Shown: piece after piece, positions 1 to 49,320 of the stretch
Numbering within the stretch: the first letter of the stretch is position 1
Layout: every line of letters begins with the position of its first letter
IMG/VR virus record: IMGVR_UViG_3300021066_000003
Reading direction: 5' to 3' (one strand)
Length of the DNA stretch: 49,320 nt
DNA from: a virus
Notes under the pieces: generated by a model
The model's database searches: none
Told to the model about the DNA's origin: nothing
The model's input: the letters and a program-made list of their open reading frames with translations, nothing else
Translations under genes and position numbers: made by a program

Positions 1-127
1 CGCTTCCATCGCCACAGCCTTGTGCTCACGTCGCAGCTTGTCGAACCAGCGCCCGAGGAAGGCGGCGCCCTCCTGCATCGGCCCGCTGCGTCCGCGCTCC
101 ACGTTCAGGGCGTGGCTGATGATCGCC
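1..127. repeat. Left copy of an exact 127-bp direct terminal repeat (identical to 49194..49320)
   Basis: cgcttccatcgccacag...ggctgatgatcgcc is repeated base for base at 49194-49320. The repeat lies inside an open reading frame, so it marks circular closure or terminal redundancy, not an element boundary. Confidence 0.95.
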
Positions 128-2532
128 CGCGGGGAGCTCCCCAGCTTCGCTGCCACAGAGTCGGGGAGCACGCTGGCAGCGTTGATGTTCGTCGGCGGGA
201 CGCTCCGGCTGTTGATCGCCATAGCCTCCACGGCCGTCTGGAGGTTGCGCATGTGGCCCTTGCCGAGCGGCTTCAGGCCGGCCTCGATGGCTGCGTAGTT
301 CTGGGCCAGGAACGCTGCCGGATCGGGCTGCGAAACCACGTGCTCGGCGATCCCGCGCGCCAGGCCGTTCGACATGCCCGTGTCGCGCTTTGCGATCATT
401 GAAAGCACCCGCATGGCGTTCGGGTTGGTCGTCGCCTCGCCCAGCACCTCGACCGGCTCGCGTCCCTGGAACAGGCGAAACAGGTCGCCCGCAGCACGCT
501 TCTTCTCGGCAGCGACGATCTGGGCTCTGCGGGCGAGAAGCGCCTCGTTGTCCACGGCAAGGCGCTGCAGTTCGCTCTTGACTTGGGGGAACTCGGCGAG
601 CGTCGGCTCATGCTTGCGCATGAACGTATCGAGGGCTTTCTGATTGATGCGGCCGTCCTTGCCGATGACGTTGCCGTTGCGATAGAGCTCGTCCAGATAC
701 CCCGCACGCAGCGCGTTCCATGCTTCCGGCGTCTCGTCGAAGAGGAGCTTGAAGTCCTTGGCCGCCTGGGTGTTGTTGGCCTTGGTGATGAGCGAAGTGA
801 CCAGCTGGTCCGGGGTCCGAAACTCGCCGGATGCGTACTTGGCTGCGATGTCCGAGCCGAAGCCTTGCTTGAAGCGCGGCACATACTCATCGGCGTGGAA
901 GCGATTCGCCTCTTTCAGCTTCACCGCGACCTCCCCGAACCCGGACTGCTCGAACCCCTCGATCTTGCTGCGCAGGATCGTTTTCAGGTCTTCGAGGAGC
1001 TTGATGCGGAAATCCTTGTCCGGCGCAGTCGACCCGCGAAGTGAAGCCAGATCCGAATTAGCCCGCTTATAAAGGGAGTGGAGCTCTTCGAACGAGATGT
1101 CGGCCGGTTCTTTTTTCCCGCCCGTGTCGTAGAGCTTGATTTTCTTGCCTGTCGGAGTCGTCTTGATGCGTGGCTCATCGCTCGCCTCCTTGGCGAACTT
1201 CTGCTTGATCTGGCGGAAAACAGCCGGGATGTCCGACTGCTGATAGGCGTTCATCTCCGACTTGAGCACGTCGTCGACGTAGCTCACCGCGTCGTCGATG
1301 TTCGCCCTGACCCCGGCTTTCGCTGCCGCCTCGTACACTTCCTGGTACTTCTGCGACCGGATGCCGGAATAGACTTCCTTTTGCTTGAAGAACAGGTCCC
1401 TGAGTCGGTTGCCGTTTTCGAAGTTCGATGGGTTGGATTCGAACACCCGCACAGCGTCGTCGAGCTTCTCGTCGACGGCGGTTTTCATTCCCTCAAGGCG
1501 CTGCATGGACATGCCCTGCAGGCGCTTCACCCGGGTTACGGCTGGCTCCCCCGTGCCCATCGGGAACTTCGTGTCGACGTACTCCGAGATCGCCTTCAGG
1601 TTCGACTCGATGTTCGTGACCTGGCGGTTCAGGGATTCGGTCGACGCTGCGGCCATCCGGCGCTCCTCGGCGAGCAGGCCCGGCGCATTGCTGCGGGCTG
1701 GCAGGGACGGGCTGAACCCCGGGACTTCGTCCGAAATCTCGACACTGCGCTGAATGTTTTCCTTGGCCCGCGGGTAGGTCTCAAGCTGCTTGGCGATCTC
1801 GGCCGCCGCCTGCTCCTCCCCGGCGACCCTGTTCGCGTCAGCGCTGAACCGGCGCTTAACGGCACCGCTTACCCCGGTCACGGCGTTCGGGGTCAGTGCC
1901 GTGGTCACGCCGCCCGCCAGAGCGCCCACAGCCTCGCCGGCCTGCCTGTCCAAGCCCATCCCCGTTGCCACGTCGCCGCCTGCCTCCAGGCCTATTCCTG
2001 AGCCTCCTGTCGAAGCGATGAGCGACGGGATGTTCTTCGCCCGCATGGTCAGTCCGAAGGGTCCGCCAGCGCCAGCCATCTCCAAGACACCGCCGGCATA
2101 GCGCTTGAGATCGCTGGAAGTCCGCATGGCCGGGTCGTAGTTCAGGACCCCGCGGTAGTCCTCGGTCGTGGCGATCGGCTTGTCCGCGAAGGACGGAGGG
2201 CGGATTGCCCGCAGGCCGGCTTCCTCCCGCAGCGCTGCCCGTTCCTCCTCGGTCATGACCTCCCGGTTCGCCCGCTCGAACATGGATTTCGGCGTAGGGC
2301 GCATCAACTGGTAGACGTCCCCGGGCAGCCCCATGAACCCGGCTACGCCCTTCTTGAGCCGGTTGTAGAGGTAGGCGATGGTGCTCGGTTCCTCGACCTT
2401 GCCCCCACTCTCCTGCGCGTCGATCTTCGCTAGGTTCGAGGCGAGCGATGACTCGGCCGGAGTTCCCGGGATGTCCGAAAGCCGCATGGCGCCAGTGCTG
2501 TCAGGGATGGAGTCGAGGCGAACGCCAGCCAT
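1..2532 (-). CDS. Large internal virion / DNA-ejection protein, first 844 codons. The ORF runs off the left edge and continues at 49193..49059, for 888 aa in total.
   Basis: ATG at 2532..2530 shares one base with the TAA of the upstream gene (TAATG). The frame stays open to position 1 and is in phase with track ORF 49059..49295 through the repeat (position 102 = 49295). My translation (MAGVRLDSIPDSTG...KRYAGGVLEMAGAGGPFG...YLDELYRNGNVIGKDGRINQKALDTFMRKHEPTL...) is protein-like. It is absent from the ORF track because no stop lies inside the window. Confidence 0.85.
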   Translation of the reverse strand, partial: MAGVRLDSIPDSTGAMRLSDIPGTPAESSLASNLAKIDAQESGGKVEEPSTIAYLYNRLKKGVAGFMGLPGDVYQLMRPTPKSMFERANREVMTEEERAALREEAGLRAIRPPSFADKPIATTEDYRGVLNYDPAMRTSSDLKRYAGGVLEMAGAGGPFGLTMRAKNIPSLIASTGGSGIGLEAGGDVATGMGLDRQAGEAVGALAGGVTTALTPNAVTGVSGAVKRRFSADANRVAGEEQAAAEIAKQLETYPRAKENIQRSVEISDEVPGFSPSLPARSNAPGLLAEERRMAAASTESLNRQVTNIESNLKAISEYVDTKFPMGTGEPAVTRVKRLQGMSMQRLEGMKTAVDEKLDDAVRVFESNPSNFENGNRLRDLFFKQKEVYSGIRSQKYQEVYEAAAKAGVRANIDDAVSYVDDVLKSEMNAYQQSDIPAVFRQIKQKFAKEASDEPRIKTTPTGKKIKLYDTGGKKEPADISFEELHSLYKRANSDLASLRGSTAPDKDFRIKLLEDLKTILRSKIEGFEQSGFGEVAVKLKEANRFHADEYVPRFKQGFGSDIAAKYASGEFRTPDQLVTSLITKANNTQAAKDFKLLFDETPEAWNALRAGYLDELYRNGNVIGKDGRINQKALDTFMRKHEPTLAEFPQVKSELQRLAVDNEALLARRAQIVAAEKKRAAGDLFRLFQGREPVEVLGEATTNPNAMRVLSMIAKRDTGMSNGLARGIAEHVVSQPDPAAFLAQNYAAIEAGLKPLGKGHMRNLQTAVEAMAINSRSVPPTNINAASVLPDSVAAKLGSSPRAIISHALNVERGRSGPMQEGAAFLGRWFDKLRREHKAVAMEA

Positions 2533-4094
2533 TATTGCCGGACCTCCTCCACCAGCGGCTCACCGTCCTTGTCGTGGCCGACCACCTTCCAAGACTTGCC
2601 GCCACGCTGAATGACGGTCCCAAGCGCCGCCTTGGCAGAACCGCGGCGCTCCAGGTCGCGAACATGCAGACCTTCGCCGAGCACCCTACTCTCGTCCCCG
2701 CCGTAGGCCTTGATCTTGTTGCGGTACGTCTTCTCCAGCTTGCCTTGCGCACGGTTGAGCTCGGTGAAGTTGCGCCGGATCTCGGCGTACATATCCTGCG
2801 CCACGCGGTCGGGAATCGTCTGACCTTTGTCGAGGACTCCGGCGACGCTGACCCCGATGCGCTCGAAGATGTTGCCGAGCTTGTGCAGGTCCTTGATGTC
2901 GGACACAGCGATCCGGTCGTTCGGGTCGCGCATCTTCGCGTAGGCGAACATGAGCGCCGCATCGCCGGCCGACGTCTTGTCCTTATCCCGGTTCGCCATG
3001 TAGTCGGTCGTGGATTCGAAGAGCGGTCGACGCTCCGAGAACTTCTTCGAGTCCTGCCTGTAGTCGTCCGAGACCTTGAGCTCCACGTTGACGATCTGCG
3101 GGTCGATGCCGCCGGGCTTCCCTGGTTCCTTGACCGGGCCGAGCTCGACATACCGCGTGTCGGTGCCGAGCCGCGTGCCGGTGATCGTCTTGTCTGGATC
3201 CCACTGGTAGACCTTCCCGGCGATCGTCTGAGTTTTCGGCTCATCGGGCGGCCTGCCTGCTCGCTTCGCGCGATCGACCAGCAATTCCTGCTCCTTCGGC
3301 CCGTGCAGCACGCCGAGGCCTTCCCAGAACACCCTGTCGTTGCGCTTGATCGAGTCGACCTGCGCCTCGGAGAGCTTCACCTGGTCCGGGAGGTACTGCT
3401 GGATTTCCAGCACCTCGGAGGCAGTGATGACGTTGTCCGCCTTGATGGCCTTCAGCTTGTCGGCCGGCACGAACTGGTCCAGTCCGAGCAGCGCGGTCTG
3501 CACTTTCTTCGTTGCCAATCGAAGGTCGGACTTGTCCTTGGCGTCGACCAGCACTTTCATGCCTTCCGCGGTGCCTGCGAAGCGCAGGAACTCTTTCGAG
3601 TTCGACTTCATCATCACTTGGATCGGTTCTGGCAGGTATTGGGCGTATTCCTTGAACTGCGTGAGCATGTCCGGCTTCTTCGCGAGAGCCGTGAACGTCT
3701 GCTTCATGCCGGGCTGAATGGCCTCCAGCTTGTTGCCGTAGGCCTCGTCGAAGGCTGCGGCGTCCTCCGCGCTCATGCCCTTGCGCATCTCGATACCGTG
3801 CTCCAGGGCGCTCACAGTTTCCTTGAGCTCCTGCAGTTGCGTGAGCTTCGCCTTGCGCTTGGTCTCGATCTCGGCAACGAGCGGCGAGGGTTGCCCGGTC
3901 ACGCCAGCGCCGAATTCGGCAAGGCGCGTGAAGAACTCTTGGGAACCGGACATCTTCGAATAGGCATCCTTGACCGGGTCGGGCTGTGCTGGCGCCATGC
4001 CGATACCTGTCTGGGATGCGGGCGCGGTCAGAAGCGAACCCGAAGATGCACTCTCGCCAGGGAATAGTTGCTTCTCGTCGTATAGGACTGTCAT
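2532..4094 (-). CDS. Internal virion / ejection protein (520 aa)
   Basis: Track ORF 2532..4100. ATG at 4094 overlaps the upstream TAA (TAATG). It is a long, charged, coiled-coil-rich protein in a block of three large genes after the tail fibre, the position of podovirus ejection proteins. Confidence 0.6.
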   Translation of the reverse strand: MTVLYDEKQLFPGESASSGSLLTAPASQTGIGMAPAQPDPVKDAYSKMSGSQEFFTRLAEFGAGVTGQPSPLVAEIETKRKAKLTQLQELKETVSALEHGIEMRKGMSAEDAAAFDEAYGNKLEAIQPGMKQTFTALAKKPDMLTQFKEYAQYLPEPIQVMMKSNSKEFLRFAGTAEGMKVLVDAKDKSDLRLATKKVQTALLGLDQFVPADKLKAIKADNVITASEVLEIQQYLPDQVKLSEAQVDSIKRNDRVFWEGLGVLHGPKEQELLVDRAKRAGRPPDEPKTQTIAGKVYQWDPDKTITGTRLGTDTRYVELGPVKEPGKPGGIDPQIVNVELKVSDDYRQDSKKFSERRPLFESTTDYMANRDKDKTSAGDAALMFAYAKMRDPNDRIAVSDIKDLHKLGNIFERIGVSVAGVLDKGQTIPDRVAQDMYAEIRRNFTELNRAQGKLEKTYRNKIKAYGGDESRVLGEGLHVRDLERRGSAKAALGTVIQRGGKSWKVVGHDKDGEPLVEEVRQ

Positions 4095-5017
4095 TACCAC
4101 CCCCGCCCGGCCATGCCGATCCCGCGCGCCAAACTGCCTATTCCTTGGAGGTACGCAGCCGGGTCGAATGACGTGCCTGTTCTGGTCGTGTTCGCGGATC
4201 GCACGCCGGACAACGCACTCAAGGTGCCGACCCCAGCGCCACTACCGACGCTCGCCAGCCCAAGCCCGGTGCTGCTCGTTTGCCCACTGAGCAGCAAGCG
4301 GTTGTTGAACGCACGCTGCCGAAGTTCGGCCTGGAACTGCTTCGCCGCATCCGCCACGTTCTGCGTACTCAGGTTGATGCCGCTCTGCAACTGCTGCACC
4401 GCAAGCGGGTAGTTGAGCTTCGCCGAAGCCTCGGCCGCACGTAGGTTCTTGACGAGGGAACCCTTCTGGATCTCTCCCTCACGCGCAAGCAATGCTGCCT
4501 CGCCCTTGATCGGGGAGTCGGACAGTCGCAGGCCGCGGGCATTCGCGAGTTCATCGGCAATGAGGCCAAGCCCCCTCTGAGTGCTCGCGTCGATGTCGGA
4601 CGATCCTGCCGATATGGCCGCATCCGTCCCGGCCTTGATCCTGGCTTCCTGCTCTGGGGTAGCCGCACCGCCAGAGCGAATGAGGTCCAGCTGCTTCTGC
4701 AGCAGTTCTTCTTGGATCGGCCCGAGACGCGACGCGCGATCAAACTCGGACTTCGCAAAGGCCGCCTGCTGCTCCGGCGTGATCGCGGCATTAAGCGCTG
4801 CCGTCTCGGCACCCTGCCTGCGCAGGTCGGCGATAGTGATGTCTAGGAGTTCTTTCTGGAACGGGGCAAGCGTGTCCAGTTGCGCGAGTTGCCTGCGCGC
4901 GAGCTCCGTATTGAGCTTGATTAGCTCCTGTTCTTCGGCGGTAGGTGCTGGCGTAGACGTGACGACGTTCGTGGTGCTTCCTCCACCCCCGAACAGAGAG
5001 TCAACTAGCCCGCTCAT
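4094..5017 (-). CDS. Internal virion protein, Ala/Gln/Gly-rich (307 aa)
   Basis: Track ORF with an ATGA overlap to the upstream gene. Gly-rich N- and C-termini (LFGGGGST..., ...GIGMAGRGW) flank a helical core. Function is inferred from position only. Confidence 0.5.
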   Translation of the reverse strand: MSGLVDSLFGGGGSTTNVVTSTPAPTAEEQELIKLNTELARRQLAQLDTLAPFQKELLDITIADLRRQGAETAALNAAITPEQQAAFAKSEFDRASRLGPIQEELLQKQLDLIRSGGAATPEQEARIKAGTDAAISAGSSDIDASTQRGLGLIADELANARGLRLSDSPIKGEAALLAREGEIQKGSLVKNLRAAEASAKLNYPLAVQQLQSGINLSTQNVADAAKQFQAELRQRAFNNRLLLSGQTSSTGLGLASVGSGAGVGTLSALSGVRSANTTRTGTSFDPAAYLQGIGSLARGIGMAGRGW

Positions 5018-5475
5018 CTCAGCCTCTTCACGTACACGTCCGCCGTGTAGGTTCTGCGGAAGTTGAGGTTCTCAAGCACGTTGGAGAACTTCCGGTTCCC
5101 CTTCTCCACCACGCCGCCGACGTACTGGCAGCCTGCTGCATGGAGCGTCGCCATCGACTGAATGATGAGCTTGCGCAGGGCTACAGCCTTCAGCTTCGCC
5201 GGCACCTCCGGGCGCACGAACATGAACTCCACGTATCCGAACGGCTTGGAGATGGCTACCTGGCAGCATCCGATTACGTGTTCGTCCACGCAGGCAATGA
5301 GCCAGTGCGGGAAGACCTGAGTCCAGTCGACGGCCGATACGTCGACGCCGTTTTCGGTCAGCACCGTGGCGATGTCCTGGCCGGCCTCATTCACTGCGAG
5401 GCGAATCTCGACCATGTCGCGCACGATCTGCGCTCTTGTTCTATGCGTTGGTGCAGTGGCAGCCTGAACGGTCAT
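5014..5475 (-). CDS. GNAT-like N-acetyltransferase (153 aa)
   Basis: ...VIGCCQVAISKPFGYVEFMFVRPEVPAKLKAVALRKLIIQSMATLHAAGCQYV... resembles the GNAT beta4-alpha3 acetyl-CoA-binding segment. ATGA overlaps at both ends couple it to structural genes. Confidence 0.5.
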   Translation of the reverse strand: MTVQAATAPTHRTRAQIVRDMVEIRLAVNEAGQDIATVLTENGVDVSAVDWTQVFPHWLIACVDEHVIGCCQVAISKPFGYVEFMFVRPEVPAKLKAVALRKLIIQSMATLHAAGCQYVGGVVEKGNRKFSNVLENLNFRRTYTADVYVKRLR

Positions 5476-5723
5476 TTCCGTTTCGCTCGAAGTTCGGCCT
5501 GCTTCGCCTTGTGGGCCTCAATCCGCGCGCTGTCACCCTCGATGAGCGCACGGATAACCTTCAGATCGTTTTCGGCGAGTTCGGCATCAATCTTCGCGTT
5601 GTGCGCCGCCGCTTCGCGAGATGCCCTGCCTGATTCCCAAGCCGCTTCCTCGGCCTGACGTTGCGCAACCTCCTCGTCCGTCATGGGAACGGGTTTCCCG
5701 TCTACAGATTTCATGTAGCTCAT
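5472..5723 (-). CDS. Small coiled-coil protein downstream of the tail fibre (83 aa), possible fibre assembly factor
   Basis: ATG at 5723 overlaps the fibre TGA (ATGA). Sequence is MSYMKSVDGKPVPMTDEEVAQRQAEEAAWE...AELRAKRK. The longer track ORF (to 5870) would overlap the fibre gene. Confidence 0.55.
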   Translation of the reverse strand: MSYMKSVDGKPVPMTDEEVAQRQAEEAAWESGRASREAAAHNAKIDAELAENDLKVIRALIEGDSARIEAHKAKQAELRAKRK

Positions 5724-7216
5724 GATTTCCTGACTCCGTAGAGGATGAACGTGCCGCTTATGTTTCCACTGGAGGTGAGAATGCGGAAAGCATTCACCGC
5801 CGACGTGTTGAGGTATCGCCCGCCGACGTGGAACGCCGCAATGGTGCTGGCGTCGCGAAACCATGTGCAATGATTATTGGTCCACTTATGGCGGCTGGAA
5901 TTAACTCCGTAGATTTCAACGCGCCCCACTAGTGAGGCGGTTGCCCCGTTGTCTAGGCCCAAAGCAAGGCGTATCTGTGCGTCTGCGATGTCACCGGATG
6001 CTCCAGCAGTACCACCTGCGTCCGTATTGCCTACGTTCGTCCAAGCGTAGTCGGACGCTCCGGCATCGAACGACGCGCCGCCGTTCGTGTCCATGCGCAG
6101 CCACAGATCCACGTTGTCCGTCGCAGGAACAACGTCGTGCATCAGGATTATGTAGTTGTCGTAGGTGCTGTCGATGCCAGTTGTGAAGTCCACGGTGGCG
6201 ACGCCGCTCACGGTCTGCGGCTGAATCAATTCCAGAGCAAGCGTCTTGCCATTGGCCTGCACCGTCCCAGTTCCCTTCGGGACCAGGTTCAGGCTGATGT
6301 TCGTGTCGCCGCCAGTCGCACTCAGAGACGGAGCATTGCCGGTGGAATTGTTCGTGACGGTTACTTCGTTAACGGCGCTTGCCGTCTTAACGAACTTCAG
6401 AAGCTCATTGCCGCTTGAATCCGTGATCGGCTGATCCGCGGCGTGTTGGACCTCCGTGCTGGTGGCCTGGCCGAGTACCACCTTGCCGGTGCCCTTGCCC
6501 TTGAGCGTGACGGGGATGTTCGTGTCGCCGCCAGTCGCGGCGAGCGTTGGCCCAGCCCCGGTTGCCGCATTTGTGATCGTTACTTCGTTCACCGCGGATG
6601 CCGTAGCAACGTCGGCGATCAGAACTTCGTTGCCATTGCCATCCTCGATCACGACAGAGGCGCCGGCCCCTGTTCCTTTAGGCCGAACCCCGAGCCCTAC
6701 GTTAGTGTCCCCGCCACTTGCCTTCAGCACAGGGCGGTTGCCGGTTGCGGCGTTCGTAGCAGTGAGCTCGTTCACCGCGCTGGCCGTGGCAACATCGCCG
6801 ATCAGTACCTCGTTTCCGTTACCGTCTTCGATCACGACCGAGGCGCCACTGCCCGTTCCCTTCGGACGAAGCGCAAGCCCGACGTTCGTGTCGGAACCCA
6901 CAACGACCACGCGCGGACGGGCAGAGGTTGCCGCGCCGATGAAGTCGATGCCGTTTACAAGTGACGCCGCCGTCCCGTCGAACCTGAATAGGTCGACCCC
7001 GCCGAGTCTCACATCAACCCGGTCGTCGGTATCTGCCGTCAGCGACGTGTCCGCATCGCCGTCAAGGATCAGCTCGTAGCCATCCATGTCGAGCGTGCCT
7101 GTCAGCGGGGAAATCAGCGACCGGGCATTGTTGAGGATGTTGTTGAACTCGGCATTCAGGTCCGAGGCCGTGAGCACTTCGCCGGACACCCACGTTTTGA
7201 CCCTGGAGAGCGCCAT
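5720..7216 (-). CDS. Tail fibre protein with internal ~61-aa tandem repeats (498 aa)
   Basis: The N-terminus ...LTASDLNAEFNNILNN... is typical of phage fibre proteins. It carries 3.3 repeats of GGDTNVGL..RPKGTG.GASVVIEDGNGNEVLI.DVATASAVNE.T.TNAATG and a distinct C-terminal domain. Confidence 0.75.
   Translation of the reverse strand: MALSRVKTWVSGEVLTASDLNAEFNNILNNARSLISPLTGTLDMDGYELILDGDADTSLTADTDDRVDVRLGGVDLFRFDGTAASLVNGIDFIGAATSARPRVVVVGSDTNVGLALRPKGTGSGASVVIEDGNGNEVLIGDVATASAVNELTATNAATGNRPVLKASGGDTNVGLGVRPKGTGAGASVVIEDGNGNEVLIADVATASAVNEVTITNAATGAGPTLAATGGDTNIPVTLKGKGTGKVVLGQATSTEVQHAADQPITDSSGNELLKFVKTASAVNEVTVTNNSTGNAPSLSATGGDTNISLNLVPKGTGTVQANGKTLALELIQPQTVSGVATVDFTTGIDSTYDNYIILMHDVVPATDNVDLWLRMDTNGGASFDAGASDYAWTNVGNTDAGGTAGASGDIADAQIRLALGLDNGATASLVGRVEIYGVNSSRHKWTNNHCTWFRDASTIAAFHVGGRYLNTSAVNAFRILTSSGNISGTFILYGVRKS
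6257..6898 (-). repeat. Tandem ~183-219-bp coding repeats inside the tail fibre gene
   Basis: Repeat units start (minus strand) at 6898, 6715, 6532 and 6313. The 24-mer gatgttcgtgtcgccgccagtcgc is identical at 6296-6319 and 6515-6538. Confidence 0.85.
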
Positions 7217-7219
7217 TGC

Positions 7220-8824
7220 TTAGTTCTCCACGCTTTCCGCGCCCGGGGTTACGGCCGCTGTGATGCTATGCACTTCGATGTCCTGGTTGTTTGCGCTGTC
7301 CGTGATCTGGTAAGTCACGGTGCGGAACTCACCACCCTCCTCGCCGAAACGGTGGTATCGGTCTACGAATTGCGATCCGCCAAGCGTCGAGGTATCCAGC
7401 GTGAACTGATTCGACGAGGCGCTGCCAAGCACGTCGGCGCCACTCTGCGCCACCGTGAGTGTCTGCTGCGCGTTGTTGTCCCGCGTCCAGCCGAACGTAA
7501 AGTTGAAGTTGCCCTTCGGGGCAAGGCCGATAGCCCCGTGTGACAACTGCTTCATGAGCAGCGGGTTCCCGTAGCTCATGGTCGGGGTAGTGATTTTGTA
7601 GGAAAGGCCGGTGCTGCCGTCGATCGAGCGGTCAGACACATTCAGCCGCCGCACGAACCCATCATTGCCGCCAGCCAGAATCCTGCGCAGCCCGTTCGTG
7701 TCTACGAACGTGGCGAGGCTCGCGGCAGCGTAGGCCTTGAGCTTCGCCCAGCGAATGACGTCCGGCGCTCCGCGGAAATCCATGAGGAGGCACCTGTTGT
7801 TCGTGCTGCTCGCATCCCACGAGGCCGTGACCAGCACCATGCCGGCCAGCTGGTCGGTGGCCGCCCAGATGTTCCGCAGACGGTTGTAGTTCAGATACGA
7901 CCTGATGCCGCCGACGTTGATCGGCCTGGAAAGGCTCGCCTCGAAGAAGTCGCCGAACGCGGACGTGGCGGACAAGCTGTGCACCGACCCGAACTGGCTG
8001 ACGAATCCGATGTCATCGCCGAACCGGAAGATGGCGTTGTGCCAGCACGCACCAAGCCCAGAGACGAACGGCTTGCGCGCGAAGGCATCGGAGCCTGTCG
8101 GCGAACTTCCCGTGATTCGATGGATAGAGCCCTTGTTCGGCCCCTTATGAACCCAGAGCTCGTCCTTGTGGCTCACGAGACCAGTGATGATGTCCCCGTC
8201 GTTCGGGTCGATGTCGATAGACCCAGATCCTGATCCGGTCCAATCCTCCGGGTCGGTATTCGCGCTGTAGTAGAGCCTGGACGGGGCTGACACGACGCCA
8301 GCTGCCCAGGCGCGGTTCTTATGCGCGCAGCCGAACGCGAAGTTCGGCGGGCTGCCGGCGAGGTTCTGCGCGGTGCTCTGATCCCACGACCTCGGCACAT
8401 CCGAGGTGGAGTCTGAAGTGAAGATCAGAAGGTCGTCGAATGTGAAGTAGGAAGGAACCCTCCCGCTTTCGAGCCCAGAGCCGATCGTGGTGGCGAAGTC
8501 CCCGTCGTCGTTGTCGGCCAGAGCCTTCGTCCCGCAGTGCACGATCCTGCGACGGCTTGGGCTGCCGGCAGTGCCATGCCGCCAGTAGTCGAAGAGGCCC
8601 GTGACGACGGCTCCTGACTCCAGCGCAGAGGAGTTGACCTTGGATGCGCCGCCCATCTTGTGCGGGCCGCCGTCCAACTCGAATAGGCAGTCCTCGGCGT
8701 CGACCAGAAATGGAATGACCACCTTCCCGGACTGGTCCGGGGCGACGTCGACTGACGGGCCAAAGTCCGTAGCCCATCCACCGCCGAAGAAGTGTCGCAG
8801 GACACGCGTCGCGTTCGACGGCAC
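7220..8824 (-). CDS. Virion structural protein, tail tube/nozzle-like candidate (534 aa)
   Basis: GTG start directly after the upstream TGA. It is a large Gly/Ser/Asp/Trp-rich, beta-type protein immediately upstream of the fibre gene. The tubular-protein-B-like role is inferred from position only. Confidence 0.45.
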   Translation of the reverse strand: MPSNATRVLRHFFGGGWATDFGPSVDVAPDQSGKVVIPFLVDAEDCLFELDGGPHKMGGASKVNSSALESGAVVTGLFDYWRHGTAGSPSRRRIVHCGTKALADNDDGDFATTIGSGLESGRVPSYFTFDDLLIFTSDSTSDVPRSWDQSTAQNLAGSPPNFAFGCAHKNRAWAAGVVSAPSRLYYSANTDPEDWTGSGSGSIDIDPNDGDIITGLVSHKDELWVHKGPNKGSIHRITGSSPTGSDAFARKPFVSGLGACWHNAIFRFGDDIGFVSQFGSVHSLSATSAFGDFFEASLSRPINVGGIRSYLNYNRLRNIWAATDQLAGMVLVTASWDASSTNNRCLLMDFRGAPDVIRWAKLKAYAAASLATFVDTNGLRRILAGGNDGFVRRLNVSDRSIDGSTGLSYKITTPTMSYGNPLLMKQLSHGAIGLAPKGNFNFTFGWTRDNNAQQTLTVAQSGADVLGSASSNQFTLDTSTLGGSQFVDRYHRFGEEGGEFRTVTYQITDSANNQDIEVHSITAAVTPGAESVEN

Positions 8825-9847
8825 TCAGTCCTCCATCCGGTCGAAGCGGCCGTTCACGTCATACCTGCGCCCGCGCGACCCGCTCCAAGGCCTCTGCGCA
8901 CGTCTGGCGTACCCCTGCATCCGCGGGCGCAGCTGCGGGCGGTTGGCGCCGATCTCGACGTCGCCCATGACCCTGAGCATGACGTCCGTGTAGTCGGACT
9001 TGGCAGAGTCCGCTCTGGCATCATCTTTCTTGTCCCGATACCAGTTGTAGAGCGCGTGGTACAGGATGGCGTGCCGATAGCGCAGCGGCACGATCGGCTC
9101 GTCCGTGGTCGCCGACATGCTCGTCAAGGCCGTCCCGGTCGTGCTCACCGCAAGATTCGCCGTGATGTAGGAGTACGGGATGGTCATGTTCGTCGACGGC
9201 GGGGCGTGGAATTTCACCCTGCGGATCGGCGTCGTGTTGCCGCTTGGCGCGTAGTCGATGATGCAGGCGACGGACGGGCGCGAGGGCACCGAGTTCGCCG
9301 GATAGCGTCGGCGAAACTCCGTCCTGCTGATGAGATCTATCGCCACCTGGTCGGAGAAGCGCTGCATGTCCAAGGGCCGCAGGAAGTCCGAGGCGAGGTC
9401 GTACTCGTCCTCGTAGTAGACGTAGGTCTCGCCGCTTACCGTTGTCTCCGTGAACTTGCTCGACAGGACAGCAGCCGTGTCACTGCTCACCGAGGAGATC
9501 GTGTACGGGTTGAGCGCCCCGGCGATGCGGACCTTGCCGTTCGCCCGCATGTTCTTCACGGTGAATTCGTTGTTCGTGTTCCACGCAGTCCCGGAGCCAG
9601 TCAGGGCGGTGTCGCCCTTCGTGACGCTCACCGTCCCGGTCGTGTACTGCGCCTGCGTGACGATCACTGCGTTGCGCTCTGCCCACGGGAACTTGTAGTC
9701 CGTCCCGAGGTGCATGTCGTGAAGTGCTATGTTGATGTAGCGCTTCGCCTGGTTTTCGGTGGCCGTTACGCCAGTCGCTTCCCTCGTCCGGTTCTGAAGA
9801 TCGGTGAAAAGGTCACTGAACGTCGTTAGCTGCGATGTGGCGCTCAT
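8825..9847 (-). CDS. Virion structural protein, head-tail adaptor / tail tubular-A-like candidate (340 aa)
   Basis: Track ORF with non-repetitive protein-like sequence (MSATSQLTTFSDLFTDLQNRTREATG...RYRHAILYHALYNWYRDKKDD...). Function is inferred from synteny only. Confidence 0.4.
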   Translation of the reverse strand: MSATSQLTTFSDLFTDLQNRTREATGVTATENQAKRYINIALHDMHLGTDYKFPWAERNAVIVTQAQYTTGTVSVTKGDTALTGSGTAWNTNNEFTVKNMRANGKVRIAGALNPYTISSVSSDTAAVLSSKFTETTVSGETYVYYEDEYDLASDFLRPLDMQRFSDQVAIDLISRTEFRRRYPANSVPSRPSVACIIDYAPSGNTTPIRRVKFHAPPSTNMTIPYSYITANLAVSTTGTALTSMSATTDEPIVPLRYRHAILYHALYNWYRDKKDDARADSAKSDYTDVMLRVMGDVEIGANRPQLRPRMQGYARRAQRPWSGSRGRRYDVNGRFDRMED

Positions 9848-9853
9848 TCGTCC

Positions 9854-10882
9854 TCATGCAGTGAACGGACCTGGTTTGCGGCGCGCGGCGTAGGTCCGCA
9901 TCGCGCCATCGCCCAGGCTATGCGGATTCCTGAAACGCACTTGCGCCCGCGGGTTCGTGCCAGCCAGCACCACGTAGGCACCGCGCTTCACTCGAATCTT
10001 CTCGTTGAGCAGCAGATCACGTGTCGCGCTCGCCACTTCGACGCCGCCTGCATAGACAACATTCGTCGCGTCGGTCGTGTACCCGGTGTCGGTGTCGTAG
10101 ATCGTTACCGTGTTGTCCGTGGCGGCGCCCGCGATCATCGAAATGCCGGTGATCTCGCCAGGCCCGACAAAGGCGTGACCGGACTTGGTCAGGTAGTCGG
10201 CCTGCCGAAACCGCTCAACCTTCGGCCCGAGACGCGCGTCGTCGACCATGACATCATCGAACAGCAGATAACCTTTCGTGGTCCCGGCGTCCTGACCAAC
10301 CACGCCGAGCCTTGCTTGGGCAATGGCCGCCTGATCGAGCGATGAGACAGTAGTCGCCGCCGCATCGTCCAGGCGCAGCACGAGAGAACCGTCGTTGCTC
10401 GCGCCATCGTCGAGAGTCACGGCGAGTTCCACCGTATGCCAAACCCCTGTCGTCAGCGGTAGGAACTGGCTGCCTGACGTCTCGCCGACGCCGATCCGCA
10501 ACCCGTTTGCCGTCGTGTAGTTGATGACGACCACGGCTTCGTTCGTTGGCCCGGCGGACTGCAGCGCGAGGATGATGAACTCGTCGGTGTCCGCCATCGT
10601 TATGTCCGTGGACACGAAAAGCTGGAACCGGACATGCTCGACGCCATCGAGCGCAAGATCGAACCCGTCGTCCTCCTGCACGTAGGCGTCGGCCGGCGTG
10701 CCGTCATTTGCCAGGTTCACCCGCATGCAGTAGGCGCCGCGGAACGGCATCGCCAGGCCAGTGAGCGAAGCGAGTGTGGTGTAGTGAGGAAAATCGAGCC
10801 GGGTTTCCGTGTCGGTTTCGCTGTTGAAAGCTCCCCGCGTCCCGTCTTCGAAACCTTCCTCGAAAAGCCAGGGAAAGGCCAT
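9854..10882 (-). CDS. Virion-associated protein with a possible ConA/LamG-like jelly-roll N-terminal domain (342 aa)
   Basis: MAFPWLFEEGFEDGTRGAFNSETD...WHTVELAVTLDDGASNDGSLVLRLDD... resembles lectin/glucanase-fold openings. The fold assignment is unverified. Confidence 0.4.
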   Translation of the reverse strand: MAFPWLFEEGFEDGTRGAFNSETDTETRLDFPHYTTLASLTGLAMPFRGAYCMRVNLANDGTPADAYVQEDDGFDLALDGVEHVRFQLFVSTDITMADTDEFIILALQSAGPTNEAVVVINYTTANGLRIGVGETSGSQFLPLTTGVWHTVELAVTLDDGASNDGSLVLRLDDAAATTVSSLDQAAIAQARLGVVGQDAGTTKGYLLFDDVMVDDARLGPKVERFRQADYLTKSGHAFVGPGEITGISMIAGAATDNTVTIYDTDTGYTTDATNVVYAGGVEVASATRDLLLNEKIRVKRGAYVVLAGTNPRAQVRFRNPHSLGDGAMRTYAARRKPGPFTA

Positions 10883-10886
10883 TGGC

Positions 10887-11603
10887 TCACTCCTTCGCAG
10901 CCTTCTCGGCCGCTTTGCGCTGGCGTCCTGCCTTCATGGCCGCCTTCTGCTCCGGGCTCATGGTGCGCTTTGGTTTCCCTTGCTTCGCGTTCGCCAAGCC
11001 GATTCCGTTCTCGATGTGGTCCTTCACCGCCGAGCGCTGATCGTTCGACATGAGGCTGGGCTCGAACCCAAGGGACTTGAGGTATTCGATCTGCTCTTGG
11101 CTGAAGACGACCGCGGGGCCATTGGTGGCCGGCATGAAGAACTGCTTCCCTTGGATCTGCGCGTTGTCCATGTTCAGGGTCGACGCAGTCGGGCGGTGCT
11201 TCTCCAGATTCGCCGCGTCGCGCTCGCCGGGCCGCAGACGCAACTGCAGGTTCTTCCACTCCAGAATCCTCGCCTTGTTTCGGCCTTCCCAACTCCGATG
11301 CTTGTCGACCGCGCCCGGAGGAGCCTTGCGCATCTCCTCCTGCGAGGGCATCCCCGTGAGGATTTCGTTGAGCAACTGTCTGCTCCTCGCCACCATGCGG
11401 CCTTCCTCATCGGCGTTCGCAGGGGGTTTCGGGATCTGCTGCTCGTACAGCTTTTTCGAGCGCTGCAGTTGCCGATAGACCTCACCCTTGTCCTGGATGT
11501 GCGGGCTGGTCATCTTGGCCTCCAGCGAGGCGATTTCCTCCCGGGCGGCTTGGGCCTGATCCGGGCGAAGGAGCGGTTTCGTGTCGAAGACTTGCGTGTC
11601 CAT
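10887..11603 (-). CDS. Hypothetical protein (238 aa)
   Basis: ATG at 11603 (MDTQVFDTKPLLRPDQ...) lies 2 nt after the acetyltransferase stop. The Arg-rich N-terminal extension of track ORF 10887..11996 is a shadow of the acetyltransferase gene. Confidence 0.6.
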   Translation of the reverse strand: MDTQVFDTKPLLRPDQAQAAREEIASLEAKMTSPHIQDKGEVYRQLQRSKKLYEQQIPKPPANADEEGRMVARSRQLLNEILTGMPSQEEMRKAPPGAVDKHRSWEGRNKARILEWKNLQLRLRPGERDAANLEKHRPTASTLNMDNAQIQGKQFFMPATNGPAVVFSQEQIEYLKSLGFEPSLMSNDQRSAVKDHIENGIGLANAKQGKPKRTMSPEQKAAMKAGRQRKAAEKAAKE

Positions 11604-11605
11604 GT

Positions 11606-12037
11606 TCAGGCTGCCTTTCTGGCTGGGATGCCGACGACCTTCTCGCCGTAGTTGACGTCGTGGGTGACGACAGCACCGGCCGCGACCATCGCGTCGACGC
11701 CAATGACCACCCCTGGAAGAATGACTGCCCCGGCGCCTATGGAAGCGCCTTTGAGGATGCGCGGGGGCTGGGGCACATAGCCGTGGTTTCCCGCTTTCGG
11801 GTACTTGTCGTCCGTCATCGTGACGTTCGGGCCGATGAAGACGTTGTCCTCGATCACAGTGCCGTTCGGGATGAACGCGCCGTGCTGAATGCGGACGTTG
11901 GAGCCGATGCGGCAGTTCTTGCCGACGTAGGCGCAACTGCCGACCACGCCACCGGGACCGATGATCGTGCCCTCGCCGACCGAGGCGTACTGCCATACCT
12001 TCGTGCTTTCGGCGATGCGGGCAGTGTCGGCTATCAC
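11606..12037 (-). CDS. Left-handed beta-helix (hexapeptide-repeat) acyl/acetyltransferase (143 aa)
   Basis: GTG at 12037 overlaps the TGA of the glycosyltransferase gene (GTGA). Hexapeptide periodicity is visible in VGEGTIIGPGGVVGSCAYVGKNCRIGSNVRIQHGAFIPNGTVIEDNVFIGPNV...ASIGAGAVILPGVVIGVDAMVAAGAVV. Confidence 0.7.
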   Translation of the reverse strand: MIADTARIAESTKVWQYASVGEGTIIGPGGVVGSCAYVGKNCRIGSNVRIQHGAFIPNGTVIEDNVFIGPNVTMTDDKYPKAGNHGYVPQPPRILKGASIGAGAVILPGVVIGVDAMVAAGAVVTHDVNYGEKVVGIPARKAA

Positions 12038-12747
12038 GCGACCCGCCGGATGTTGTTGCCCCAGCCGACCTCTTCTGGCTCGTCCCAGAGCACCGGCCCT
12101 TGCGGGGTAATGTGGCCGGCGTACCAGCGGCCCTGATAGCGCTGGGGCGTGATGGTCACGTTCGCGATGTGCGGCATCACCCGGTCGCAGTCCACCCAGA
12201 CGTCTACACCGAAGTCGTGCATGCGCTGGATGAAGTACATATCCTCCATGAGCCGCCCAGGCGTGAGCTTCCCGCCCTCGAACCACGGATCGCCAAGGCG
12301 GTCGAGCACGGGTTTCCTGACCAGCGCCCCAGCCTGCCCAGCCGAGTCGCCCTTCGGAAGCTTGAATAGCCCCTGCGTCGGAAGATCCAGCCACGAGTAG
12401 CGCCGCATCTTCTCGGCAATCGGCCCGTGCATCAGGCATGGGACGAACGGCGAGTCCCGGCGCGGAACGACCGGCAGCACGAAGTCGAGTTCGCGGTCGA
12501 GCAGCCTGAGAAGCAGGTCTGCCTCGAAGGTATGGTCGTCGCCGAGGAACCAGCACCATGCTCCGGTCATCCGGCGCACGCCTTCGTTCAACTGGTGCGG
12601 GATGTCCGCGCCTCTGGCGGCGATGAGGCGCGTGCCGTGCGGAACCTGCAGCGCCTCGATCGACAGCCAGAACTCCGCATATCGCGCCAGGGAGGCCGCC
12701 GTAACGACGACCGTCCCCGGAGCGTGCTGGGAGGAAACGTGCTGCAT
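12034..12747 (-). CDS. Glycosyltransferase-like protein (237 aa)
   Basis: A Rossmann-like N-terminus (TVVVTAASLARYAEFWLSIEAL) and a DxD-type motif (WCWFLGDDHTFEADLL) fit a GT-A fold. The start shares one base with the upstream stop. Confidence 0.55.
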   Translation of the reverse strand: MQHVSSQHAPGTVVVTAASLARYAEFWLSIEALQVPHGTRLIAARGADIPHQLNEGVRRMTGAWCWFLGDDHTFEADLLLRLLDRELDFVLPVVPRRDSPFVPCLMHGPIAEKMRRYSWLDLPTQGLFKLPKGDSAGQAGALVRKPVLDRLGDPWFEGGKLTPGRLMEDMYFIQRMHDFGVDVWVDCDRVMPHIANVTITPQRYQGRWYAGHITPQGPVLWDEPEEVGWGNNIRRVA

Positions 12748-13691
12748 CAGCCGGTGGACAGCGTGCCGCCCGTGCCGCCCTGAATCGTCGCGATGTAGTT
12801 GTTGCAGAGCACGATGTCGCTGGTCGCCGTAGCTTCCGTAAGGTCGCCAGCCACCGCGTGCATGCAGCGCATCACCATCACCGCGTGATCGTTCGTGTTG
12901 CCAGTGACGTCGATGACGTCCGTCATGATGGCGCCGGAACTGTGGATGAAGTCGCAGTCCCGGATGGTGAAGTTGTCGACGCCGGTCGTGATCTCCACCA
13001 CGTCATCCCAGGCCGTCGAGCCAGCCAGCACCACTAGGCTCCTCTGCAGGACCCCGCCGTCCATCCCGCCAGTCGCCGCAGCGCAACGCAGGAACGGCCC
13101 TTGGTTGTCCTCTACGTAGACGTAGTGATTCGACAGGCGCGGACGGGCCGAAGCGCCGGTCACGCTGATGCCGAAAGTAGCGGTATTCGCTGCGGTGGTG
13201 ATGTTCCACGTGATGTCATGGAAGTTCGCGTCCGCGGCAGCGAGGCTGATGCCAGCCTGCGCCGAAGCCGGGACGATGTGCACGTAGGCAATCTCGGTTC
13301 TCGCCGAGGACACCGTGAAGACGGCGGCAGAAGCCGTGGTCGTCACTGCCGCGTCGTACCTGGTCGTGCGCGTGCCATGCTCGTGCGGGTCGATAGGACC
13401 GCCGGGCACGCCGAGCACCTTCAGGCCAGCCTTGTTGATGGTCTGCGTCGCGCTCCATGAATGCGAGCCAGGCAGGAGCATGATGACGTCTCCCACATCT
13501 GCGGTCGCGTTCGTCACTGCCTGGTTCACGGTCAGAAGCGCACGCTCTGGGGAGAGGCCGTCGTTGTTGTCCGAGGCAACGTAGCTGCGTCCCTCTACGG
13601 TGTAGCTCGCTGATGGGGCCACGAAGAACACGCGGCCGGTCGTGATCGGAATGGCGCCCCAGAGGGTGCCGTACGTGGTCAGGTAACTCAT
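12747..13691 (-). CDS. Right-handed parallel beta-helix (pectate-lyase-fold) protein, candidate depolymerase or fibre/spike (314 aa)
   Basis: Opening motif ...SDNNDGLSPERALLTVNQAVTNATADVGDVIMLLPG..., then Thr/Ala/Gly-rich beta-helical repeats. A strong SD (aaggaga) sits upstream. Confidence 0.6.
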   Translation of the reverse strand: MSYLTTYGTLWGAIPITTGRVFFVAPSASYTVEGRSYVASDNNDGLSPERALLTVNQAVTNATADVGDVIMLLPGSHSWSATQTINKAGLKVLGVPGGPIDPHEHGTRTTRYDAAVTTTASAAVFTVSSARTEIAYVHIVPASAQAGISLAAADANFHDITWNITTAANTATFGISVTGASARPRLSNHYVYVEDNQGPFLRCAAATGGMDGGVLQRSLVVLAGSTAWDDVVEITTGVDNFTIRDCDFIHSSGAIMTDVIDVTGNTNDHAVMVMRCMHAVAGDLTEATATSDIVLCNNYIATIQGGTGGTLSTG

Positions 13692-13761
13692 CTGTACTTC
13701 TCCTTCGCCACGATTTCCGCCCTACCCGTCCGCTTGCGTGGCCTCAAGTCTGGACCAGCGG

Positions 13762-13944
13762 TTAAATGCCTTCGCTCTTGACGAAAAATTTCCCGAACCA
13801 TCCGGTTTTCGGGGTGCCGCCAGAACGGTCCTTTTGCTTCGAGCCGAGGTTCGGACTCGCAGGGGAGCCTTTGGGCGTGTTGCCGTGCCCGCCGGCCCCC
13901 TTGCGGTTCGCCCCGTGCTGGTTGTTCCAGTACGGGTTCGCCAT
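13762..13944 (-). CDS. Small basic Gly/Lys/Pro-rich protein (60 aa)
   Basis: ATG at 13944 shares one base with the capsid gene TGA (TGATG). Sequence is MANPYWNNQHGANRKGAGGHGNTPKGSPASPNLGSKQKDRSGGTPKTGWFGKFFVKSEGI. The rest of track ORF 13762..14715 is a capsid-gene shadow. Confidence 0.45.
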   Translation of the reverse strand: MANPYWNNQHGANRKGAGGHGNTPKGSPASPNLGSKQKDRSGGTPKTGWFGKFFVKSEGI

Positions 13945-14861
13945 CACGTCACCTGTGCGCCGAGAACCCAGCGCCAGTTCGTGTACACGTTGGCGTAGCG
14001 GGCGTAGCCGCGCCACTTGCCGACCAGCGTGTCGAAGTCCTCCACCATCGCGAACTCGACCGGCACGCGGTCGGCCCACATCACGTACATCTTGCGCATG
14101 CGCGAATCGCACATGAACCAGTTGTTCGTGTCGGTGAAGTAGCGGCACTCGTAGCCCTTGTACTGGCCCTGGTGCACGTTCGGGTTGTTGTTCGCTGTGT
14201 CGACCTTGCCGCTGGCCTTCATGATCTCGTAGGCCTGCTCGTAGAGGTCCGGCGGATACCAGAGCTCGTCCGGGGTCACGTCGATCTTCTCGGCCTGGTC
14301 GCCGCGGAAGCCGACCATCTGGATCCGAGCCGCCGCCACCGCGGTCGCTGTCAGCGATGCGGTGATGAGGTTGTCGAAGCCGGCCGACGTCGAGGCGCCG
14401 GAGGTGGTCGTGTGGCTGTTCGAGCACAGCGCGACGCCTTCGGAGTGGCTGTAGAAGAACGTGTCCACGCTGAAGGCGTTGTTGAAGATGCGATGCGCGT
14501 GCTGCTCCCGGGTTCTCGCGTAGGACGACGCGAGCGCCTTGGGCCGCTGGTCGAGGATGTGGAACTGCTCGTCGTCGACGAGCTTGCGTTCCGCCTGAAT
14601 GCCCTTCGTGAACTCGACGAAGGTCATCGTCACGTCGTAGCCCTGGTTCAGCGAACCGTAAGACACCGTGCCGGTGAACTCGTCCCAGCCGCCGATGGTC
14701 CCGACTTCGGACCACGTCATGTTCTGACGGCCGCTGTGGGGAACGGTGCTGTAAATCTCCCCGATCATCGACGGGATCTGGTTTTTCTCCTCGTGGAAGA
14801 TGCGCTGAAACCGCGGGTCGAGGAGGTCCGCAAACGCGGTGGACTGCATTGGGGTTGCCAT
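13944..14861 (-). CDS. Major capsid protein, HK97-fold type (305 aa)
   Basis: Its size, its position after the scaffold gene, a strong SD (aggaga) and a sequence typical of ~300-aa phage major head subunits (MATPMQSTAFADLLDPRFQRIFHEE...WRGYARYANVYTNWRWVLGAQVT) support the call. Confidence 0.75.
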   Translation of the reverse strand: MATPMQSTAFADLLDPRFQRIFHEEKNQIPSMIGEIYSTVPHSGRQNMTWSEVGTIGGWDEFTGTVSYGSLNQGYDVTMTFVEFTKGIQAERKLVDDEQFHILDQRPKALASSYARTREQHAHRIFNNAFSVDTFFYSHSEGVALCSNSHTTTSGASTSAGFDNLITASLTATAVAAARIQMVGFRGDQAEKIDVTPDELWYPPDLYEQAYEIMKASGKVDTANNNPNVHQGQYKGYECRYFTDTNNWFMCDSRMRKMYVMWADRVPVEFAMVEDFDTLVGKWRGYARYANVYTNWRWVLGAQVT

Positions 14862-14883
14862 GTCTGTTCTCCTGGACTCTCGG

Positions 14884-15606
14884 TTAGGTCACGGTCGCGC
14901 CGAGGAGGTGGTCGACGAACTGGATGAGCGCGTAGCTCTTCGTCGTGCCCTCGTTGGCGATGTCGTTGAGCACCATCTCGACCACGACGATCGTCGCGTC
15001 GCCGGAGATCGCTACCGTGGCGTCGACTTCCGTGCAGTTGGTCGTCAGCTGGGCCGTGATCGTGCTAAGAGGCGACACTCCGGCGTACAGGAATTGATCG
15101 CCGACCGCCGTGTCGTATGGGAACGCCACCGTAACGGTCGCCGCGTTCGCCGCAGTCGACGTGATCTTCCGGGCTTTGCCAGCGTTGGCGCCGCTGTATC
15201 CCCAGATAATCCCCTCGTCCAGGTCCGGGCTGTTCGGGTCGAACCCTGAGGTCGTCACCGAAAGGCCATCCGTGGAAGCCGTGGTTACGGTCGCGGCCGT
15301 AAGCGCGGTGCCGTCCGCCGCGCCACCGGAGAGCCGGGCGCGGAAAACCGCCGTGGGGTTGATGATGAGCGACGTGAGCCGCGCCGTGTCGGAGTTGTCC
15401 GACTGCTGGGCCGTGACGTAGGTCCCGGCTGCGTCGACGTTCACTCCGACGAAGTCCACGGCGCCGCCAGTCGTGCCGAGCACGACGCCAGAGCCGTTCG
15501 ATGCCACCTTCAGGTAAGGCCTGCCGATAACGGTGTTCGTGGCCGCGACTTGGTACTTCTTGACGATGGCCGTCGAACCGCCGGACAGGTCGTATGCGAA
15601 TTCCAT
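14884..15606 (-). CDS. Putative head decoration/cement or second capsid-associated protein (240 aa)
   Basis: ATG at 15606 (MEFAYDLSGGSTAIVKKYQVAATN...). It is Thr/Ala/Gly-rich, of beta type, and sits directly upstream of the major capsid gene. Confidence 0.4.
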   Translation of the reverse strand: MEFAYDLSGGSTAIVKKYQVAATNTVIGRPYLKVASNGSGVVLGTTGGAVDFVGVNVDAAGTYVTAQQSDNSDTARLTSLIINPTAVFRARLSGGAADGTALTAATVTTASTDGLSVTTSGFDPNSPDLDEGIIWGYSGANAGKARKITSTAANAATVTVAFPYDTAVGDQFLYAGVSPLSTITAQLTTNCTEVDATVAISGDATIVVVEMVLNDIANEGTTKSYALIQFVDHLLGATVT

Positions 15607-15610
15607 GTTC

Positions 15611-15970
15611 CTATCCTCTGAACATGCGCCCGTACTCAGCGGCCCGCCGGTAGTTCTCCACCTTGCGGTGCTCGGCCTCCGCATCCTTCTCGTTCAAGAA
15701 AAGGGACGCGAAACCGAACTGCTGGCATACGTCGCAGTTGCCCCTAACGCGCCGAAGGTTCCTGTCGGGGTGAAGGCGGTAGTGCGCCTTGGCCGGCTGA
15801 AACTTGCGGGCGTGCGTAGCGCAGAGGATTACGGCCTTCCCGAGAGCGATCATGTCGTCCAGGTTCGCGCTACCACTGGTGTAGCGGTTCTTCCTGAACT
15901 CGTCCCGTTTCAGTTCCGCCCGCTTGATCTGCCGCGGCGTGTACTTCCCGGGAATGACGATTTCGAGCAC
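15611..15970 (-). CDS. Hypothetical Cys-containing protein (119 aa)
   Basis: GTG start. The composition is protein-like (…RKNRYTSGSANLDDMIALGKAVILCATHARKF…RGNCDVCQQFGF…). Confidence 0.55.
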   Translation of the reverse strand: MLEIVIPGKYTPRQIKRAELKRDEFRKNRYTSGSANLDDMIALGKAVILCATHARKFQPAKAHYRLHPDRNLRRVRGNCDVCQQFGFASLFLNEKDAEAEHRKVENYRRAAEYGRMFRG

Positions 15971-16026
15971 GGCCTAGCCCCTGCGTTTGCGGGGTTTGGA
16001 CCTCGATCGGCGGTTTGGATAACGCA

Positions 16027-16842
16027 CTAGGCCGGAAGCCCTAGTCGACGACGAACGTTCGGCGATGCGTAGGAAAGCTCCTTCTCGACGTCTTCCCAAT
16101 CCTTGTACCTGCCGCTCTTGATGCCGCGCTGATAGAAGTCCTTGTGTTCTCCCTTCAGCGCGTCCACTAGCTTCTTGCCGGTCGGCTTTCCGCCGCCGCT
16201 ATCGCCGCTTGAGCCGCCCTGCTCGTCGTGGTCTTCCACGCGACGCGAATTGGCAGCCTTCTGCAGCTTGTCCAGTGGACCCAGCACCGACCGGATCGCG
16301 GCGAGCTCGGTTTCCACGGATTTCGGTTGCCCGATACTGGTGAGGTAGTTGAACTCCTCCTGCACCTTTTTCCGTGTTTCCGAGCCCGATTCCATGATCT
16401 CGGGCTTGAGCCGCTTGTACGCGGAAATGTCCGCGTCGATGCGTTCCTTCTTCGTCCGTGCGTCTACGGCAGCATTCGCTGTAGCGTTCGCGTGCTCGAT
16501 GGCCTCCTCACGCACCTGCGAGGCCCACCTGTCGTCGGCCTGCTCCTGCGTGATCTGGCCGGCGTCCACCGCGGCCTTCAACTCGGCCCTGGTGAATCTC
16601 TTCGGAGCCTGGCGATCGTCGTCCTTCCTTGACGCTGCGCCTGACTTGAACGCCTCGAACTCGCGCGCCTGGGCTTCCAGCTGGCCCTCGTAATGGGCTC
16701 GCTGGCTTGCAAGCGCCGCCTTCAGCTGCTTTGCCGTAATCGGCTTGTCGTCGTTATCCGAACCACCGTTCGATGATCCGCCTGACGAAGCGCCACCCTC
16801 GCCGTTTTCGACGTTGTCCACGTCAGCGTGTTCTTGAGTCAT
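16027..16842 (-). CDS. Scaffolding protein candidate (271 aa)
   Basis: ATG at 16842 (MTQEHADVDNVENG...). It is acidic and helical, with Gly/Ser-rich ends, and lies between the portal and capsid genes. Confidence 0.6.
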   Translation of the reverse strand: MTQEHADVDNVENGEGGASSGGSSNGGSDNDDKPITAKQLKAALASQRAHYEGQLEAQAREFEAFKSGAASRKDDDRQAPKRFTRAELKAAVDAGQITQEQADDRWASQVREEAIEHANATANAAVDARTKKERIDADISAYKRLKPEIMESGSETRKKVQEEFNYLTSIGQPKSVETELAAIRSVLGPLDKLQKAANSRRVEDHDEQGGSSGDSGGGKPTGKKLVDALKGEHKDFYQRGIKSGRYKDWEDVEKELSYASPNVRRRLGLPA

Positions 16843-16951
16843 CGCGCCTTCCCGCGTTGCCAGCCCGCGTCGACCGGGCAAGTACGACCGTTGCGGCCGA
16901 ACCTACGGGGCGCTATTGGAAGACGAGGTTTTTGCGGGGGTTTCTGCGGGT

Positions 16952-17230
16952 CTACGCCGCAAGGGCGTGGCGCCGAACAGGGCCGAGCCATCCCCCGGTG
17001 TCAGGGGGGGAGTCGTGAAAGTCCTCAGGGCGGTATACGCCCTCGGCGAGCAGCCAATCGCGCAGGCCAGCCGGGCTGTAATAGGCCTTGTCGAAAGGAC
17101 CCTTCACCCGGAGTTCAAAGAGCCCGTTTTCCTTCTCGTGCCTGAACCAGTATTCCCACTTCGCCTCGTTGATCTTGACGAAGAACTGCTTGACGGCTCG
17201 GCGGCTAAGAGGACGGTTGGGTAGTCTCAT
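16952..17230 (-). CDS. Small protein, possible excisionase/AlpA-like DNA-binding fold (92 aa)
   Basis: Track ORF. ...LSRRAVKQFFVKINEAKWEYWFRHEKENGLFELRV...YYSPAGLRDWLLAEG... The fold guess is weak. Confidence 0.4.
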   Translation of the reverse strand: MRLPNRPLSRRAVKQFFVKINEAKWEYWFRHEKENGLFELRVKGPFDKAYYSPAGLRDWLLAEGVYRPEDFHDSPPDTGGWLGPVRRHALAA

Positions 17231-17609
17231 TTTTCTTCTCGAATTGCACGATGAACTCGTCGGCTTCCTTCCCGCCCTTCAGGATGTAGGCCGGGAGCTC
17301 GATTGCGAAGCGCAGGGTTTCAATGGCGACGTTCGCCTGGAAGATGTCGTGGCGCAGCTTGCGCACCTCGGCGTCGTCCAGCACCGATGGGTCGCCAAGG
17401 CGGTCATGCGCCTTCTGCTTCGCCTTGGTGTAGTTCTCGGCGATGCCCTGCAGGTAGGTGCAGTACCGCCCCCACTCGTCGGTTCGCTGCAGGCTGTCCA
17501 TGAGAGGGGCTGCGCCGGCCAGTATCCTCGCCATCGGAAGCATGCTTTGCTGTGCACGCGCATGGCGCTGGGTCAACGACTGCTGAACGTCCTTGCGGTC
17601 TACGATCAT
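17205..17609 (-). CDS. Hypothetical protein (134 aa)
   Basis: Track ORF with an ATGA overlap to the oxidoreductase gene. The sequence is helical and protein-like. Confidence 0.6.
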   Translation of the reverse strand: MIVDRKDVQQSLTQRHARAQQSMLPMARILAGAAPLMDSLQRTDEWGRYCTYLQGIAENYTKAKQKAHDRLGDPSVLDDAEVRKLRHDIFQANVAIETLRFAIELPAYILKGGKEADEFIVQFEKKNETTQPSS

Positions 17610-18430
17610 GCGGCCATCCTGATTTGGCTAACCTGGCGCACGATGTCCTCGGCCAGGAATACTGAATCGGCGGCCTGTATGGCCCCTTCGTAGTCGAGAC
17701 GGCGCTGTTGCACCGCATCAAGGAAATGGGCCAGTTCGTCCTCCAATGGCGCCTTTTCGGCGAGGAGGTCAGCCCGCAGGTAGCCGTCCTCGGCATGCGG
17801 TGAGTCGACGTAGATGGTGTGCCACTCTCGCACGTTCTCGTCGTGGACACGGCTTGCGCGCAGATACGCATCGCTGCCGCAGGGGAAGTGCAGATGCGCT
17901 TCAGCATCGTCCGCGGAGCCTTTGGCTTTCTGCCACAACGGCATGCCCAGCATCGAGATCAGCAGGTCTAGGTCGTGGATCATGAGGTCGTGGACCACGT
18001 GCACGTCTAGGCACCGCCCGTTCTCTACCGAGCACCGGCTGATCTCGGCGATCACCGGCGCCTTCACCGCAGCCGCGAGCCGACGAAACGCCGGATTGAA
18101 GCGCTCGATGTGGCCGACATGCAGCACCGTCCCCATCCACCTCGCCCGCTCTACCAGGTCGATGGCTTCACTCGCGTACTGAGCCACCGGCTTCTCCACC
18201 AGTACATGCATGCCCTTGGAAATCAGCCCGTAGGCTAGATCGAAGTGCTGCGTGGTAGGGACGGCAACAATGGCAGCCCGGAACGGCCCTTGGCTGTTGC
18301 CAAGCTCGGTCGCAAGGCGCTCCAGCCGCACTTGGTCCACGTCCACTAGCCCGACTTCGAGGCCCATGCGGTGCAGAGTTCTGGCGTGGCGCTCGCCCAT
18401 CTTTCCGCAGCCGACGACGACGACCTTCAA
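17606..18430 (-). CDS. Gfo/Idh/MocA-family NAD(P)-dependent oxidoreductase (274 aa)
   Basis: N-terminal Rossmann motif MKVVVVGCGKMGERHA, the family hallmark VLVEKPVA, and GHIERFNPAF. It overlaps the portal stop. Confidence 0.75.
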   Translation of the reverse strand: MKVVVVGCGKMGERHARTLHRMGLEVGLVDVDQVRLERLATELGNSQGPFRAAIVAVPTTQHFDLAYGLISKGMHVLVEKPVAQYASEAIDLVERARWMGTVLHVGHIERFNPAFRRLAAAVKAPVIAEISRCSVENGRCLDVHVVHDLMIHDLDLLISMLGMPLWQKAKGSADDAEAHLHFPCGSDAYLRASRVHDENVREWHTIYVDSPHAEDGYLRADLLAEKAPLEDELAHFLDAVQQRRLDYEGAIQAADSVFLAEDIVRQVSQIRMAA

Positions 18431-20781
18431 GCGGCCACCATCGCATTTGCCCCACCGCCAGCGGAGGGCAAGGTCTCATCGAGCAGTTCACCGCCCTGCA
18501 CCGCAGGCATGGCCTGACCGCCGGGTTGCGGGGCGCCGGCAGGACCGGGCATGCCGGGCTTCTGGGTTTGCTGCCCGAACTGCTGTGCCGCGGCGAGCAT
18601 TGCCGCCTGCTGCTGCTCCAGCACCGCCTGCTGGGCCAATTTCTGCAGGTACGGGAAGAATATCGTCTGCACGAACTCCTCCGGGACCAGCCCGAACTCG
18701 TCGGACTGCGTGAACTCCTGCAGCTTCGCAAGGTGCTGGGCCGCACCTTCTGCCGGATCGCCGACAGGCATCTGCCCGTCCAGCATCATTGCGATGGCGT
18801 CCTCGACGAGGATCTTCGGCGTGAAGGCACCAGCGGTCGGAGGCGTCAGGTATCTGTCGGGGTCCAGGCCGTGCGCCTTTCCCTTGTCGCGGAACAGGCG
18901 GAACATGCCGTCCGGCTGCAGGATGCCAAGCTGGATGGCGAGCGGCGTGACGTACATGGCGATGATCTGGTCGAGGTTCTGCTGCATCGCCTCCTTCGAG
19001 GTGTTCAGGGCGTTCGCAGAGAAGTCGAACATGAAGGCGCCTTGAATGGTCGTCCGGTCCTCGATCGAGCGGTACGGGTCGTTCACCGCATCCTTGTAGC
19101 CGTTGATGAGGAACTGCTTTCCTTTCGGCAGGAATGCCTGGTTGTGGTTGTGGACGAGGCGCCAGATTTGCGTGAGACCGATGAAGAACCGGCGAAGCAC
19201 ACGCTCGGGCCGCGCGTCGCCCTGTGCTAGCACGGTCTGCATCCCGCTCACGGTACGAAGTGCCGAGGCCTTCCCCTGCGGCACGCGCCCCAGCTGGAGC
19301 TCGCCGATCGTCGTCAGGCGCTCCTCCATTTGCTGCAGCAGCGTGACCATGTTGAAGCCGAAGGCCTGGTTCTGGTTCCCGATGCTCGGGAAACTGACAT
19401 CCTTCTGCGGGTCGTTCAGCGGGTACATCTCGCCGGGCCACATCCGAATCACCTCCGGGCGCATGTTCGAGGTCGCACGGTAGAAGCCGAACGGCGTTGT
19501 CGACATCGTCCCCGAATCGCCCATGAGGTCGAAGAACATCTTCGACAGGTCGTGCAGCCCCTCCATCATCTCCAGCAATCCGATCGACGCCCTGCGCCCT
19601 GGAACCGGGAAGAGATGCGCTTCCGCGAACGGCCGCGTCGGGGTTTCGGCCGGGAACATCTGCGTGAGATAGCGCGCACGCAGCAGCGTCTCGGTTTCGA
19701 CGATGTACCACCAGATGACGTCCTCGTCCTTGCCGTCCTTGTCCACGTCGTAGCAGTCGAAGACCATGAGCCGCGTCAGCGTCTCGTGGCTCTGTACGTC
19801 CTTTTCCTTCGACTTCTGCTCCTGGTGCCCCTGCATGACGTCCTTCTGCTGCGCCTGCTCCTGGTACGACTCGTCCATCTTCGCAACGCCGAGCTTTTCG
19901 CGATCCTCCGGCGTCAGCAGGTCGTAGAAGGGCTTGTCCCCAGAGGCGAGGCGCTTGATCTCGTCGATCGAGGGGAAATCGCGCAACCACACGTGCGCGG
20001 CGCCCATCGGGTTCGATGGCCCGGGGATCTGCAGGTTTTCGCAACGCGCCGGATGCCCGACATCCTGGTAGTCCTTCGGAATGATCCGCGGACCTTCATA
20101 GCGAACCGCTTCGCGCTCGATCTCCACCTCGACCTCGCCGTCGTCCCGCGTGAAGAACGACGCGCGGTGCTTCTGCTTGCCTTCCTTGATGACCCAATCC
20201 CAGCCATCCTTGCCGGGGTCGAGATCGGCCTTCGGAAACTTGCCCTCAAGCCACATGCGGAAGAAGTCCGCCGGGTAGCCCTCGGCCGGCAACGCGCCGA
20301 TCGCGAAGAGGTCGATGACCTGGCGTGTCTCCTTCACCCACGGCACGTATGCGGTGTAGACGCCTTCGTTCACGAAGTCATGCGCAAGCGTGCCGATGAT
20401 TTCTTCCCCTGGCTGCTCGACGAAGACTTGGTAGTCGATCAGATGGTCCACGTCCTCCGTTTTCGGCTCGTCGTGTTTTTTGGTCGCCTTCGCCATCACG
20501 CACGGGCGCGACGACATGACAGCGTTGTGCAGCGTGTCCTGCAGTCGCATCGACGCGGTCATCATGTCCGGGATCGCCGCATCGGTCGCGTTCTCCCAAG
20601 GCCAGTCTCGCCCCTCGGTCCACATGCGGTACTTCGCATAGCGCTGCAGTCGCGCGTCTATGTCCTGCGAGCGGTTCGTGTTGTCGTCCTGATAGAACCG
20701 CTTGATGCGTTCTACGATCTTTCCCCTGTCGACGCTGATCGAACTGATTCGAGGTCTTTCTCGCTTCATGAGGTCAGCCAT
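18427..20781 (-). CDS. Portal protein (784 aa)
   Basis: The largest head-module protein, sitting between the terminase and scaffold genes. ATG at 20781 ([14 protein letters not shown]...). It has an acidic core and a Gln/Ala/Gly-rich C-terminal tail. Confidence 0.8.
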   Translation of the reverse strand: MADLMKRERPRISSISVDRGKIVERIKRFYQDDNTNRSQDIDARLQRYAKYRMWTEGRDWPWENATDAAIPDMMTASMRLQDTLHNAVMSSRPCVMAKATKKHDEPKTEDVDHLIDYQVFVEQPGEEIIGTLAHDFVNEGVYTAYVPWVKETRQVIDLFAIGALPAEGYPADFFRMWLEGKFPKADLDPGKDGWDWVIKEGKQKHRASFFTRDDGEVEVEIEREAVRYEGPRIIPKDYQDVGHPARCENLQIPGPSNPMGAAHVWLRDFPSIDEIKRLASGDKPFYDLLTPEDREKLGVAKMDESYQEQAQQKDVMQGHQEQKSKEKDVQSHETLTRLMVFDCYDVDKDGKDEDVIWWYIVETETLLRARYLTQMFPAETPTRPFAEAHLFPVPGRRASIGLLEMMEGLHDLSKMFFDLMGDSGTMSTTPFGFYRATSNMRPEVIRMWPGEMYPLNDPQKDVSFPSIGNQNQAFGFNMVTLLQQMEERLTTIGELQLGRVPQGKASALRTVSGMQTVLAQGDARPERVLRRFFIGLTQIWRLVHNHNQAFLPKGKQFLINGYKDAVNDPYRSIEDRTTIQGAFMFDFSANALNTSKEAMQQNLDQIIAMYVTPLAIQLGILQPDGMFRLFRDKGKAHGLDPDRYLTPPTAGAFTPKILVEDAIAMMLDGQMPVGDPAEGAAQHLAKLQEFTQSDEFGLVPEEFVQTIFFPYLQKLAQQAVLEQQQAAMLAAAQQFGQQTQKPGMPGPAGAPQPGGQAMPAVQGGELLDETLPSAGGGANAMVAA

Positions 20782-21130
20782 TCGCCATCTCCATCCAGCT
20801 ACGCCGCCCCATCTCGCAGAGCAGGCCATTCGCGAATTCGTCGCGGAACTTGTCTACCTTCCCGTCCTGCTCGCGCATGTAGCCTGCGAGGTTCCGACGC
20901 CACAGAACCGTGTACTGCGACGGGTTTAGCGTCTGTGCGCAACGACCGCAAAAGGTGAAATCCGCGCGCCGACCGTCTATGAGAATGAAAGTCACGCGCA
21001 CGGCATCTTCGTTCGGAGGACCAAGGCGCTTCGGCTCGCCCGCCCGCTTTTCGCCTTCATCCCATCGCTGCAGAACCTCAAAGCAGGGCTCGTCGCAAAT
21101 GGAGCAGCAGCCCGGAATCTTGTGCGTCAC
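20774..21130 (-). CDS. Cys-rich (zinc-finger-like) protein (118 aa)
   Basis: GTG at 21130 overlaps the upstream TGA (GTGA). Contains ...[15 protein letters not shown]...FTFCGRCAQ... Confidence 0.6.
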
Positions 21131-21987
21131 GGCACAACCCTCCAACGAAGGAACGAGCCCGCCTTTGCCGTAACTGCCGTGCCGGCGGTCTCACTCGCAA
21201 GCTGAATCCTGACGCTGCCGACAGGCGCGGCACCGGCATCGCAGTTGCCCCATACCGTCGTCGGCCAAGACTGCGTCGTGTTCGGCAGTCCGCCGACCGG
21301 GATGAGGAGCGAGGCACCAATGTTTCCTCTCGCGTTCAGGACCGCCGTCGCGCTCTGGGCCTCCTCGATGTTCGCGCAGCCATCCGTGAGTCCTGCGGCC
21401 CATGCGAGACCCAATCGCGGATTCGCGGACGCTGTGGCGGTTCTCAGCCTGATCTGTCCCTCGAACTCGTAGCGCGTGTTGGCCGATGGCATGAATCCAA
21501 GCCCGATCACGTCAACCGCAGCGGTCAGCGCAGTGGAAAAATCGCTTGTCAGGCGGGCATAAATCCATCCATCACCGGACTGCGGGCTGGTCCAATGGGT
21601 CGCGTAGTCGGCATCGGAACTCTTCGCGAGAATCTGCCCGGTGGTTCCGCCGGCCGGGACTCCCTGCCCGTCCTGACCGTCAGCACCAGCTGGGCCTTGC
21701 GGACCTTGGGCGCCCGCCGCCCCCGGAGCGCCATCGGCACCAGCCGGCCCAGGTTCTCCCTGCGGTCCTTGCGGCCCAGCGGCGCCCTGAAGTCCTTGCG
21801 GCCCCTGTTCCCCATCTTGTCCTGGCGGGCCGGCCTCGATCGTCACCGTGACTTCCGCCTGGTCAGACGTCGTGCTGCGAGTAAGCGTCACCGCAGGCCC
21901 GACAAAGTTGAGCGTGCTCACCTCCTGCCCGAGCCTCACCCCGTCCTTCGCCACGTCGATGAACCACGTTCTCGGCTTCGTGTTCAC
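21127..21987 (-). CDS. Collagen-like repeat fibre protein (286 aa)
   Basis: Nineteen uninterrupted G-X-Y triplets ([57 protein letters not shown]), then [21 protein letters not shown] and a globular C-terminal domain. Confidence 0.85.
21661..21831 (-). repeat. G-X-Y (collagen) triplet repeat coding region
   Basis: Residues 53-109 of the 21127..21987 product form 19 consecutive Gly-X-Y triplets. Confidence 0.9.
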
Positions 21988-22148
21988 GGCTTACGCTCTA
22001 AGTTCGTGCCGCAGGCGCACGTCTTCGGTAGTGGATCCGGGTTCGTCTTGTGCACGTAGGCTCCCTCGCTTCCGGTAGGAATGCGCAGGATCTCGCCCTT
22101 CTCCTCCCTGCAGCGGGGGCACCAGACCTTAGCTTCTAGCTCAGGCAT
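21984..22148 (-). CDS. Zinc-ribbon mini-protein (54 aa), not in the ORF track
   Basis: My translation is [54 protein letters not shown]. The start overlaps the upstream gene by 8 nt, and its TGA overlaps the GTG of the collagen-like gene (GTGA). Confidence 0.55.
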
Positions 22149-22377
22149 CTGGGACGTCCGGTAACTTGAAGCCGCTTTGGCCGTACTGCTCGATCAGCTT
22201 CTCGCGCTTGCCTTTGAACACCGTGGCAACAGACAGCCGCTCCGCTTCCTCGGCTTCCTGGAATGCATTCGCGACCTTCTCGCATGCCTCGCAGTAGTCA
22301 CGTTTGATGACCATGCCGACAACCTTCGCTTCCTTGATCGCGCAGCCGCAGCCATCGCAGGAGTAAGAAACCGCCAC
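22141..22377 (-). CDS. Zinc-ribbon protein (78 aa)
   Basis: MAVSYSCDGCGCAIKEAKVVGMVIKRDYCEACEKV... It sits directly after the terminase large-subunit stop. Confidence 0.65.
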   Translation of the reverse strand: MAVSYSCDGCGCAIKEAKVVGMVIKRDYCEACEKVANAFQEAEEAERLSVATVFKGKREKLIEQYGQSGFKLPDVPDA

Positions 22378-24029
22378 TAGCGCCTCCCCTTGTAGCGCCG
22401 CACGACCGGGGCGCCTTGCCGAAGGAACGAAAACACCGGGTCCGCGTTCGCGAGATATTTCAAAAGCGTCGGGAAATCATCGTTGGTGTCCTTCGGCGCT
22501 TGCTTGATGTCGCGATCGACGTTTTTAGAGAACTCTGCCCAGACATAGCGGTTCATCTGGTAGATCGTGTCCTTGCATCGCGGATGAATGCGGATGCGTG
22601 GCGCCAGCGTGCTCGGATCCGGTTTCAGGTACTGGTTGATCCTGGAGCGCCCGACGTCAACATCGCTCGCAAGGTCGCAGTGCAGGCCAGCCGCGGTGAA
22701 CTCGTCCTGCCACGAGACTTCGCGGCGCTGCCCGGAAGGTGAGGCCCCCATGTTCGGGTCCATCCAGCGTTGCGCAACCGTGATCCCTAGGTCCTTCTCG
22801 ATGCGGTGCACGGCCTCGCGCACCTCGACGCAATCGCCTTCGAGCTTCCCGTCAGACACGACCCACCAGTCGTCCTTAGGGTCGATTTGCACGTGCAGCC
22901 ACATATGCGGCTTTCGCGGATGGGGGTCGAGCAGGAAAACGCTCGGCCACGTCGAGGATGCATCGAATTCCTGCACGTGGCTGTAGTCGACGATGTGCTC
23001 GGACCCGCAGATACCGCACATCGGCTTGATCGTCTGACCAGGGACCTTGACGACCGACTTCCCGCACGGGAAGCACCAGGTCTTCGTGCTGTCGGTAAAG
23101 TCCGGGTGTATGCGGTTCGAGAAGCGAATCGGACGCCCGTAGATGCGAACGTTGCGCATCTCCGTCGACCACTTCTCAGCCTGCGCCGACACCGCCTCCT
23201 GGTTAAGGTGCGGGTTCTCCGTCGTCCAGAGCTCGAACCACTGGATGTTCGGGTCGGAGGCCTGCAGCCCGGGTTCGTAGACCTCGTTGTAGAGCCAGTC
23301 CACCGGAATGCTCGGGTCGTCCGGCCAAGTCATCGCAAGCTTCAGGCGCCCGTTGACGCGCATCGTCCGCGCCTCGTTCTCCCGCCACTGCGGCAGGATC
23401 GGCGGCTCGTCGTGGTCGATGATGTGAAAGTCGCCAGAGGCAAAGTCGGTCGGGTCCATGTCCTTCGACATGATCTGGTAAGTCGACTCACCGACGATTC
23501 GCTCCGGGTCGAAGGGATCCCTGCACAGCACCCGCAGCGTCCGCGTCTTCGAAGACCAGGAGCGTTCCCACTCCCCGTCGATCAAGCACATCTTCGGCAC
23601 CCAGCCCCAATGGCCTCTCTCGCCGCCGGGCCGATCGACTCCGGTCCACTTCCACCACTGCAGCTTGGGCAGGATGACGTTGTCGAGGGTGTTCGTGAGA
23701 GATTCGATGACGAGCCGGCAGTTCACCGGCCCGCGGAACTTCTGCTTGATGAGGTGTCGCTGCGAGTAGGGGAAGACGCCGGTCATGCACATCACCGTGT
23801 CCACGATCATCGCCTCTGACTTCCCCGAGCCGTTGCCGCCACCGATACCGGCGACTTTGGCCGCGGTGTCGTGAAAGGCCTGTACCTTCGGGCTGTTCGG
23901 CTTGTAGAAGAGAAGCTGGTTTTCCTTGCGGTCCTGCTCTGAAATCTTCAGCGCCGTGCGGAAAAGCTGCTCGAACTGCTCTTGAGGCAGTCCTTGCAGG
24001 TCGGCGCTGTCGAGTTCAGCGAGGTTCAA
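22377..24029 (-). CDS. terL: Terminase large subunit (550 aa)
   Basis: Walker A-like AGIGGGNGSGKSEA near the N-terminus, an acidic nuclease-type C-terminal half, and its position after a small HTH protein and before the portal gene. Confidence 0.85.
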   Translation of the reverse strand: MNLAELDSADLQGLPQEQFEQLFRTALKISEQDRKENQLLFYKPNSPKVQAFHDTAAKVAGIGGGNGSGKSEAMIVDTVMCMTGVFPYSQRHLIKQKFRGPVNCRLVIESLTNTLDNVILPKLQWWKWTGVDRPGGERGHWGWVPKMCLIDGEWERSWSSKTRTLRVLCRDPFDPERIVGESTYQIMSKDMDPTDFASGDFHIIDHDEPPILPQWRENEARTMRVNGRLKLAMTWPDDPSIPVDWLYNEVYEPGLQASDPNIQWFELWTTENPHLNQEAVSAQAEKWSTEMRNVRIYGRPIRFSNRIHPDFTDSTKTWCFPCGKSVVKVPGQTIKPMCGICGSEHIVDYSHVQEFDASSTWPSVFLLDPHPRKPHMWLHVQIDPKDDWWVVSDGKLEGDCVEVREAVHRIEKDLGITVAQRWMDPNMGASPSGQRREVSWQDEFTAAGLHCDLASDVDVGRSRINQYLKPDPSTLAPRIRIHPRCKDTIYQMNRYVWAEFSKNVDRDIKQAPKDTNDDFPTLLKYLANADPVFSFLRQGAPVVRRYKGRR

Positions 24030-24741
24030 CGACTTCTCCCGTCTTCGAGTCCACCGTCACCGCCTCGCGCCGCTTCGCCTCGGCGAGCAACGCCGGCATG
24101 AGTTCGTGCAGTTTCTTGCGATCGGCGTCCGATATGATCTGCGTCGGCTCACCGCGCAGGAGGTTGCGCTTCTCGATGAGCGCAGTCATGCCGAGCATAA
24201 TGTCGCGGGCGGAAGCCTCGCCCATCACCTTGTCGTCCAGGTAGAAGGCGGCAAGGTCGATCTTCTTGCCCAGCATCTCCAGAATCTCGGCGGTGCGCAG
24301 TTCCTTCGTCGCGTACACGGCGCCCGCATACTTGGACGCCAAGCGCTTCACCAGGGACTCGCTTACCTTCGCCGGAAGCCCGGCAGCCTGCAGCTGCTTG
24401 TTGACCGCGTCGATCGCCTCTTTCTTGCGATCGAGCCACGGGTCAGAAGCCGCCATGATCGCCGCAGCGGCCACTTCCGGCTGCCTGAACTCGGCGCCGA
24501 TACCGGGGCGCTCTCCTTTCTTCATCCCGAGCTTGCGGTAGCACGCCTGCAGCGTCTTCGACACGACCGGCTGAGAGATACCGCACTCCGCGGCGATCTC
24601 GGCCCTGGTTTTCCCGGCCATCTTCATGTCGAAGATGCGCTGCTGCTTCTCGGTGAGCTTCCTGCGGTCGGCCGGCGCAGACCCATCCCCAGAAGAGGAG
24701 GAGGGGTGTTCCGGGGCGGGGGTCTGCGCGGCCTGGTCCAT
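24016..24741 (-). CDS. terS: Terminase small subunit candidate with an N-terminal LuxR/sigma70-r4-type HTH (241 aa)
   Basis: LTEKQQRIFDMKMAGKTRAEIAAECGISQPVVSKTLQ. A 14-nt overlap with the terL start. Confidence 0.6.
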   Translation of the reverse strand: MDQAAQTPAPEHPSSSSGDGSAPADRRKLTEKQQRIFDMKMAGKTRAEIAAECGISQPVVSKTLQACYRKLGMKKGERPGIGAEFRQPEVAAAAIMAASDPWLDRKKEAIDAVNKQLQAAGLPAKVSESLVKRLASKYAGAVYATKELRTAEILEMLGKKIDLAAFYLDDKVMGEASARDIMLGMTALIEKRNLLRGEPTQIISDADRKKLHELMPALLAEAKRREAVTVDSKTGEVVEPR

Positions 24742-25007
24742 CAGTGCGTCTGCTTCAGCACGATTCGTTTTGCGTCTTCTTCCGTGATCGGTTTGGCTGC
24801 GAACTCGGCTTCGACCTCCCTCGCAAGCGCCAGACGTCCGCGGTACTCCCCTACCGCAAGCCCTTGCTGGTAGGCCACCATCCGGGCAATGTCGATCTGG
24901 TTACGCCACTCAGCTTCGGCAATCTCGGTTGGAGAGCCCACTTGCGGCAGCGTTACAACCGGGGTCTCAATCACTCCGAAAAACCACCAGCGCAGCCATT
25001 TACGCAT
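24741..25007 (-). CDS. Hypothetical protein with a hydrophobic N-terminus (88 aa)
   Basis: Track ORF. MRKWLRWWFFGVIETPVV... Adjacent genes share start and stop bases. Confidence 0.55.
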   Translation of the reverse strand: MRKWLRWWFFGVIETPVVTLPQVGSPTEIAEAEWRNQIDIARMVAYQQGLAVGEYRGRLALAREVEAEFAAKPITEEDAKRIVLKQTH

Positions 25008-25225
25008 CAGTGCACCTCGTTATGCACGATCACGCCCTCTACGTCCTTGGGACCGCACCAGCAGTCGTGCAGCGCGTTGTGGTTCGGCCCGTAAGTCGGT
25101 ACGACCACGATCCGCTCGATCTCCTGGTCGTCCCTGAAGTCGAGCGTCAGCCACCCCCACTGCCTGTCCTTCTTTCGAATGCAGATTTTTGGACTCACGC
25201 TTCCTCCCAAGACGTCCAGAGGCAT
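25007..25225 (-). CDS. Hypothetical protein (72 aa)
   Basis: Track ORF with protein-like composition (…KICIRKKDRQWGWLTLDFRDDQEIERIVVVPTYGPNHNALHDCWCGPKD…). Confidence 0.55.
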   Translation of the reverse strand: MPLDVLGGSVSPKICIRKKDRQWGWLTLDFRDDQEIERIVVVPTYGPNHNALHDCWCGPKDVEGVIVHNEVH

Positions 25226-25255
25226 ACAGCCACCCGGCTGCGTTCGCCGCGGCGC

Positions 25256-25486
25256 TCACGCCAACCCCCACAGCCGCTTGTAGGCAAGAATCTTTCGCTT
25301 CCAGTCCTTGAAGCCCGCCCAGCGCAGCACGAGTTCGTTCAGCTTCACGTCGCATCCCGAACACAGCGGCCGGAAAAGGCGCTTGTCGGAGCAAATCTGC
25401 CACTGGTGAAACGAAGGGCGCCCGCACCGTATGCAGGGCACGCGCGATATGCCGCGGTTCGTGTACGGGGCTCGCCGGCCATGCAT
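25256..25486 (-). CDS. Zinc-finger protein (76 aa)
   Basis: ATG at 25486. ...VPCIRCGRPSFHQWQICSDKRLFRPLCSGCDVKLNELVLRWAG... Confidence 0.55.
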   Translation of the reverse strand: MHGRRAPYTNRGISRVPCIRCGRPSFHQWQICSDKRLFRPLCSGCDVKLNELVLRWAGFKDWKRKILAYKRLWGLA

Positions 25487-25692
25487 CAATTCGGCCCCCA
25501 CTTCGTCGGATCCTGCAGACCCGACCACACAACCCGACCGCTCGACAACCACATCCGAACACCCGAGTACACAACCTTCGGCCGCTCACCAGCGACCAGC
25601 GGCAACACCGCACCAGCCTTGAAGGGACAGCGCGCAAGCCCGCCCACGGCGCACGTAAAACACACCTGACCAGGAGACACCGCGCAGGTCAT
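25486..25692 (-). CDS. Small Cys-containing protein (68 aa)
   Basis: It bridges its neighbours exactly: ATG 25692 overlaps the upstream TGA (ATGA), and its TGA overlaps the next ATG (TGATG). Sequence is MTCAVSPGQVCFTCAVGGLARCPF... Confidence 0.4.
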   Translation of the reverse strand: MTCAVSPGQVCFTCAVGGLARCPFKAGAVLPLVAGERPKVVYSGVRMWLSSGRVVWSGLQDPTKWGPN

Positions 25693-25991
25693 GCCAGATC
25701 TCCAGTTGCCGTTCTGCCGTAGGGAATGGCCGGCCCTCGCTTCAGGTTGCACGAGATGCACACCGGGTCGACGTCGGTCGGCTTGTTGTAGTCGCGATGG
25801 TCGTAATGCTTCGCTTGCCGACCGCAGTCGACGCAGGCGCACTCAGAAATAGGGCGAAGCTGCCCCAACCGAATTGCTCGCCTTACGGCGTACTCGACGC
25901 TGCACGGCTTCCCGCCAGAAAAGCACTCGTCGCAATACGCGGCCCGCGGCGTCCTCGTCTCGCGCTTGCGGCAAACGACGCAAATCTTCAT
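25689..25991 (-). CDS. Cys-rich zinc-finger protein (100 aa)
   Basis: MKICVVCRKRETRTPRAAYCDECF...CACVDCGRQAKHYDHRDYNKPTDVDPVCISCNLKRG. Confidence 0.6.
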   Translation of the reverse strand: MKICVVCRKRETRTPRAAYCDECFSGGKPCSVEYAVRRAIRLGQLRPISECACVDCGRQAKHYDHRDYNKPTDVDPVCISCNLKRGPAIPYGRTATGDLA

Positions 25992-26278
25992 GCCCGTCCC
26001 CAACGAGCCCGAGCACCAGACCGAGCGATTTCCGCCCGACGCTCAGGGGACAACCTAGCAGCCCGCACCACGCCGCCAACCCGCCCGCCGCGGCTCCCAA
26101 GGCTCCTCATCCTCTGCTTGAGCGGCGATGCTTGACCGGGCGCCGCCGCCTTCGCCGCATGCGCGGCAGCCTGCTTCCCCACCACCGAAGTCACACGCGA
26201 GGGCGAAGAATCAGAAACTGGGAAACAGACGTGCCTCCACTCCTCCTCACCGCACGTCCGACACTTCGGCGGCTTCAT
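25988..26278 (-). CDS. Small basic protein with an N-terminal CxxC (96 aa)
   Basis: MKPPKCRTCGEEEWRHVCF...LSPERRAEIARSGARARW. ATGA overlaps at both ends. Confidence 0.55.
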   Translation of the reverse strand: MKPPKCRTCGEEEWRHVCFPVSDSSPSRVTSVVGKQAAAHAAKAAAPGQASPLKQRMRSLGSRGGRVGGVVRAARLSPERRAEIARSGARARWGRA

Positions 26279-26649
26279 GCGGGTGCGGCTCCTGCCCCAA
26301 GGTGAGAGAGAGGGATGGGACGACGTGAGCTCGCCCCGGGGGGTGCACCGATTCGCCTTGCCTGGCCTTCGATCGCCTGCAGCTGGTCCGCGTTTGGCTT
26401 CGCGCTTCTATCTACGTCAGGAACGATGAGCCTATGCATCAAGGCCTTAGCGCTGCGTTCCTGCCTTGCCTGGCCGGAATGCCCATATTGCTGCGCTGCG
26501 TGCGTGCCCATGCCGGCCGATCCGAGCTCACGCCCATTGCCGAGCGTGCCCGATGCCGTGCCTGTCGGATTTTCGACAGTGCGCGCACGCGAACGTAATT
26601 CGACTCTTTGACCCGTCCCCCCGCCTGTCAGGTGTCGTGGATTCGTCAC
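26275..26649 (-). CDS. Possible Gly/Arg-rich protein, start uncertain (up to 124 aa)
   Basis: The frame ends with an ATGA overlap onto the next gene. GTG at 26649 overlaps the upstream TGA (GTGA). Internal ATGs at 26511 and 26439 are alternative starts. The composition is low-complexity. Confidence 0.3.
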   Translation of the reverse strand: MTNPRHLTGGGTGQRVELRSRARTVENPTGTASGTLGNGRELGSAGMGTHAAQQYGHSGQARQERSAKALMHRLIVPDVDRSAKPNADQLQAIEGQARRIGAPPGASSRRPIPLSHLGAGAAPA

Positions 26650-26972
26650 CGGAGCACCGGAATGTGGAGGTGTTGGGATGCGGTGCTGGAGGTATTGGCC
26701 TTGGTGGTTGACGGTGTTGGTAAGGAGAAGAGAGAGAGGCGGGAGGAGGCAACGTCCGGGTTTGGCGGAATGATCCGCGGCGCCTGGCGTGCTTTCCTGA
26801 GCGGCGCGTCTATGTAGATCGCCTGCCCGAGCGCGTTGTGCACCTCGCGGCCGTCGTCGGTCCAGCGGCCGTATCGAGTCCAGCGAACGATGCGTGAAGG
26901 CGCCGGGTTTCGCGGCGTGATTTGCTGCTGCCGGCCTTCTTGCTGGGCCTGGTCCAAGCTGCGCGCCTTCAT
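26646..26972 (-). CDS. First gene of the leftward operon, hypothetical (108 aa)
   Basis: ATG at 26972 lies 2 nt from an operator half-site. Sequence is MKARSLDQAQQEGRQQQITPRNPAPSRIVRWTRYGRWTDDGREVHNALGQAIYIDAPL... Confidence 0.5.
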   Translation of the reverse strand: MKARSLDQAQQEGRQQQITPRNPAPSRIVRWTRYGRWTDDGREVHNALGQAIYIDAPLRKARQAPRIIPPNPDVASSRLSLFSLPTPSTTKANTSSTASQHLHIPVLR

Positions 26973-26974
26973 TG

Positions 26975-27098
26975 AAGTATGCTGCAGCGAACCTACTACA
27001 ACCCATAGCGAAGTCAACTACGGCGCACCCCTAACGGCCCGGGTTGCGGGATACGACTAAAGCATACTTGACACGGGCTACATTCCTGAAGTATGCTT
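26975..27098. promoter_or_regulatory. Divergent control region: operator motifs AAGTATGCTg (26975-84), AAGCATACTT (27060-69) and AAGTATGCTT (27089-98), with an embedded sigma70-like promoter TTGACA(27068-73)-18 nt-TATGCT(27092-97)
   Basis: A 10-bp inverted repeat pair brackets the -35/-10 hexamers. The region is AT-rich in a GC-rich genome. The same motif recurs at 34408-34441 and 35254-35317. Confidence 0.55.
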
Positions 27099-27145
27099 AT
27101 GTCGCGCTACTTGCAATGGCGCCTAACCTGATAGGAGGAAAACGC

Positions 27146-27265
27146 ATGGCAAAGGCAAACGATTTAACTGTCTACGCAATGGCCGGGTTTCAAGGCGATC
27201 GGAACCCGCACCTTTTTCTTCGCCAGCCTGGTACGCGCATGAGCTCGGGGCGCACCTTGCAATGA
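27146..27265 (+). CDS. Leader mini-ORF (39 aa)
   Basis: AGGAGG lies 7 nt upstream of the ATG, within the block AACCTGATAGGAGG (27125-38). Sequence is MAKANDLTVYAMAGFQGDRNPHLFLRQPGTRMSSGRTLQ. Confidence 0.45.
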   Translation: MAKANDLTVYAMAGFQGDRNPHLFLRQPGTRMSSGRTLQ

Positions 27266-27403
27266 CTGGCCGCACTGCGCCTAGCGACGTTCGCATGTCG
27301 CGCGGCTATACCGTCCGAGTGCGTGATCTCGTTTTTAAGCATGTCGGCGCCGGCAATGCCGGAGTGCAGGTATTCGAGCGAATCGCCTAACAGGACGCAG
27401 CGC

Positions 27404-27428
27404 AAAAGGCCGGGTTTCTTGGCCTTTT
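27404..27428 (+). terminator. Hairpin AAAAGGCC-gggtttctt-GGCCTTTT, candidate (bidirectional) intrinsic terminator or attenuator
   Basis: A perfect 8-bp stem ending in TTTT on the plus strand. It lies between the leader ORF and the next RBS block. Confidence 0.4.
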
Positions 27429-27485
27429 CCAGTGCGCCCCGCACTACCCGGCTTGCACCGGGCAACCTGATAGGAGGTAACAGCA

Positions 27486-28004
27486 ATGTCCGCTTTCGTT
27501 TGTAGTCAGGATCACATCAAGGCGCTTGCAATCTTCGCGGCGCATCGCACTCCCGGTCATGGGCCGAACGTCGACCCTCGTTACTTCAAGTACGACGGCG
27601 GCGACGAAAGGATGTGCGGCAGGCCGGACGAAGAGCTCGCGACGTATTACGCGAATATCCTTTACTGCGAGAACATTCGCAGCGTTCAGCATCGCTACCC
27701 GCAGGACAAGACTCTCGACGATCTACCCGGGGAGATTAACAAACCGGATTTCCTGACGGTAACGGCAAGTGAGTTCTGGGACCAGTTCACAGACATTCGT
27801 TTCGCCGTGCCTCCCCTGCACATTCTGAGTATGTGCTCATGCCTGGAATACCAGTCCTGCGAAACGAACGACTGGCAAAAGACGCTTGCCTATCGACTAA
27901 TCCAGCGCATTAAGGACGCGGCGATTCGAGCCCTGCCGGGTTACGAGAATGCACCCTGGGAGTACACGAAGCCCGAAGTTCAGAAGCGTAGGAGGGCCGC
28001 ATGA
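27486..28004 (+). CDS. Hypothetical early protein (172 aa)
   Basis: The ATG follows the second copy of AACCTGATAGGAGG (27464-77). The sequence is non-repetitive and W/Y/C-containing (...LEYQSCETNDWQKTLAYRL...LPGYENAPWEY...). No family recognised. Confidence 0.7.
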   Translation: MSAFVCSQDHIKALAIFAAHRTPGHGPNVDPRYFKYDGGDERMCGRPDEELATYYANILYCENIRSVQHRYPQDKTLDDLPGEINKPDFLTVTASEFWDQFTDIRFAVPPLHILSMCSCLEYQSCETNDWQKTLAYRLIQRIKDAAIRALPGYENAPWEYTKPEVQKRRRAA

Positions 28005-28189
28005 CCCTCTACCGCGCCGTATACCAGCCGCACGACGGCACACCCCGGGTTCGCGGCATGACATTCGCCGCCCAGGATGCACAAAGGGCCGCAGAGATCG
28101 CGGAGGACTGGCAGCTACCTGGAGACACGCTGCTTACCGTCCGGGCTTTGCGCAAGCTAACCGAGCAATTCGCATTGGAGGCAGTATGA
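28001..28189 (+). CDS. Hypothetical protein (62 aa)
   Basis: ATGA overlap with the upstream gene. Track ORF. Confidence 0.55.
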   Translation: MTLYRAVYQPHDGTPRVRGMTFAAQDAQRAAEIAEDWQLPGDTLLTVRALRKLTEQFALEAV

Positions 28190-28413
28190 ACACACGCATC
28201 TATATCGCGGTCAGTGGCGGTGTCGTTCAAGGCGTGCGCGCCACTAAGCAGCCGCACCGCTCAGACGGTTACGACTGCCGGGTCGTCGACTACGACAACA
28301 ACTGCGAAGTCAACGACGACGGCGAGACATTGACGGATGAGGAATTCGAACGGCAGGAGCTAGACGGCAAGACCTGGGCCGAGATCGAAAAAGAAACGGT
28401 CGGGGTTTTCTGA
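28186..28413 (+). CDS. Hypothetical acidic protein (75 aa)
   Basis: ATGA overlap at 28186. Sequence is MNTRIYIAVSGGVVQGVRATKQPH...DDGETLTDEEFERQELDGKTWAEIEKE. Confidence 0.6.
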   Translation: MNTRIYIAVSGGVVQGVRATKQPHRSDGYDCRVVDYDNNCEVNDDGETLTDEEFERQELDGKTWAEIEKETVGVF

Positions 28414-28563
28414 ATGCGCTACCTAATCGCACCATCCAATGCCGGGCGCTGGCTTGTCCTGGATACGCTCAGGAATTGCGAGGTAGTCGCGGCCGGGTTG
28501 TCAGAATCGGCCGCTCGCGCCTGGGCTTCGCGTCTCAACCTGCGTCACGCCTGGGGAGGCTGA
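28414..28563 (+). CDS. Hypothetical mini-protein (49 aa), not in the ORF track
   Basis: The ATG directly follows the upstream TGA (TGAATG). Sequence is MRYLIAPSNAGRWLVLDTLRNCEVVAAGLSESAARAWASRLNLRHAWGG. Confidence 0.45.
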   Translation: MRYLIAPSNAGRWLVLDTLRNCEVVAAGLSESAARAWASRLNLRHAWGG

Positions 28564-28565
28564 CC

Positions 28566-29042
28566 ATGTGCACATGCGCAAGCTGCAGTTACACGGACGA
28601 CTTCAAAGACAAAGGCTTCGCTGCGTGGCCGCGTGGCAATCCTACAGGCCGCAAGGCACGCGCCGAGTATGCCGGCCATGTGAGGTACGGGCAGCAATGG
28701 GGCAAGGACCGCGTACCGGAATTCCCTGGCGGTGTTCCGACCGGCCCATTGCGCTACGTGGCGCCACGCCAGCGCGATCCGGGCTTGGATAGGACATACC
28801 CGCAACACCCGGACGGGCGGCAGGGATGGACGAGCACGGCGGCCTACGTCGAAGCCTTCATCGCGCAAAACAACTACTTGACGCTAGAGAAATTGGAGAA
28901 GCGCGACGATTACCGAGCTATGGTGAAGCTGGCCGAGCAGGCTGCCCGCAAACGGGAGAAGGAACTGGACCGGATACGAAAACCTCAACGCCCTGTCTCG
29001 CGCCTGATGCAACTGGCCCGCGAGCTACGCAAGGCCGCGTAA
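28566..29042 (+). CDS. Hypothetical protein with N-terminal CxCxxC and a basic helical C-terminus (158 aa)
   Basis: SD GGGGAGG upstream of ATG 28566. Sequence is MCTCASCSYTDDFKDKGF... Confidence 0.6.
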   Translation: MCTCASCSYTDDFKDKGFAAWPRGNPTGRKARAEYAGHVRYGQQWGKDRVPEFPGGVPTGPLRYVAPRQRDPGLDRTYPQHPDGRQGWTSTAAYVEAFIAQNNYLTLEKLEKRDDYRAMVKLAEQAARKREKELDRIRKPQRPVSRLMQLARELRKAA

Positions 29043-29062
29043 CATACGCTCAGGAGGGAATC

Positions 29063-29317
29063 ATGGACCTAGTGCAATCGTACCTGCGCGGCAAGAAAAT
29101 CGCGCAGGCTGACCTGGAGCGGGCTATCGACTACCTGCTCTTGGCCCTGCCAGCGCTGCAGGATCACGCTCTGGACGCCGCAAAGACGCATCCAAACGAT
29201 CCTACGCCGGCCATGTTTGCTAAAGAGGTCGAAGACTTCTTTGTAGAGCTCGGCATTCCACGCGAGCAGGTTGACAACGGATTTATCAAGTACCTGCGCG
29301 CCTTAACGCCCCCGTAG
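29063..29317 (+). CDS. Hypothetical protein (84 aa)
   Basis: SD CAGGAGGG lies 5 nt upstream of ATG 29063. It is the last gene of the rightward orphan operon. Confidence 0.6.
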   Translation: MDLVQSYLRGKKIAQADLERAIDYLLLALPALQDHALDAAKTHPNDPTPAMFAKEVEDFFVELGIPREQVDNGFIKYLRALTPP

Positions 29318-29319
29318 TC

Positions 29320-29769
29320 CTATCGCTGCGGGGGAAGTCCTGCCGGGTTTGCAAGGCCCGGCAGGGCGCCTACCTGCCCTAGCAGCGCCTTCAGCCACTC
29401 CAAGCCGCGGCCCGAGCGTATCGAGTGCCCATCTAGCTCAAGCACGCGCCAGCCTGCGAGCATTGCCAGTGCGCGCTTCTCAATGTCCCGCCTGAATTTC
29501 CCCTTGATGCGGTGCGCTTGGCCCTGAATTTCCACGCCTACGCGCAGCGCCGGCCACGCATAGTCGAGCTCCAGGTCGCGATCCGGGAGGAAGAAATAAT
29601 TGCGCTGGGCTGCCGGGATCTCGGGATGCTCCGCAAGCTGCTGCGAGAAGCGCCGCTCGATTTTGCTTTCCCCCGATTTGCCAATTTGCTTCGGCACTTC
29701 GGAAACCCGTTCCTGGGGCTTGCGCCTTTTCGCCATCAGTTCGGCGTACTCGGCTTCCGTGAGCCTCAT
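29320..29769 (-). CDS. DUF559/Vsr-like endonuclease-domain protein (149 aa)
   Basis: ...FFLPDRDLELDYAWPALRVGVEIQGQAH...RRDIEKRALAMLAGWRVLEL... matches the layout of very-short-patch-repair-like (PD-(D/E)XK) domains. Confidence 0.55.
   Translation of the reverse strand: MRLTEAEYAELMAKRRKPQERVSEVPKQIGKSGESKIERRFSQQLAEHPEIPAAQRNYFFLPDRDLELDYAWPALRVGVEIQGQAHRIKGKFRRDIEKRALAMLAGWRVLELDGHSIRSGRGLEWLKALLGQVGALPGLANPAGLPPQR
29339..29365. terminator. GC-rich hairpin CCTGCCGGG-tttgcaagg-CCCGGCAGG at the convergence point of two operons
   Basis: A perfect 9-bp stem located 22 nt after the plus-strand stop (29317), inside the last codons of the minus-strand gene. It has no clear U-tract. Confidence 0.35.
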
Positions 29770-30062
29770 CGCACAACCCCACGCTCGAACCACAGCGCCA
29801 CCGTGCGAACGAAGGCGCGAAGCCAGAGCTCGCGCTTCTCTTCCTGGCTCAAGCCACCATTGCGGCCGTCAATGAGGTCGTGGCACCTCTGGCATACGTA
29901 GGCCACAAAGTAGTCCGGCGCCTTGTGGTAAGCCCCGCGGCCGTGCTCCAGCGCATTCGAGTGCGCCGCTACCGTGGTGCCCTCGGAACGGCACAGCACG
30001 CATGGCTCGCCGTTCGCCGCCTTGAGCAGCTTAGGACTGCGGAACGTCCCTCTTGCTCGCAT
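29766..30062 (-). CDS. DUF1364 / YbcO-like putative nuclease (98 aa)
   Basis: ...GEPCVLCRSEGTTVAAHSN...GAYHKAPDYFVAYVCQRCHDLIDGR... follows the Cys/His pattern of E. coli Rac-prophage YbcO. Confidence 0.6.
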   Translation of the reverse strand: MRARGTFRSPKLLKAANGEPCVLCRSEGTTVAAHSNALEHGRGAYHKAPDYFVAYVCQRCHDLIDGRNGGLSQEEKRELWLRAFVRTVALWFERGVVR

Positions 30063-30534
30063 CGTAGTCGCCCAGCAACTCCCTGAAGAGCGCCGCCGCA
30101 TCCGGGTTTGTATCGAGGTGCGCCCTGCTCTCCACGCCGCACAGGTCGCGTATCAACTGCGCCGCTGCTGCGTCATCCCGGCATGGATCCCCGTAGGTCA
30201 CTTCGCACCATGCCCGGAAGTTCGCGTCGTGGCACAGGGCGCCGGCCTGCTGCGATAGCTTCATCGGTCGTTTCTGTTCTTCAGCTTGCATAGGGGTCTC
30301 GTCGTCGTCGATTTCGATCAGCATGAGGTGATAGCGCTGGCCCCACTTGTGCGTCCGACCTGCGCGATTCTTACCGCGAAAAATCTCAAGGTGCGTTTCG
30401 TCCGGTAAGCGGAACTTCACCCACGCACCGCTGTTAGGGTTGTCCTGCCAGTCGGCTAGGCTCACCTCGCATATCTCCGTGAGGTACGGTCGAAGCTGCG
30501 CTATTAGCTCCAGCACTTCTTCAGGCGGAAGCAC
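30031..30534 (-). CDS. Hypothetical protein (167 aa)
   Basis: Track ORF with protein-like sequence (MLPPEEVLELIAQLRPYLTEICEVSLADWQDNPNSGAWVKF...). Confidence 0.6.
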   Translation of the reverse strand: MLPPEEVLELIAQLRPYLTEICEVSLADWQDNPNSGAWVKFRLPDETHLEIFRGKNRAGRTHKWGQRYHLMLIEIDDDETPMQAEEQKRPMKLSQQAGALCHDANFRAWCEVTYGDPCRDDAAAAQLIRDLCGVESRAHLDTNPDAAALFRELLGDYDASKRDVPQS

Positions 30535-31459
30535 GTAGGCTCCTCACCGCTGCCGGCCCCTGGTGCAGTAGCTCCGGGTTTGGCGCCGAGTACACGCGGT
30601 CGAGAATTGCGGTCGTCTTGTGGCCGGTCACGAGCCGCACCTCGGCAGGGCTGTAGCCGGCTTCCAGCAGCCGCGTTGCCCCTTCCCTGCGCAGGTCGTG
30701 GAAGCGCAGGTTTTCGATGTTGAGCTTGTGCTTTGCCTGCGTGAACCTGGCGCTCGCCGTCTTCGCGTTGTAGGGGAAGACGAACTCGGAGGTCATCTCC
30801 TGCGCCATCATCAGCGCCCACGCATCGCCCAGAGCCGGGAAGAAGATGTCGTTGCCCTTCTTCATCTTCGGGTCCTTGACGTCGCGGACCCAATACATCT
30901 TCTTGTCGTAGTCCAGGTCTTCCCACTTGATGCGCGTGATCTCAGACTGCCTGCGGCACGACGCGATGGCGAACTTGACCATCACCACCATGTCGCAGTC
31001 CGTCCTGGGATGCTCGTTCTGCTCGGCGAAGTAGGCGAGCAGCCTGTCGATCTCTACCTCAGTGGGGCGCCGGGTTCTCGGGCGCGACTTGCCGATGAGG
31101 TTGAGCTTCTCCAGCCACAGCTTCGCCTCCTCCAACTCCGCTTCCCAGCGGTCGCTGCCCTCGGACTTCCACAGACGCGTGTTCTCCAAGGCGCAGTGCA
31201 GGAACGTGAAGTCCTGCATGAACGTCTGCGGCTTGATGCCGTCGACTTCCTTGCGATGCTTGGCGTATTCGACGATGTCGTTCGCCTGCAGGTTCGGGAG
31301 CCAGATTTGCCCGAACTTCGACTCGGCCATTGAGCGCAGGGTGTAGAACTGGCTGTGGCCCATGATGCGGCTCATGTTCACTTCCCGGATGTGCCGGTAG
31401 ATGATGTCCTTGAGCGTGTTGCTTTCGCTGCGTTGCTGCAGTACCGATACGTTCCTCAT
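30521..31459 (-). CDS. Tyrosine recombinase no. 2, embedded in the replication operon (312 aa)
   Basis: Catalytic signature: SCRRQSEITRIKWEDLD (Arg), RFHDLRREGATRLLEAG (H-x-x-R), VTGHKTTAILDRVY (His...Tyr). It also has an N-terminal SAM-like domain. Confidence 0.75.
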   Translation of the reverse strand: MRNVSVLQQRSESNTLKDIIYRHIREVNMSRIMGHSQFYTLRSMAESKFGQIWLPNLQANDIVEYAKHRKEVDGIKPQTFMQDFTFLHCALENTRLWKSEGSDRWEAELEEAKLWLEKLNLIGKSRPRTRRPTEVEIDRLLAYFAEQNEHPRTDCDMVVMVKFAIASCRRQSEITRIKWEDLDYDKKMYWVRDVKDPKMKKGNDIFFPALGDAWALMMAQEMTSEFVFPYNAKTASARFTQAKHKLNIENLRFHDLRREGATRLLEAGYSPAEVRLVTGHKTTAILDRVYSAPNPELLHQGPAAVRSLRASA

Positions 31460-32895
31460 TCGTCGTTCTCCTCAGTGGATCGCCCGGTCGCGTCCTTCTC
31501 CATCCGGGCGACGAAACCCTTCTTCGACTTGCGCTCCTTTTTCGGCGGTCTCCAGTCGGTGTCCTCAAACCGGGTTTCTTCCTTCACAAACCGAAGGTGC
31601 ACCGTGCCGGTGGCGCCGTTGCGCTGCTTGCCGACAATCGCTTCGGCATAGCCGGCAGCCGATGAGTTCTCGTGGTAGTAGTCGTCGCGGTACATCATCA
31701 CGACGAGGTCCGCGTCCTGCTCGATGGAGCCAGAGTCCTTAAGGTCGGACATCATCGGCCGCTTGTTCATGCGCTGCTCTACCCCGCGGTTAAGCTGGGA
31801 TAGCGCCACGACCGGAATGCGCAATTCCTTGGCGAGCGCCTTGAGTCCGCGTGAGATGTCCCCGATCTCCTGCGTGCGCTCGCTCTGCGTCTTCGCCTGG
31901 GATGCCATCAACTGCAGGTAGTCGATGACGATGAGCGCCATGCCTGGGTTTTCGCGCGCAAGCCGCCTCGCCCTCGCACGCAATTCGATGATCGACAGCG
32001 ACGTCGACTCTTCGACAAGGAAGGGCGCCTGGTGCAGCTTCTCCATCGCCTCGCCGAGCTTGCTCCAGTCGGGGTCCGTAAGCTGCCCGGTGCGCAGCTT
32101 GTGCTGGTCGACGCGCCCCACGGACCCGAGCAGGCGTTGCGCAAGCTGCTCGTCGGACATTTCTATCGAGAAGATGGCGACCGGGCGCTTGGCGTAGATC
32201 GCCACATGCTCGGCAATGTTCATGGCGATTGCCGTTTTCCCCATCGAAGGCCTGCCGGCGATGACCACGAGGTCCCCGTCCTGCAGTCCGGCAGTCATTT
32301 CGTCGAGCTTCGTGAAGCCAGTGGCGATGCCGGTGATCGTCCGATTGTCGGAGTGATAGCGGTGGTCGATCTGCTCGAATACCTTCGCAAGCACCTGCTT
32401 GAACTGCCGCGGCTCCCGAACGATGCGCCTCTGCCTGAGCTCGAACAGTTTGCGCTCGGCCTCCTCCAGCAATTCGTCGATCGACTGCACCCCGGGTTGC
32501 AGAGCACGTTCGACGATTTCGCTGCCCACGCGCACGAGGTTGCGCTGGATCGCCTTCTCTCTGACGAGCGCTGCATAGCGCCGCACGTTCAAGGCGCTGG
32601 GAGTGTTTTGAGCAATGGAGCCCAAGTACGCCGGCCCGCCAGAGCGTTCTAGGACTCCGGCCTCCTGCATGGATTGCGCTACGGTCACGACGTCGGCTGG
32701 CTGGTCCGCGGCGAGCACGAGCTCGATGTGCTCGTAGATCACCCGATGGTTGCCCTTGTAGAAGTCCCGGGACGTCACGACGTCTGCGACTCTCTCCCAA
32801 GCTTGGTTGTCGAGCAGCAGCGCCCCGAGGAGCGACTGCTCGGCCTCCATCGAATGCGGCGGTTCCCTCAGGATGACGTCGTCGCGGGCGGTCAC
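31456..32895 (-). CDS. dnaB: Replicative DNA helicase DnaB (479 aa)
   Basis: PPHSMEAEQSLLGALLLDN at the N-terminus, Walker A GRPSMGKTAIAMNIA, and SQLNRGVEQR, all classic DnaB motifs. Confidence 0.9.
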   Translation of the reverse strand: MTARDDVILREPPHSMEAEQSLLGALLLDNQAWERVADVVTSRDFYKGNHRVIYEHIELVLAADQPADVVTVAQSMQEAGVLERSGGPAYLGSIAQNTPSALNVRRYAALVREKAIQRNLVRVGSEIVERALQPGVQSIDELLEEAERKLFELRQRRIVREPRQFKQVLAKVFEQIDHRYHSDNRTITGIATGFTKLDEMTAGLQDGDLVVIAGRPSMGKTAIAMNIAEHVAIYAKRPVAIFSIEMSDEQLAQRLLGSVGRVDQHKLRTGQLTDPDWSKLGEAMEKLHQAPFLVEESTSLSIIELRARARRLARENPGMALIVIDYLQLMASQAKTQSERTQEIGDISRGLKALAKELRIPVVALSQLNRGVEQRMNKRPMMSDLKDSGSIEQDADLVVMMYRDDYYHENSSAAGYAEAIVGKQRNGATGTVHLRFVKEETRFEDTDWRPPKKERKSKKGFVARMEKDATGRSTEENDE

Positions 32896-33641
32896 TCGTC
32901 GTACTTACCCTCGACGATTTTGATGAAGTTCCCCTTCTCGACTATCCAGTCGAGGGAGATTTCGAATGGCTTGTCGCCTGGGCGTCGCGGAGGCACTTGG
33001 CCGGTCAGGAACGGGGACTGCGCGATGTGATGAAAGAACTTTCCCCACCAGAGCGTGCTTTGCCGCTCTTTATCCTCCCGCCACCTTGCCTGCAGGTTCT
33101 TCTCTCGGGCGCTGCCCTTCCACAAGTTCTTCCGAACCTGTCGGCCCATCGGCAGGATCTCGTGGTACAGGTCGATGATCTCCTCGTGGGGACACGGGGG
33201 CGACAAAGCCGAAGGCTTTTCGCTAGAAGTATCTTCCTTGATCCCTTCCCTTCCTTGATCCCTTCCCTTCCCTTCCGGCGGGGGGATTCCGGGTAATTCG
33301 GGGGACTTCGGCGTGCCGTTGATGTATGGCGGGTGCTTTGAAGGCGTGCGCTTGTCGACCTTCTGGTGCTTGCCGAAGTTGAGTATCTGCAAATACTCAA
33401 TCCCATCAACCTCATACACCTTCACCATGTCCTTCCCCCGAATTTCCCCGAGTAACTCCGAAATGTCGGCGGAATCGGATGGAAGTATCTGGAGCTTGAT
33501 GCGAACTGGGGAATAGACCATCCGCCCTTCGTCGTCGGCGAAGTTCCACAGGCCCATGAAAAGCAGCCTGGCAAGCGGCGAGATGGAGACGACCTTCTCG
33601 TCGGTCCAGAACTCGGGCTTCAGCGATCGAATGCGAGCCAC
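32892..33641 (-). CDS. Replication initiator / helicase-loader candidate (249 aa)
   Basis: A conserved prophage-type N-terminus (MARIRSLKPEFWTDEKVVSISPLARLLFMGLWNFADDEGR). It lies directly upstream of, and overlaps, dnaB. The central low-complexity linker is encoded by tandem DNA repeats. Confidence 0.5.
   Translation of the reverse strand: MARIRSLKPEFWTDEKVVSISPLARLLFMGLWNFADDEGRMVYSPVRIKLQILPSDSADISELLGEIRGKDMVKVYEVDGIEYLQILNFGKHQKVDKRTPSKHPPYINGTPKSPELPGIPPPEGKGRDQGREGIKEDTSSEKPSALSPPCPHEEIIDLYHEILPMGRQVRKNLWKGSAREKNLQARWREDKERQSTLWWGKFFHHIAQSPFLTGQVPPRRPGDKPFEISLDWIVEKGNFIKIVEGKYDE
33233..33266. repeat. Perfect tandem duplication of a 17-bp unit CTTCCTTGATCCCTTCC, followed by CTTCC CTTCC; candidate iteron/origin inside the initiator gene
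   Basis: 33233-33249 is identical to 33250-33266, and CTTCC pentamers continue to about 33276. Confidence 0.6.
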
Positions 33642-33665
33642 TACCCCTTCCCCCTTTGCTATCGG

Positions 33666-34040
33666 CTACGCCGCTCGACTCCCTTGCGCGCCGACGATTG
33701 CTTTTGCGACGAGGAGCGCCTGCTCTTCTTGCCTGATCTGGCGAAAGCGCTCGATCGTCATGGAAACGGCCCGATTCCCGCACACCCACTCGAACGAGTT
33801 GATCTTGTGCGGCGGGAGATGCTTCTTCCCGTTCAGGATGTTCGATAGATGCGGCGCCGGGATGCCCATGTAGCTCGCCGCGGTGCGCTGGTCCATGCCT
33901 TTCACGCGGCGATGCAACCACGCCCACTTCACTGCGAATTTCGTAGCTGGTTCCTCGTCGTCACCGAAGGAGCGCAGCACGTCGTCCCTTATCGGATCAG
34001 GGACACGTAAAAGCCCGATCAACGGCAGTTCTGACGCCAC
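33666..34040 (-). CDS. HTH DNA-binding protein (124 aa), CII-like position
   Basis: GTG start. HTH segment ...MDQRTAASYMGIPAPHLSNILNGKKHLP... It is the first gene after the terminator that follows the Cro-like gene. Confidence 0.55.
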   Translation of the reverse strand: MASELPLIGLLRVPDPIRDDVLRSFGDDEEPATKFAVKWAWLHRRVKGMDQRTAASYMGIPAPHLSNILNGKKHLPPHKINSFEWVCGNRAVSMTIERFRQIRQEEQALLVAKAIVGAQGSRAA

Positions 34041-34093
34041 GATTACAGGTCGCTTTGTCGATTACGGGTCGACGTACACGTCGGCGCGTAGGT

Positions 34094-34122
34094 AAAAAAA
34101 GACCCCGGGATGAGCTCCGGGG
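34094..34122 (-). terminator. Intrinsic terminator (minus strand): CCCCGG-agctcatc-CCGGGG followed by TCTTTTTTT
   Basis: On the plus strand it reads aaaaaaa-ga-ccccgg-gatgagct-ccgggg. It is a canonical stem-loop plus a 7-U tract between the Cro-like gene and the replication genes. Confidence 0.7.
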
Positions 34123-34179
34123 CCAGGGGGGAGAGAGCGAGGCTAAGGGAGGGAGCCCCACTCTCAGGGGAAGACGGTG

Positions 34180-34395
34180 TCATGCAGCCTGGAGATGCAG
34201 CGGTCGCTTCTTCGCCGGTAGATCCATCCAGTTCGCCTTGAGAACGCCGGCCGAATCGTGCTCGAAAAACTCTTGCTTATCGAAAGGGATCCAGCCTTGC
34301 TTCACCCACAACCCGACCGCCGTCTCGCTGACTTGGGCTTTCGCCGCGACGTCGGGCCTGCTGCCGTAGTGCCGAATCAGTTGCTCAGGAGTCAT
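34180..34395 (-). CDS. Cro/YdaS-like HTH regulator (71 aa)
   Basis: MTPEQLIRHYGSRPDVAAKAQVSETAVGLWVKQGWIPFDKQEFFEHDSAGVLKA... The start at 34395 keeps the operators (34408-41) upstream. Earlier in-frame starts would overlap them. Confidence 0.6.
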   Translation of the reverse strand: MTPEQLIRHYGSRPDVAAKAQVSETAVGLWVKQGWIPFDKQEFFEHDSAGVLKANWMDLPAKKRPLHLQAA

Positions 34396-34407
34396 GAGGC
34401 AGCACTT

Positions 34408-34441
34408 AAGCATACTTCCGGGCATTCCGTCAAGCATGCTT
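34408..34441. promoter_or_regulatory. Genetic-switch operators: AAGCATACTT (34408-17) and the palindromic variant AAGCATGCTT (34432-41), between divergent regulator genes
   Basis: The same 10-mer family occurs at 27060/27089 and 35284/35308. The centre-to-centre spacing of 24 bp matches the 35284/35308 pair. Confidence 0.55.
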
Positions 34442-34470
34442 CAGCCCAAGGAAAAGATTACTTTAGGCGC

Positions 34471-34782
34471 ATGGGGGAAGACTCGAAGCTGGGGGGGCGG
34501 CTGAAGGATCGCCGCTTGGAGTTGGGGTACACGCTCAAGGACGTCGCCACCGCGGCCGGGGTGAGCGAGTCCGCCCTGTCGCAGGTCGAGCGCGGCAAGT
34601 CGAAGAACCTGAAGATCGCCAACTTCTTCGCGATTTGCGACTTCCTGCGCTGCAACCCCAGGTGGCTCGGGCTCGGACAGGGAGATAAGGACGGACGGGG
34701 CACTGGCACTGCGGCGGTGTTCAGGCGTTCGGTAAAAAATACAAAGCTCTATGAATCAAAGAAGAAGCGGCGAGGTGGATGA
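34471..34782 (+). CDS. XRE-family HTH repressor candidate (103 aa)
   Basis: LGGRLKDRRLELGYTLKDVATAAGVSESALSQVERGKSKN is a classic XRE/Cro-CI HTH. It is divergent from the Cro-like gene. Confidence 0.7.
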   Translation: MGEDSKLGGRLKDRRLELGYTLKDVATAAGVSESALSQVERGKSKNLKIANFFAICDFLRCNPRWLGLGQGDKDGRGTGTAAVFRRSVKNTKLYESKKKRRGG

Positions 34783-34805
34783 AATGAGAAATACTTGGCG
34801 TGTAG

Positions 34806-34835
34806 TTGAAATAGCTACCGCGTGGTCGTTACTAT
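34806..34835 (+). promoter_or_regulatory. Sigma70-like promoter TTGAAA-18 nt-TACTAT, placing the transcription start at or near the ATG of 34842 (possible leaderless mRNA)
   Basis: The hexamers are at 34806-11 and 34830-35. Only 6 nt separate the -10 hexamer from the ATG, and there is no SD. Confidence 0.3.
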
Positions 34836-34841
34836 CGCTAC

Positions 34842-35063
34842 ATGGGAGCGGTGATAGCGCTGGTGGTGCCGGACAAGAAGGACCGGGAAACCATCCAAGT
34901 GCTGCGCGAGTTGCTAGCGGACGCCGAAGCTGGCCGCTTATCTGGCGTCGCGCTGGTCGCGACCTATCACGGTCAGGAGTACGCCGGCTTTCTGACCGGC
35001 TACGCGAAGGAACGCCCGATCCTCACCCGCGGCATGCTGGACGAGCTCAAGGACGAGCTCTAG
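34842..35063 (+). CDS. Hypothetical protein (73 aa)
   Basis: Track ORF. MGAVIALVVPDKKDRETIQVLRELLADAEAGRLSGVALVATYHGQEYAGFLTGYAKERPILTRGMLDELKDEL is clearly more protein-like than the overlapping frame. Confidence 0.6.
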   Translation: MGAVIALVVPDKKDRETIQVLRELLADAEAGRLSGVALVATYHGQEYAGFLTGYAKERPILTRGMLDELKDEL

Positions 35064-35254
35064 TTGCCGCCATCGCCTGCGTAGCGCTCGCAGGCTGCGC
35101 ATCCGTCCGTGAGGGATGGTCCAAGCCAGGCGCCACCGACCAGGACGTGCAGGCGGCCCTCTACGCTTGCGAGAAGGACGCTTTGCTCGTCGACGCCGGC
35201 CGCGGGTTCTTCCGCCGCTGCATGCAGTCCAAGGGATTCTCGAAGGCCGACTGA
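35057..35254 (+). CDS. Lipoprotein-like reading frame without a recognisable start codon (about 65 codons)
   Basis: ALVAAIACVALAGCASVREGWSKPGATDQDVQAALYACEKDALLVDAGRGFFRRCMQSKGFSKAD has a lipobox (LAGC) and a conserved-looking Cys pattern. No ATG/GTG/TTG lies in frame for more than 30 codons upstream. The frame is -1 relative to the preceding gene. Confidence 0.3.
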   Translation, partial: ALVAAIACVALAGCASVREGWSKPGATDQDVQAALYACEKDALLVDAGRGFFRRCMQSKGFSKAD

Positions 35255-35317
35255 AGTATGTTTCACGTGGAGCAATCTCGCTGAAGCATACTTGACGACC
35301 TGAATAGAAGTATGCTT
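35254..35317. promoter_or_regulatory. Third operator cluster: AAGTATGtTT (35254-63), AAGCATACTT (35284-93, with TTGACG at 35292-97) and AAGTATGCTT (35308-17), heading the long rightward early operon
   Basis: An AT-rich gap directly upstream of the GGGAGGGAG RBS and ATG 35353. Confidence 0.55.
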
Positions 35318-35352
35318 AACTGCGCTCCAGACATCCCCACGGGAGGGAGCGC

Positions 35353-35610
35353 ATGGACGCCGCAGCCGATTTTCTCCGAGAGAAAAATGGGTCGCTGACC
35401 GAGCGGTCCACCTTCACCATCACGCAGCTTGACGTCGGCAGCCGCGCGGTTCGGCCTGGCGTCGCCGAGCAGTTGGAGCAGGAGCGCAACGCCCTGCTTG
35501 TCGCTGGCAAAGCCGCCCTCGCCAAGATCCGCGAAAGCGACATCCGCATCGGCGCGGCGCATGAATTCGCCCTAGAGGCCGCGGTGCGAATGGCTGAAGC
35601 CAGCCGATGA
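35353..35610 (+). CDS. Hypothetical protein (85 aa)
   Basis: Strong SD GGGAGGGAG. Track ORF. Confidence 0.6.
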   Translation: MDAAADFLREKNGSLTERSTFTITQLDVGSRAVRPGVAEQLEQERNALLVAGKAALAKIRESDIRIGAAHEFALEAAVRMAEASR

Positions 35611-35948
35611 GCGCCATCCTGCCAGGGCGTGCTCTCGATACCCCGGGCGAGGCCTACCGCACCGGGTTCCGCGACGGCGCTACCGCGGCACTAGCCGCAT
35701 GCGTGTTCATCGCCGTCATCGCCATGCTCGCCGGCTGCGACGACGCCGACCGAATGCGCCAGATCGCTCAGGCCGAGCAAAACGCCCGCGTGGCCGAAGC
35801 CTGTAAGCCAGCCCACGACGAGCGCCGGGTTGTTGAGTGGGCGGTGATCGAGGGCGAAGTGGTCCTTACCGTCACCGTGCAGCGCTACACCGGGCGCAAG
35901 AACAACACCCTGCAGTACGTAATCCTTTCCGAAACGGAGATCCGATGA
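35607..35948 (+). CDS. Membrane/lipoprotein-like protein (113 aa)
   Basis: ATGA overlap. A hydrophobic segment ends in a lipobox (AALAACVFIAVIAMLAGCDD). Confidence 0.55.
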   Translation: MSAILPGRALDTPGEAYRTGFRDGATAALAACVFIAVIAMLAGCDDADRMRQIAQAEQNARVAEACKPAHDERRVVEWAVIEGEVVLTVTVQRYTGRKNNTLQYVILSETEIR

Positions 35949-36823
35949 ACGAAGTCGCAGTGTTTGAGAGCCGAGCCCCGACGCTCACCGCGGCGCAGGT
36001 AAGGGGGCAAGTCCAGCTTGTGCAGCAGGTCATGGAAGCCGTGATGAAGGACGGCGTGCACTACGGGACCATCCCGGGCACCGACAAGCCATCGCTGCTG
36101 AAGGCGGGTGCCGAAGTGCTGATGACCACCTTCCGCATCGCGGTCGACCCGCAGATCGAAGACCTTTCCAGCCAGGACGAGATTCGCTACCGGGTTCGCT
36201 GCGTCGGCACGCACCAAACCTCCGGCGTAGTCATGGGTGCCGGCATCGGGGAATGCTCCTCGAACGAGGAAAAGTACAAGTGGAAGCGCTCGAACGACCG
36301 TGAGTTCGAGCGTGCCCCGGAGGACCGCCGACGCATCAAGTACGGCTGGGACAAGCAGAAGCGGCAGGAGTACGAGGTGAAGCAAGTCCGCACCGAGCCG
36401 GCCGACGTGGCGAACACGGTGCTCAAGATGGCGAAGAAGCGGGCGCTGGTCGACTTCACCCTGACCGCCCTAGCCGCCTCGGACTGCTTCAACCAAGACC
36501 TCGAAGACATGGACGAGGACATCCGGGATTCCGGGCACGAAGAGCAGAAGCGGCAGGTTCGCCAACCCAAGCCGCGGGCGCAGGCAGAGCCTTCGGCCGA
36601 ACGTCCGAAAGCCGAGCAGCAGCAGATCGACCCGAATAAGAAGATCGCGGCCGGCCAGGTCAAGGTCATCCAGAAGGCGATCGAGCGCACGGAAGGAAAA
36701 GTTGCCTCCGAGACTTTCTGCCAGCAGTTCGGCATCGAGTCCATCCCCGACCTGCCGTTCGTGAAGGTCAACGATGCTCTGAAGTGGATTTCCGACCAGG
36801 CTGATGAGGGCAGCGCGTCGTGA
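35945..36823 (+). CDS. Putative ssDNA-annealing / recombination protein (292 aa), family not identified
   Basis: ATGA overlap at 35945. ...GTDKPSLLKAGAEVLMTTF... and ...ANTVLKMAKKRALVDFTL... It is paired with, and overlaps, a PD-(D/E)XK exonuclease gene. Confidence 0.4.
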   Translation: MNEVAVFESRAPTLTAAQVRGQVQLVQQVMEAVMKDGVHYGTIPGTDKPSLLKAGAEVLMTTFRIAVDPQIEDLSSQDEIRYRVRCVGTHQTSGVVMGAGIGECSSNEEKYKWKRSNDREFERAPEDRRRIKYGWDKQKRQEYEVKQVRTEPADVANTVLKMAKKRALVDFTLTALAASDCFNQDLEDMDEDIRDSGHEEQKRQVRQPKPRAQAEPSAERPKAEQQQIDPNKKIAAGQVKVIQKAIERTEGKVASETFCQQFGIESIPDLPFVKVNDALKWISDQADEGSAS

Positions 36824-37503
36824 TGGCGTGCTACGTCCACCCAGACGAAGTGCCCTATGGCCCGGGGAACAGCGACTATGAGTACGAGCAGCGCAGGGAC
36901 GACATGGAAGGCGTGACGTTCGACGCGGATCGGCACGAGTACCGTATCGACGGCGCCCGGGTTCCCTCCGTGACCGAGATCATCAAGCCGGTGCAGCGCG
37001 AGCTCGGCGGGTCGGAGGAGGTCCGGGACTACAAGCGCCAGATCGGCAAGGCGCTCGACTCGGCAATCATGATCCTGGAGCGCGGAGAGGAAATCGACGA
37101 GGACTCGCTCGACCCAGCGCTCGTGCCGTTCCTGCAAGCGTGGCTGAAGTTCAAGCGGGAGACCGGGTTTCGGGTCCTCATCAACCAGCAGATCGTCTAC
37201 AGCCGCAAGCTGCGCTTCGCCGGCACCCCGGACATGATGGGCACGCGCTCGGAAGGTCCGACCCCCGACGAGCTCGTCGACACGAAATGCGTTTGGGCGA
37301 TCGACCCAGCGACAGCGATTCAAACCGCGGGGTACGCAATAGCCGCTCAGGAATCGCTTGGCTTGCAGATCAAGCGGCGCGGCGGTCTTCAACTACTTCG
37401 CGACGGTTCGTACCGCTTTCATCCGTATCGCGACGAGATGGATTTGCATGTCTTCCGTGCATGCCTCTCTATAGCAGCGTGGAGGCGCAACAATGGAAAC
37501 TAG
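36820..37503 (+). CDS. PD-(D/E)XK (Cas4/RecB-like) exonuclease (227 aa)
   Basis: ...HEYRIDGARVPSVTEIIKP... and FAGTPDMMG...ELVDTKC (D...E-x-K arrangement). Confidence 0.65.
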   Translation: MMACYVHPDEVPYGPGNSDYEYEQRRDDMEGVTFDADRHEYRIDGARVPSVTEIIKPVQRELGGSEEVRDYKRQIGKALDSAIMILERGEEIDEDSLDPALVPFLQAWLKFKRETGFRVLINQQIVYSRKLRFAGTPDMMGTRSEGPTPDELVDTKCVWAIDPATAIQTAGYAIAAQESLGLQIKRRGGLQLLRDGSYRFHPYRDEMDLHVFRACLSIAAWRRNNGN

Positions 37504-37648
37504 TCTGAAGCTCACCGCCGACGAAGTGAAGGAAATACGTTTCAAGGTAGCGGCTGGCGCAGTGCAGCGTGCGGTCGCTAAGGAGTACAAGGTCAATTTC
37601 CGAACGATCAACGCGATCGTCAAAGGGCTCAACTGGAGACACGTATGA
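37493..37648 (+). CDS. Small HTH protein (51 aa), not in the ORF track
   Basis: METSLKLTADEVKEIRFKVAAGAVQRAVAKEYKVNFRTINAIVKGLNWRHV. It overlaps both neighbours. Confidence 0.5.
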   Translation: METSLKLTADEVKEIRFKVAAGAVQRAVAKEYKVNFRTINAIVKGLNWRHV

Positions 37649-38322
37649 GCGCAGTGATGGTCGAAACCGCCGAGCTCCAGCGCGAGTCCGCCAGCACGCT
37701 CACGGTCGCCAAGGAGTTCAGGGTGACAACCACGGCGCAGTACGAAGAGGCCGGCGTGAAGCTCAAGGGCATCATGGCCCTCAAGAAAAAGGTCGCCGAG
37801 ACGTTCGACCCCCACATCAAGCGGGCCTTCGACGCGCACCGATCCCTCGTCGCCGAGAAGAAAACCCACGAGGCGCCGCTCGAAGAAGCCGAGCGCATGC
37901 TCAAGAAGCACATGCTTGCGTTCCAGCTTGCCGAGGAGGCGAAGCGCCGGGAGGCCGAGGCCAAGGCACAGGAAGAGGCCCGCAAGGCGCAGGAGAAGCT
38001 GGAAGCCCGGGCTGCCAAAGCCGCCGAGAAGGGCCAGGTCGAGAAAGCCGCCGCCCTGCAGGCCACTGCGGCTGCAGTCGTCTCGCCGATCATTCCGACG
38101 ACGACTCCGAAACTGGCCGGCGTGAGCACTCGGGTCACGTGGAGGGCCGAGGTCACGAACCTCATGGAGCTCGTCAAGGCCGTCGCCGCGGGATCCGTGC
38201 CGCTCAATGCCCTGCAGGCGGATACGGCCTTCCTGAACAACCAGGCGCGGGCGATGAAGGACACGCTCGCCTACCCGGGCGTCAAGGCGGTGCAGGACGT
38301 CGGGATCGCCGCGAGGTCGTGA
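37645..38322 (+). CDS. Hypothetical coiled-coil protein (225 aa)
   Basis: Track ORF with a central EAKRREAEAKAQEEARKAQEKLEARAAKAAEK helix. Confidence 0.65.
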   Translation: MSAVMVETAELQRESASTLTVAKEFRVTTTAQYEEAGVKLKGIMALKKKVAETFDPHIKRAFDAHRSLVAEKKTHEAPLEEAERMLKKHMLAFQLAEEAKRREAEAKAQEEARKAQEKLEARAAKAAEKGQVEKAAALQATAAAVVSPIIPTTTPKLAGVSTRVTWRAEVTNLMELVKAVAAGSVPLNALQADTAFLNNQARAMKDTLAYPGVKAVQDVGIAARS

Positions 38323-38480
38323 TGGCAGCGAGCACGGATGGGGCGAAGAAGCCCATGAGCGAGCGGGAACGCACGCGCAAGCAGGTTCGCGCCCTACGGA
38401 AGAAGCGCAACGAATCGGGGATCGCGATGTTTAAGAAGCTCGGCCTGAAGGCCGGCACCGGGAAGGTTAACGGCTCGTGA
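38322..38480 (+). CDS. Small basic protein (52 aa), not in the track as such
   Basis: TGATG overlap. Sequence is MAASTDGAKKPMSERERTRKQVRALRKKRNESGIAMFKKLGLKAGTGKVNGS. Confidence 0.45.
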   Translation: MAASTDGAKKPMSERERTRKQVRALRKKRNESGIAMFKKLGLKAGTGKVNGS

Positions 38481-38575
38481 GCGACCTACTGATTCAGGCC
38501 ATTGCAGGCTTCGGAGGGATCGCCTTGGGCGTCCTACTGCTGCTCGCGTACTACAAATGGAAGGGCCTGCTATGA
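38477..38575 (+). CDS. Single-TM mini-protein (32 aa)
   Basis: GTGA overlap. Sequence is VSDLLIQAIAGFGGIALGVLLLLAYYKWKGLL. Confidence 0.35.
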   Translation: MSDLLIQAIAGFGGIALGVLLLLAYYKWKGLL

Positions 38576-38766
38576 GCGCCACAGAACACGACAGAACGAA
38601 GGAGGAGAAGTTCGCAGACAGGCTTGATTGCGAGCTTTATCGCCTCGTGTGCCGCGCCGCAAATCAGAAGGAAAAGCACTGGAAGCAGGTGGCGGTACTG
38701 CTGGCCGAAGTTCGGCCTTACATCCGAGCCCGCATGCACAAGAAGGACAGGGAACAAACGGTATGA
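38572..38766 (+). CDS. Hypothetical protein (64 aa)
   Basis: ATGA overlap. Sequence is MSATEHDRTKEEKFADRLDCELYRLVCRAANQKEKHWKQ... Confidence 0.5.
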   Translation: MSATEHDRTKEEKFADRLDCELYRLVCRAANQKEKHWKQVAVLLAEVRPYIRARMHKKDREQTV

Positions 38767-38903
38767 GCGCCACCGATACGAAGGGGACGAAGCCTGAAGC
38801 GTGGTACTCGGTCGCGGCAAAGCTGCTCTGGAGCATGTTTCGGCGAACCGACATGAGCAAGGTCAAGTGCGGCGGGCTTCACGGAATCCAGAAAGGGCAC
38901 TGA
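38763..38903 (+). CDS. Hypothetical mini-protein (46 aa)
   Basis: ATGA overlap. Sequence is MSATDTKGTKPEAWYSVAAKLLWSMFRRTDMSKVKCGGLHGIQKGH. Confidence 0.4.
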   Translation: MSATDTKGTKPEAWYSVAAKLLWSMFRRTDMSKVKCGGLHGIQKGH

Positions 38904-39331
38904 TGGGCTCGAACGGAAACACGGCGACGCATGACTCGTACCTCTACGACAACCCGCACAGCATGCAGCGCGAGTTGTGGGTGGATGGCCGAATGGTCGC
39001 TTTCATGTCTGCTCTCTTACTCGTCGGGGACGCCTACCGTGCCAGCAAAGACATTCCCTTCATGCTTAAAGGCGTCGGCCCGTGGAACGAGGGACACCGT
39101 TGGGGAGGGTCGCCAGTGGACAAATCTTTGACGCCATCACAGAAGGCCGTCCTAGCCGAGCTAATGGCCTTCCAGACGTTCTCTCGGATCGAGATTTCCA
39201 CCGGCACCGGTCTTCAGGGTGCCGCGCTGGACAAGGTGTTCCAGGCCCTTGAGCGCCGGAACTTCATCTGCAAGACGGATGAAGGCGGCTACAGGCTGAC
39301 CCCCTTTGGCTACAAGGCGGTGATGGGATGA
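38903..39331 (+). CDS. Protein with a C-terminal winged-helix (MarR-like) domain (142 aa)
   Basis: TGATG overlap. ...LTPSQKAVLAELMAFQTFSRIEISTGTGLQGAALDKVFQALERRNFICKTDEGGYRLTPFGYKA. Confidence 0.55.
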   Translation: MGSNGNTATHDSYLYDNPHSMQRELWVDGRMVAFMSALLLVGDAYRASKDIPFMLKGVGPWNEGHRWGGSPVDKSLTPSQKAVLAELMAFQTFSRIEISTGTGLQGAALDKVFQALERRNFICKTDEGGYRLTPFGYKAVMG

Positions 39332-39438
39332 GAGCGCTCTGTCGAATCGGCTTGCACCGCTACGGAAGCTACTGGCGTTGGCACGGCTTGGTTTGCCGTC
39401 AGTGCGCACGTTGCCAAGGCGTGAGGGTGACGCTGTGA
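39328..39438 (+). CDS. Cys/His-rich mini-protein (36 aa)
   Basis: ATGA overlap. Sequence is MRALCRIGLHRYGSYWRWHGLVCRQCARCQGVRVTL. Confidence 0.35.
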   Translation: MRALCRIGLHRYGSYWRWHGLVCRQCARCQGVRVTL

Positions 39439-39623
39439 GCCCTTACGTGCTGGTAATCGCCATGACTATGAGCAGCTACGACGGCGGCGTTGCCATTCGG
39501 CACATCCCCTTTGCAACAGCCACGGCCTGCGAGAAAGCCGCTCAGTTTTGGGACGGGAAAATGATGTGGAACGGCAGAACAAAGGCGCAAGCCAAGTGCC
39601 ACGAAACGGGGGCGAAGTCATGA
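39435..39623 (+). CDS. Hypothetical protein (62 aa)
   Basis: GTGA overlap. Sequence is VSPYVLVIAMTMSSYDGGVAIRHIPFATATACEKAAQFWDGKMMWNG... Confidence 0.45.
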   Translation: MSPYVLVIAMTMSSYDGGVAIRHIPFATATACEKAAQFWDGKMMWNGRTKAQAKCHETGAKS

Positions 39624-40249
39624 GCGCTCCCCACAGCTACGAAGGCGCTAAGACGCCGCGCACCGATGCCCTGCAAGAGAAGTGGGCGGCCCTGCCCGGA
39701 GTGGAGGGCGGCGGCATGGACGGCGACGAGTTGGAGGAGGCATACGAACACGCCCGCCAGCTTGAGCGCGAGCTTGCCGAGGCGAACCACTGGCGCGAGC
39801 GGTGGAGCAAGGAGCAGGAAGCCGCCGCGCAGAAGTGCAGCGAATGGTGGACGGCTGCGCGCCCGTACTCCACGCCGACCGCCCTGCGCGAGGCTCTTGA
39901 TTCGCTAAGACCGGAGCGCGGCAACAGCTACCGGGACGAGTTGCAGCGCATCATCGACCTGTCCAACAAGTGCCTTGATGCGTGGGCTGGCGGCATCGGG
40001 AACGCCGAGCTTGACGACGTGACTGAGATGGGGCGCATCGCGATCCGGCTGCGCGATGGTCACAGACCGGAGTCGAGCCGTTCTGACCTGCTGGCGACGG
40101 TCTGCAAGAACTTCCTAGCCTACCGGGCGCGCAACACGTCGAACTTCCAGCTTGAGAAGGCCGACGACTACTTCCGCGAGATGCGTGTAGCCCTCGACCT
40201 GATGGAAGTGCGTCAGCGCCTCGATGCCACAAACGGGAGTTCTTCTTGA
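39620..40249 (+). CDS. Hypothetical protein (209 aa)
   Basis: ATGA overlap at 39620. The sequence is helical and protein-like. Confidence 0.6.
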   Translation: MSAPHSYEGAKTPRTDALQEKWAALPGVEGGGMDGDELEEAYEHARQLERELAEANHWRERWSKEQEAAAQKCSEWWTAARPYSTPTALREALDSLRPERGNSYRDELQRIIDLSNKCLDAWAGGIGNAELDDVTEMGRIAIRLRDGHRPESSRSDLLATVCKNFLAYRARNTSNFQLEKADDYFREMRVALDLMEVRQRLDATNGSSS

Positions 40250-40443
40250 ACGCCCCCGAAGGCATGGTGGTCGTGTCCAAGGAGGAGTTCTACGCATTCA
40301 TGGGGCCGCAGAACGTACACCCAAGGGCTGAGCCGGATTGCTCCATGTGGGAAACCCCGAGCCGCCAGCTTCTAGGCATCAGCCGCCCCGGTTACAAGTG
40401 CGAGGGCGAGGAGGTCTACATGCTGACCCGGAGAGCCGCGTGA
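40246..40443 (+). CDS. Hypothetical protein (65 aa; alternative ATG at 40264)
   Basis: TTGA overlap with the upstream stop. ...VVVSKEEFYAFMGPQNVHPRAEPDCSMWETPS... Confidence 0.5.
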   Translation: MNAPEGMVVVSKEEFYAFMGPQNVHPRAEPDCSMWETPSRQLLGISRPGYKCEGEEVYMLTRRAA

Positions 40444-40712
40444 CCGTCCTTTCGGTCCGCACGATCCGCCGCCTGGACGAACGCTCGGAGAGCCGCGAGG
40501 TCAACGGCATCCGCATCGACAAGGGCATCCCGATCCCGCCCTCCAAGGATCGCGTAGGACGCATTCAGGCGGTTCTGGAAGCCCTGGAGGTGGGGGAGTC
40601 GTTCGAGCATACGGCGCGCTTCTACCGCCGCAAGAACCCCAAGACCGCAGGCCGGAGCTACACCCAGCGCCAGCTCGGCCCGAAGAAGTGGCGCATCTGG
40701 AGAACGAAATGA
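40440..40712 (+). CDS. Hypothetical basic protein (90 aa)
   Basis: GTGA overlap. ...IDKGIPIPPSKDRVGRIQAVLEALEVGESFEH... Confidence 0.5.
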   Translation: MTVLSVRTIRRLDERSESREVNGIRIDKGIPIPPSKDRVGRIQAVLEALEVGESFEHTARFYRRKNPKTAGRSYTQRQLGPKKWRIWRTK

Positions 40713-41047
40713 GCGACCAAAACGCTTCGTCGCAATTATCGCGCAACGGCGACGAGTACCAATCCCCCGAGGAGGCGCGGGCAGACATGGCCGACTGGCT
40801 GGAGAAGCACGCCGACAAGTGCGACCGCGATGGTCACAAAGCAATCCCGATCCCGGCGAACTACCGACTCGCCGCGAGACTGCTGCGCGAGGCGACCGCC
40901 AGATCAACGCTGTCGGAGACGAAGCCAACCTTGCCGAACGGTTGTTACTGCGAGCCGGGTAAGTGCATGGCACCGAAACCGGCGTGGTGCAGGGACGCTC
41001 AGAAGCGCGAGTCTCAATGCGACGCCTACTTCAAGAGGCAAGAATGA
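40709..41047 (+). CDS. Hypothetical protein (112 aa)
   Basis: ATGA overlap. Sequence is MSDQNASSQLSRNGDEYQSPEEARADMADWLEKHADKCDRDGH... Confidence 0.55.
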   Translation: MSDQNASSQLSRNGDEYQSPEEARADMADWLEKHADKCDRDGHKAIPIPANYRLAARLLREATARSTLSETKPTLPNGCYCEPGKCMAPKPAWCRDAQKRESQCDAYFKRQE

Positions 41048-41718
41048 CAGAGCGCGAAAGCGATAAGAAGGACGACGTTCTGAACCGCAAATACGGCAGC
41101 TTTGGGATTACCTGGCTGGATGCGGCAGTCGAGTTCGCCGAGGAGACCGTCGACAACGGGCCTACCACCGTCATCAGCGCCGAGTGCGCCGAGGCGGTCG
41201 CGCAAGTCATCCTCGCCCTTGTTGCCGAACGCAAGGCCCGATCTGCCATCGATGCCTGCCCTGGTGCGACCAACACGGTTTTCCAAGCCAAGGGCTGCCA
41301 ACATCCATCGGCTCGATCCTCCACACTGCCGCGCTGCTCGTGCGGCTTCCCGGAGAAGCCATGTAGCAGGACGCAGACGGATTGCGTGATGGTCGCCAAC
41401 CAAGCCGGCGACCTGACCGAGCACGTCCAGAACCTCACCAGCCCACACAACGCCTGCATGTTTCGCGTCGATTGCCTCGCGGCTGTTCGGGCGTTGGTCA
41501 GAGCGCAGCCGTCCGCAAGAGTACCAACCTGGGCTGAGGAGGAACTGAAGGACGGCGACCGTATCTGCGAAGCGGCCGGCGTGCGCCGCACCGAGGGCGG
41601 CAGGCTCCCTGTCGCCAAGATCATCAACAAGCTGCGCGGGCGTTGTGAGTGCGGCATCGCGGCGCAGGGGCAGTGCTGCTGCGGGAGCGCCCCGACAGAC
41701 GGAACGGCGAAGCCATGA
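41044..41718 (+). CDS. Cys-rich hypothetical protein (224 aa)
   Basis: ATGA overlap. It has multiple Cys clusters (…RCSCGFPEKPCSRTQTDC…, …RGRCECGIAAQGQCCCG…). Confidence 0.55.
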   Translation: MTERESDKKDDVLNRKYGSFGITWLDAAVEFAEETVDNGPTTVISAECAEAVAQVILALVAERKARSAIDACPGATNTVFQAKGCQHPSARSSTLPRCSCGFPEKPCSRTQTDCVMVANQAGDLTEHVQNLTSPHNACMFRVDCLAAVRALVRAQPSARVPTWAEEELKDGDRICEAAGVRRTEGGRLPVAKIINKLRGRCECGIAAQGQCCCGSAPTDGTAKP

Positions 41719-41927
41719 GCCCGAAGAAACGAGTCCTGAAGGCGTTTCCCGAGGCGTACTGCAAGCGCGGCGCATTCAGGTTCACCGTTTGGCCGAGGCC
41801 ACGTTGCAGCGTTCTGCGCGGAAATAGCCCGCTCGGCGGCGGATGGTCTGCGGCGGCAGCGTGGCAAGACGCCGCTCTGAATCGCCGCGTGATGCGCAAA
41901 GTAGGAGGTCGTGTCGATCATGGCTAA
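41715..41927 (+). CDS. Hypothetical protein (70 aa)
   Basis: ATGA overlap. Sequence is MSPKKRVLKAFPEAYCKRGAFRFTVWPRPRCSVLRGNSPLG... Confidence 0.45.
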   Translation: MSPKKRVLKAFPEAYCKRGAFRFTVWPRPRCSVLRGNSPLGGGWSAAAAWQDAALNRRVMRKVGGRVDHG

Positions 41928-42252
41928 GAGGAAGAAGATCGTTCCACCGACTGATGCCGAGATCAAAGCGGAGATCAAAGCGTTGCGGGAGCTACAGCCG
42001 CACGTCCGCAGGACGAATGCCTTCGGGGACGACAACCAGGAGGCCATCGGCGCGCAAATCTACGTCCTTGAGCAGCGCATGGACAACGACGAGCTTTACG
42101 ACCGTTACGAACCGCGTGACGACAACCGCGAGGATACGAGCGAGCACAAGCTGGAGCACGCTCTGGACGCCCACCGTTGGATGACTGGCGAGGGCGATGG
42201 CGAGAAACCTTCTGACGGATGGCGCACGCTGGATCAGCGCCACCGTAGATAG
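41920..42252 (+). CDS. Hypothetical acidic protein (110 aa)
   Basis: AGGAGG lies 11 nt upstream of ATG 41920. Sequence is MAKRKKIVPPTDAEIKAEIKALRELQPHVRRTNAFGDDNQEAIGAQIYVLEQRMD... Confidence 0.6.
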   Translation: MAKRKKIVPPTDAEIKAEIKALRELQPHVRRTNAFGDDNQEAIGAQIYVLEQRMDNDELYDRYEPRDDNREDTSEHKLEHALDAHRWMTGEGDGEKPSDGWRTLDQRHRR

Positions 42253-42267
42253 AACGGCGACGCCCAA

Positions 42268-42468
42268 GTGATCGAGCGCATGACCTACACGCAGTTAAAG
42301 GAGTACAGGACAAGGCTTTCCGGTCGCTTGGAATGGGCGAAGGACAACAAGCTTTGGGCGCACGCTGAAGATGCCTTGAGCGAACTGGACCGCGTGAACA
42401 TGGAAATCGGACGCCGCCCCGAATATAGCGGCACGAGTCATAACACTACGACGAAAGGGAGCAAATGA
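42268..42468 (+). CDS. Hypothetical protein (66 aa; alternative ATG at 42280)
   Basis: Track ORF. ...MTYTQLKEYRTRLSGRLEWAKDNKLWAHAEDALSELDRVNMEIG... Confidence 0.5.
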   Translation: MIERMTYTQLKEYRTRLSGRLEWAKDNKLWAHAEDALSELDRVNMEIGRRPEYSGTSHNTTTKGSK

Positions 42469-42839
42469 AGGTCTATCTGTGCGGCCCGATCAACGGGCGA
42501 TCCGACGACGACTGCAAGGGCTGGCGTGAGTACGCCAAGGAAAGGCTCCCCGACACCCTTGACCCGATGGACCGGGACTACCGTGGCCGCGAGCTGGAGC
42601 CGGGAATCGCGAAGGAGATTGTCGAGAACGACAAGCTAGACATCCAACAGTCGGACGCCTTGCTCGTCTTCTACGACAAGCCGAGCGTAGGAACCAGCAT
42701 GGAGGTCTACATGGCGCACGGCATGGGGAAGCGGATCGTTCTCGTGGACAAGTCCGGCAAGCCTCTTTCCCCGTGGCTGATGTACCACTCCCACGAAGTA
42801 CACAAGTCGCTGGACGAGGCCATTGCTAGTCTTGCTTGA
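42465..42839 (+). CDS. Nucleoside 2-deoxyribosyltransferase / DNPH1-like protein (124 aa)
   Basis: MKVYLCGPINGRSDDDCKGWREYAKE... and ...SDALLVFYDKPSVGTSMEVYMAHGMGKRIVLV (Gly-Thr-x-x-Glu then G-x-G-K) match the NDT-family layout. ATGA overlap upstream. Confidence 0.55.
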   Translation: MKVYLCGPINGRSDDDCKGWREYAKERLPDTLDPMDRDYRGRELEPGIAKEIVENDKLDIQQSDALLVFYDKPSVGTSMEVYMAHGMGKRIVLVDKSGKPLSPWLMYHSHEVHKSLDEAIASLA

Positions 42840-43428
42840 TACCAGCCACGACCTGAACACCTGCGCCGCAGAGCTTGGCTGCGAGGTGGGGACGTTGCTA
42901 ACCCCGCTGACTCGATACCGCCTGCGTGAGCCTGAGAGGCCGTGGGCTATCGACAACGGGGCGTTTGCTCGCTTCGAGGAGAAGGCGTTTCTGGCCCTCC
43001 TGGAGCGTGAGTCTCATCACAAGGAAAACTGCATCTTCGTCACCGTCCCTGACATCGTGGGGTCAGCCCGCAGGACGCTGGAGGTCTTCGAGCGGTGGAA
43101 GGGACGACTTCAGGGTTGGAAGCTCGCCCTCGCCATTCAGGACGGTCAGGGGGATCTGCCGATTCCGTGGGAAGAGATCGACGCGGTATTCATCGGCGGG
43201 TCCACGGAGTTCAAGCTATCCAAGGATGCAGCTGCCGTGGTCAAGGCCGCCAAGGTTTTAGGGAAGTGGGCGCACGTCGGAAGGGTCAACGATCCGTCCC
43301 GTTTTGAATACTTCGAGGAGATGGGGGCTGACTCCATCGACGGAACAGGTCTTTCCCGCTACAGCCACATGAGGAAAGCCATCAGCAAGCGAGACACCCA
43401 GGAGAAGCTCTTTGCTAGTCAGGCATAG
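42823..43428 (+). CDS. dpdA: Minimal TGT-fold, DpdA-like 7-deazaguanine DNA transglycosylase candidate (201 aa)
   Basis: AIDNGAF (compare tRNA-guanine transglycosylase DSGGFQ), VFIGGSTEFK, WAHVGRVN and MGADSIDGTG (compare TGT GVDMFD). Its neighbours are QueF-like and YhhQ-like genes. TTG start. Confidence 0.5.
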   Translation: MLVLLDTSHDLNTCAAELGCEVGTLLTPLTRYRLREPERPWAIDNGAFARFEEKAFLALLERESHHKENCIFVTVPDIVGSARRTLEVFERWKGRLQGWKLALAIQDGQGDLPIPWEEIDAVFIGGSTEFKLSKDAAAVVKAAKVLGKWAHVGRVNDPSRFEYFEEMGADSIDGTGLSRYSHMRKAISKRDTQEKLFASQA

Positions 43429-43657
43429 CCTCACCATCACCGCATCCTGCCCCGTGGACGGGAAGCCAGACCATTACGAGGCAGTTGTGGAATGCGTCCG
43501 CGTAGTCAAGGTGGAAGACATCCTCGCCGCCGTGCAGCAGTTGAGGGACCGCAAGGTATTTCAGGAAGAACTAACGCAGGAGCTTGCCCGCACGCTCGGC
43601 GCGAAGGTCACAACGACGGGCTACCACTCGGGAGTAAAAACCGTATGCGAATGCTGA
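43412..43657 (+). CDS. QueF-like T-fold protein lacking the NADPH motif (81 aa)
   Basis: SCPVDGKPDHYEAVV matches the QueF catalytic-Cys motif (CP-x-TGQPD). LRDRKVFQEE parallels QueF FRNHGDFHED. No E(S/L)K(S/A)hK(L/Y)(Y/F/W) signature is present. TTG start. Confidence 0.5.
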   Translation: MLVRHSLTITASCPVDGKPDHYEAVVECVRVVKVEDILAAVQQLRDRKVFQEELTQELARTLGAKVTTTGYHSGVKTVCEC

Positions 43658-44142
43658 TCGGCCTCTACATCGCCGCGATGGTGGCGGCAAACCTGCTCGT
43701 ATGGTGGCTCGGGCCTTGGGCCTCTCCGTTTATCGCCTTCTGCCTGATCGGTCTGGATCTGACCCTGCGGGACGTGATGCACGACAAGCTCACACGCTGG
43801 CAGATGCTCGCCGTGGTGCTGGCCGGCGGGGCGATTACCTGGGGCCTGAATCCGGCAGCTGCGAAGATCGCCATTGCCTCCGCTACCGCCTTTACGGCCT
43901 CCGCACTGGCCGACTGGCTGGCCTACTCGTACCTCCGTAACCGTCCGTGGCTCGTCAGGGCAAACGGGTCGAACGTCGTCGGGGCAGCGGTGGACAGCCT
44001 GATCTTTCCGACCCTCGCTTTCGGAGCCCTGCTGCCGCACATCGTCGCCATGCAGTTTGCTGCCAAGGTCGGTGGTGGGGCGATTTGGTCGATGGTGCTT
44101 CGGGGCTTCGTTCCTAGCACGGCGAATAAGGAGAACAAATGA
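43645..44142 (+). CDS. yhhQ: YhhQ/VUT-family queuosine-precursor transporter-like membrane protein (165 aa)
   Basis: It has multiple TM segments, and ...ANGSNVVGAAVDSLIFPTLAFG... is characteristic of YhhQ-type proteins. A GGGAG SD sits upstream. Confidence 0.6.
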   Translation: MRMLIGLYIAAMVAANLLVWWLGPWASPFIAFCLIGLDLTLRDVMHDKLTRWQMLAVVLAGGAITWGLNPAAAKIAIASATAFTASALADWLAYSYLRNRPWLVRANGSNVVGAAVDSLIFPTLAFGALLPHIVAMQFAAKVGGGAIWSMVLRGFVPSTANKENK

Positions 44143-44351
44143 GCACCAAGACAATCCTCAACGATTTCTACGAGCGCGAAAGCTTCATGTACGAAAACGG
44201 CTGGCGCAGCTACGAGAACGGCGTTCGAGACGGCGAAGTTCGAGTAATCAACGGAATCTTGTCTCGCTCGTGGAATATTCGCCGCCGCACTTGGCCGATG
44301 AAAGACGCGGTTATGTGGATTCCGGTCAAGAGAGAGGAAATCGAGCCATGA
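44139..44351 (+). CDS. Hypothetical protein (70 aa)
   Basis: ATGA overlap. Sequence is MSTKTILNDFYERESFMYENGWRSYENGVRDGEVRVINGILS... Confidence 0.6.
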   Translation: MSTKTILNDFYERESFMYENGWRSYENGVRDGEVRVINGILSRSWNIRRRTWPMKDAVMWIPVKREEIEP

Positions 44352-44379
44352 ACAGCTCTACTCCAAACGGAGGCGCTAA

Positions 44380-44607
44380 GTGACCTACGAAGAAATGCGC
44401 ATGCGCTGCAATCGGATCATCGGCCTGTCACCGGATGCGCCGGAAGCGCCTATCGACTGCGTGAAGCTGCTAGGCCAGTACTACAACGACAGCGGACGGG
44501 CTATTGCCGCCGAGATGCTAGCGCGTGAGCTGGCCGAGTTCATCCATCTTCACCGCCCCTATCTCGAAAAGATCGGCACTCCTTCCACTAGGACGGCGGA
44601 TAAATGA
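44380..44607 (+). CDS. Hypothetical protein (75 aa)
   Basis: GTG start 7 nt after GGAGG. Track ORF. Confidence 0.55.
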   Translation: MTYEEMRMRCNRIIGLSPDAPEAPIDCVKLLGQYYNDSGRAIAAEMLARELAEFIHLHRPYLEKIGTPSTRTADK

Positions 44608-44739
44608 ACAATGGGGCCGGACTACAGTTATCTGTATCGACGGTATCTGCCATCCGCATTGAATCGTTGGGTTTAGCCAACGAAGTCAGGCAGACGCGCC
44701 CCACCAAACATTCGCTTTTCGACATACACGGCGGAACTC

Positions 44740-45003
44740 ATGGCTAACCCATATCAGAAGGTCGCAGACAACATCATCAAAGAGCTTCAGGTGTTGCAAA
44801 AGGATGCCGAGCGTTACCGCTTCCTGCGCAGCCTGTACGAAGAGGGGGCGGTTGTGACGAAGCGCGGTACGGAGCGATTCTGGACGACGATCCGCAGCTT
44901 TGACTGCGGTATTAACGATGAGCCAACTATTCCGTTCGATACCTGCGTGGATTCCGCCATGCTCACTTCGCGCCACGATGGAGATAACGGTGAATCTCGC
45001 TGA
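44740..45003 (+). CDS. Hypothetical protein (87 aa)
   Basis: Track ORF following a 132-bp gap. Sequence is MANPYQKVADNIIKELQVLQKDAERYRFLRSLYEEG... Confidence 0.6.
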   Translation: MANPYQKVADNIIKELQVLQKDAERYRFLRSLYEEGAVVTKRGTERFWTTIRSFDCGINDEPTIPFDTCVDSAMLTSRHDGDNGESR

Positions 45004-45178
45004 CGAGATCGAGAAGCGGGTCAAGGCACTCGACCAAGCGCCAGACGCTAGCGCTGGAGGGATACTCCTGCCGTGGCGGCAACGTGCCATGGCGGAGCTA
45101 GAAGCCTTCCTCGTGGAGCATGCGCTGGATATCGTTCGTGCGCTACGTGATGCGCCACCACCTCAACAGGACCGATGA
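44978..45178 (+). CDS. Hypothetical protein (66 aa)
   Basis: ATG 44978 is in the frame of track ORF 44900..45178. Sequence is MEITVNLADEIEKRVKALDQ... Confidence 0.45.
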   Translation: MEITVNLADEIEKRVKALDQAPDASAGGILLPWRQRAMAELEAFLVEHALDIVRALRDAPPPQQDR

Positions 45179-45288
45179 TGGAATGGATCATTGCCGTGGT
45201 CATTGGAGCAGTGGTGATCCCGGTGCTACTCGGGATGTGGCTTGACGAACGACGTAAGCGGCCCGACGCCGCATCGAACCGCGAATGA
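45175..45288 (+). CDS. Single-TM mini-protein (37 aa)
   Basis: ATGA overlaps at both ends. Sequence is MMEWIIAVVIGAVVIPVLLGMWLDERRKRPDAASNRE. Confidence 0.4.
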   Translation: MMEWIIAVVIGAVVIPVLLGMWLDERRKRPDAASNRE

Positions 45289-45491
45289 CCCGTGACGTTG
45301 TACACCTGCCGCACCTTCAGGAAGTTCTGGCCGTGATCGACGAATGCCAGACCGTCCGGGCTGTCGCCACGCGAACAGGCAGGTCATACCACCGCGCGTT
45401 GCTTGACGTTAAAGCCCTAGCGCTGCTTGGCCTAGTAGAGCAATACGAGCCTGATCGTGGATGCATTTCAGCCAAGTGGAGACGTAAATGA
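45285..45491 (+). CDS. Small putative winged-helix DNA-binding protein (68 aa)
   Basis: ...LAVIDECQTVRAVATRTGRSYHRALLDVKALALLGLVEQYE... Confidence 0.45.
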   Translation: MTRDVVHLPHLQEVLAVIDECQTVRAVATRTGRSYHRALLDVKALALLGLVEQYEPDRGCISAKWRRK

Positions 45492-45631
45492 GCGTGAATG
45501 CTCTGGATAGTGGCGCTAAGAAGACCAAGCGCAGGAAACGGCCAGCACGCCAAGCGCCCGTAGAGACCACGCGGCTACTTGCCGAGCAGCAAATCATTCA
45601 GGCCATGAGAAGGCGGCAGCGGCGCAAATGA
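45488..45631 (+). CDS. Highly basic mini-protein (47 aa)
   Basis: ATGA overlaps. Sequence is MSVNALDSGAKKTKRRKRPARQAPVETTRLLAEQQIIQAMRRRQRRK. Confidence 0.4.
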   Translation: MSVNALDSGAKKTKRRKRPARQAPVETTRLLAEQQIIQAMRRRQRRK

Positions 45632-45807
45632 TCGACCTAGACGAACTGCGACACCCTCTCTGCTTCCTGCGTGGTTTCTGGTGGACGATTCGCTACGGCG
45701 CATCCATCAGCGGGCACGACTTTCAGGAGGTGCCAAGCGCCGATCCAAAGGCTCAGGTGCTTGAGTGCAAAACGTGCGGGTACGAGAGCAAGGGCTATTA
45801 CCCATGA
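45628..45807 (+). CDS. Hypothetical mini-protein (59 aa)
   Basis: ATGA overlaps. Sequence is MIDLDELRHPLCFLRGFWWTIRYGASISGHDFQEVPSADPKAQVLECKTCGYESKGYYP. Confidence 0.45.
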   Translation: MIDLDELRHPLCFLRGFWWTIRYGASISGHDFQEVPSADPKAQVLECKTCGYESKGYYP

Positions 45808-46031
45808 TCAACCGTTCCCTGAAAAAAGCGAAGGTTAAGCGCGGGGACAATGTTGTTTGGGGCCTTCGCAAGGTGGGGGCTTACCCAAACGGCCACGTCT
45901 CCTGCGACCTAAACGGCGATCTAGTTCTTTGGGTGGAGCCTGGGGATGGTCACTCCTATGGCATCAAGTTGCCCCGAAAGCTGGCTCGTCTTATGGCGAA
46001 GCGGATTGAACAGTGCCTATCCGAAACATGA
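45804..46031 (+). CDS. Hypothetical protein (75 aa), last gene of the rightward early operon
   Basis: ATGA overlap. Sequence is MINRSLKKAKVKRGDNVVWGLRKVGAYPNGHVSCDLNGDLVLWVEPGDGHSYGIKLPRKLARLMAKRIEQCLSET. Confidence 0.55.
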   Translation: MINRSLKKAKVKRGDNVVWGLRKVGAYPNGHVSCDLNGDLVLWVEPGDGHSYGIKLPRKLARLMAKRIEQCLSET

Positions 46032-46062
46032 TCCGCCGTGTCGGACAGCGTGCCCATCTCGG

Positions 46063-46218
46063 CTACTGCGCAGGCGTCCTTGCGAAAACGTTAGCCGCCT
46101 GCCACGCGAGATTTGCAAATCCAGAAAGTTCCGCAGGCCCAGGCTGTCGCCCGCTGTTTGCGATGTATCCCTGGATCAGGGCTGCGTATATCTGCTGCGC
46201 GTGTGTTTTCACGTCCAT
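46063..46218 (-). CDS. Isolated antisense-oriented mini-ORF with a near-perfect RBS (51 aa), not in the ORF track
   Basis: AAGGAGGAAAC-ATG on the minus strand. Sequence is MDVKTHAQQIYAALIQGYIANSGRQPGPAELSGFANLAWQAANVFARTPAQ. Confidence 0.45.
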   Translation of the reverse strand: MDVKTHAQQIYAALIQGYIANSGRQPGPAELSGFANLAWQAANVFARTPAQ

Positions 46219-46251
46219 GTTTCCTCCTTGCGGAACGGCCAGCCTAGCACG

Positions 46252-46437
46252 ATGAGCGAGTTTCTCACCGAGGAGGATCTTCGCCGGCTGACGGGATACG
46301 TCCGCCGTGCGAAGCAGGAGGAGGAACTGCGCCGACAGAGCATTCCCTACCGCAAGAATGCCCGCGGTGAGCTCGTCGTGAGTCGTAACCTGGTCGAAAA
46401 GCCACTACCGGAATTTGAGCTCGGACCTGTACGATAG
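46252..46437 (+). CDS. DUF4224-type small protein, excisionase/recombination-directionality candidate (61 aa)
   Basis: MSEFLTEEDLRRLTGYVRRAKQEEELRRQSIPYRKNARGELVVSR. It lies immediately upstream of the integrase. Confidence 0.55.
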   Translation: MSEFLTEEDLRRLTGYVRRAKQEEELRRQSIPYRKNARGELVVSRNLVEKPLPEFELGPVR

Positions 46438-46441
46438 CGGC

Positions 46442-47425
46442 ATGGGGAGGCCGAAGGGCCGATTCCCGGACTTACCGCCCCACATGACGGGCCGGGTTTC
46501 CGGGCAGAAGGTCTACTACTACCACCAGGCGGCGGGGAAGAAGACGCCGCTGGGGAGCGACAAAGCCGAGGCATTGCGCCGCTGGGCCGTGCTCGAAGCC
46601 GGGTCTATCGGTTCCGGCTTCATCCCCGTATCGGACGCCTACGAGAAGTACGTCAACGAGCAGCCGTTCTCCCTTAGCTCGAAGCGCCACTACGAGATCG
46701 CCCTGCGCAACCTGCGGCAAGCCTTCGGGAAGGGGCGCCTGGAGCAGATCGAGCCCAAGCACGTGAAGCAGTACATCCGGCGCCGCAGCAAGAAAGGGGC
46801 GGCGATCTTCGAGAAGCGGATCCTTTCGGCGATGTGGAATTGGGCGCGTGAGGAAGGCCTGACCACAGCCCTGAATCCGTGCGCCGGCATCAAGTTCAGT
46901 CAGGCCGAGAAGAAGGTCATAGGGAAACTCGGTAAGCGCGATCGGTACGTCACAGACGCCGAGTTCGAGGAAGTGCTGGCAAGGGCAGACCCAATCCTCC
47001 AAGACGCTATGGAGCTCGCCTACCTCACCGGCCAGCGTCCCGGGGATCTGCTCAAGATGACACGCCAGGACATGCGGGAAGGCACGTTGCTGATCGTCCA
47101 GGAGAAGACCGGCGCCAAGGTCCCCATCCTTATCCAGCGCCGCCTGAAGACCGTTCTGGAACGCGCCCTAGCCCGTCCGAGGCGCATCAAGAGCATCTAT
47201 GTCATCGCCACCGAGAACGGCCAGCGGCTCACCTATGCCCAGCTAAACGCAAGATTCCGGGCAGCCCGCGGCGATGCAGACTGGCAGTTCCGCGACATCC
47301 GGGCGAAGACGGCGTCGGATCTCCCCGATATCCGCCGAGCACAGCAGCTGCTCGGGCACACGAAGGAAACCACCACCACGATCTACCGCCGCTCTAAGGG
47401 CACGCCAATCGCCCCGCACGAGTAG
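46442..47425 (+). CDS. int: Tyrosine integrase (327 aa)
   Basis: AYLTGQRPGDLLKM (Arg), FRDIRAKTASD (x-x-x-R) and LLGHTKETTTTIYRR (His...Tyr). It is followed by an AT-rich non-coding region. Confidence 0.8.
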   Translation: MGRPKGRFPDLPPHMTGRVSGQKVYYYHQAAGKKTPLGSDKAEALRRWAVLEAGSIGSGFIPVSDAYEKYVNEQPFSLSSKRHYEIALRNLRQAFGKGRLEQIEPKHVKQYIRRRSKKGAAIFEKRILSAMWNWAREEGLTTALNPCAGIKFSQAEKKVIGKLGKRDRYVTDAEFEEVLARADPILQDAMELAYLTGQRPGDLLKMTRQDMREGTLLIVQEKTGAKVPILIQRRLKTVLERALARPRRIKSIYVIATENGQRLTYAQLNARFRAARGDADWQFRDIRAKTASDLPDIRRAQQLLGHTKETTTTIYRRSKGTPIAPHE

Positions 47426-47591
47426 CCGCTTTTTAGAACCGTTCTAAATCAGCAGGCCATTTTCCTTGAATAATCAATGGCCCTCGGTAGCAAATGGTTA
47501 GTGCTGATTTTCTTCATTCTCAATCGTTTAAGGCAGATTTGGTTCTAAACAACCGCAGCGAACTGCGGGGCTACGAGCAGGAATTTAGAAC
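47426..47591. other. attP-like AT-rich non-coding region with four copies of TTTAGAAC
   Basis: TTTAGAAC at 47432-39 and 47584-91, and GTTCTAAA at 47441-48 and 47542-49. The first two form a 17-bp palindrome, TTTAGAAC-C-GTTCTAAA. The region sits between the converging 3' ends of int and the lysis operon. Confidence 0.5.
47553..47568 (-). terminator. Hairpin CCGCAG-ttcg-CTGCGG followed by TTGTTT (minus strand), a weak terminator candidate for the long leftward operon
   Basis: A 6-bp perfect stem 24 nt downstream of the last minus-strand stop (47592). Confidence 0.35.
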
Positions 47592-47792
47592 CTACTTCGG
47601 TTCGTAGCTGACGACCCGTTTCAGCCCTAGGGCGTTGAGAATCGAGATTGGCGGATGCTTCAAGGCGCCGGTAATCGCGCAGGATACCGTGCTTGGGTTG
47701 ATGTCGGCGTCCACCGAACGGCACCATGCAGCAATGCCGCCAGCGTCGCTCACCTTTTGCCTGAGCATGGCAATGACCTCTTCGTCGTTCAT
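47592..47792 (-). CDS. Second Cro/YdaS-like HTH protein (66 aa)
   Basis: ...DAGGIAAWCRSVDADINPSTVSCAITGALKHPPISILNALG... ATGA overlap with the endolysin stop. Confidence 0.5.
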   Translation of the reverse strand: MNDEEVIAMLRQKVSDAGGIAAWCRSVDADINPSTVSCAITGALKHPPISILNALGLKRVVSYEPK

Positions 47793-48133
47793 GCTCGTCT
47801 TTCGAAGTGCGGGACGTCCTTGAAGCTGTTCCAGTTTCCGCCCCAGCTGTTCTTCTCGCTAAGGCTTTCCCAAAAGGTGCCGAGCGGCTTCAGCGCCGTC
47901 ACATCGTAGACCAGCTTCCCATCCTTGAAAAAGTTGAGATCGACCGCCAGGCGCTTGAGGTGGAAGGAGTTCATCGTCTTCGAGCGCCCGGTCTTGACGT
48001 AGATGGCCTGCTGCTCCGGGGTCCGGTAGAGCTCGCCGGCCGTGACGGTCCAGCCTATGTCTGCGGCGTACTGGATTAGCCTGGCGACGTCCTGCAGGAA
48101 GGCGGCTTGCTCAGTGACCAGCGCCATTGCCAT
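47789..48133 (-). CDS. Endolysin, peptidase M15 (L-Ala-D-Glu / D-Ala-D-Ala peptidase) family (114 aa)
   Basis: SFHLKRLAVDL (H-x3-L-A-x-D) and WGGNWNSFKDVPHFE (D-x-x-H) zinc-ligand motifs. Confidence 0.8.
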   Translation of the reverse strand: MAMALVTEQAAFLQDVARLIQYAADIGWTVTAGELYRTPEQQAIYVKTGRSKTMNSFHLKRLAVDLNFFKDGKLVYDVTALKPLGTFWESLSEKNSWGGNWNSFKDVPHFERRA

Positions 48134-48650
48134 TGCGCAGCGTGTCGACGATCGCCTGCTGCTGCCGCGCTGAATCCTTGCTAGACCCGAACTCGAATCC
48201 GTAGACGTCCTTCACGATCACGATGAGACCGCCTAGGACGATGAGCAGGATGTCACGAGACTCGGCTGGGACCTTCACGAGAAAGAGGAGCAGGATGGTG
48301 ACGAATAGCGAGCCGATCGCTCCATAGGCCAGGAAATCGCCGCGGACGTTATTCTTCCCCGCCTTGATGAACTCGACGTCCCGGGCTCTGGCGTCCTTGC
48401 GATCCTCCAGAAACGCCTTCGTTTCCTCCAGCGCTGCGTCGACCAGAAACTCCTCGTGCTCCATCTGCTTTATCTGAAGCTGCTGCAGGAGCTCCGGGGA
48501 TAGCTTCGCTGGGTCGTCCGGGATCTTGACGCCCAGCTTCTCCTCGACGACTTCCTTTCCCTTGGCCTCGATCGCCTTGGCGAGCACGCCAAGGCCGTTC
48601 TTCGCGAGCTCGGCAAGTACCCCAGCGAAAAGAGGCGCAAGCGGTGCCAT
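48111..48650 (-). CDS. Holin candidate (179 aa)
   Basis: ATG 48650. An amphipathic N-terminus (MAPLAPLFAGVLAELAKNGLGVLAKAIE) and two C-terminal TM helices (FLAYGAIGSLFVTILLLFLV, ILLIVLGGLIVIV). It resembles GTA-type holins and lies directly upstream of the endolysin. Confidence 0.5.
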   Translation of the reverse strand: MAPLAPLFAGVLAELAKNGLGVLAKAIEAKGKEVVEEKLGVKIPDDPAKLSPELLQQLQIKQMEHEEFLVDAALEETKAFLEDRKDARARDVEFIKAGKNNVRGDFLAYGAIGSLFVTILLLFLVKVPAESRDILLIVLGGLIVIVKDVYGFEFGSSKDSARQQQAIVDTLRNGNGAGH

Positions 48651-48799
48651 TACTCGCTCCCCTTGCACTGCACGCGGACGAAGGTGGCGCCCTGCTCGTT
48701 CTGACCCACCATCATGAAGGCGCACAGACCGTTGAACCCGCCTGCCGAAGCACAGCCGGTCAGGACCACCAACGCCGCAAACACCAGGAGAAGTTTCAT
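48650..48799 (-). CDS. Small lipoprotein, o-spanin (Rz1-like) candidate (49 aa)
   Basis: MKLLLVFAALVVLTGCAS carries a lipobox. ATGA overlap upstream and TAATG overlap downstream. Confidence 0.5.
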   Translation of the reverse strand: MKLLLVFAALVVLTGCASAGGFNGLCAFMMVGQNEQGATFVRVQCKGSE

Positions 48800-49062
48800 T
48801 TCAGTTGCTCCATCAAGCGCTCGTATCTGTCCTGGGCACGTTGCTCGTTCTCGCGGATCTGGTCGAAGATTTTTGCCTGAGTCCCGCGCAGGACTCCGAT
48901 TTCGTTCGTGATCGCGCTGAGTTGGTTGTTGACGGTGTGCTTGTCGGCCTTTTTGTCGAACCGTCCGTCCAGATATTTCAGGAATCCCCACACGGCGCCT
49001 CCTGCGGATAGGAGCGCGCCAGCGACCCATTTCCAGAAGGAAGGATCGTTGTCGACGCTCAT
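48796..49062 (-). CDS. N-terminal-TM coiled-coil protein, i-spanin (Rz-like) or holin-partner candidate (88 aa)
   Basis: A TM segment (WKWVAGALLSAGGAVWGFL) is followed by a coiled coil (…ITNEIGVLRGTQAKIFDQIRENEQRAQDRYERLMEQLK). Confidence 0.45.
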   Translation of the reverse strand: MSVDNDPSFWKWVAGALLSAGGAVWGFLKYLDGRFDKKADKHTVNNQLSAITNEIGVLRGTQAKIFDQIRENEQRAQDRYERLMEQLK

Positions 49063-49320
49063 TGCTGCCCAGCGACTTCCGCCCGAACTCCAAGAGCGGT
49101 CATCTGCTGCACAAAATCCATCCGTGCCTTCTCGTTGCCAGGGTTCGCGACAACCAGCGCCATCGTTCGCGCGACTTCCGGGTCGTAGAAGGCCGCTTCC
49201 ATCGCCACAGCCTTGTGCTCACGTCGCAGCTTGTCGAACCAGCGCCCGAGGAAGGCGGCGCCCTCCTGCATCGGCCCGCTGCGTCCGCGCTCCACGTTCA
49301 GGGCGTGGCTGATGATCGCC
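49059..49320 (-). CDS. C-terminal end of the junction-spanning 888-aa ejection protein (same gene as 1..2532)
   Basis: Track ORF 49059..49295 (…GPMQEGAAFLGRWFDKLRREHKAVAMEAAFYDPEVART…VAGQQ) is in phase with the open frame at 1..2532 through the 127-bp repeat. Confidence 0.85.
   Translation of the reverse strand, partial: AIISHALNVERGRSGPMQEGAAFLGRWFDKLRREHKAVAMEAAFYDPEVARTMALVVANPGNEKARMDFVQQMTALGVRAEVAGQQ
49194..49320. repeat. Right copy of the exact 127-bp direct terminal repeat
   Basis: Identical to positions 1-127. Confidence 0.95.

Follow-up and report, generated by a model that had tools for sequence, protein, structure and literature searches.

A glycosyltransferase cassette next to the capsid gene of an uncultured phage and its possible role in virion glycosylation

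Introduction

In mycobacteriophages, the capsid and tail tube are reported to be glycosylated by phage-encoded glycosyltransferases (GTs) (Freeman et al. 2023, Cell Host Microbe 31:1216, cited in PMC12619734 and PMC11600133), and glycans on the capsid and tail-tube subunits of Che8, Corndog, and Myrna form a shield (PMC12619734, PMC11600133, PMC11256854). In these phages several GTs can lie clustered with tailoring enzymes, for instance an O-methyltransferase. The DNA analyzed here (the window, 49,320 nucleotides) comes from an uncultured phage, of which it is an almost complete genome (~49 kb), and likewise encodes a GT. A sequence-only reading of the window invoked mycobacteriophage GTs located next to capsid genes; that precedent is imprecise, for Che8-type cluster F1 genomes carry their GT genes toward the 3′ end and not beside the capsid gene (PMC11256854). 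Moreover, these mycobacteriophages are actinobacteriophage siphoviruses, whereas the window has an SU10-like portal and a GT gene translationally coupled within a head-tail operon. Its GT is paired with a nucleotide-sugar N-acetyltransferase (AcT), and a putative 3-dehydrogenase is encoded in the same genome. Finally, glycosylation is reported for the mycobacteriophage virions, whereas for the window phage it is a proposal.

The Gtr/tailspike-linked seroconversion modules (P22 gtrABC, SfV/SfX, and epsilon15) share with the window a GT2 enzyme, a linked beta-helix tailspike-like gene, and a temperate lifestyle, which for the window is probable. GtrB is a bactoprenol-phosphate GT whose partners are the GtrA flippase and a membrane GT specific to the serotype, and tailspike and conversion genes are linked in P22 and epsilon15. 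The window differs in that its GT is predicted to be soluble, such partners were not found among the ORFs scanned, and the cassette has no promoter of its own near int/att. Chloroviruses (PBCV-1) and Mimivirus, with its fibrils, use virus-encoded GTs and nucleotide-sugar tailoring enzymes, including amino-sugar N-acetyltransferases, to glycosylate their own particles in the cytoplasm; these are eukaryotic dsDNA viruses with unrelated capsids.

Two further comparisons concern individual proteins. The UDP-GlcNAc3N(Ac)/dTDP-3-acetamido-sugar pathway employs a dehydrogenase (GnnA/WbpB), an aminotransferase (GnnB/WbpE), and an N-acetyltransferase (WlbB/WbpD/QdtC/FdtD). The window encodes a GnnA-like oxidoreductase and an AcT resembling WlbB, QdtC, FdtD, and 7s43 (2e-20 to 9e-29), but no aminotransferase was found among the ORFs scanned, and the genes stand apart at two sites within the late operon of a virus, not in a cellular glycan locus. 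Pectate-lyase-fold tailspikes and depolymerases, and ConA-like PL14/PL20 lyases (e.g., Chlorella virus vAL-1), have the folds of two other window proteins, A314 and E342, which differ in their short length (314 and 342 aa) and in gene position, lying after the capsid gene and before the adaptor gene instead of among the tail-fibre genes.

Results

The window contains two integrase genes, so the phage is probably temperate, and its portal and adaptor are SU10-like. The label of proteobacterial-type podovirus is unproven; its basis is the similarity of these two proteins and one relative binned with a gammaproteobacterial MAG. The late operon is ordered terminase, portal, Gfo/Idh/MocA oxidoreductase (GFO), scaffold, dec240, major capsid protein (MCP), s60, A (beta-helix), GT, AcT, D, E (ConA-like), adaptor, nozzle, and fibre. 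The relevant features are as follows.

8825–9847, minus strand: SU10-type adaptor, downstream border of the block (PF24175, 1.4e-5; 26.1 bits, cut-off 27)
9854–10882, minus strand: E342 (E), N-terminal ConA-like jelly roll (PL20/PL14-lyase-like) and C-terminal beta domain (AF2 and Foldseek); backbone gene
10887–11603, minus strand: D238 (D), basic orphan of low hydrophobicity, pI 9.7; backbone gene, in relatives with and without the GT
11606–12037, minus strand: C143 (AcT), left-handed beta-helix enzyme, an N-acetyltransferase in the nucleotide-sugar 3-amino class (QdtC/WlbB/FdtD-like; Hexapep, 4.6e-22)
12034–12747, minus strand: B237 (GT), soluble GT-A (GT2-like) glycosyltransferase by motifs and by PF00535 matches of homologues; accessory cassette gene
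12747–13691, minus strand: A314 (A), acidic, Ser/Thr-rich right-handed beta-helix of "type I" (AF2 model and Foldseek)
13762–13944, minus strand: s60, small ORF of 60 aa, basic (pI 10.5) and rich in Gly, Lys, and Pro; coupled to the stop codon of MCP (TGATG)
13944–14861, minus strand: MCP, 305 aa (PF10124, 2.7e-10; PF25209, 1.5e-7; phrog_371, major head protein, 3.2e-11)
14884–15606, minus strand: dec240, acidic and Ser/Thr-rich (22%) by composition, between the scaffold and MCP genes
17606–18430, minus strand: GFO, NAD-dependent oxidoreductase resembling UDP-GlcNAc 3-dehydrogenase (GnnA) (PF01408, 6.8e-17)

The sequence-only reading described positions 9854–13691 as an island of five genes, directly downstream of the capsid gene, upstream of tail tube-like genes, and joined throughout by overlapping start and stop codons. 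The coordinates of the five consecutive minus-strand ORFs were exact, independent gene calls on the source contig gave the same lengths (314/237/143/238/342 aa), and codon-position GC in all five was as in real genes. Between the MCP gene and A lies the 60-aa ORF, followed by a gap of 70 nt before A. Downstream, Pfam and PHROGs searches revealed not tail-tube genes but the SU10-type adaptor and a nozzle-like protein. Start and stop codons overlap at the A/GT junction (1 nt, TGATG, as at MCP/s60) and at the GT/AcT junction (4 nt, the GTG start of AcT overlapping the GT stop as GTGA), but spacers of 2 and 4 nt separate AcT from D and D from E; a 6-nt spacer precedes the adaptor gene. In line with the proposed co-translation with structural genes, the enzyme genes lie within the late structural operon with tight junctions, and no sigma-70-like promoter was found in 8500–18600. 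A sixth sugar-related gene of the same operon, GFO, had been overlooked.

Judged by its sequence, B237 is a glycosyltransferase of the GT-A/GT2 type, in agreement with the earlier call from its DDH motif. The G69-D70-D71-H72 motif is invariant, E168-D169 and H193 vary little or not at all, and 28 of 29 family members match Pfam GT2 (PF00535; best E=4.6e-8), the window protein itself scoring 19.1 bits, under the 23.3 threshold. No TM segment was predicted, and scanning ~35 window ORFs produced no Gtr, Wzy, flippase, or aminotransferase partner. A tblastn search of 50,697 GenBank phage records yielded no match to the window GT at E<=1e-3.

C143, the second and optional gene of the cassette, was confirmed as a hexapeptide acetyltransferase. 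Its closest solved relatives are nucleotide-sugar 3-N-acetyltransferases, with PDB sequence matches to 7s43 (8.7e-29), 4mzu (6.9e-26), 3mqg (2.2e-20), and 3fs8 (4.5e-17). GFO matched the NCBIfam UDP-GlcNAc 3-dehydrogenase model at 2.3e-31 with 109 bits, far under the equivalog cut-off of 450, and its translation has an EKP motif. Its closest PDB match was 7bvj (1.2e-20), which is GnnA (bioRxiv 10.1101/2024.11.05.622173). The similarities of AcT and GFO together suggest a 3-acetamido-sugar donor, for which GFO may catalyze the first step. Because no DegT-type aminotransferase, the middle step, is encoded among the ~35 ORFs scanned, the donor pathway is incomplete and would depend on the host. 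The GFO gene was found in the window phage only and in none of the related loci examined, so it is possibly an unrelated moron.

Structure prediction upheld the beta-helix call for A314 (AF2 pLDDT 83.5), in that all top Foldseek PDB matches were beta-helix CAZymes or tailspikes (best 7chu, E=6.8e-5). The N- and C-termini are conserved yet predicted to be disordered, the N-terminal cap motif is common to the type-II proteins of relatives, and PF13229 or PF22842 is present in a few homologues. E342, earlier a possible LamG/ConA-like protein, indeed has a jelly roll over its N-terminal ~220 aa (AF2 pLDDT 88.9). Its best Foldseek PDB matches were the PL20 and PL14 lyases 2zzj (3.5e-9) and 5gmt, and its BFVD matches were mostly unnamed or uncharacterized viral proteins, some annotated as ConA-like/LamG or "virion structural protein". 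E342 has diverged faster than A or GT among close relatives, the next-best homologue being 68% identical as against 84–88% for GT and A. For A314 and E342 the TM-scores were low (<=0.49 for A314), and no catalytic residues could be assigned. Each is probably a carbohydrate-binding or carbohydrate-cleaving protein of the virion, A314 being virion-attached, and membership in an enzyme pathway is less likely for both than a role in the virion or in binding carbohydrate. D238, listed earlier as a protein of unknown function, had no match in Pfam, PHROGs, NCBIfam, or a PDB sequence search; it has a conserved central motif, EEMRxNPxGAV...W(K/R)N...ERxRP...NAQIP, and our guess is that it is a virion or assembly protein. 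There was likewise no match for dec240 in Pfam, PHROGs, or NCBIfam.

Comparison with about 60 related metagenomic loci altered the picture of a five-gene island. The family backbone is MCP-small ORF-A-D-E-adaptor, and A, D, and E are present in every relative with or without the GT, while the GT, with or without AcT, is the sole accessory cassette. In related loci, identity is 45–68% for MCP (with a single outlier at 33%), 45–70% for the adaptor, and 28–54% for dec240, another backbone gene; a 60–80-aa ORF occupies the s60 position in many relatives, GT present or absent. The cassette always directly follows a type-I beta-helix protein, and every window-type GT-positive locus has type-I A. Since three relatives (L009, L022, and L028) keep type-I A without the GT, A does not need it. 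The cassette is dispensable and patchy on the MCP and portal trees, and the MCP-to-adaptor interval is very plastic in the window family, with tailspike-like, LamG, and other genes inserted. Some relatives have GT paralogues in excess, and GT-GT17 and GT-methyltransferase fusions exist; both fit stepwise glycan assembly.

The GT is one member of a large family without a name, numbering 411 clusters at E<=1e-30; at least four capsid lineages have a GT gene of this family just 3′ of the MCP gene. The order MCP-A-GT(+/-AcT)-D-E recurs in 35 further IMG/VR loci of the window family, and two GenBank uncultured podoviruses have scaffold-MCP-100 aa-GT-tail tubular protein A. In other lineages, an MCP gene (phrog_2263 or phrog_10) was the nearest upstream large gene in 9 of the 14 loci tested, with fibre-like (PF23140, 3.3e-10) and beta-helix genes after the GT; in five loci of other lineages an AcT gene is near the GT, directly adjoining it in L095. 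In cyanophage S-TIM5, one member of the family is surrounded by genes labelled "bacterial-like", psbD, speD, and pstS among them. Since cargo genes could gather preferentially in the stretch just after an MCP gene, adjacency to MCP is suggestive rather than diagnostic.

Discussion

The best reading of the locus, which we hold tentatively and at a little less than an even chance, is late-stage glycosylation of a virion protein. It is favored by the enzyme identities, late coupled expression, a soluble GT, the lack of Gtr/Wzy partners among the ORFs scanned, and recurrent adjacency to MCP genes, and is supported by repeated GT-AcT proximity, the constant placement of the cassette behind type-I A, and the mycobacteriophage precedent. 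The earlier suggestion that these enzymes decorate a virion protein thus gains comparative support from the GT family's position in at least four capsid lineages, and it is still something that we infer. Late in infection, before particle assembly or in its course, a virion protein would receive an acetamido sugar in the cytoplasm from the soluble GT-A enzyme, with a nucleotide-activated form of the sugar as donor. AcT would N-acetylate a 3-amino nucleotide sugar to give the donor; in the window phage UDP-GlcNAc would be converted to the 3-keto intermediate by the GnnA-like dehydrogenase, with an aminotransferase of the host completing the synthesis of UDP-GlcNAc3NAc or a comparable sugar. Proteins A, D, and E are most likely virion-associated, A and E having carbohydrate-binding or -cleaving folds, and the cassette of GT with or without AcT travels with one A subtype. 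Candidate acceptors are the Ser/Thr-rich A (a possible target or partner of the GT), dec240, and the capsid protein, which is also the anchor of the neighborhood. The phage might gain shielding, stability, or adhesion.

Against virion glycosylation, the closest solved AcT relatives serve O-antigen and S-layer glycan pathways, which host-glycan remodelling fits equally well. In this main rival, which we consider unlikely, GT and AcT (with GFO) would act on a surface glycan of the host (O-antigen, capsule, or S-layer). A would recognize or cleave the altered glycan as its receptor, and the alteration would block superinfection or keep progeny from being trapped on debris, in the manner of the seroconversion genes linked to tailspikes in P22 and epsilon15. 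The work of WlbB, QdtC, FdtD, and GnnA in cell-envelope glycan or lipid A pathways, the probably temperate lifestyle of a phage with two integrase genes, and co-inheritance of the cassette with one subtype of a tailspike-like protein all agree with remodelling. However, since the genes belong to the late operon, adjoin their neighbors with overlaps or short gaps, and show no promoter in the region searched, expression in a lysogen is unlikely; the GT lacks a TM segment, the ORFs scanned include no GtrA-type flippase, Wzy-type polymerase, or membrane acyltransferase, and the family-wide adjacency to MCP genes is left unexplained.

That adjacency, maintained across unrelated capsid lineages, also speaks against a quite improbable alternative, in which GT, AcT, and GFO lack a virion target and are auxiliary metabolic morons that took up a permissive site of high expression. 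They would shift the host's pools of nucleotide sugars, for instance by diverting UDP-GlcNAc away from glycans of the cell wall or glycans linked to defence. A and E would be virion-borne depolymerases or lectins. The dispensability and patchy distribution of the cassette and the plasticity of the MCP-to-adaptor interval favor such cargo; the restriction of GFO to the window phage among the loci examined and the psbD, speD, and pstS neighborhood in S-TIM5 point the same way. Nevertheless, a transferase implies an acceptor and not just a shift in sugar pools, GT and AcT pair repeatedly, and the cassette is strictly tied to type-I A. Glycosylation of hydroxymethylated phage bases as protection from restriction, as by T-even glucosyltransferases, is highly improbable. 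DNA-modifying phage GTs are reported to be diverse (Pyle et al. 2024, cited in PMC12619734), but comparison of ~35 window ORFs with Pfam disclosed no thymidylate-synthase-like hydroxymethylase or base-modification enzyme, the GT gene lies in the head-tail module outside the replication module, and a nucleotide-sugar N-acetyltransferase would be an atypical partner.

Under the preferred reading of virion glycosylation, the occurrence of MCP-adjacent relatives of this GT in unrelated phage groups suggests that many environmental phages perhaps sugar-coat their particles.

Organization of the Late Operon

The window corresponds to almost all of a 49,334-bp metagenomic contig (ENA ERZ27257322 k141_29437) whose source is probably a temperate tailed phage. 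Pfam searches revealed a portal and an adaptor of the SU10 type (PF23899, 7.9e-19, and PF24175, 1.4e-5, respectively), and the phage also encodes an HK97-like major capsid protein (MCP), a DnaB helicase, and two tyrosine integrases. The tyrosine-recombinase (Phage_integrase) genes are located at 30521-31459 (minus strand) and 46415-47425 (plus strand), and one of them directly adjoins the DnaB helicase gene. At the window start (1-2535), an 888-aa gene, as called on the source contig, extends beyond the edge; it probably continues at the other (3') end, which would make the assembly circularly permuted, and its product is possibly an ejection or internal protein.

A blastn search of positions 9000-16000 against 50,697 GenBank phages produced no match, and neither did tblastn searches of the same phages with the glycosyltransferase B237 (GT) and the proteins A314 and E342. 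The closest MCP of a GenBank phage, that of Bacillus phage PK1, is only 30% identical. In the absence of a close cultured phage, no annotation could be borrowed. The late operon contains, in order, the following genes.

22377-24029, minus strand: large terminase, first in the operon
21127-21987, minus strand: collagen-like protein, after the terminase and before the portal
minus strand: portal, after the collagen-like protein
17606-18430, minus strand: Gfo/Idh/MocA oxidoreductase (GFO), after the portal and followed by two small ORFs
minus strand: scaffold-like protein, then a 119-aa ORF, before dec240
14884-15606, minus strand: dec240, an acidic Ser/Thr-rich protein, between the 119-aa ORF and the MCP
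13944-14861, minus strand: MCP
13762-13944, minus strand: s60, a 60-aa ORF
minus strand: A314, B237 (GT), C143 (acetyltransferase, AcT), D238, and E342, in that order between s60 and the adaptor
8825-9847, minus strand: adaptor
7220-8824, minus strand: nozzle-like protein
5720-7216, minus strand: fibre, last in the operon

The five ORFs that the sequence-only reading placed at 9854-13691 are all present, and the same ORFs were called independently on the source contig. That reading had all of these genes joined by overlapping codons; the packing is indeed tight, but as read directly from the sequence only some of the junctions overlap, the others being spaced.

MCP/s60: TGATG, 1-nt overlap
s60/A314: 70-nt spacer with a GGAG-type ribosome-binding site
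A314/GT: TGATG, 1-nt overlap
GT/AcT: GTGA, 4-nt overlap
AcT/D238: 2-nt gap
D238/E342: 4-nt gap
E342/adaptor: 6-nt gap

No sigma-70-like promoter was found across positions 8500-18600. The sole terminator-like hairpin on the coding strand of this region is weak and lies at 13793-13805 (minus strand), in the 3' part of s60. It closely follows the MCP gene and might lower transcription beyond it.

Two other minus-strand gene products are of note. The 286-aa protein encoded by 21127-21987 (minus strand) has a collagen-like Gly-x-y region (GPQ/GPA type) followed by a C-terminal globular domain, and is probably a fibre; it was considered as a BclA-style glycosylation target, which is unsupported, as its repeats are of the Gly-Pro-Gln and not the Gly-x-Thr type. 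A 241-aa protein with a helix-turn-helix of the LuxR/GerE or sigma-70 region-4 type is encoded at 24016-24741 (minus strand), overlapping the large terminase start; a small terminase and a regulator of late genes are its possible identities.

Predicted Sugar Enzymes

The motifs and hydropathy of B237 are those predicted for a soluble GT-A (GT2-like) enzyme. B237 itself matches Pfam GT2 below the cut-off (E = 1.3e-3, 19.1 bits against 23.3 bits). Among 29 members of its family, PF00535 is matched by 28 at E<=0.01 (best 4.6e-8), and PF13641 by seven (best 2.8e-7). The GT-A core motifs (DxD, xED, and the C-terminal His) correspond to D70-D71-H72, preceded by G69 in the conserved motif, E168-D169, and H193, and are invariant in the 29 sequences. 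In a larger alignment of 58 sequences (~28% mean identity), D71 and H193 remain invariant, while D70, H72, E168, and D169 are at least 90% conserved. There is no transmembrane segment (the highest 19-residue Kyte-Doolittle mean is 1.13). PDB searches with the single sequence and with a profile returned no GT, only spurious matches to DsbA and thioredoxin.

C143 matches Hexapep (PF00132) at 4.6e-22 and, in the PDB, the sequences of 7s43/7s3u (8.7e-29), 4mzu (6.9e-26), 3mqg (2.2e-20), and 3fs8 (4.5e-17). We take 4mzu to be the WxcM-like protein FdtD, 3mqg to be WlbB, and 3fs8 to be QdtC. Its best NCBIfam match, NeuD/PglB/VioB, reaches 71 bits against a cut-off of 161. C143 is thus a putative nucleotide-sugar 3-amino N-acetyltransferase of the left-handed beta-helix class (QdtC/WlbB/FdtD).

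The sugar genes listed in the sequence-only reading did not include GFO, a further late-operon sugar enzyme that had been overlooked. This 274-aa Gfo/Idh/MocA oxidoreductase, encoded between the portal and scaffold genes (17606-18430, minus strand), matches PF01408 at 6.8e-17, and its translation contains the EKP motif of the N-terminal NAD Rossmann domain (VLVEKPVA). The best NCBIfam match is the archaeal UDP-GlcNAc 3-dehydrogenase model NF040723 (2.3e-31, residues 1-163 only). Since the score of 109.4 bits does not reach the 450-bit equivalog cut-off, GFO resembles the UDP-GlcNAc 3-dehydrogenase family and is not filed as a member. The closest solved relative is 7bvj (1.2e-20), named GnnA, a UDP-GlcNAc 3-dehydrogenase, in a preprint (bioRxiv 10.1101/2024.11.05.622173).

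Judged by sequence similarity, GFO and AcT together suggest a route from UDP-GlcNAc through 3-keto and 3-amino intermediates to a 3-acetamido sugar. A search of ~35 window ORFs for the DegT-type aminotransferase that would complete this route found none, and GFO is absent from all related loci examined, including close relatives whose GTs are 68-75% identical. We therefore infer the donor pathway and consider it host-dependent, and regard GFO as a separate insertion in this phage.

Structural Predictions for A314, D238, and E342

A314 has a right-handed beta-helix fold, as judged from an AlphaFold2 model (pLDDT 83.5, pTM 0.84, 37-sequence alignment) consisting almost wholly of stacked short beta-strands, with the first ~15 and last ~15 residues disordered; any enzymatic role is only predicted. 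A PDB sequence search found nothing. In a Foldseek search against the PDB, all 50 of the listed matches were right-handed beta-helix proteins (best 6.8e-5, TM<=0.49), including Geobacillus virus E2 ORF18, GH136 enzymes, alginate and pectate lyases, pectin methylesterases, and phage tailspikes, with no one PL, GH, or CE family dominating. A cap motif, GDxIxLxPG, is kept in 21 diverse homologues. A314-like proteins fall into two subtypes, the window protein being type I, and the acidic residues conserved among type-I proteins are not retained in type II. By composition, both A314 and dec240 are acidic and rich in Ser and Thr (20% and 22% S+T, respectively).

D238 is basic (pI 9.7) and of low hydrophobicity. 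Searches of Pfam, PHROGs, NCBIfam, and the PDB, including searches with a profile, matched nothing; a conserved central motif is common to its homologues.

In the AF2 model of E342 (pLDDT 88.9), the N-terminal ~220 residues form a predicted ConA-like jelly roll, followed by a C-terminal beta domain. PL20 and PL14 lyases were nearest in Foldseek (2zzj, 3.5e-9; 5gmt, 4.6e-8; 3gne, 2.0e-7), with lectins and toxin binding domains scoring nearly equally, and the Pfam PL14 match is sub-threshold (E = 0.071); a lyase role would be putative. PF14099 or PF13385 is recorded for some homologues. Matches in a viral structure library were mostly unnamed or uncharacterised viral proteins, several of them annotated as ConA-like or LamG and one as a virion structural protein. 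Among close relatives, E342 diverges much faster than GT or A314 (next-best homologue identity of 68%, compared to 84% and 85-88%, respectively), which fits a host-interacting or otherwise diversifying protein.

The GT Cassette in Related Phages

Homologues of GT (111), A314 (at least 578), and E342 (at least 477) are all metagenomic and unnamed. We fetched ~60 loci of the same phage family and annotated them by BLAST and family HMMs. In every locus with enough sequence, a backbone runs from the MCP, in most cases followed by a small ORF, through the proteins A (~310 aa), D (~240 aa), and E (~340 aa) to a variable stretch and then the adaptor. A cassette consisting of GT with or without AcT is found in only some loci, where it directly follows A. 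It is missing from about 18 (e.g., L007, L009-L013, L015, L016, L022, L024, and L028), and a very distant GT occupies the same slot in L008 and L019 (~1e-7 with the GT profile A1). The observations of the sequence-only reading largely hold, but the five-gene island that it proposed as a unit is not borne out, as the MCP-A-D-E order persists in GT-less relatives. Extra GT paralogues are located upstream of the portal (L003:1147-1803), in tandem (L026:6940-7674), or downstream (L027:10187-10963), and suggest multi-step glycan assembly.

GT-positive genomes are scattered over MCP and portal neighbour-joining trees. The distribution of GT follows the subtype of A, type-I and type-II proteins sharing only an N-terminal anchor and the cap. 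All loci with a window-type GT have a type-I A (at least 229 bits with A2, the A314 profile), and none of the type-II loci (65 bits or less) has one; three type-I loci lack GT. Among the loci fetched by way of E342, a sampling without bias for GT, five type-I loci were GT-positive and three GT-negative, compared to none and ten, respectively, for type II (Fisher's exact test, p ~0.007, hand-calculated and ignoring phylogeny). Thus, type-I A and GT, with or without AcT, behave as one co-inherited unit, D and E belonging to the backbone.

Relatives differ greatly in what they carry from E to the adaptor. A 910-aa Pel9A-like beta-helix protein is inserted downstream of E in one (L036:15013-17745), and a 903-aa Laminin_G_3 (LamG) protein between AcT and E in another (L037:13090-15801); both are probable spikes or fibres. 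Such large inserts in close relatives indicate that spike- or fibre-like proteins are swapped in the MCP-to-adaptor interval. Other modifying enzymes encoded within the tail modules of relatives are a GNAT acetyltransferase (PF00583; L008:16819-17307) and a protein with a weak class-I methyltransferase match, just after the adaptor (L037:19822-20379).

The GT Family in Other Phage Lineages

A GT profile search of 1.84 billion representative proteins identified 7455 relatives at E<=1e-3, 1824 at E<=1e-10, and 411 at E<=1e-30. Ten members that were looked up were all metagenomic, and none had an informative name. In some relatives, the GT is joined to a GT17 domain or to one that weakly resembles a methyltransferase. 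The ~39-kb podovirus-like genomes of uncultured phages MW202711 and MW202496 in GenBank have the order scaffold, MCP, 100-aa ORF, GT; in MW202711, whose GT matches the A1 profile at 1.4e-15, the next gene encodes tail tubular protein A.

A scan of IMG/VR with a narrower GT alignment yielded 78 new loci, 35 from the window's phage family and 43 from other lineages. For 14 of the latter, the nearest upstream large ORF was compared with PHROGs: it was a major head protein (phrog_2263 or phrog_10) in nine, separated from GT by zero to four small ORFs, a portal in two, and something else in three. Downstream (3') of GT in these other lineages are a ~65-aa ORF, a ~132-144-aa protein, and a ~400-aa protein. 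The ~132-144-aa protein matches the podophage GP4 fibre I gp80 family (PF23140, 3.3e-10), and proteins of this type are Thr/Ala/Gly-rich (L067:6435-6869, L088:6912-7310). The ~400-aa protein is beta-helix-like in one case (PF13229, 1.1e-4); those of L067 and L072 match the E342 profile over ~45 residues (E~0.01-0.03), and homology is not claimed. An AcT is found near GT in five other-lineage loci, in L095 directly adjacent. In at least four distinct MCP lineages, these contexts place the GT family immediately behind the capsid gene, where the head genes give way to those of the fibre or tail.

The exception is the cultured cyanomyovirus S-TIM5, whose GT, a distant member of the family (L039:6743-7417, JQ245707.2 16050-16724; A1 profile, 1.4e-11), lies among "bacterial-like" genes (psbD, speD, pstS) and not beside the capsid gene. 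It is a counter-example to capsid linkage, and also a possible experimental handle.

Discussion

The best-supported reading of the sequence data, and a plausible one, is that a virion protein is glycosylated in the cytoplasm late in infection. The soluble GT-A enzyme would transfer an acetamido sugar whose synthesis is finished by AcT and begins, in this phage, with the GnnA-like dehydrogenase; the acceptor may be one of the acidic Ser/Thr-rich proteins A314 and dec240, or the capsid. This reading is favored by the embedding of the cassette in the late operon with no promoter, by the solubility of GT and the lack of any Gtr or Wzy partners found, by the recurrence of GT next to MCP genes across lineages, by the GT-AcT pairing and the GT paralogues and fusions, by co-inheritance of the cassette with one beta-helix subtype, and by the precedent of mycobacteriophages, in which phage virion glycosylation is known (PMC12619734, PMC11600133). 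It is weakened by the sub-threshold Pfam score of the window GT, the incomplete donor pathway, and the chance that the slot after the MCP gene is just a hotspot for cargo. Decoration of a virion protein had also been proposed in the sequence-only reading; MCP linkage across lineages makes it plausible and now testable.

The main rival is that the enzymes remodel a host surface glycan, late in infection or in the lysogen, and that the beta-helix protein recognises it. Such a role would fit the cellular functions of AcT and GnnA relatives as well as the conversion genes linked to tailspikes in P22 and epsilon15, but it is a poor match for the way the operon is built, for the solubility of GT, and for the linkage to capsid genes. 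In particular, the Gtr seroconversion module combines a GtrB-type GT carrying C-terminal transmembrane helices with the GtrA flippase and the membrane protein GtrC, whereas B237 has no transmembrane helix, and no partners were found in the ~35 window ORFs scanned (small ORFs partly). We consider metabolic cargo less likely, and likewise DNA glycosylation; DNA hypermodification was set aside because no hydroxymethylase was found among the ~35 window ORFs scanned.

Beyond late virion glycosylation in this phage, we tentatively propose, at rather less than even confidence, that B237 represents a large, undescribed family of small soluble GT-A enzymes (at least 411 clusters at 50% identity, E<=1e-30) dedicated to glycosylating virion proteins and encoded right behind the MCP gene in several unrelated lineages of environmental phages, that virion glycosylation is widespread well beyond mycobacteriophages, and that the glycan here would contain a 2,3-diacetamido-type sugar, partly phage-made (by GnnA-like and WlbB-like enzymes), on the beta-helix or decoration protein. 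In mycobacteriophages, phage GTs attach glycan to structural proteins, whereas here the evidence is association with MCP genes. To our knowledge, mycobacteriophages are essentially the only tailed phages in which experiments have demonstrated that phage-encoded GTs glycosylate the virion; there, the modification blunts recognition by antibodies.

The folds, the enzyme classes, and mycobacteriophage virion glycosylation are already known. What appears to be new is the translational coupling of a GT, alone or paired with a nucleotide-sugar N-acetyltransferase, within the head-tail operon of a phage of the SU10-portal type, together with the size of the unnamed GT family and its repeated place beside capsid genes in several lineages. 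A literature search, incomplete in coverage, found no paper describing the GT(-AcT) arrangement or a capsid-linked GT family. If the proposal is true, the capsid-linked GT family would make virion glycosylation broadly testable in uncultured phages of several capsid lineages, and the A1 and A4 GT profiles would provide a sequence marker for choosing cultured or synthesisable phages for glycoproteomics. A viral route to 3-acetamido sugars, dependent in part on the host, would be added as well, and the proposal bears on phage stability, adhesion, evasion of immunity and grazing, and the engineering of therapeutic phages.

Follow-up and report, generated by a model that had tools for sequence, protein, structure and literature searches.

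A probable precursor-scavenging 7-deazaguanine DNA-modification cassette in the early region of a phage genome

The window analyzed here, the whole 49,320-nucleotide stretch of the IMG/VR virus record IMGVR_UViG_3300021066_000003, encodes a portal, a major head protein, a tail fibre, an amidase, integrases and DnaB, and is of phage origin. The carrier is a temperate phage, and the host probably an alphaproteobacterium. Four overlapping ORFs, close to an integrase and distal in the early region, span positions 42465-44142 of the plus strand (Table 1). A preliminary description had placed here four consecutive, overlapping genes of a rightward early operon; all were re-found on the plus strand at these coordinates, and every motif string quoted in that description is present in the translations. 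The overlaps measure 17, 17 and about 13 nt in gene order, and a GGAG/GAGG-type site is found ahead of each start.

Table 1. Position and assignment of the four cassette genes
Gene	Position	Strand	Length	Assignment	Remarks
ORF1	42465..42839	+	124 aa	NDT/DNPH1-superfamily N-glycosidase-like	First cassette gene; RBS-like GGGAG before ATG
ORF2	42823..43428	+	201 aa	Core-only DpdA-like guanine transglycosylase (mini-DpdA)	TTG start after GAGG
ORF3	43412..43657	+	81 aa	Minimal QueF-L-like T-fold protein	
ORF4	43645..44142	+	~165 aa	YhhQ/QPTR-type transporter-like membrane protein	Longest ORF 43492-44142, 216 aa

ORF2 is a core-only member of the DpdA/TGT superfamily, for which base exchange is predicted from sequence and model. 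The protein has no match in Pfam or NCBIfam, so that the call as a TGT, based on motifs, needed independent support, which was then obtained. Neither ORF2 nor the 63 sequences of the mini-DpdA family (alignment A3) match the Pfam TGT family PF01702 at E ≤ 1; this result is not discriminating, because the DpdA1-type proteins of phiG7, Erebus and ZHS likewise give no Pfam match. In the Pfam comparison proposed at the outset, ORF1 (PF05014) and ORF4 (PF02592) scored above cut-off and ORF2 lacked a TGT match. The AlphaFold2 model of ORF2 (pLDDT 88.7) is a beta/alpha TIM barrel of eight beta-alpha units. TGT and arcTGT structures occupy ranks 1-16 in a Foldseek search of the PDB (best E 1.8e-5; query-normalised TM 0.46-0.57), other TIM barrels, such as GlpQ and transaldolase, following from E 1.2e-4, only about 10-fold weaker. 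BFVD matches include phage entries annotated as queuine tRNA-ribosyltransferase and the M4SLA5 protein of Cellulophaga phage phiST, possibly the DpdA3 prototype, which resembles mini-DpdA at the fold level only. In profile comparisons carried out with hhalign, alignment A3 matches a diverse DpdA1 set (A6) over 136 columns with a probability of 83.9% and an E of 7.8e-6; values of 0.0037 and 6.7e-4 were obtained with a narrow DpdA1 set and with a 247-aa DpdA1-type protein, respectively. The DpdA1 reference sequence came from phiG7 (genus Seuratvirus, Queuovirinae).

D44, P76-D77, Q106, G108, G126, G153 and D173 are invariant in the mini-DpdA family. D44 (in AIDNGAF) and D173 (in DSIDGTG) align with invariant Asp residues of DpdA1 (LDSGAFS and SCDSSSW). 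The mini-DpdA profile gave no significant alignment with a single E. coli TGT sequence, and the putative correspondence of D44 and D173 to the Asp pair of the TGT motifs DSGGFQ and GVDMFD rests on collinear motif order and fold. The CDCYTC motif of E. coli TGT lies downstream of the barrel; no Cys cluster of the Zn-binding CxCxxC...H subdomain is found in ORF2, which ends about 28 residues past D173, nor is a PUA or other tRNA-binding domain present. Mini-DpdA is about 200 aa long, vs. about 300 aa of DpdA1, and lacks the N- and C-terminal DpdA1 extensions, as well as the Zn subdomain of TGT, which makes DNA binding by mini-DpdA hard to account for. The small size had been considered unusual, but is no peculiarity of this phage, being the norm in a family which includes about 2,900 clusters at 50% identity, mostly of proteins of about 200 aa. 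Some members are already labelled as DpdA-like tRNA-guanine transglycosylase in GenBank records of SEA-PHAGES actinophages. Mini-DpdA and the DpdA1-type phage genes are related at the profile level, a relation undetectable by BLAST. DpdA4, which has been equated with DUF6610 (PF20314; PMC10516641), was rejected as an identity, as none of the 63 sequences of A3 matches PF20314 at E ≤ 1. The family was not found in the published DpdA1-4 scheme, the comparison covering DpdA1, DpdA4 and the possible DpdA3 prototype.

Mini-DpdA genes adjoin QueC, QueD, QueE, YhhQ or QueF-L-like genes in 61 of 87 phage-type loci (QueC in 24, QueD/PTPS in 22, YhhQ in 11, QueF-L-like in nine, QueE in three). Pfam confirms the identity of neighbours such as QueC (PF06508, locus L027) and QueD/PTPS (PF01242, L004 and L005). 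DNA methyltransferase genes are found close to mini-DpdA or QueF-L-like genes in several loci (Dam in L004 and L005, N6_N4_Mtase in L087 and L199). Viral contigs of like arrangement make up most of the close relatives. The integration site of one related prophage adjoins the host queA-tgt genes, and divergent homologues in Paraburkholderia and Caballeronia adjoin genes for an SMC-like ATPase and a PLD nuclease. Association with queuosine-pathway genes is also a feature of DpdA-dependent 7-deazaguanine modification in known phages, among which are the DpdA1 systems of Escherichia phages CAjan and 9g and DpdA-only phages such as Salmonella phage 7-11 and Pantoea phage MED16.

ORF3 is a QueF-L-type T-fold protein. 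The AlphaFold2 model (pLDDT 95.2) has the beta-beta-alpha-alpha-beta-beta order of a T-fold, and the top 13 Foldseek matches in the PDB are chains of QueF-L from Pyrobaculum calidifontis (5jyx and 5k0p; E from 3.6e-6 to 1.8e-5; query-normalised TM 0.73-0.81; 26-28% identity), GTP cyclohydrolase I and QueF ranking below. The family profile also matches 5jyx (E 7e-4). C13 and D20 are invariant in the 44 sequences of the family, and align with QueF-L residues C21, which forms the thioimide, and D28, the general acid/base (PMC5485725). The CP-x5-D and QE motifs are kept in 43 of the 44. The QueF NADPH motif E(S/L)K(S/A)hK(L/Y)(Y/F/W), already reported as missing from ORF3, is absent from all 44, even in relaxed form. 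ORF3 was rejected as a QueF reductase (TIGR03139), scoring 17.2 bits against a cut-off of 86.9 and lacking the NADPH motif; on the same grounds, the JGI label QueF carried by some homologues is unsupported as a reductase. T-fold, Cys/Asp spacing, conserved Glu and missing NADPH motif are common to ORF3 and QueF-L. The two differ in size (81 vs. 109 aa) and in the residue preceding the conserved Glu, ORF3 featuring an invariant Gln before the invariant E52 (FQEE) and QueF-L a His (LHEE); Gln-Glu is found at the equivalent place in GTP cyclohydrolase I. H5 and H72 are further invariants of the ORF3 family. Since Gln replaces the His of the His-Glu pair, and because of H5 and H72, the chemistry may differ from that of QueF-L; an ammonia-dependent conversion of nucleic-acid-bound preQ0 to G+ is predicted from sequence and model.

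QueF-L acts along with arcTGT on tRNA, whereas ORF3 is encoded by a phage next to a predicted DNA transglycosylase. A gene for a DpdA-type protein adjoins the ORF3-type gene in all 15 loci found, mini-DpdA in 14 and a DpdA1-type protein in one (L200), and the two transglycosylases thus look interchangeable as partner. No match to ORF3 was detected by tblastn in 50,697 deposited phage genomes. According to a 2023 survey, none of the QueF sequences from phages could be aligned with QueF-L, and with few exceptions these sequences retain the NADPH motif (PMC10516641).

ORF1 matches PF05014 above the curated cut-off (E 7.8e-11; 42.6 vs. 28.8 bits), in line with the NDT/DNPH1 layout originally recognized. 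A profile of ORF1 and five phage relatives matches YtoQ, Trypanosoma brucei NDT, Rcl/DNPH1, BlsM and MilB in the PDB. Y4, D56 and E80 are invariant across the six homologues and aligned in the PDB matches too; fold family and Tyr/Asp/Glu catalytic residues are common to ORF1, DNPH1/Rcl, BlsM/MilB and NDTs. The PS-x-G...E motif is common to ORF1 and the monophosphate hydrolases DNPH1/Rcl and BlsM/MilB, the ORF1 sequence P73-S74-x-G-T-x-x-E80 (PSVGTSME) aligning with PSLGVGYE of DNPH1/Rcl and PSPGTHVE of BlsM. True NDTs feature PD in place of P73-S74 (PDCGTAFE in T. brucei NDT), and in DNPH1 the Ser equivalent to Ser74 binds the 5'-phosphate. The assignment as an NDT proper was rejected, the Asp six residues before the catalytic Glu being absent and replaced by Ser74. 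In its active-site motif ORF1 resembles the 5'-monophosphate N-glycosidases DNPH1 and BlsM, which speaks for an N-glycosidase acting on nucleotides and not for a transferase acting on nucleosides, the route earlier entertained. ORF1 stands apart from DNPH1, BlsM and NDTs in being 124 aa long and recurrently embedded in phage 7-deazaguanine clusters.

Relatives of ORF1 reside within 7-deazaguanine clusters in nine further loci of varied gene order, and the subfamily is found inside or directly beside 7-deazaguanine genes in ten independent loci, arranged in at least five gene orders. The order is NDT, DpdA, QueF-L, YhhQ in the window; DpdA, YhhQ, NDT in L203; QueF-L, NDT, DpdA in L217 and L218; YhhQ, NDT in L204; QueD, QueE, QueC, YhhQ, NDT in L215. 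YhhQ and NDT-like genes directly adjoin in L203, L204 and L215. In Aminobacter phage Erebus, Rhizobium phage RHph_X3_2 and Edwardsiella phage ZHS the NDT-like gene lies in a cluster with de novo genes and a DpdA1-type gene. Far from being the one-off oddity it had seemed, the NDT-like gene has relatives that recur in other 7-deazaguanine clusters, de novo ones included.

ORF4 belongs to the YhhQ/QPTR transporter family (PF02592, COG1738), and its substrate is predicted by family. The protein matches Vut_1 (PF02592) above cut-off (E 1.3e-12; 48.8 vs. 27.2 bits) and the NCBIfam equivalog TIGR00697 below it (1.7e-7; 31.2 vs. 50.95 bits). Hydrophobicity extends over the whole sequence and points to about six membrane spans, in agreement with the multi-TM YhhQ/VUT-type protein first described. 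The true start is likely the ATG at 43645 (MRMLIGLY...), just within the end of ORF3 and 10 nt downstream of a GGAG, and not 43492; the internal start is supported by the match to PHROG 4899 (5.8e-39), which covers residues 49-207 of the long ORF.

Genes for de novo preQ0 synthesis were not found in the window. Unfiltered searches of the six-frame ORFs of at least 40 aa, with QueC, QueD/PTPS and QueE HMMs and with FolE by phmmer, gave a best E of about 1, and no QueC, QueD, QueE or FolE family was hit in a Pfam scan of 20 early-region ORFs. The claim that the cassette is salvage-only, lacking folE, queD, queE and queC, hence holds for the window.

In our opinion, the cassette is probably a module by which a temperate phage scavenges a precursor for 7-deazaguanine modification of its DNA. 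A salvage module of this type had been proposed in the preliminary description, which named a lack of TGT-fold similarity in ORF2, or of QueF similarity in ORF3, as findings that would speak against it; both similarities were found (ORF2 to TGT structures and DpdA1 profiles, ORF3 to QueF-L in the first place), and the proposal is supported. The host pool would supply free 7-deazaguanine base (preQ0, perhaps preQ1), and the YhhQ-like protein would import it; E. coli YhhQ/QPTR imports both preQ0 and preQ1 (PMC11130926). Some known phages without a preQ0 pathway are thought to use host preQ0, and YhhQ is encoded by some phages (PMC6884629). The NDT/DNPH1-like enzyme would probably split (deoxy)nucleoside 5'-monophosphates at the N-glycosidic bond and so enlarge the base pool, or may alternatively recycle guanine or dGMP. 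Transporter and base-freeing N-glycosidase are similarly combined in queuine/queuosine salvage (YhhQ/QPTR or QrtT with QueK/Qng1), in which QueK and Qng1 release queuine base from nucleosides or nucleotides (PMC11130926); the phage glycosidase, the activity of which is predicted, is from a different protein family, and the destination would be phage DNA, not tRNA. Mini-DpdA would then swap guanine in phage DNA for the 7-deazaguanine after replication, via the Asp pair D44/D173. DpdA-dependent dPreQ0 modification has been demonstrated experimentally in CAjan (PMC6884629, PMC7544227). Cys13 of ORF3 would attack the nitrile of DNA-bound preQ0, the thioimide most likely being resolved with ammonia to give dG+. 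QueF-L forms a thioimide at Cys21, uses free ammonia as donor, and turns over on preQ0 only once this is part of a nucleic acid (PMC5485725). The putative modified base may be dPreQ0, dG+ or dADG.

Another reading is that the cassette modifies DNA with a 7-deazaguanine, but that ORF3 is no amidinotransferase. The protein may be a carrier or sequesterer of preQ0, or form a thioimide resolved by water to the amide (dADG), the end base being dPreQ0 or dADG instead of dG+; in the carrier version, the ORF3 thioimide would withhold scarce free preQ0 from host QueF, and pass preQ0 to DpdA. Both versions, judged jointly, are unlikely. They are favoured by the stable, non-turning-over thioimide that QueF-L makes with free preQ0 (PMC5485725), the dADG carried by Pantoea phage MED16, which encodes DpdA only (PMC8306585), and the finding that phage proteins scored by HHpred as closer to QueF-L proved to give dPreQ1 (PMC6884629); the Gln of the ORF3 Gln-Glu pair, H5 and H72, and a length about 25% shorter than that of QueF-L point the same way. 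Yet ORF3 comes closest, in sequence as well as in fold, to QueF-L, an amidinotransferase, its family shows no variation in the catalytic Cys and Asp, and the constant adjacency to DpdA fits action on the DpdA product. Somewhat less doubtful is the view that the NDT-like gene is extraneous to the module, encoding a general dNMP N-glycosidase or deoxyribosyltransferase translationally coupled in the same early operon, and that the cassette is made up by ORF2-4, though this too we hold to be the lesser probability. No NDT-like gene adjoins mini-DpdA in the other 164 loci where mini-DpdA was detected, and the gene occurs without nearby queuosine genes in CRP-7 and in 19 IMG/VR loci, most of one clade (40-48% identity); in L209, a metagenome contig of the same clade, its neighbours include genes for an exonuclease and dCMP deaminase, and in Moorella phage MTATph1 and Natrialba phage PhiCh1 the relatives are likewise in ordinary replication/nucleotide-metabolism surroundings devoid of queuosine genes. 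NDT has also been filed under pyrimidine metabolism in work on archaeal viruses (PMC8651126). Against this view stand the ten independent loci described above, and the fact that, of the eight relatives sharing 50% identity or more with ORF1, five are linked to 7-deazaguanine genes. By our own estimate, 7-deazaguanine clusters are carried by a small minority of phages, and because of this rarity the linkage is far above expectation.

It is very unlikely that tRNA or the pool of free base, and not DNA, is the target of mini-DpdA, with the cassette reprogramming host queuosine/tRNA modification in infection or lysogeny. The fold is common to tRNA-guanine transglycosylases, the extra DpdA1 segments are missing, and one related prophage lies beside queA-tgt; but the profile similarity is to DNA-modifying DpdA1 and not to E. 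coli TGT, ORF2 has neither Zn subdomain nor tRNA-binding domain, DNA methyltransferase genes are nearby in the loci listed above, and every phage DpdA subfamily tested so far acts on DNA (PMC10516641). The least probable reading is a self-marking or defence module expressed in lysogeny, comparable to the bacterial Dpd system, which would modify the DNA of the lysogen instead of serving phage anti-restriction. The nearby integrase, the distal position within the early region, and the SMC-like ATPase and PLD nuclease genes next to the Paraburkholderia and Caballeronia homologues may be quoted in its favour; however, neither a nuclease nor a restriction component lies next to the cassette in the window, the genes run in the direction of an early lytic-type operon and overlap into it, and viral contigs dominate the close relatives.

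Two parts of the cassette have not been described in phages before. The recurrence of NDT-like relatives inside 7-deazaguanine clusters, in nine other loci, is new here, no published description of this association having been found. In the scavenging module that we favour, a queuosine-precursor base, imported or freed, would most likely be swapped for guanine in phage DNA, in the form of dG+ if the thioimide is resolved as predicted, and the expected pay-off for the phage would be resistance to host restriction.

The four genes of the cassette, ORF1 (NDT/DNPH1-like), ORF2 (mini-DpdA), ORF3 (QueF-L-like) and ORF4 (YhhQ/QPTR-type transporter), very probably make up a 7-deazaguanine module with a DpdA-type enzyme at its core. 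Its sequence marks the window as a phage genome or a near-complete viral contig. It has a G+C content of about 62%, and encodes portal, major head and tail-fibre proteins, an amidase, a DnaB helicase and two tyrosine integrases. No tRNA genes were found in the window by a tRNA scan, promoter and terminator scans gave nothing above chance, and the ten small ORFs flanking the cassette have no PHROG match. Successive cassette genes share 17, 17 and about 13 nt, and a Shine-Dalgarno-like site precedes every start. All the motifs quoted in the preliminary description were found in their translations. Megablast of the cassette region against 50,697 phage genomes gave zero matches. The 9-mer TTGCTAGTC, made up of a TTG start followed by Leu and Val codons, occurs just twice in the 49-kb window, both strands counted, and the two copies sit precisely where the mini-DpdA and QueF-L-like genes start; the pair could be a common translational-coupling/initiation context, or a relic of cassette shuffling. 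Downstream of the cassette, about 2.3 kb separate it from the second integrase gene, and an integrase is found downstream of the mini-DpdA gene also in loci L001, L004, L005 and L087.

Positions of features and gene orders in the window and in related loci
Locus	Feature or gene order	Position	Strand
Window	Four consecutive ORFs (124, 201, 81 and up to 216 aa)	42465-44142	+
Window	TTGCTAGTC, start of mini-DpdA gene	42823-42831	+
Window	TTGCTAGTC, start of QueF-L-like gene	43412-43420	+
Window	Tyrosine-recombinase (Phage_integrase) gene	30521-31459	-
Window	Tyrosine-recombinase (Phage_integrase) gene	46415-47425	+
L002 (Mycobacterium phage GreaseLightnin)	gp54, annotated as 'hypothetical'	2367-2924	
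L004	Related prophage: mini-DpdA and PTPS, then integrase	7784-10606	
L006-L085 (IMG/VR loci)	mini-DpdA region	around 5000 in each	
L086 (Escherichia phage phiG7)	mini-DpdA homologue annotated as two ORFs; 'hypothetical' phiG7_11	9191-9837, 4442-4921	
L112-L174 (Burkholderiaceae)	ATPase and nuclease genes	about 3 kb upstream of 4001	
L200	81-aa gene, then 247-aa DpdA1-type gene	3501-4489	
Aminobacter phage Erebus	QueE, QueC, QueD, NDT, FolE, then DpdA		
Rhizobium phage RHph_X3_2	QueE, unknown ORF, NDT, QueC, QueD, FolE, then DpdA		
Edwardsiella phage ZHS	QueC, FolE, DpdA, three ORFs, then NDT		
L203 (metagenome contig)	mini-DpdA, YhhQ, NDT		
L204 (metagenome contig)	YhhQ, NDT		
L208 (metagenome contig)	QueE, then QueD, NDT, FolE		
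L215 (metagenome contig)	QueD, QueE, QueC, YhhQ, NDT		
L217, L218 (metagenome contigs)	QueF-L-like, NDT, mini-DpdA		

ORF2 has zero matches in Pfam, NCBIfam and PDB sequences by phmmer and profile searches. The same is true of the DpdA1-type proteins from phages phiG7, Erebus and ZHS, and since canonical DpdA1 fails the same searches the blanks were not counted against homology. The AlphaFold2 model of ORF2 is an eight-stranded beta/alpha barrel (pLDDT 88.7). Foldseek ranks 1-16 against PDB are all TGT/arcTGT structures (best E 1.8e-5), other TIM barrels scoring about ten-fold weaker, and the matches in BFVD include phage 'queuine tRNA-ribosyltransferase' entries and Cellulophaga phage phiST protein M4SLA5. 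A diverse DpdA1 set was compiled from phage records, as a DpdA1 locus search of viral contigs yielded only 7 close relatives. Profile-profile comparison of the mini-DpdA family with DpdA1 gave E values of 0.0037, then 6.7e-4, then 7.8e-6, the scores strengthening with the growing diversity of the DpdA1 set. The best alignment (probability 84%, 136 columns) pairs AIDNGAF with LDSGAFS, PDVVGD with LDGIGD, FIGG with TLGG, HVGR with HGFG, and DSxDGSG with SCDSSSW; by this pairing the family-invariant D44 and D173 match Asp residues invariant in DpdA1. Six mini-DpdA motifs are collinear with DSGGFQ, FDEC, IIQGS, VGGLAVGE, LMGVGKP and IDMFDC of E. coli TGT, and the alignment of the family profile with the single E. 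coli TGT sequence by hhalign is not significant. Unlike TGT, mini-DpdA has no Zn-binding Cys cluster, and it is missing the terminal extensions of DpdA1. Assignment to DpdA4 (DUF6610) was rejected, none of 63 family members having a DUF6610 match at E up to 1.

The family is very large; it comprises 2,631 clusters at the 90% identity level and, at 50%, 2,936 representatives, mostly of about 200 aa. BLAST detects a homologue in only 27 of 50,697 deposited phage genomes. Homologues about 43% identical in GenBank actinophage records (SEA-PHAGES) are already named 'DpdA-like tRNA-guanine transglycosylase', and neither the published lists of phages nor the DpdA1-4 scheme was found to include the family (PMC6884629, PMC10516641). 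The nearest homologues in bacterial genomes reside in Rhizobiaceae, Devosia and Novosphingobium (58-66% identity), which suggests an alphaproteobacterial host for the cassette phage.

Mini-DpdA neighbourhoods were surveyed in 87 phage-type loci (the window, 80 IMG/VR contigs and several records from phages and metagenomes), scanned with HMMs whose seeds came from the window and the annotated phiG7 queuosine genes. At least one queuosine-pathway gene immediately adjoins the mini-DpdA gene in 61 of the 87, usually overlapping it; these neighbours are QueC (24), QueD/PTPS (22), YhhQ (11), QueF-L-like (9) and QueE (3). Pfam confirmed QueC in L027, PTPS in L004 and L005, and Vut_1 in GreaseLightnin gp54. 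The usual state across the family is mini-DpdA plus one pathway gene: in 23 loci that gene is QueC alone, in 17 it is PTPS/QueD alone, and in 8 YhhQ alone. The cassette families co-occur independently of gene order.

Further variation was observed in individual loci. GreaseLightnin gp54 is a member of the Vut_1/YhhQ family (PF02592, E 2.3e-11) and lies directly upstream of the 'DpdA-like' gp55. The Seuratviruses phiG7 and SHIN8 have a mini-DpdA homologue besides canonical DpdA1, and phiG7_11 matches the YhhQ-like model. The prophage in L004 is inserted right beside host queA and tgt, which may be a coincidence or a meaningful integration site. Divergent homologues (30-38% identity) found in dozens of Burkholderiaceae genomes (Paraburkholderia, Caballeronia, Burkholderia) have as neighbours not queuosine genes but those of a PLD-family nuclease and an SMC/AAA_23-type ATPase (about 770 aa); these loci may represent a Dpd-like system or a defence island.

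The model of ORF3 is a minimal beta-beta-alpha-alpha-beta-beta T-fold (pLDDT 95.2). Its best 13 PDB structure matches are only chains of QueF-L, the archaeosine synthase (query-normalised TM 0.73-0.81, 26-28% identity), GTP cyclohydrolase I and QueF ranking below them, and the family profile matches QueF-L with E 7e-4 across almost its full length. The invariant C13 and D20 align with QueF-L Cys21, the thioimide nucleophile, and Asp28, the general acid/base (PMC5485725). ORF3 differs from QueF-L in having Gln in place of the His ahead of the conserved Glu, and in two extra invariants, H5 and H72. The possibility that ORF3 is the reductase QueF was rejected: the NADPH motif is missing in 44 of 44 family members, and the NCBIfam score is far under the cut-off. 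For the same reasons the JGI label 'NADPH-dependent 7-cyano-7-deazaguanine reductase QueF', carried by several 81-aa homologues (P0126, P0127, P0129 and others), is probably wrong. Tblastn of the 81-aa protein against the 50,697 deposited phage genomes gave zero matches, and in a 2023 survey no phage QueF aligned with QueF-L (PMC10516641). The 81-aa gene adjoins a DpdA-type gene in 15 of the 15 loci in which it was found, the mini type in 14 and a 247-aa DpdA1-type in one (L200), which speaks for functional equivalence of the two transglycosylase types as its partners. The L200 protein (phmmer E 1.7e-10 to phiG7 DpdA1) has motifs, VLDNSAF and IPDKIDG, intermediate between DpdA1 and mini-DpdA.

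ORF4 scores above the Pfam threshold for Vut_1 (YhhQ/QPTR) and under the NCBIfam equivalog cut-off, which makes it a candidate queuosine-precursor transporter. Its true start is most likely the ATG at 43645 (about 165 aa), because PHROG similarity covers the long ORF only from residue 49 onwards and a GGAG lies 10 nt upstream. QueC, QueD/PTPS, QueE and FolE models found nothing better than E ~1 among all window ORFs of at least 40 aa in any frame, and Pfam detected none of these families in 20 early-region ORFs; the cassette phage had been described as salvage-only, and this label is therefore correct.

ORF1 scores 42.6 bits against PF05014 (Nuc_deoxyrib_tr; curated Pfam threshold 28.8). The profile of ORF1 and five phage relatives, in which Y4, D56 and E80 are invariant, matches YtoQ, trypanosomal NDT, Rcl/DNPH1, BlsM and MilB in PDB. 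Six positions ahead of the catalytic Glu, ORF1 ('PSVGTSME') has a Ser, as do DNPH1 ('PSLGVGYE') and BlsM ('PSPGTHVE'), whereas true NDT has Asp ('PDCGTAFE'). In DNPH1 this Ser binds the 5'-phosphate, and ORF1 therefore resembles the nucleoside-5'-monophosphate N-glycosidases more than the nucleoside transferases.

The idea that the NDT-like gene is a constant part of the mini-DpdA cassette was rejected: of the 165 loci in which mini-DpdA was detected, the window is the sole instance. Its absence beside mini-DpdA in the remaining 164 means that the gene is no core component. The rival explanation that ORF1 is a nucleotide-metabolism gene unrelated to the cassette is in line with relatives having no queuosine genes nearby, found in 19 IMG/VR loci (mostly one clade, 40-48% identity), Roseobacter phage CRP-7, Moorella phage MTATph1 and Natrialba phage PhiCh1; in L209, a metagenome contig of the same clade, the relative resides among exonuclease and dCMP deaminase genes, and in archaeal-virus work NDT is filed under pyrimidine metabolism (PMC8651126). 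This explanation is weakened by ten loci in which the gene is tied to queuosine-pathway genes. In the isolated phages Erebus, RHph_X3_2 and ZHS, NDT relatives lie inside clusters with de novo genes and a DpdA1-type gene, and 5 of the 8 relatives at least 50% identical to ORF1 are tied to the pathway. As the subfamily occurs both with and without queuosine genes nearby, the link is recurrent but facultative; no paper describing it was found in the literature.

In the scheme towards which we lean as a whole, the base (preQ0 or preQ1) would be drawn from the host pool or imported through ORF4; preQ0 and preQ1 are both transported by E. coli YhhQ, and in queuine salvage QueK and Qng1 work alongside transporters (PMC11130926). 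Like these two enzymes, ORF1 may release the base, in its case from (deoxy)nucleotides, or alternatively recycle dGMP or guanine. Mini-DpdA would then swap guanine in DNA for the 7-deazaguanine base; a rival reading, considered improbable, has tRNA as the target. Cys13 of ORF3 would form a thioimide with the nitrile, resolved by ammonia to give dG+ as in QueF-L (PMC5485725). Aligned catalytic residues favour this last step, and the Gln substitution and extra His residues set ORF3 apart from QueF-L; dG+ as the end product is a tentative proposal, and ORF3 may instead be a preQ0 carrier, or a hydratase yielding dADG. Another improbable rival is that the module acts in the lysogen, in the manner of Dpd, rather than in counter-defence of the phage.

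Systems of this kind are already known. New or undescribed are the barrel-only DpdA clade as a distinct, very abundant subfamily, the phage QueF-L-type protein lacking an NADPH site, and the recurrent NDT/DNPH1-like partner. It is unlikely, taken jointly, that the cassette is a de novo-independent hypermodified-DNA route of minimised enzymes in which ORF1 represents a third, non-homologous class of 7-deazapurine salvage N-glycosidase, the barrel-only DpdA of about 200 aa a fifth subfamily, and ORF3 the first viral QueF-L acting on DNA. Were it so, ORF1 would be a functional analogue of QueK and Qng1, releasing preQ0-/preQ1-type bases from (deoxy)nucleotides, and ORF3 a third enzymatic route to dG+, besides Gat-QueC and ArcS.

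The four small proteins are attractive for heterologous DNA-modification tools. The NDT/DNPH1-like partner points to an unrecognised pathway step, base liberation or guanine recycling, relevant also to queuosine-precursor salvage, and the phage QueF-L-type protein, if genuine, bears on the possibility of nitrile chemistry on DNA-bound preQ0. 7-Deazaguanine DNA modification is a major phage counter-defence, and DpdA has been proposed as its signature enzyme (PMC10516641). Because Pfam does not see this DpdA clade (about 200 aa) and BLAST detects it in so few deposited genomes (27/50,697), yet it counts about 2,900 clusters at 50% identity, surveys of modified phages may miss many cases, above all among temperate phages of soil and aquatic Proteobacteria, Actinobacteria and Cyanobacteria.
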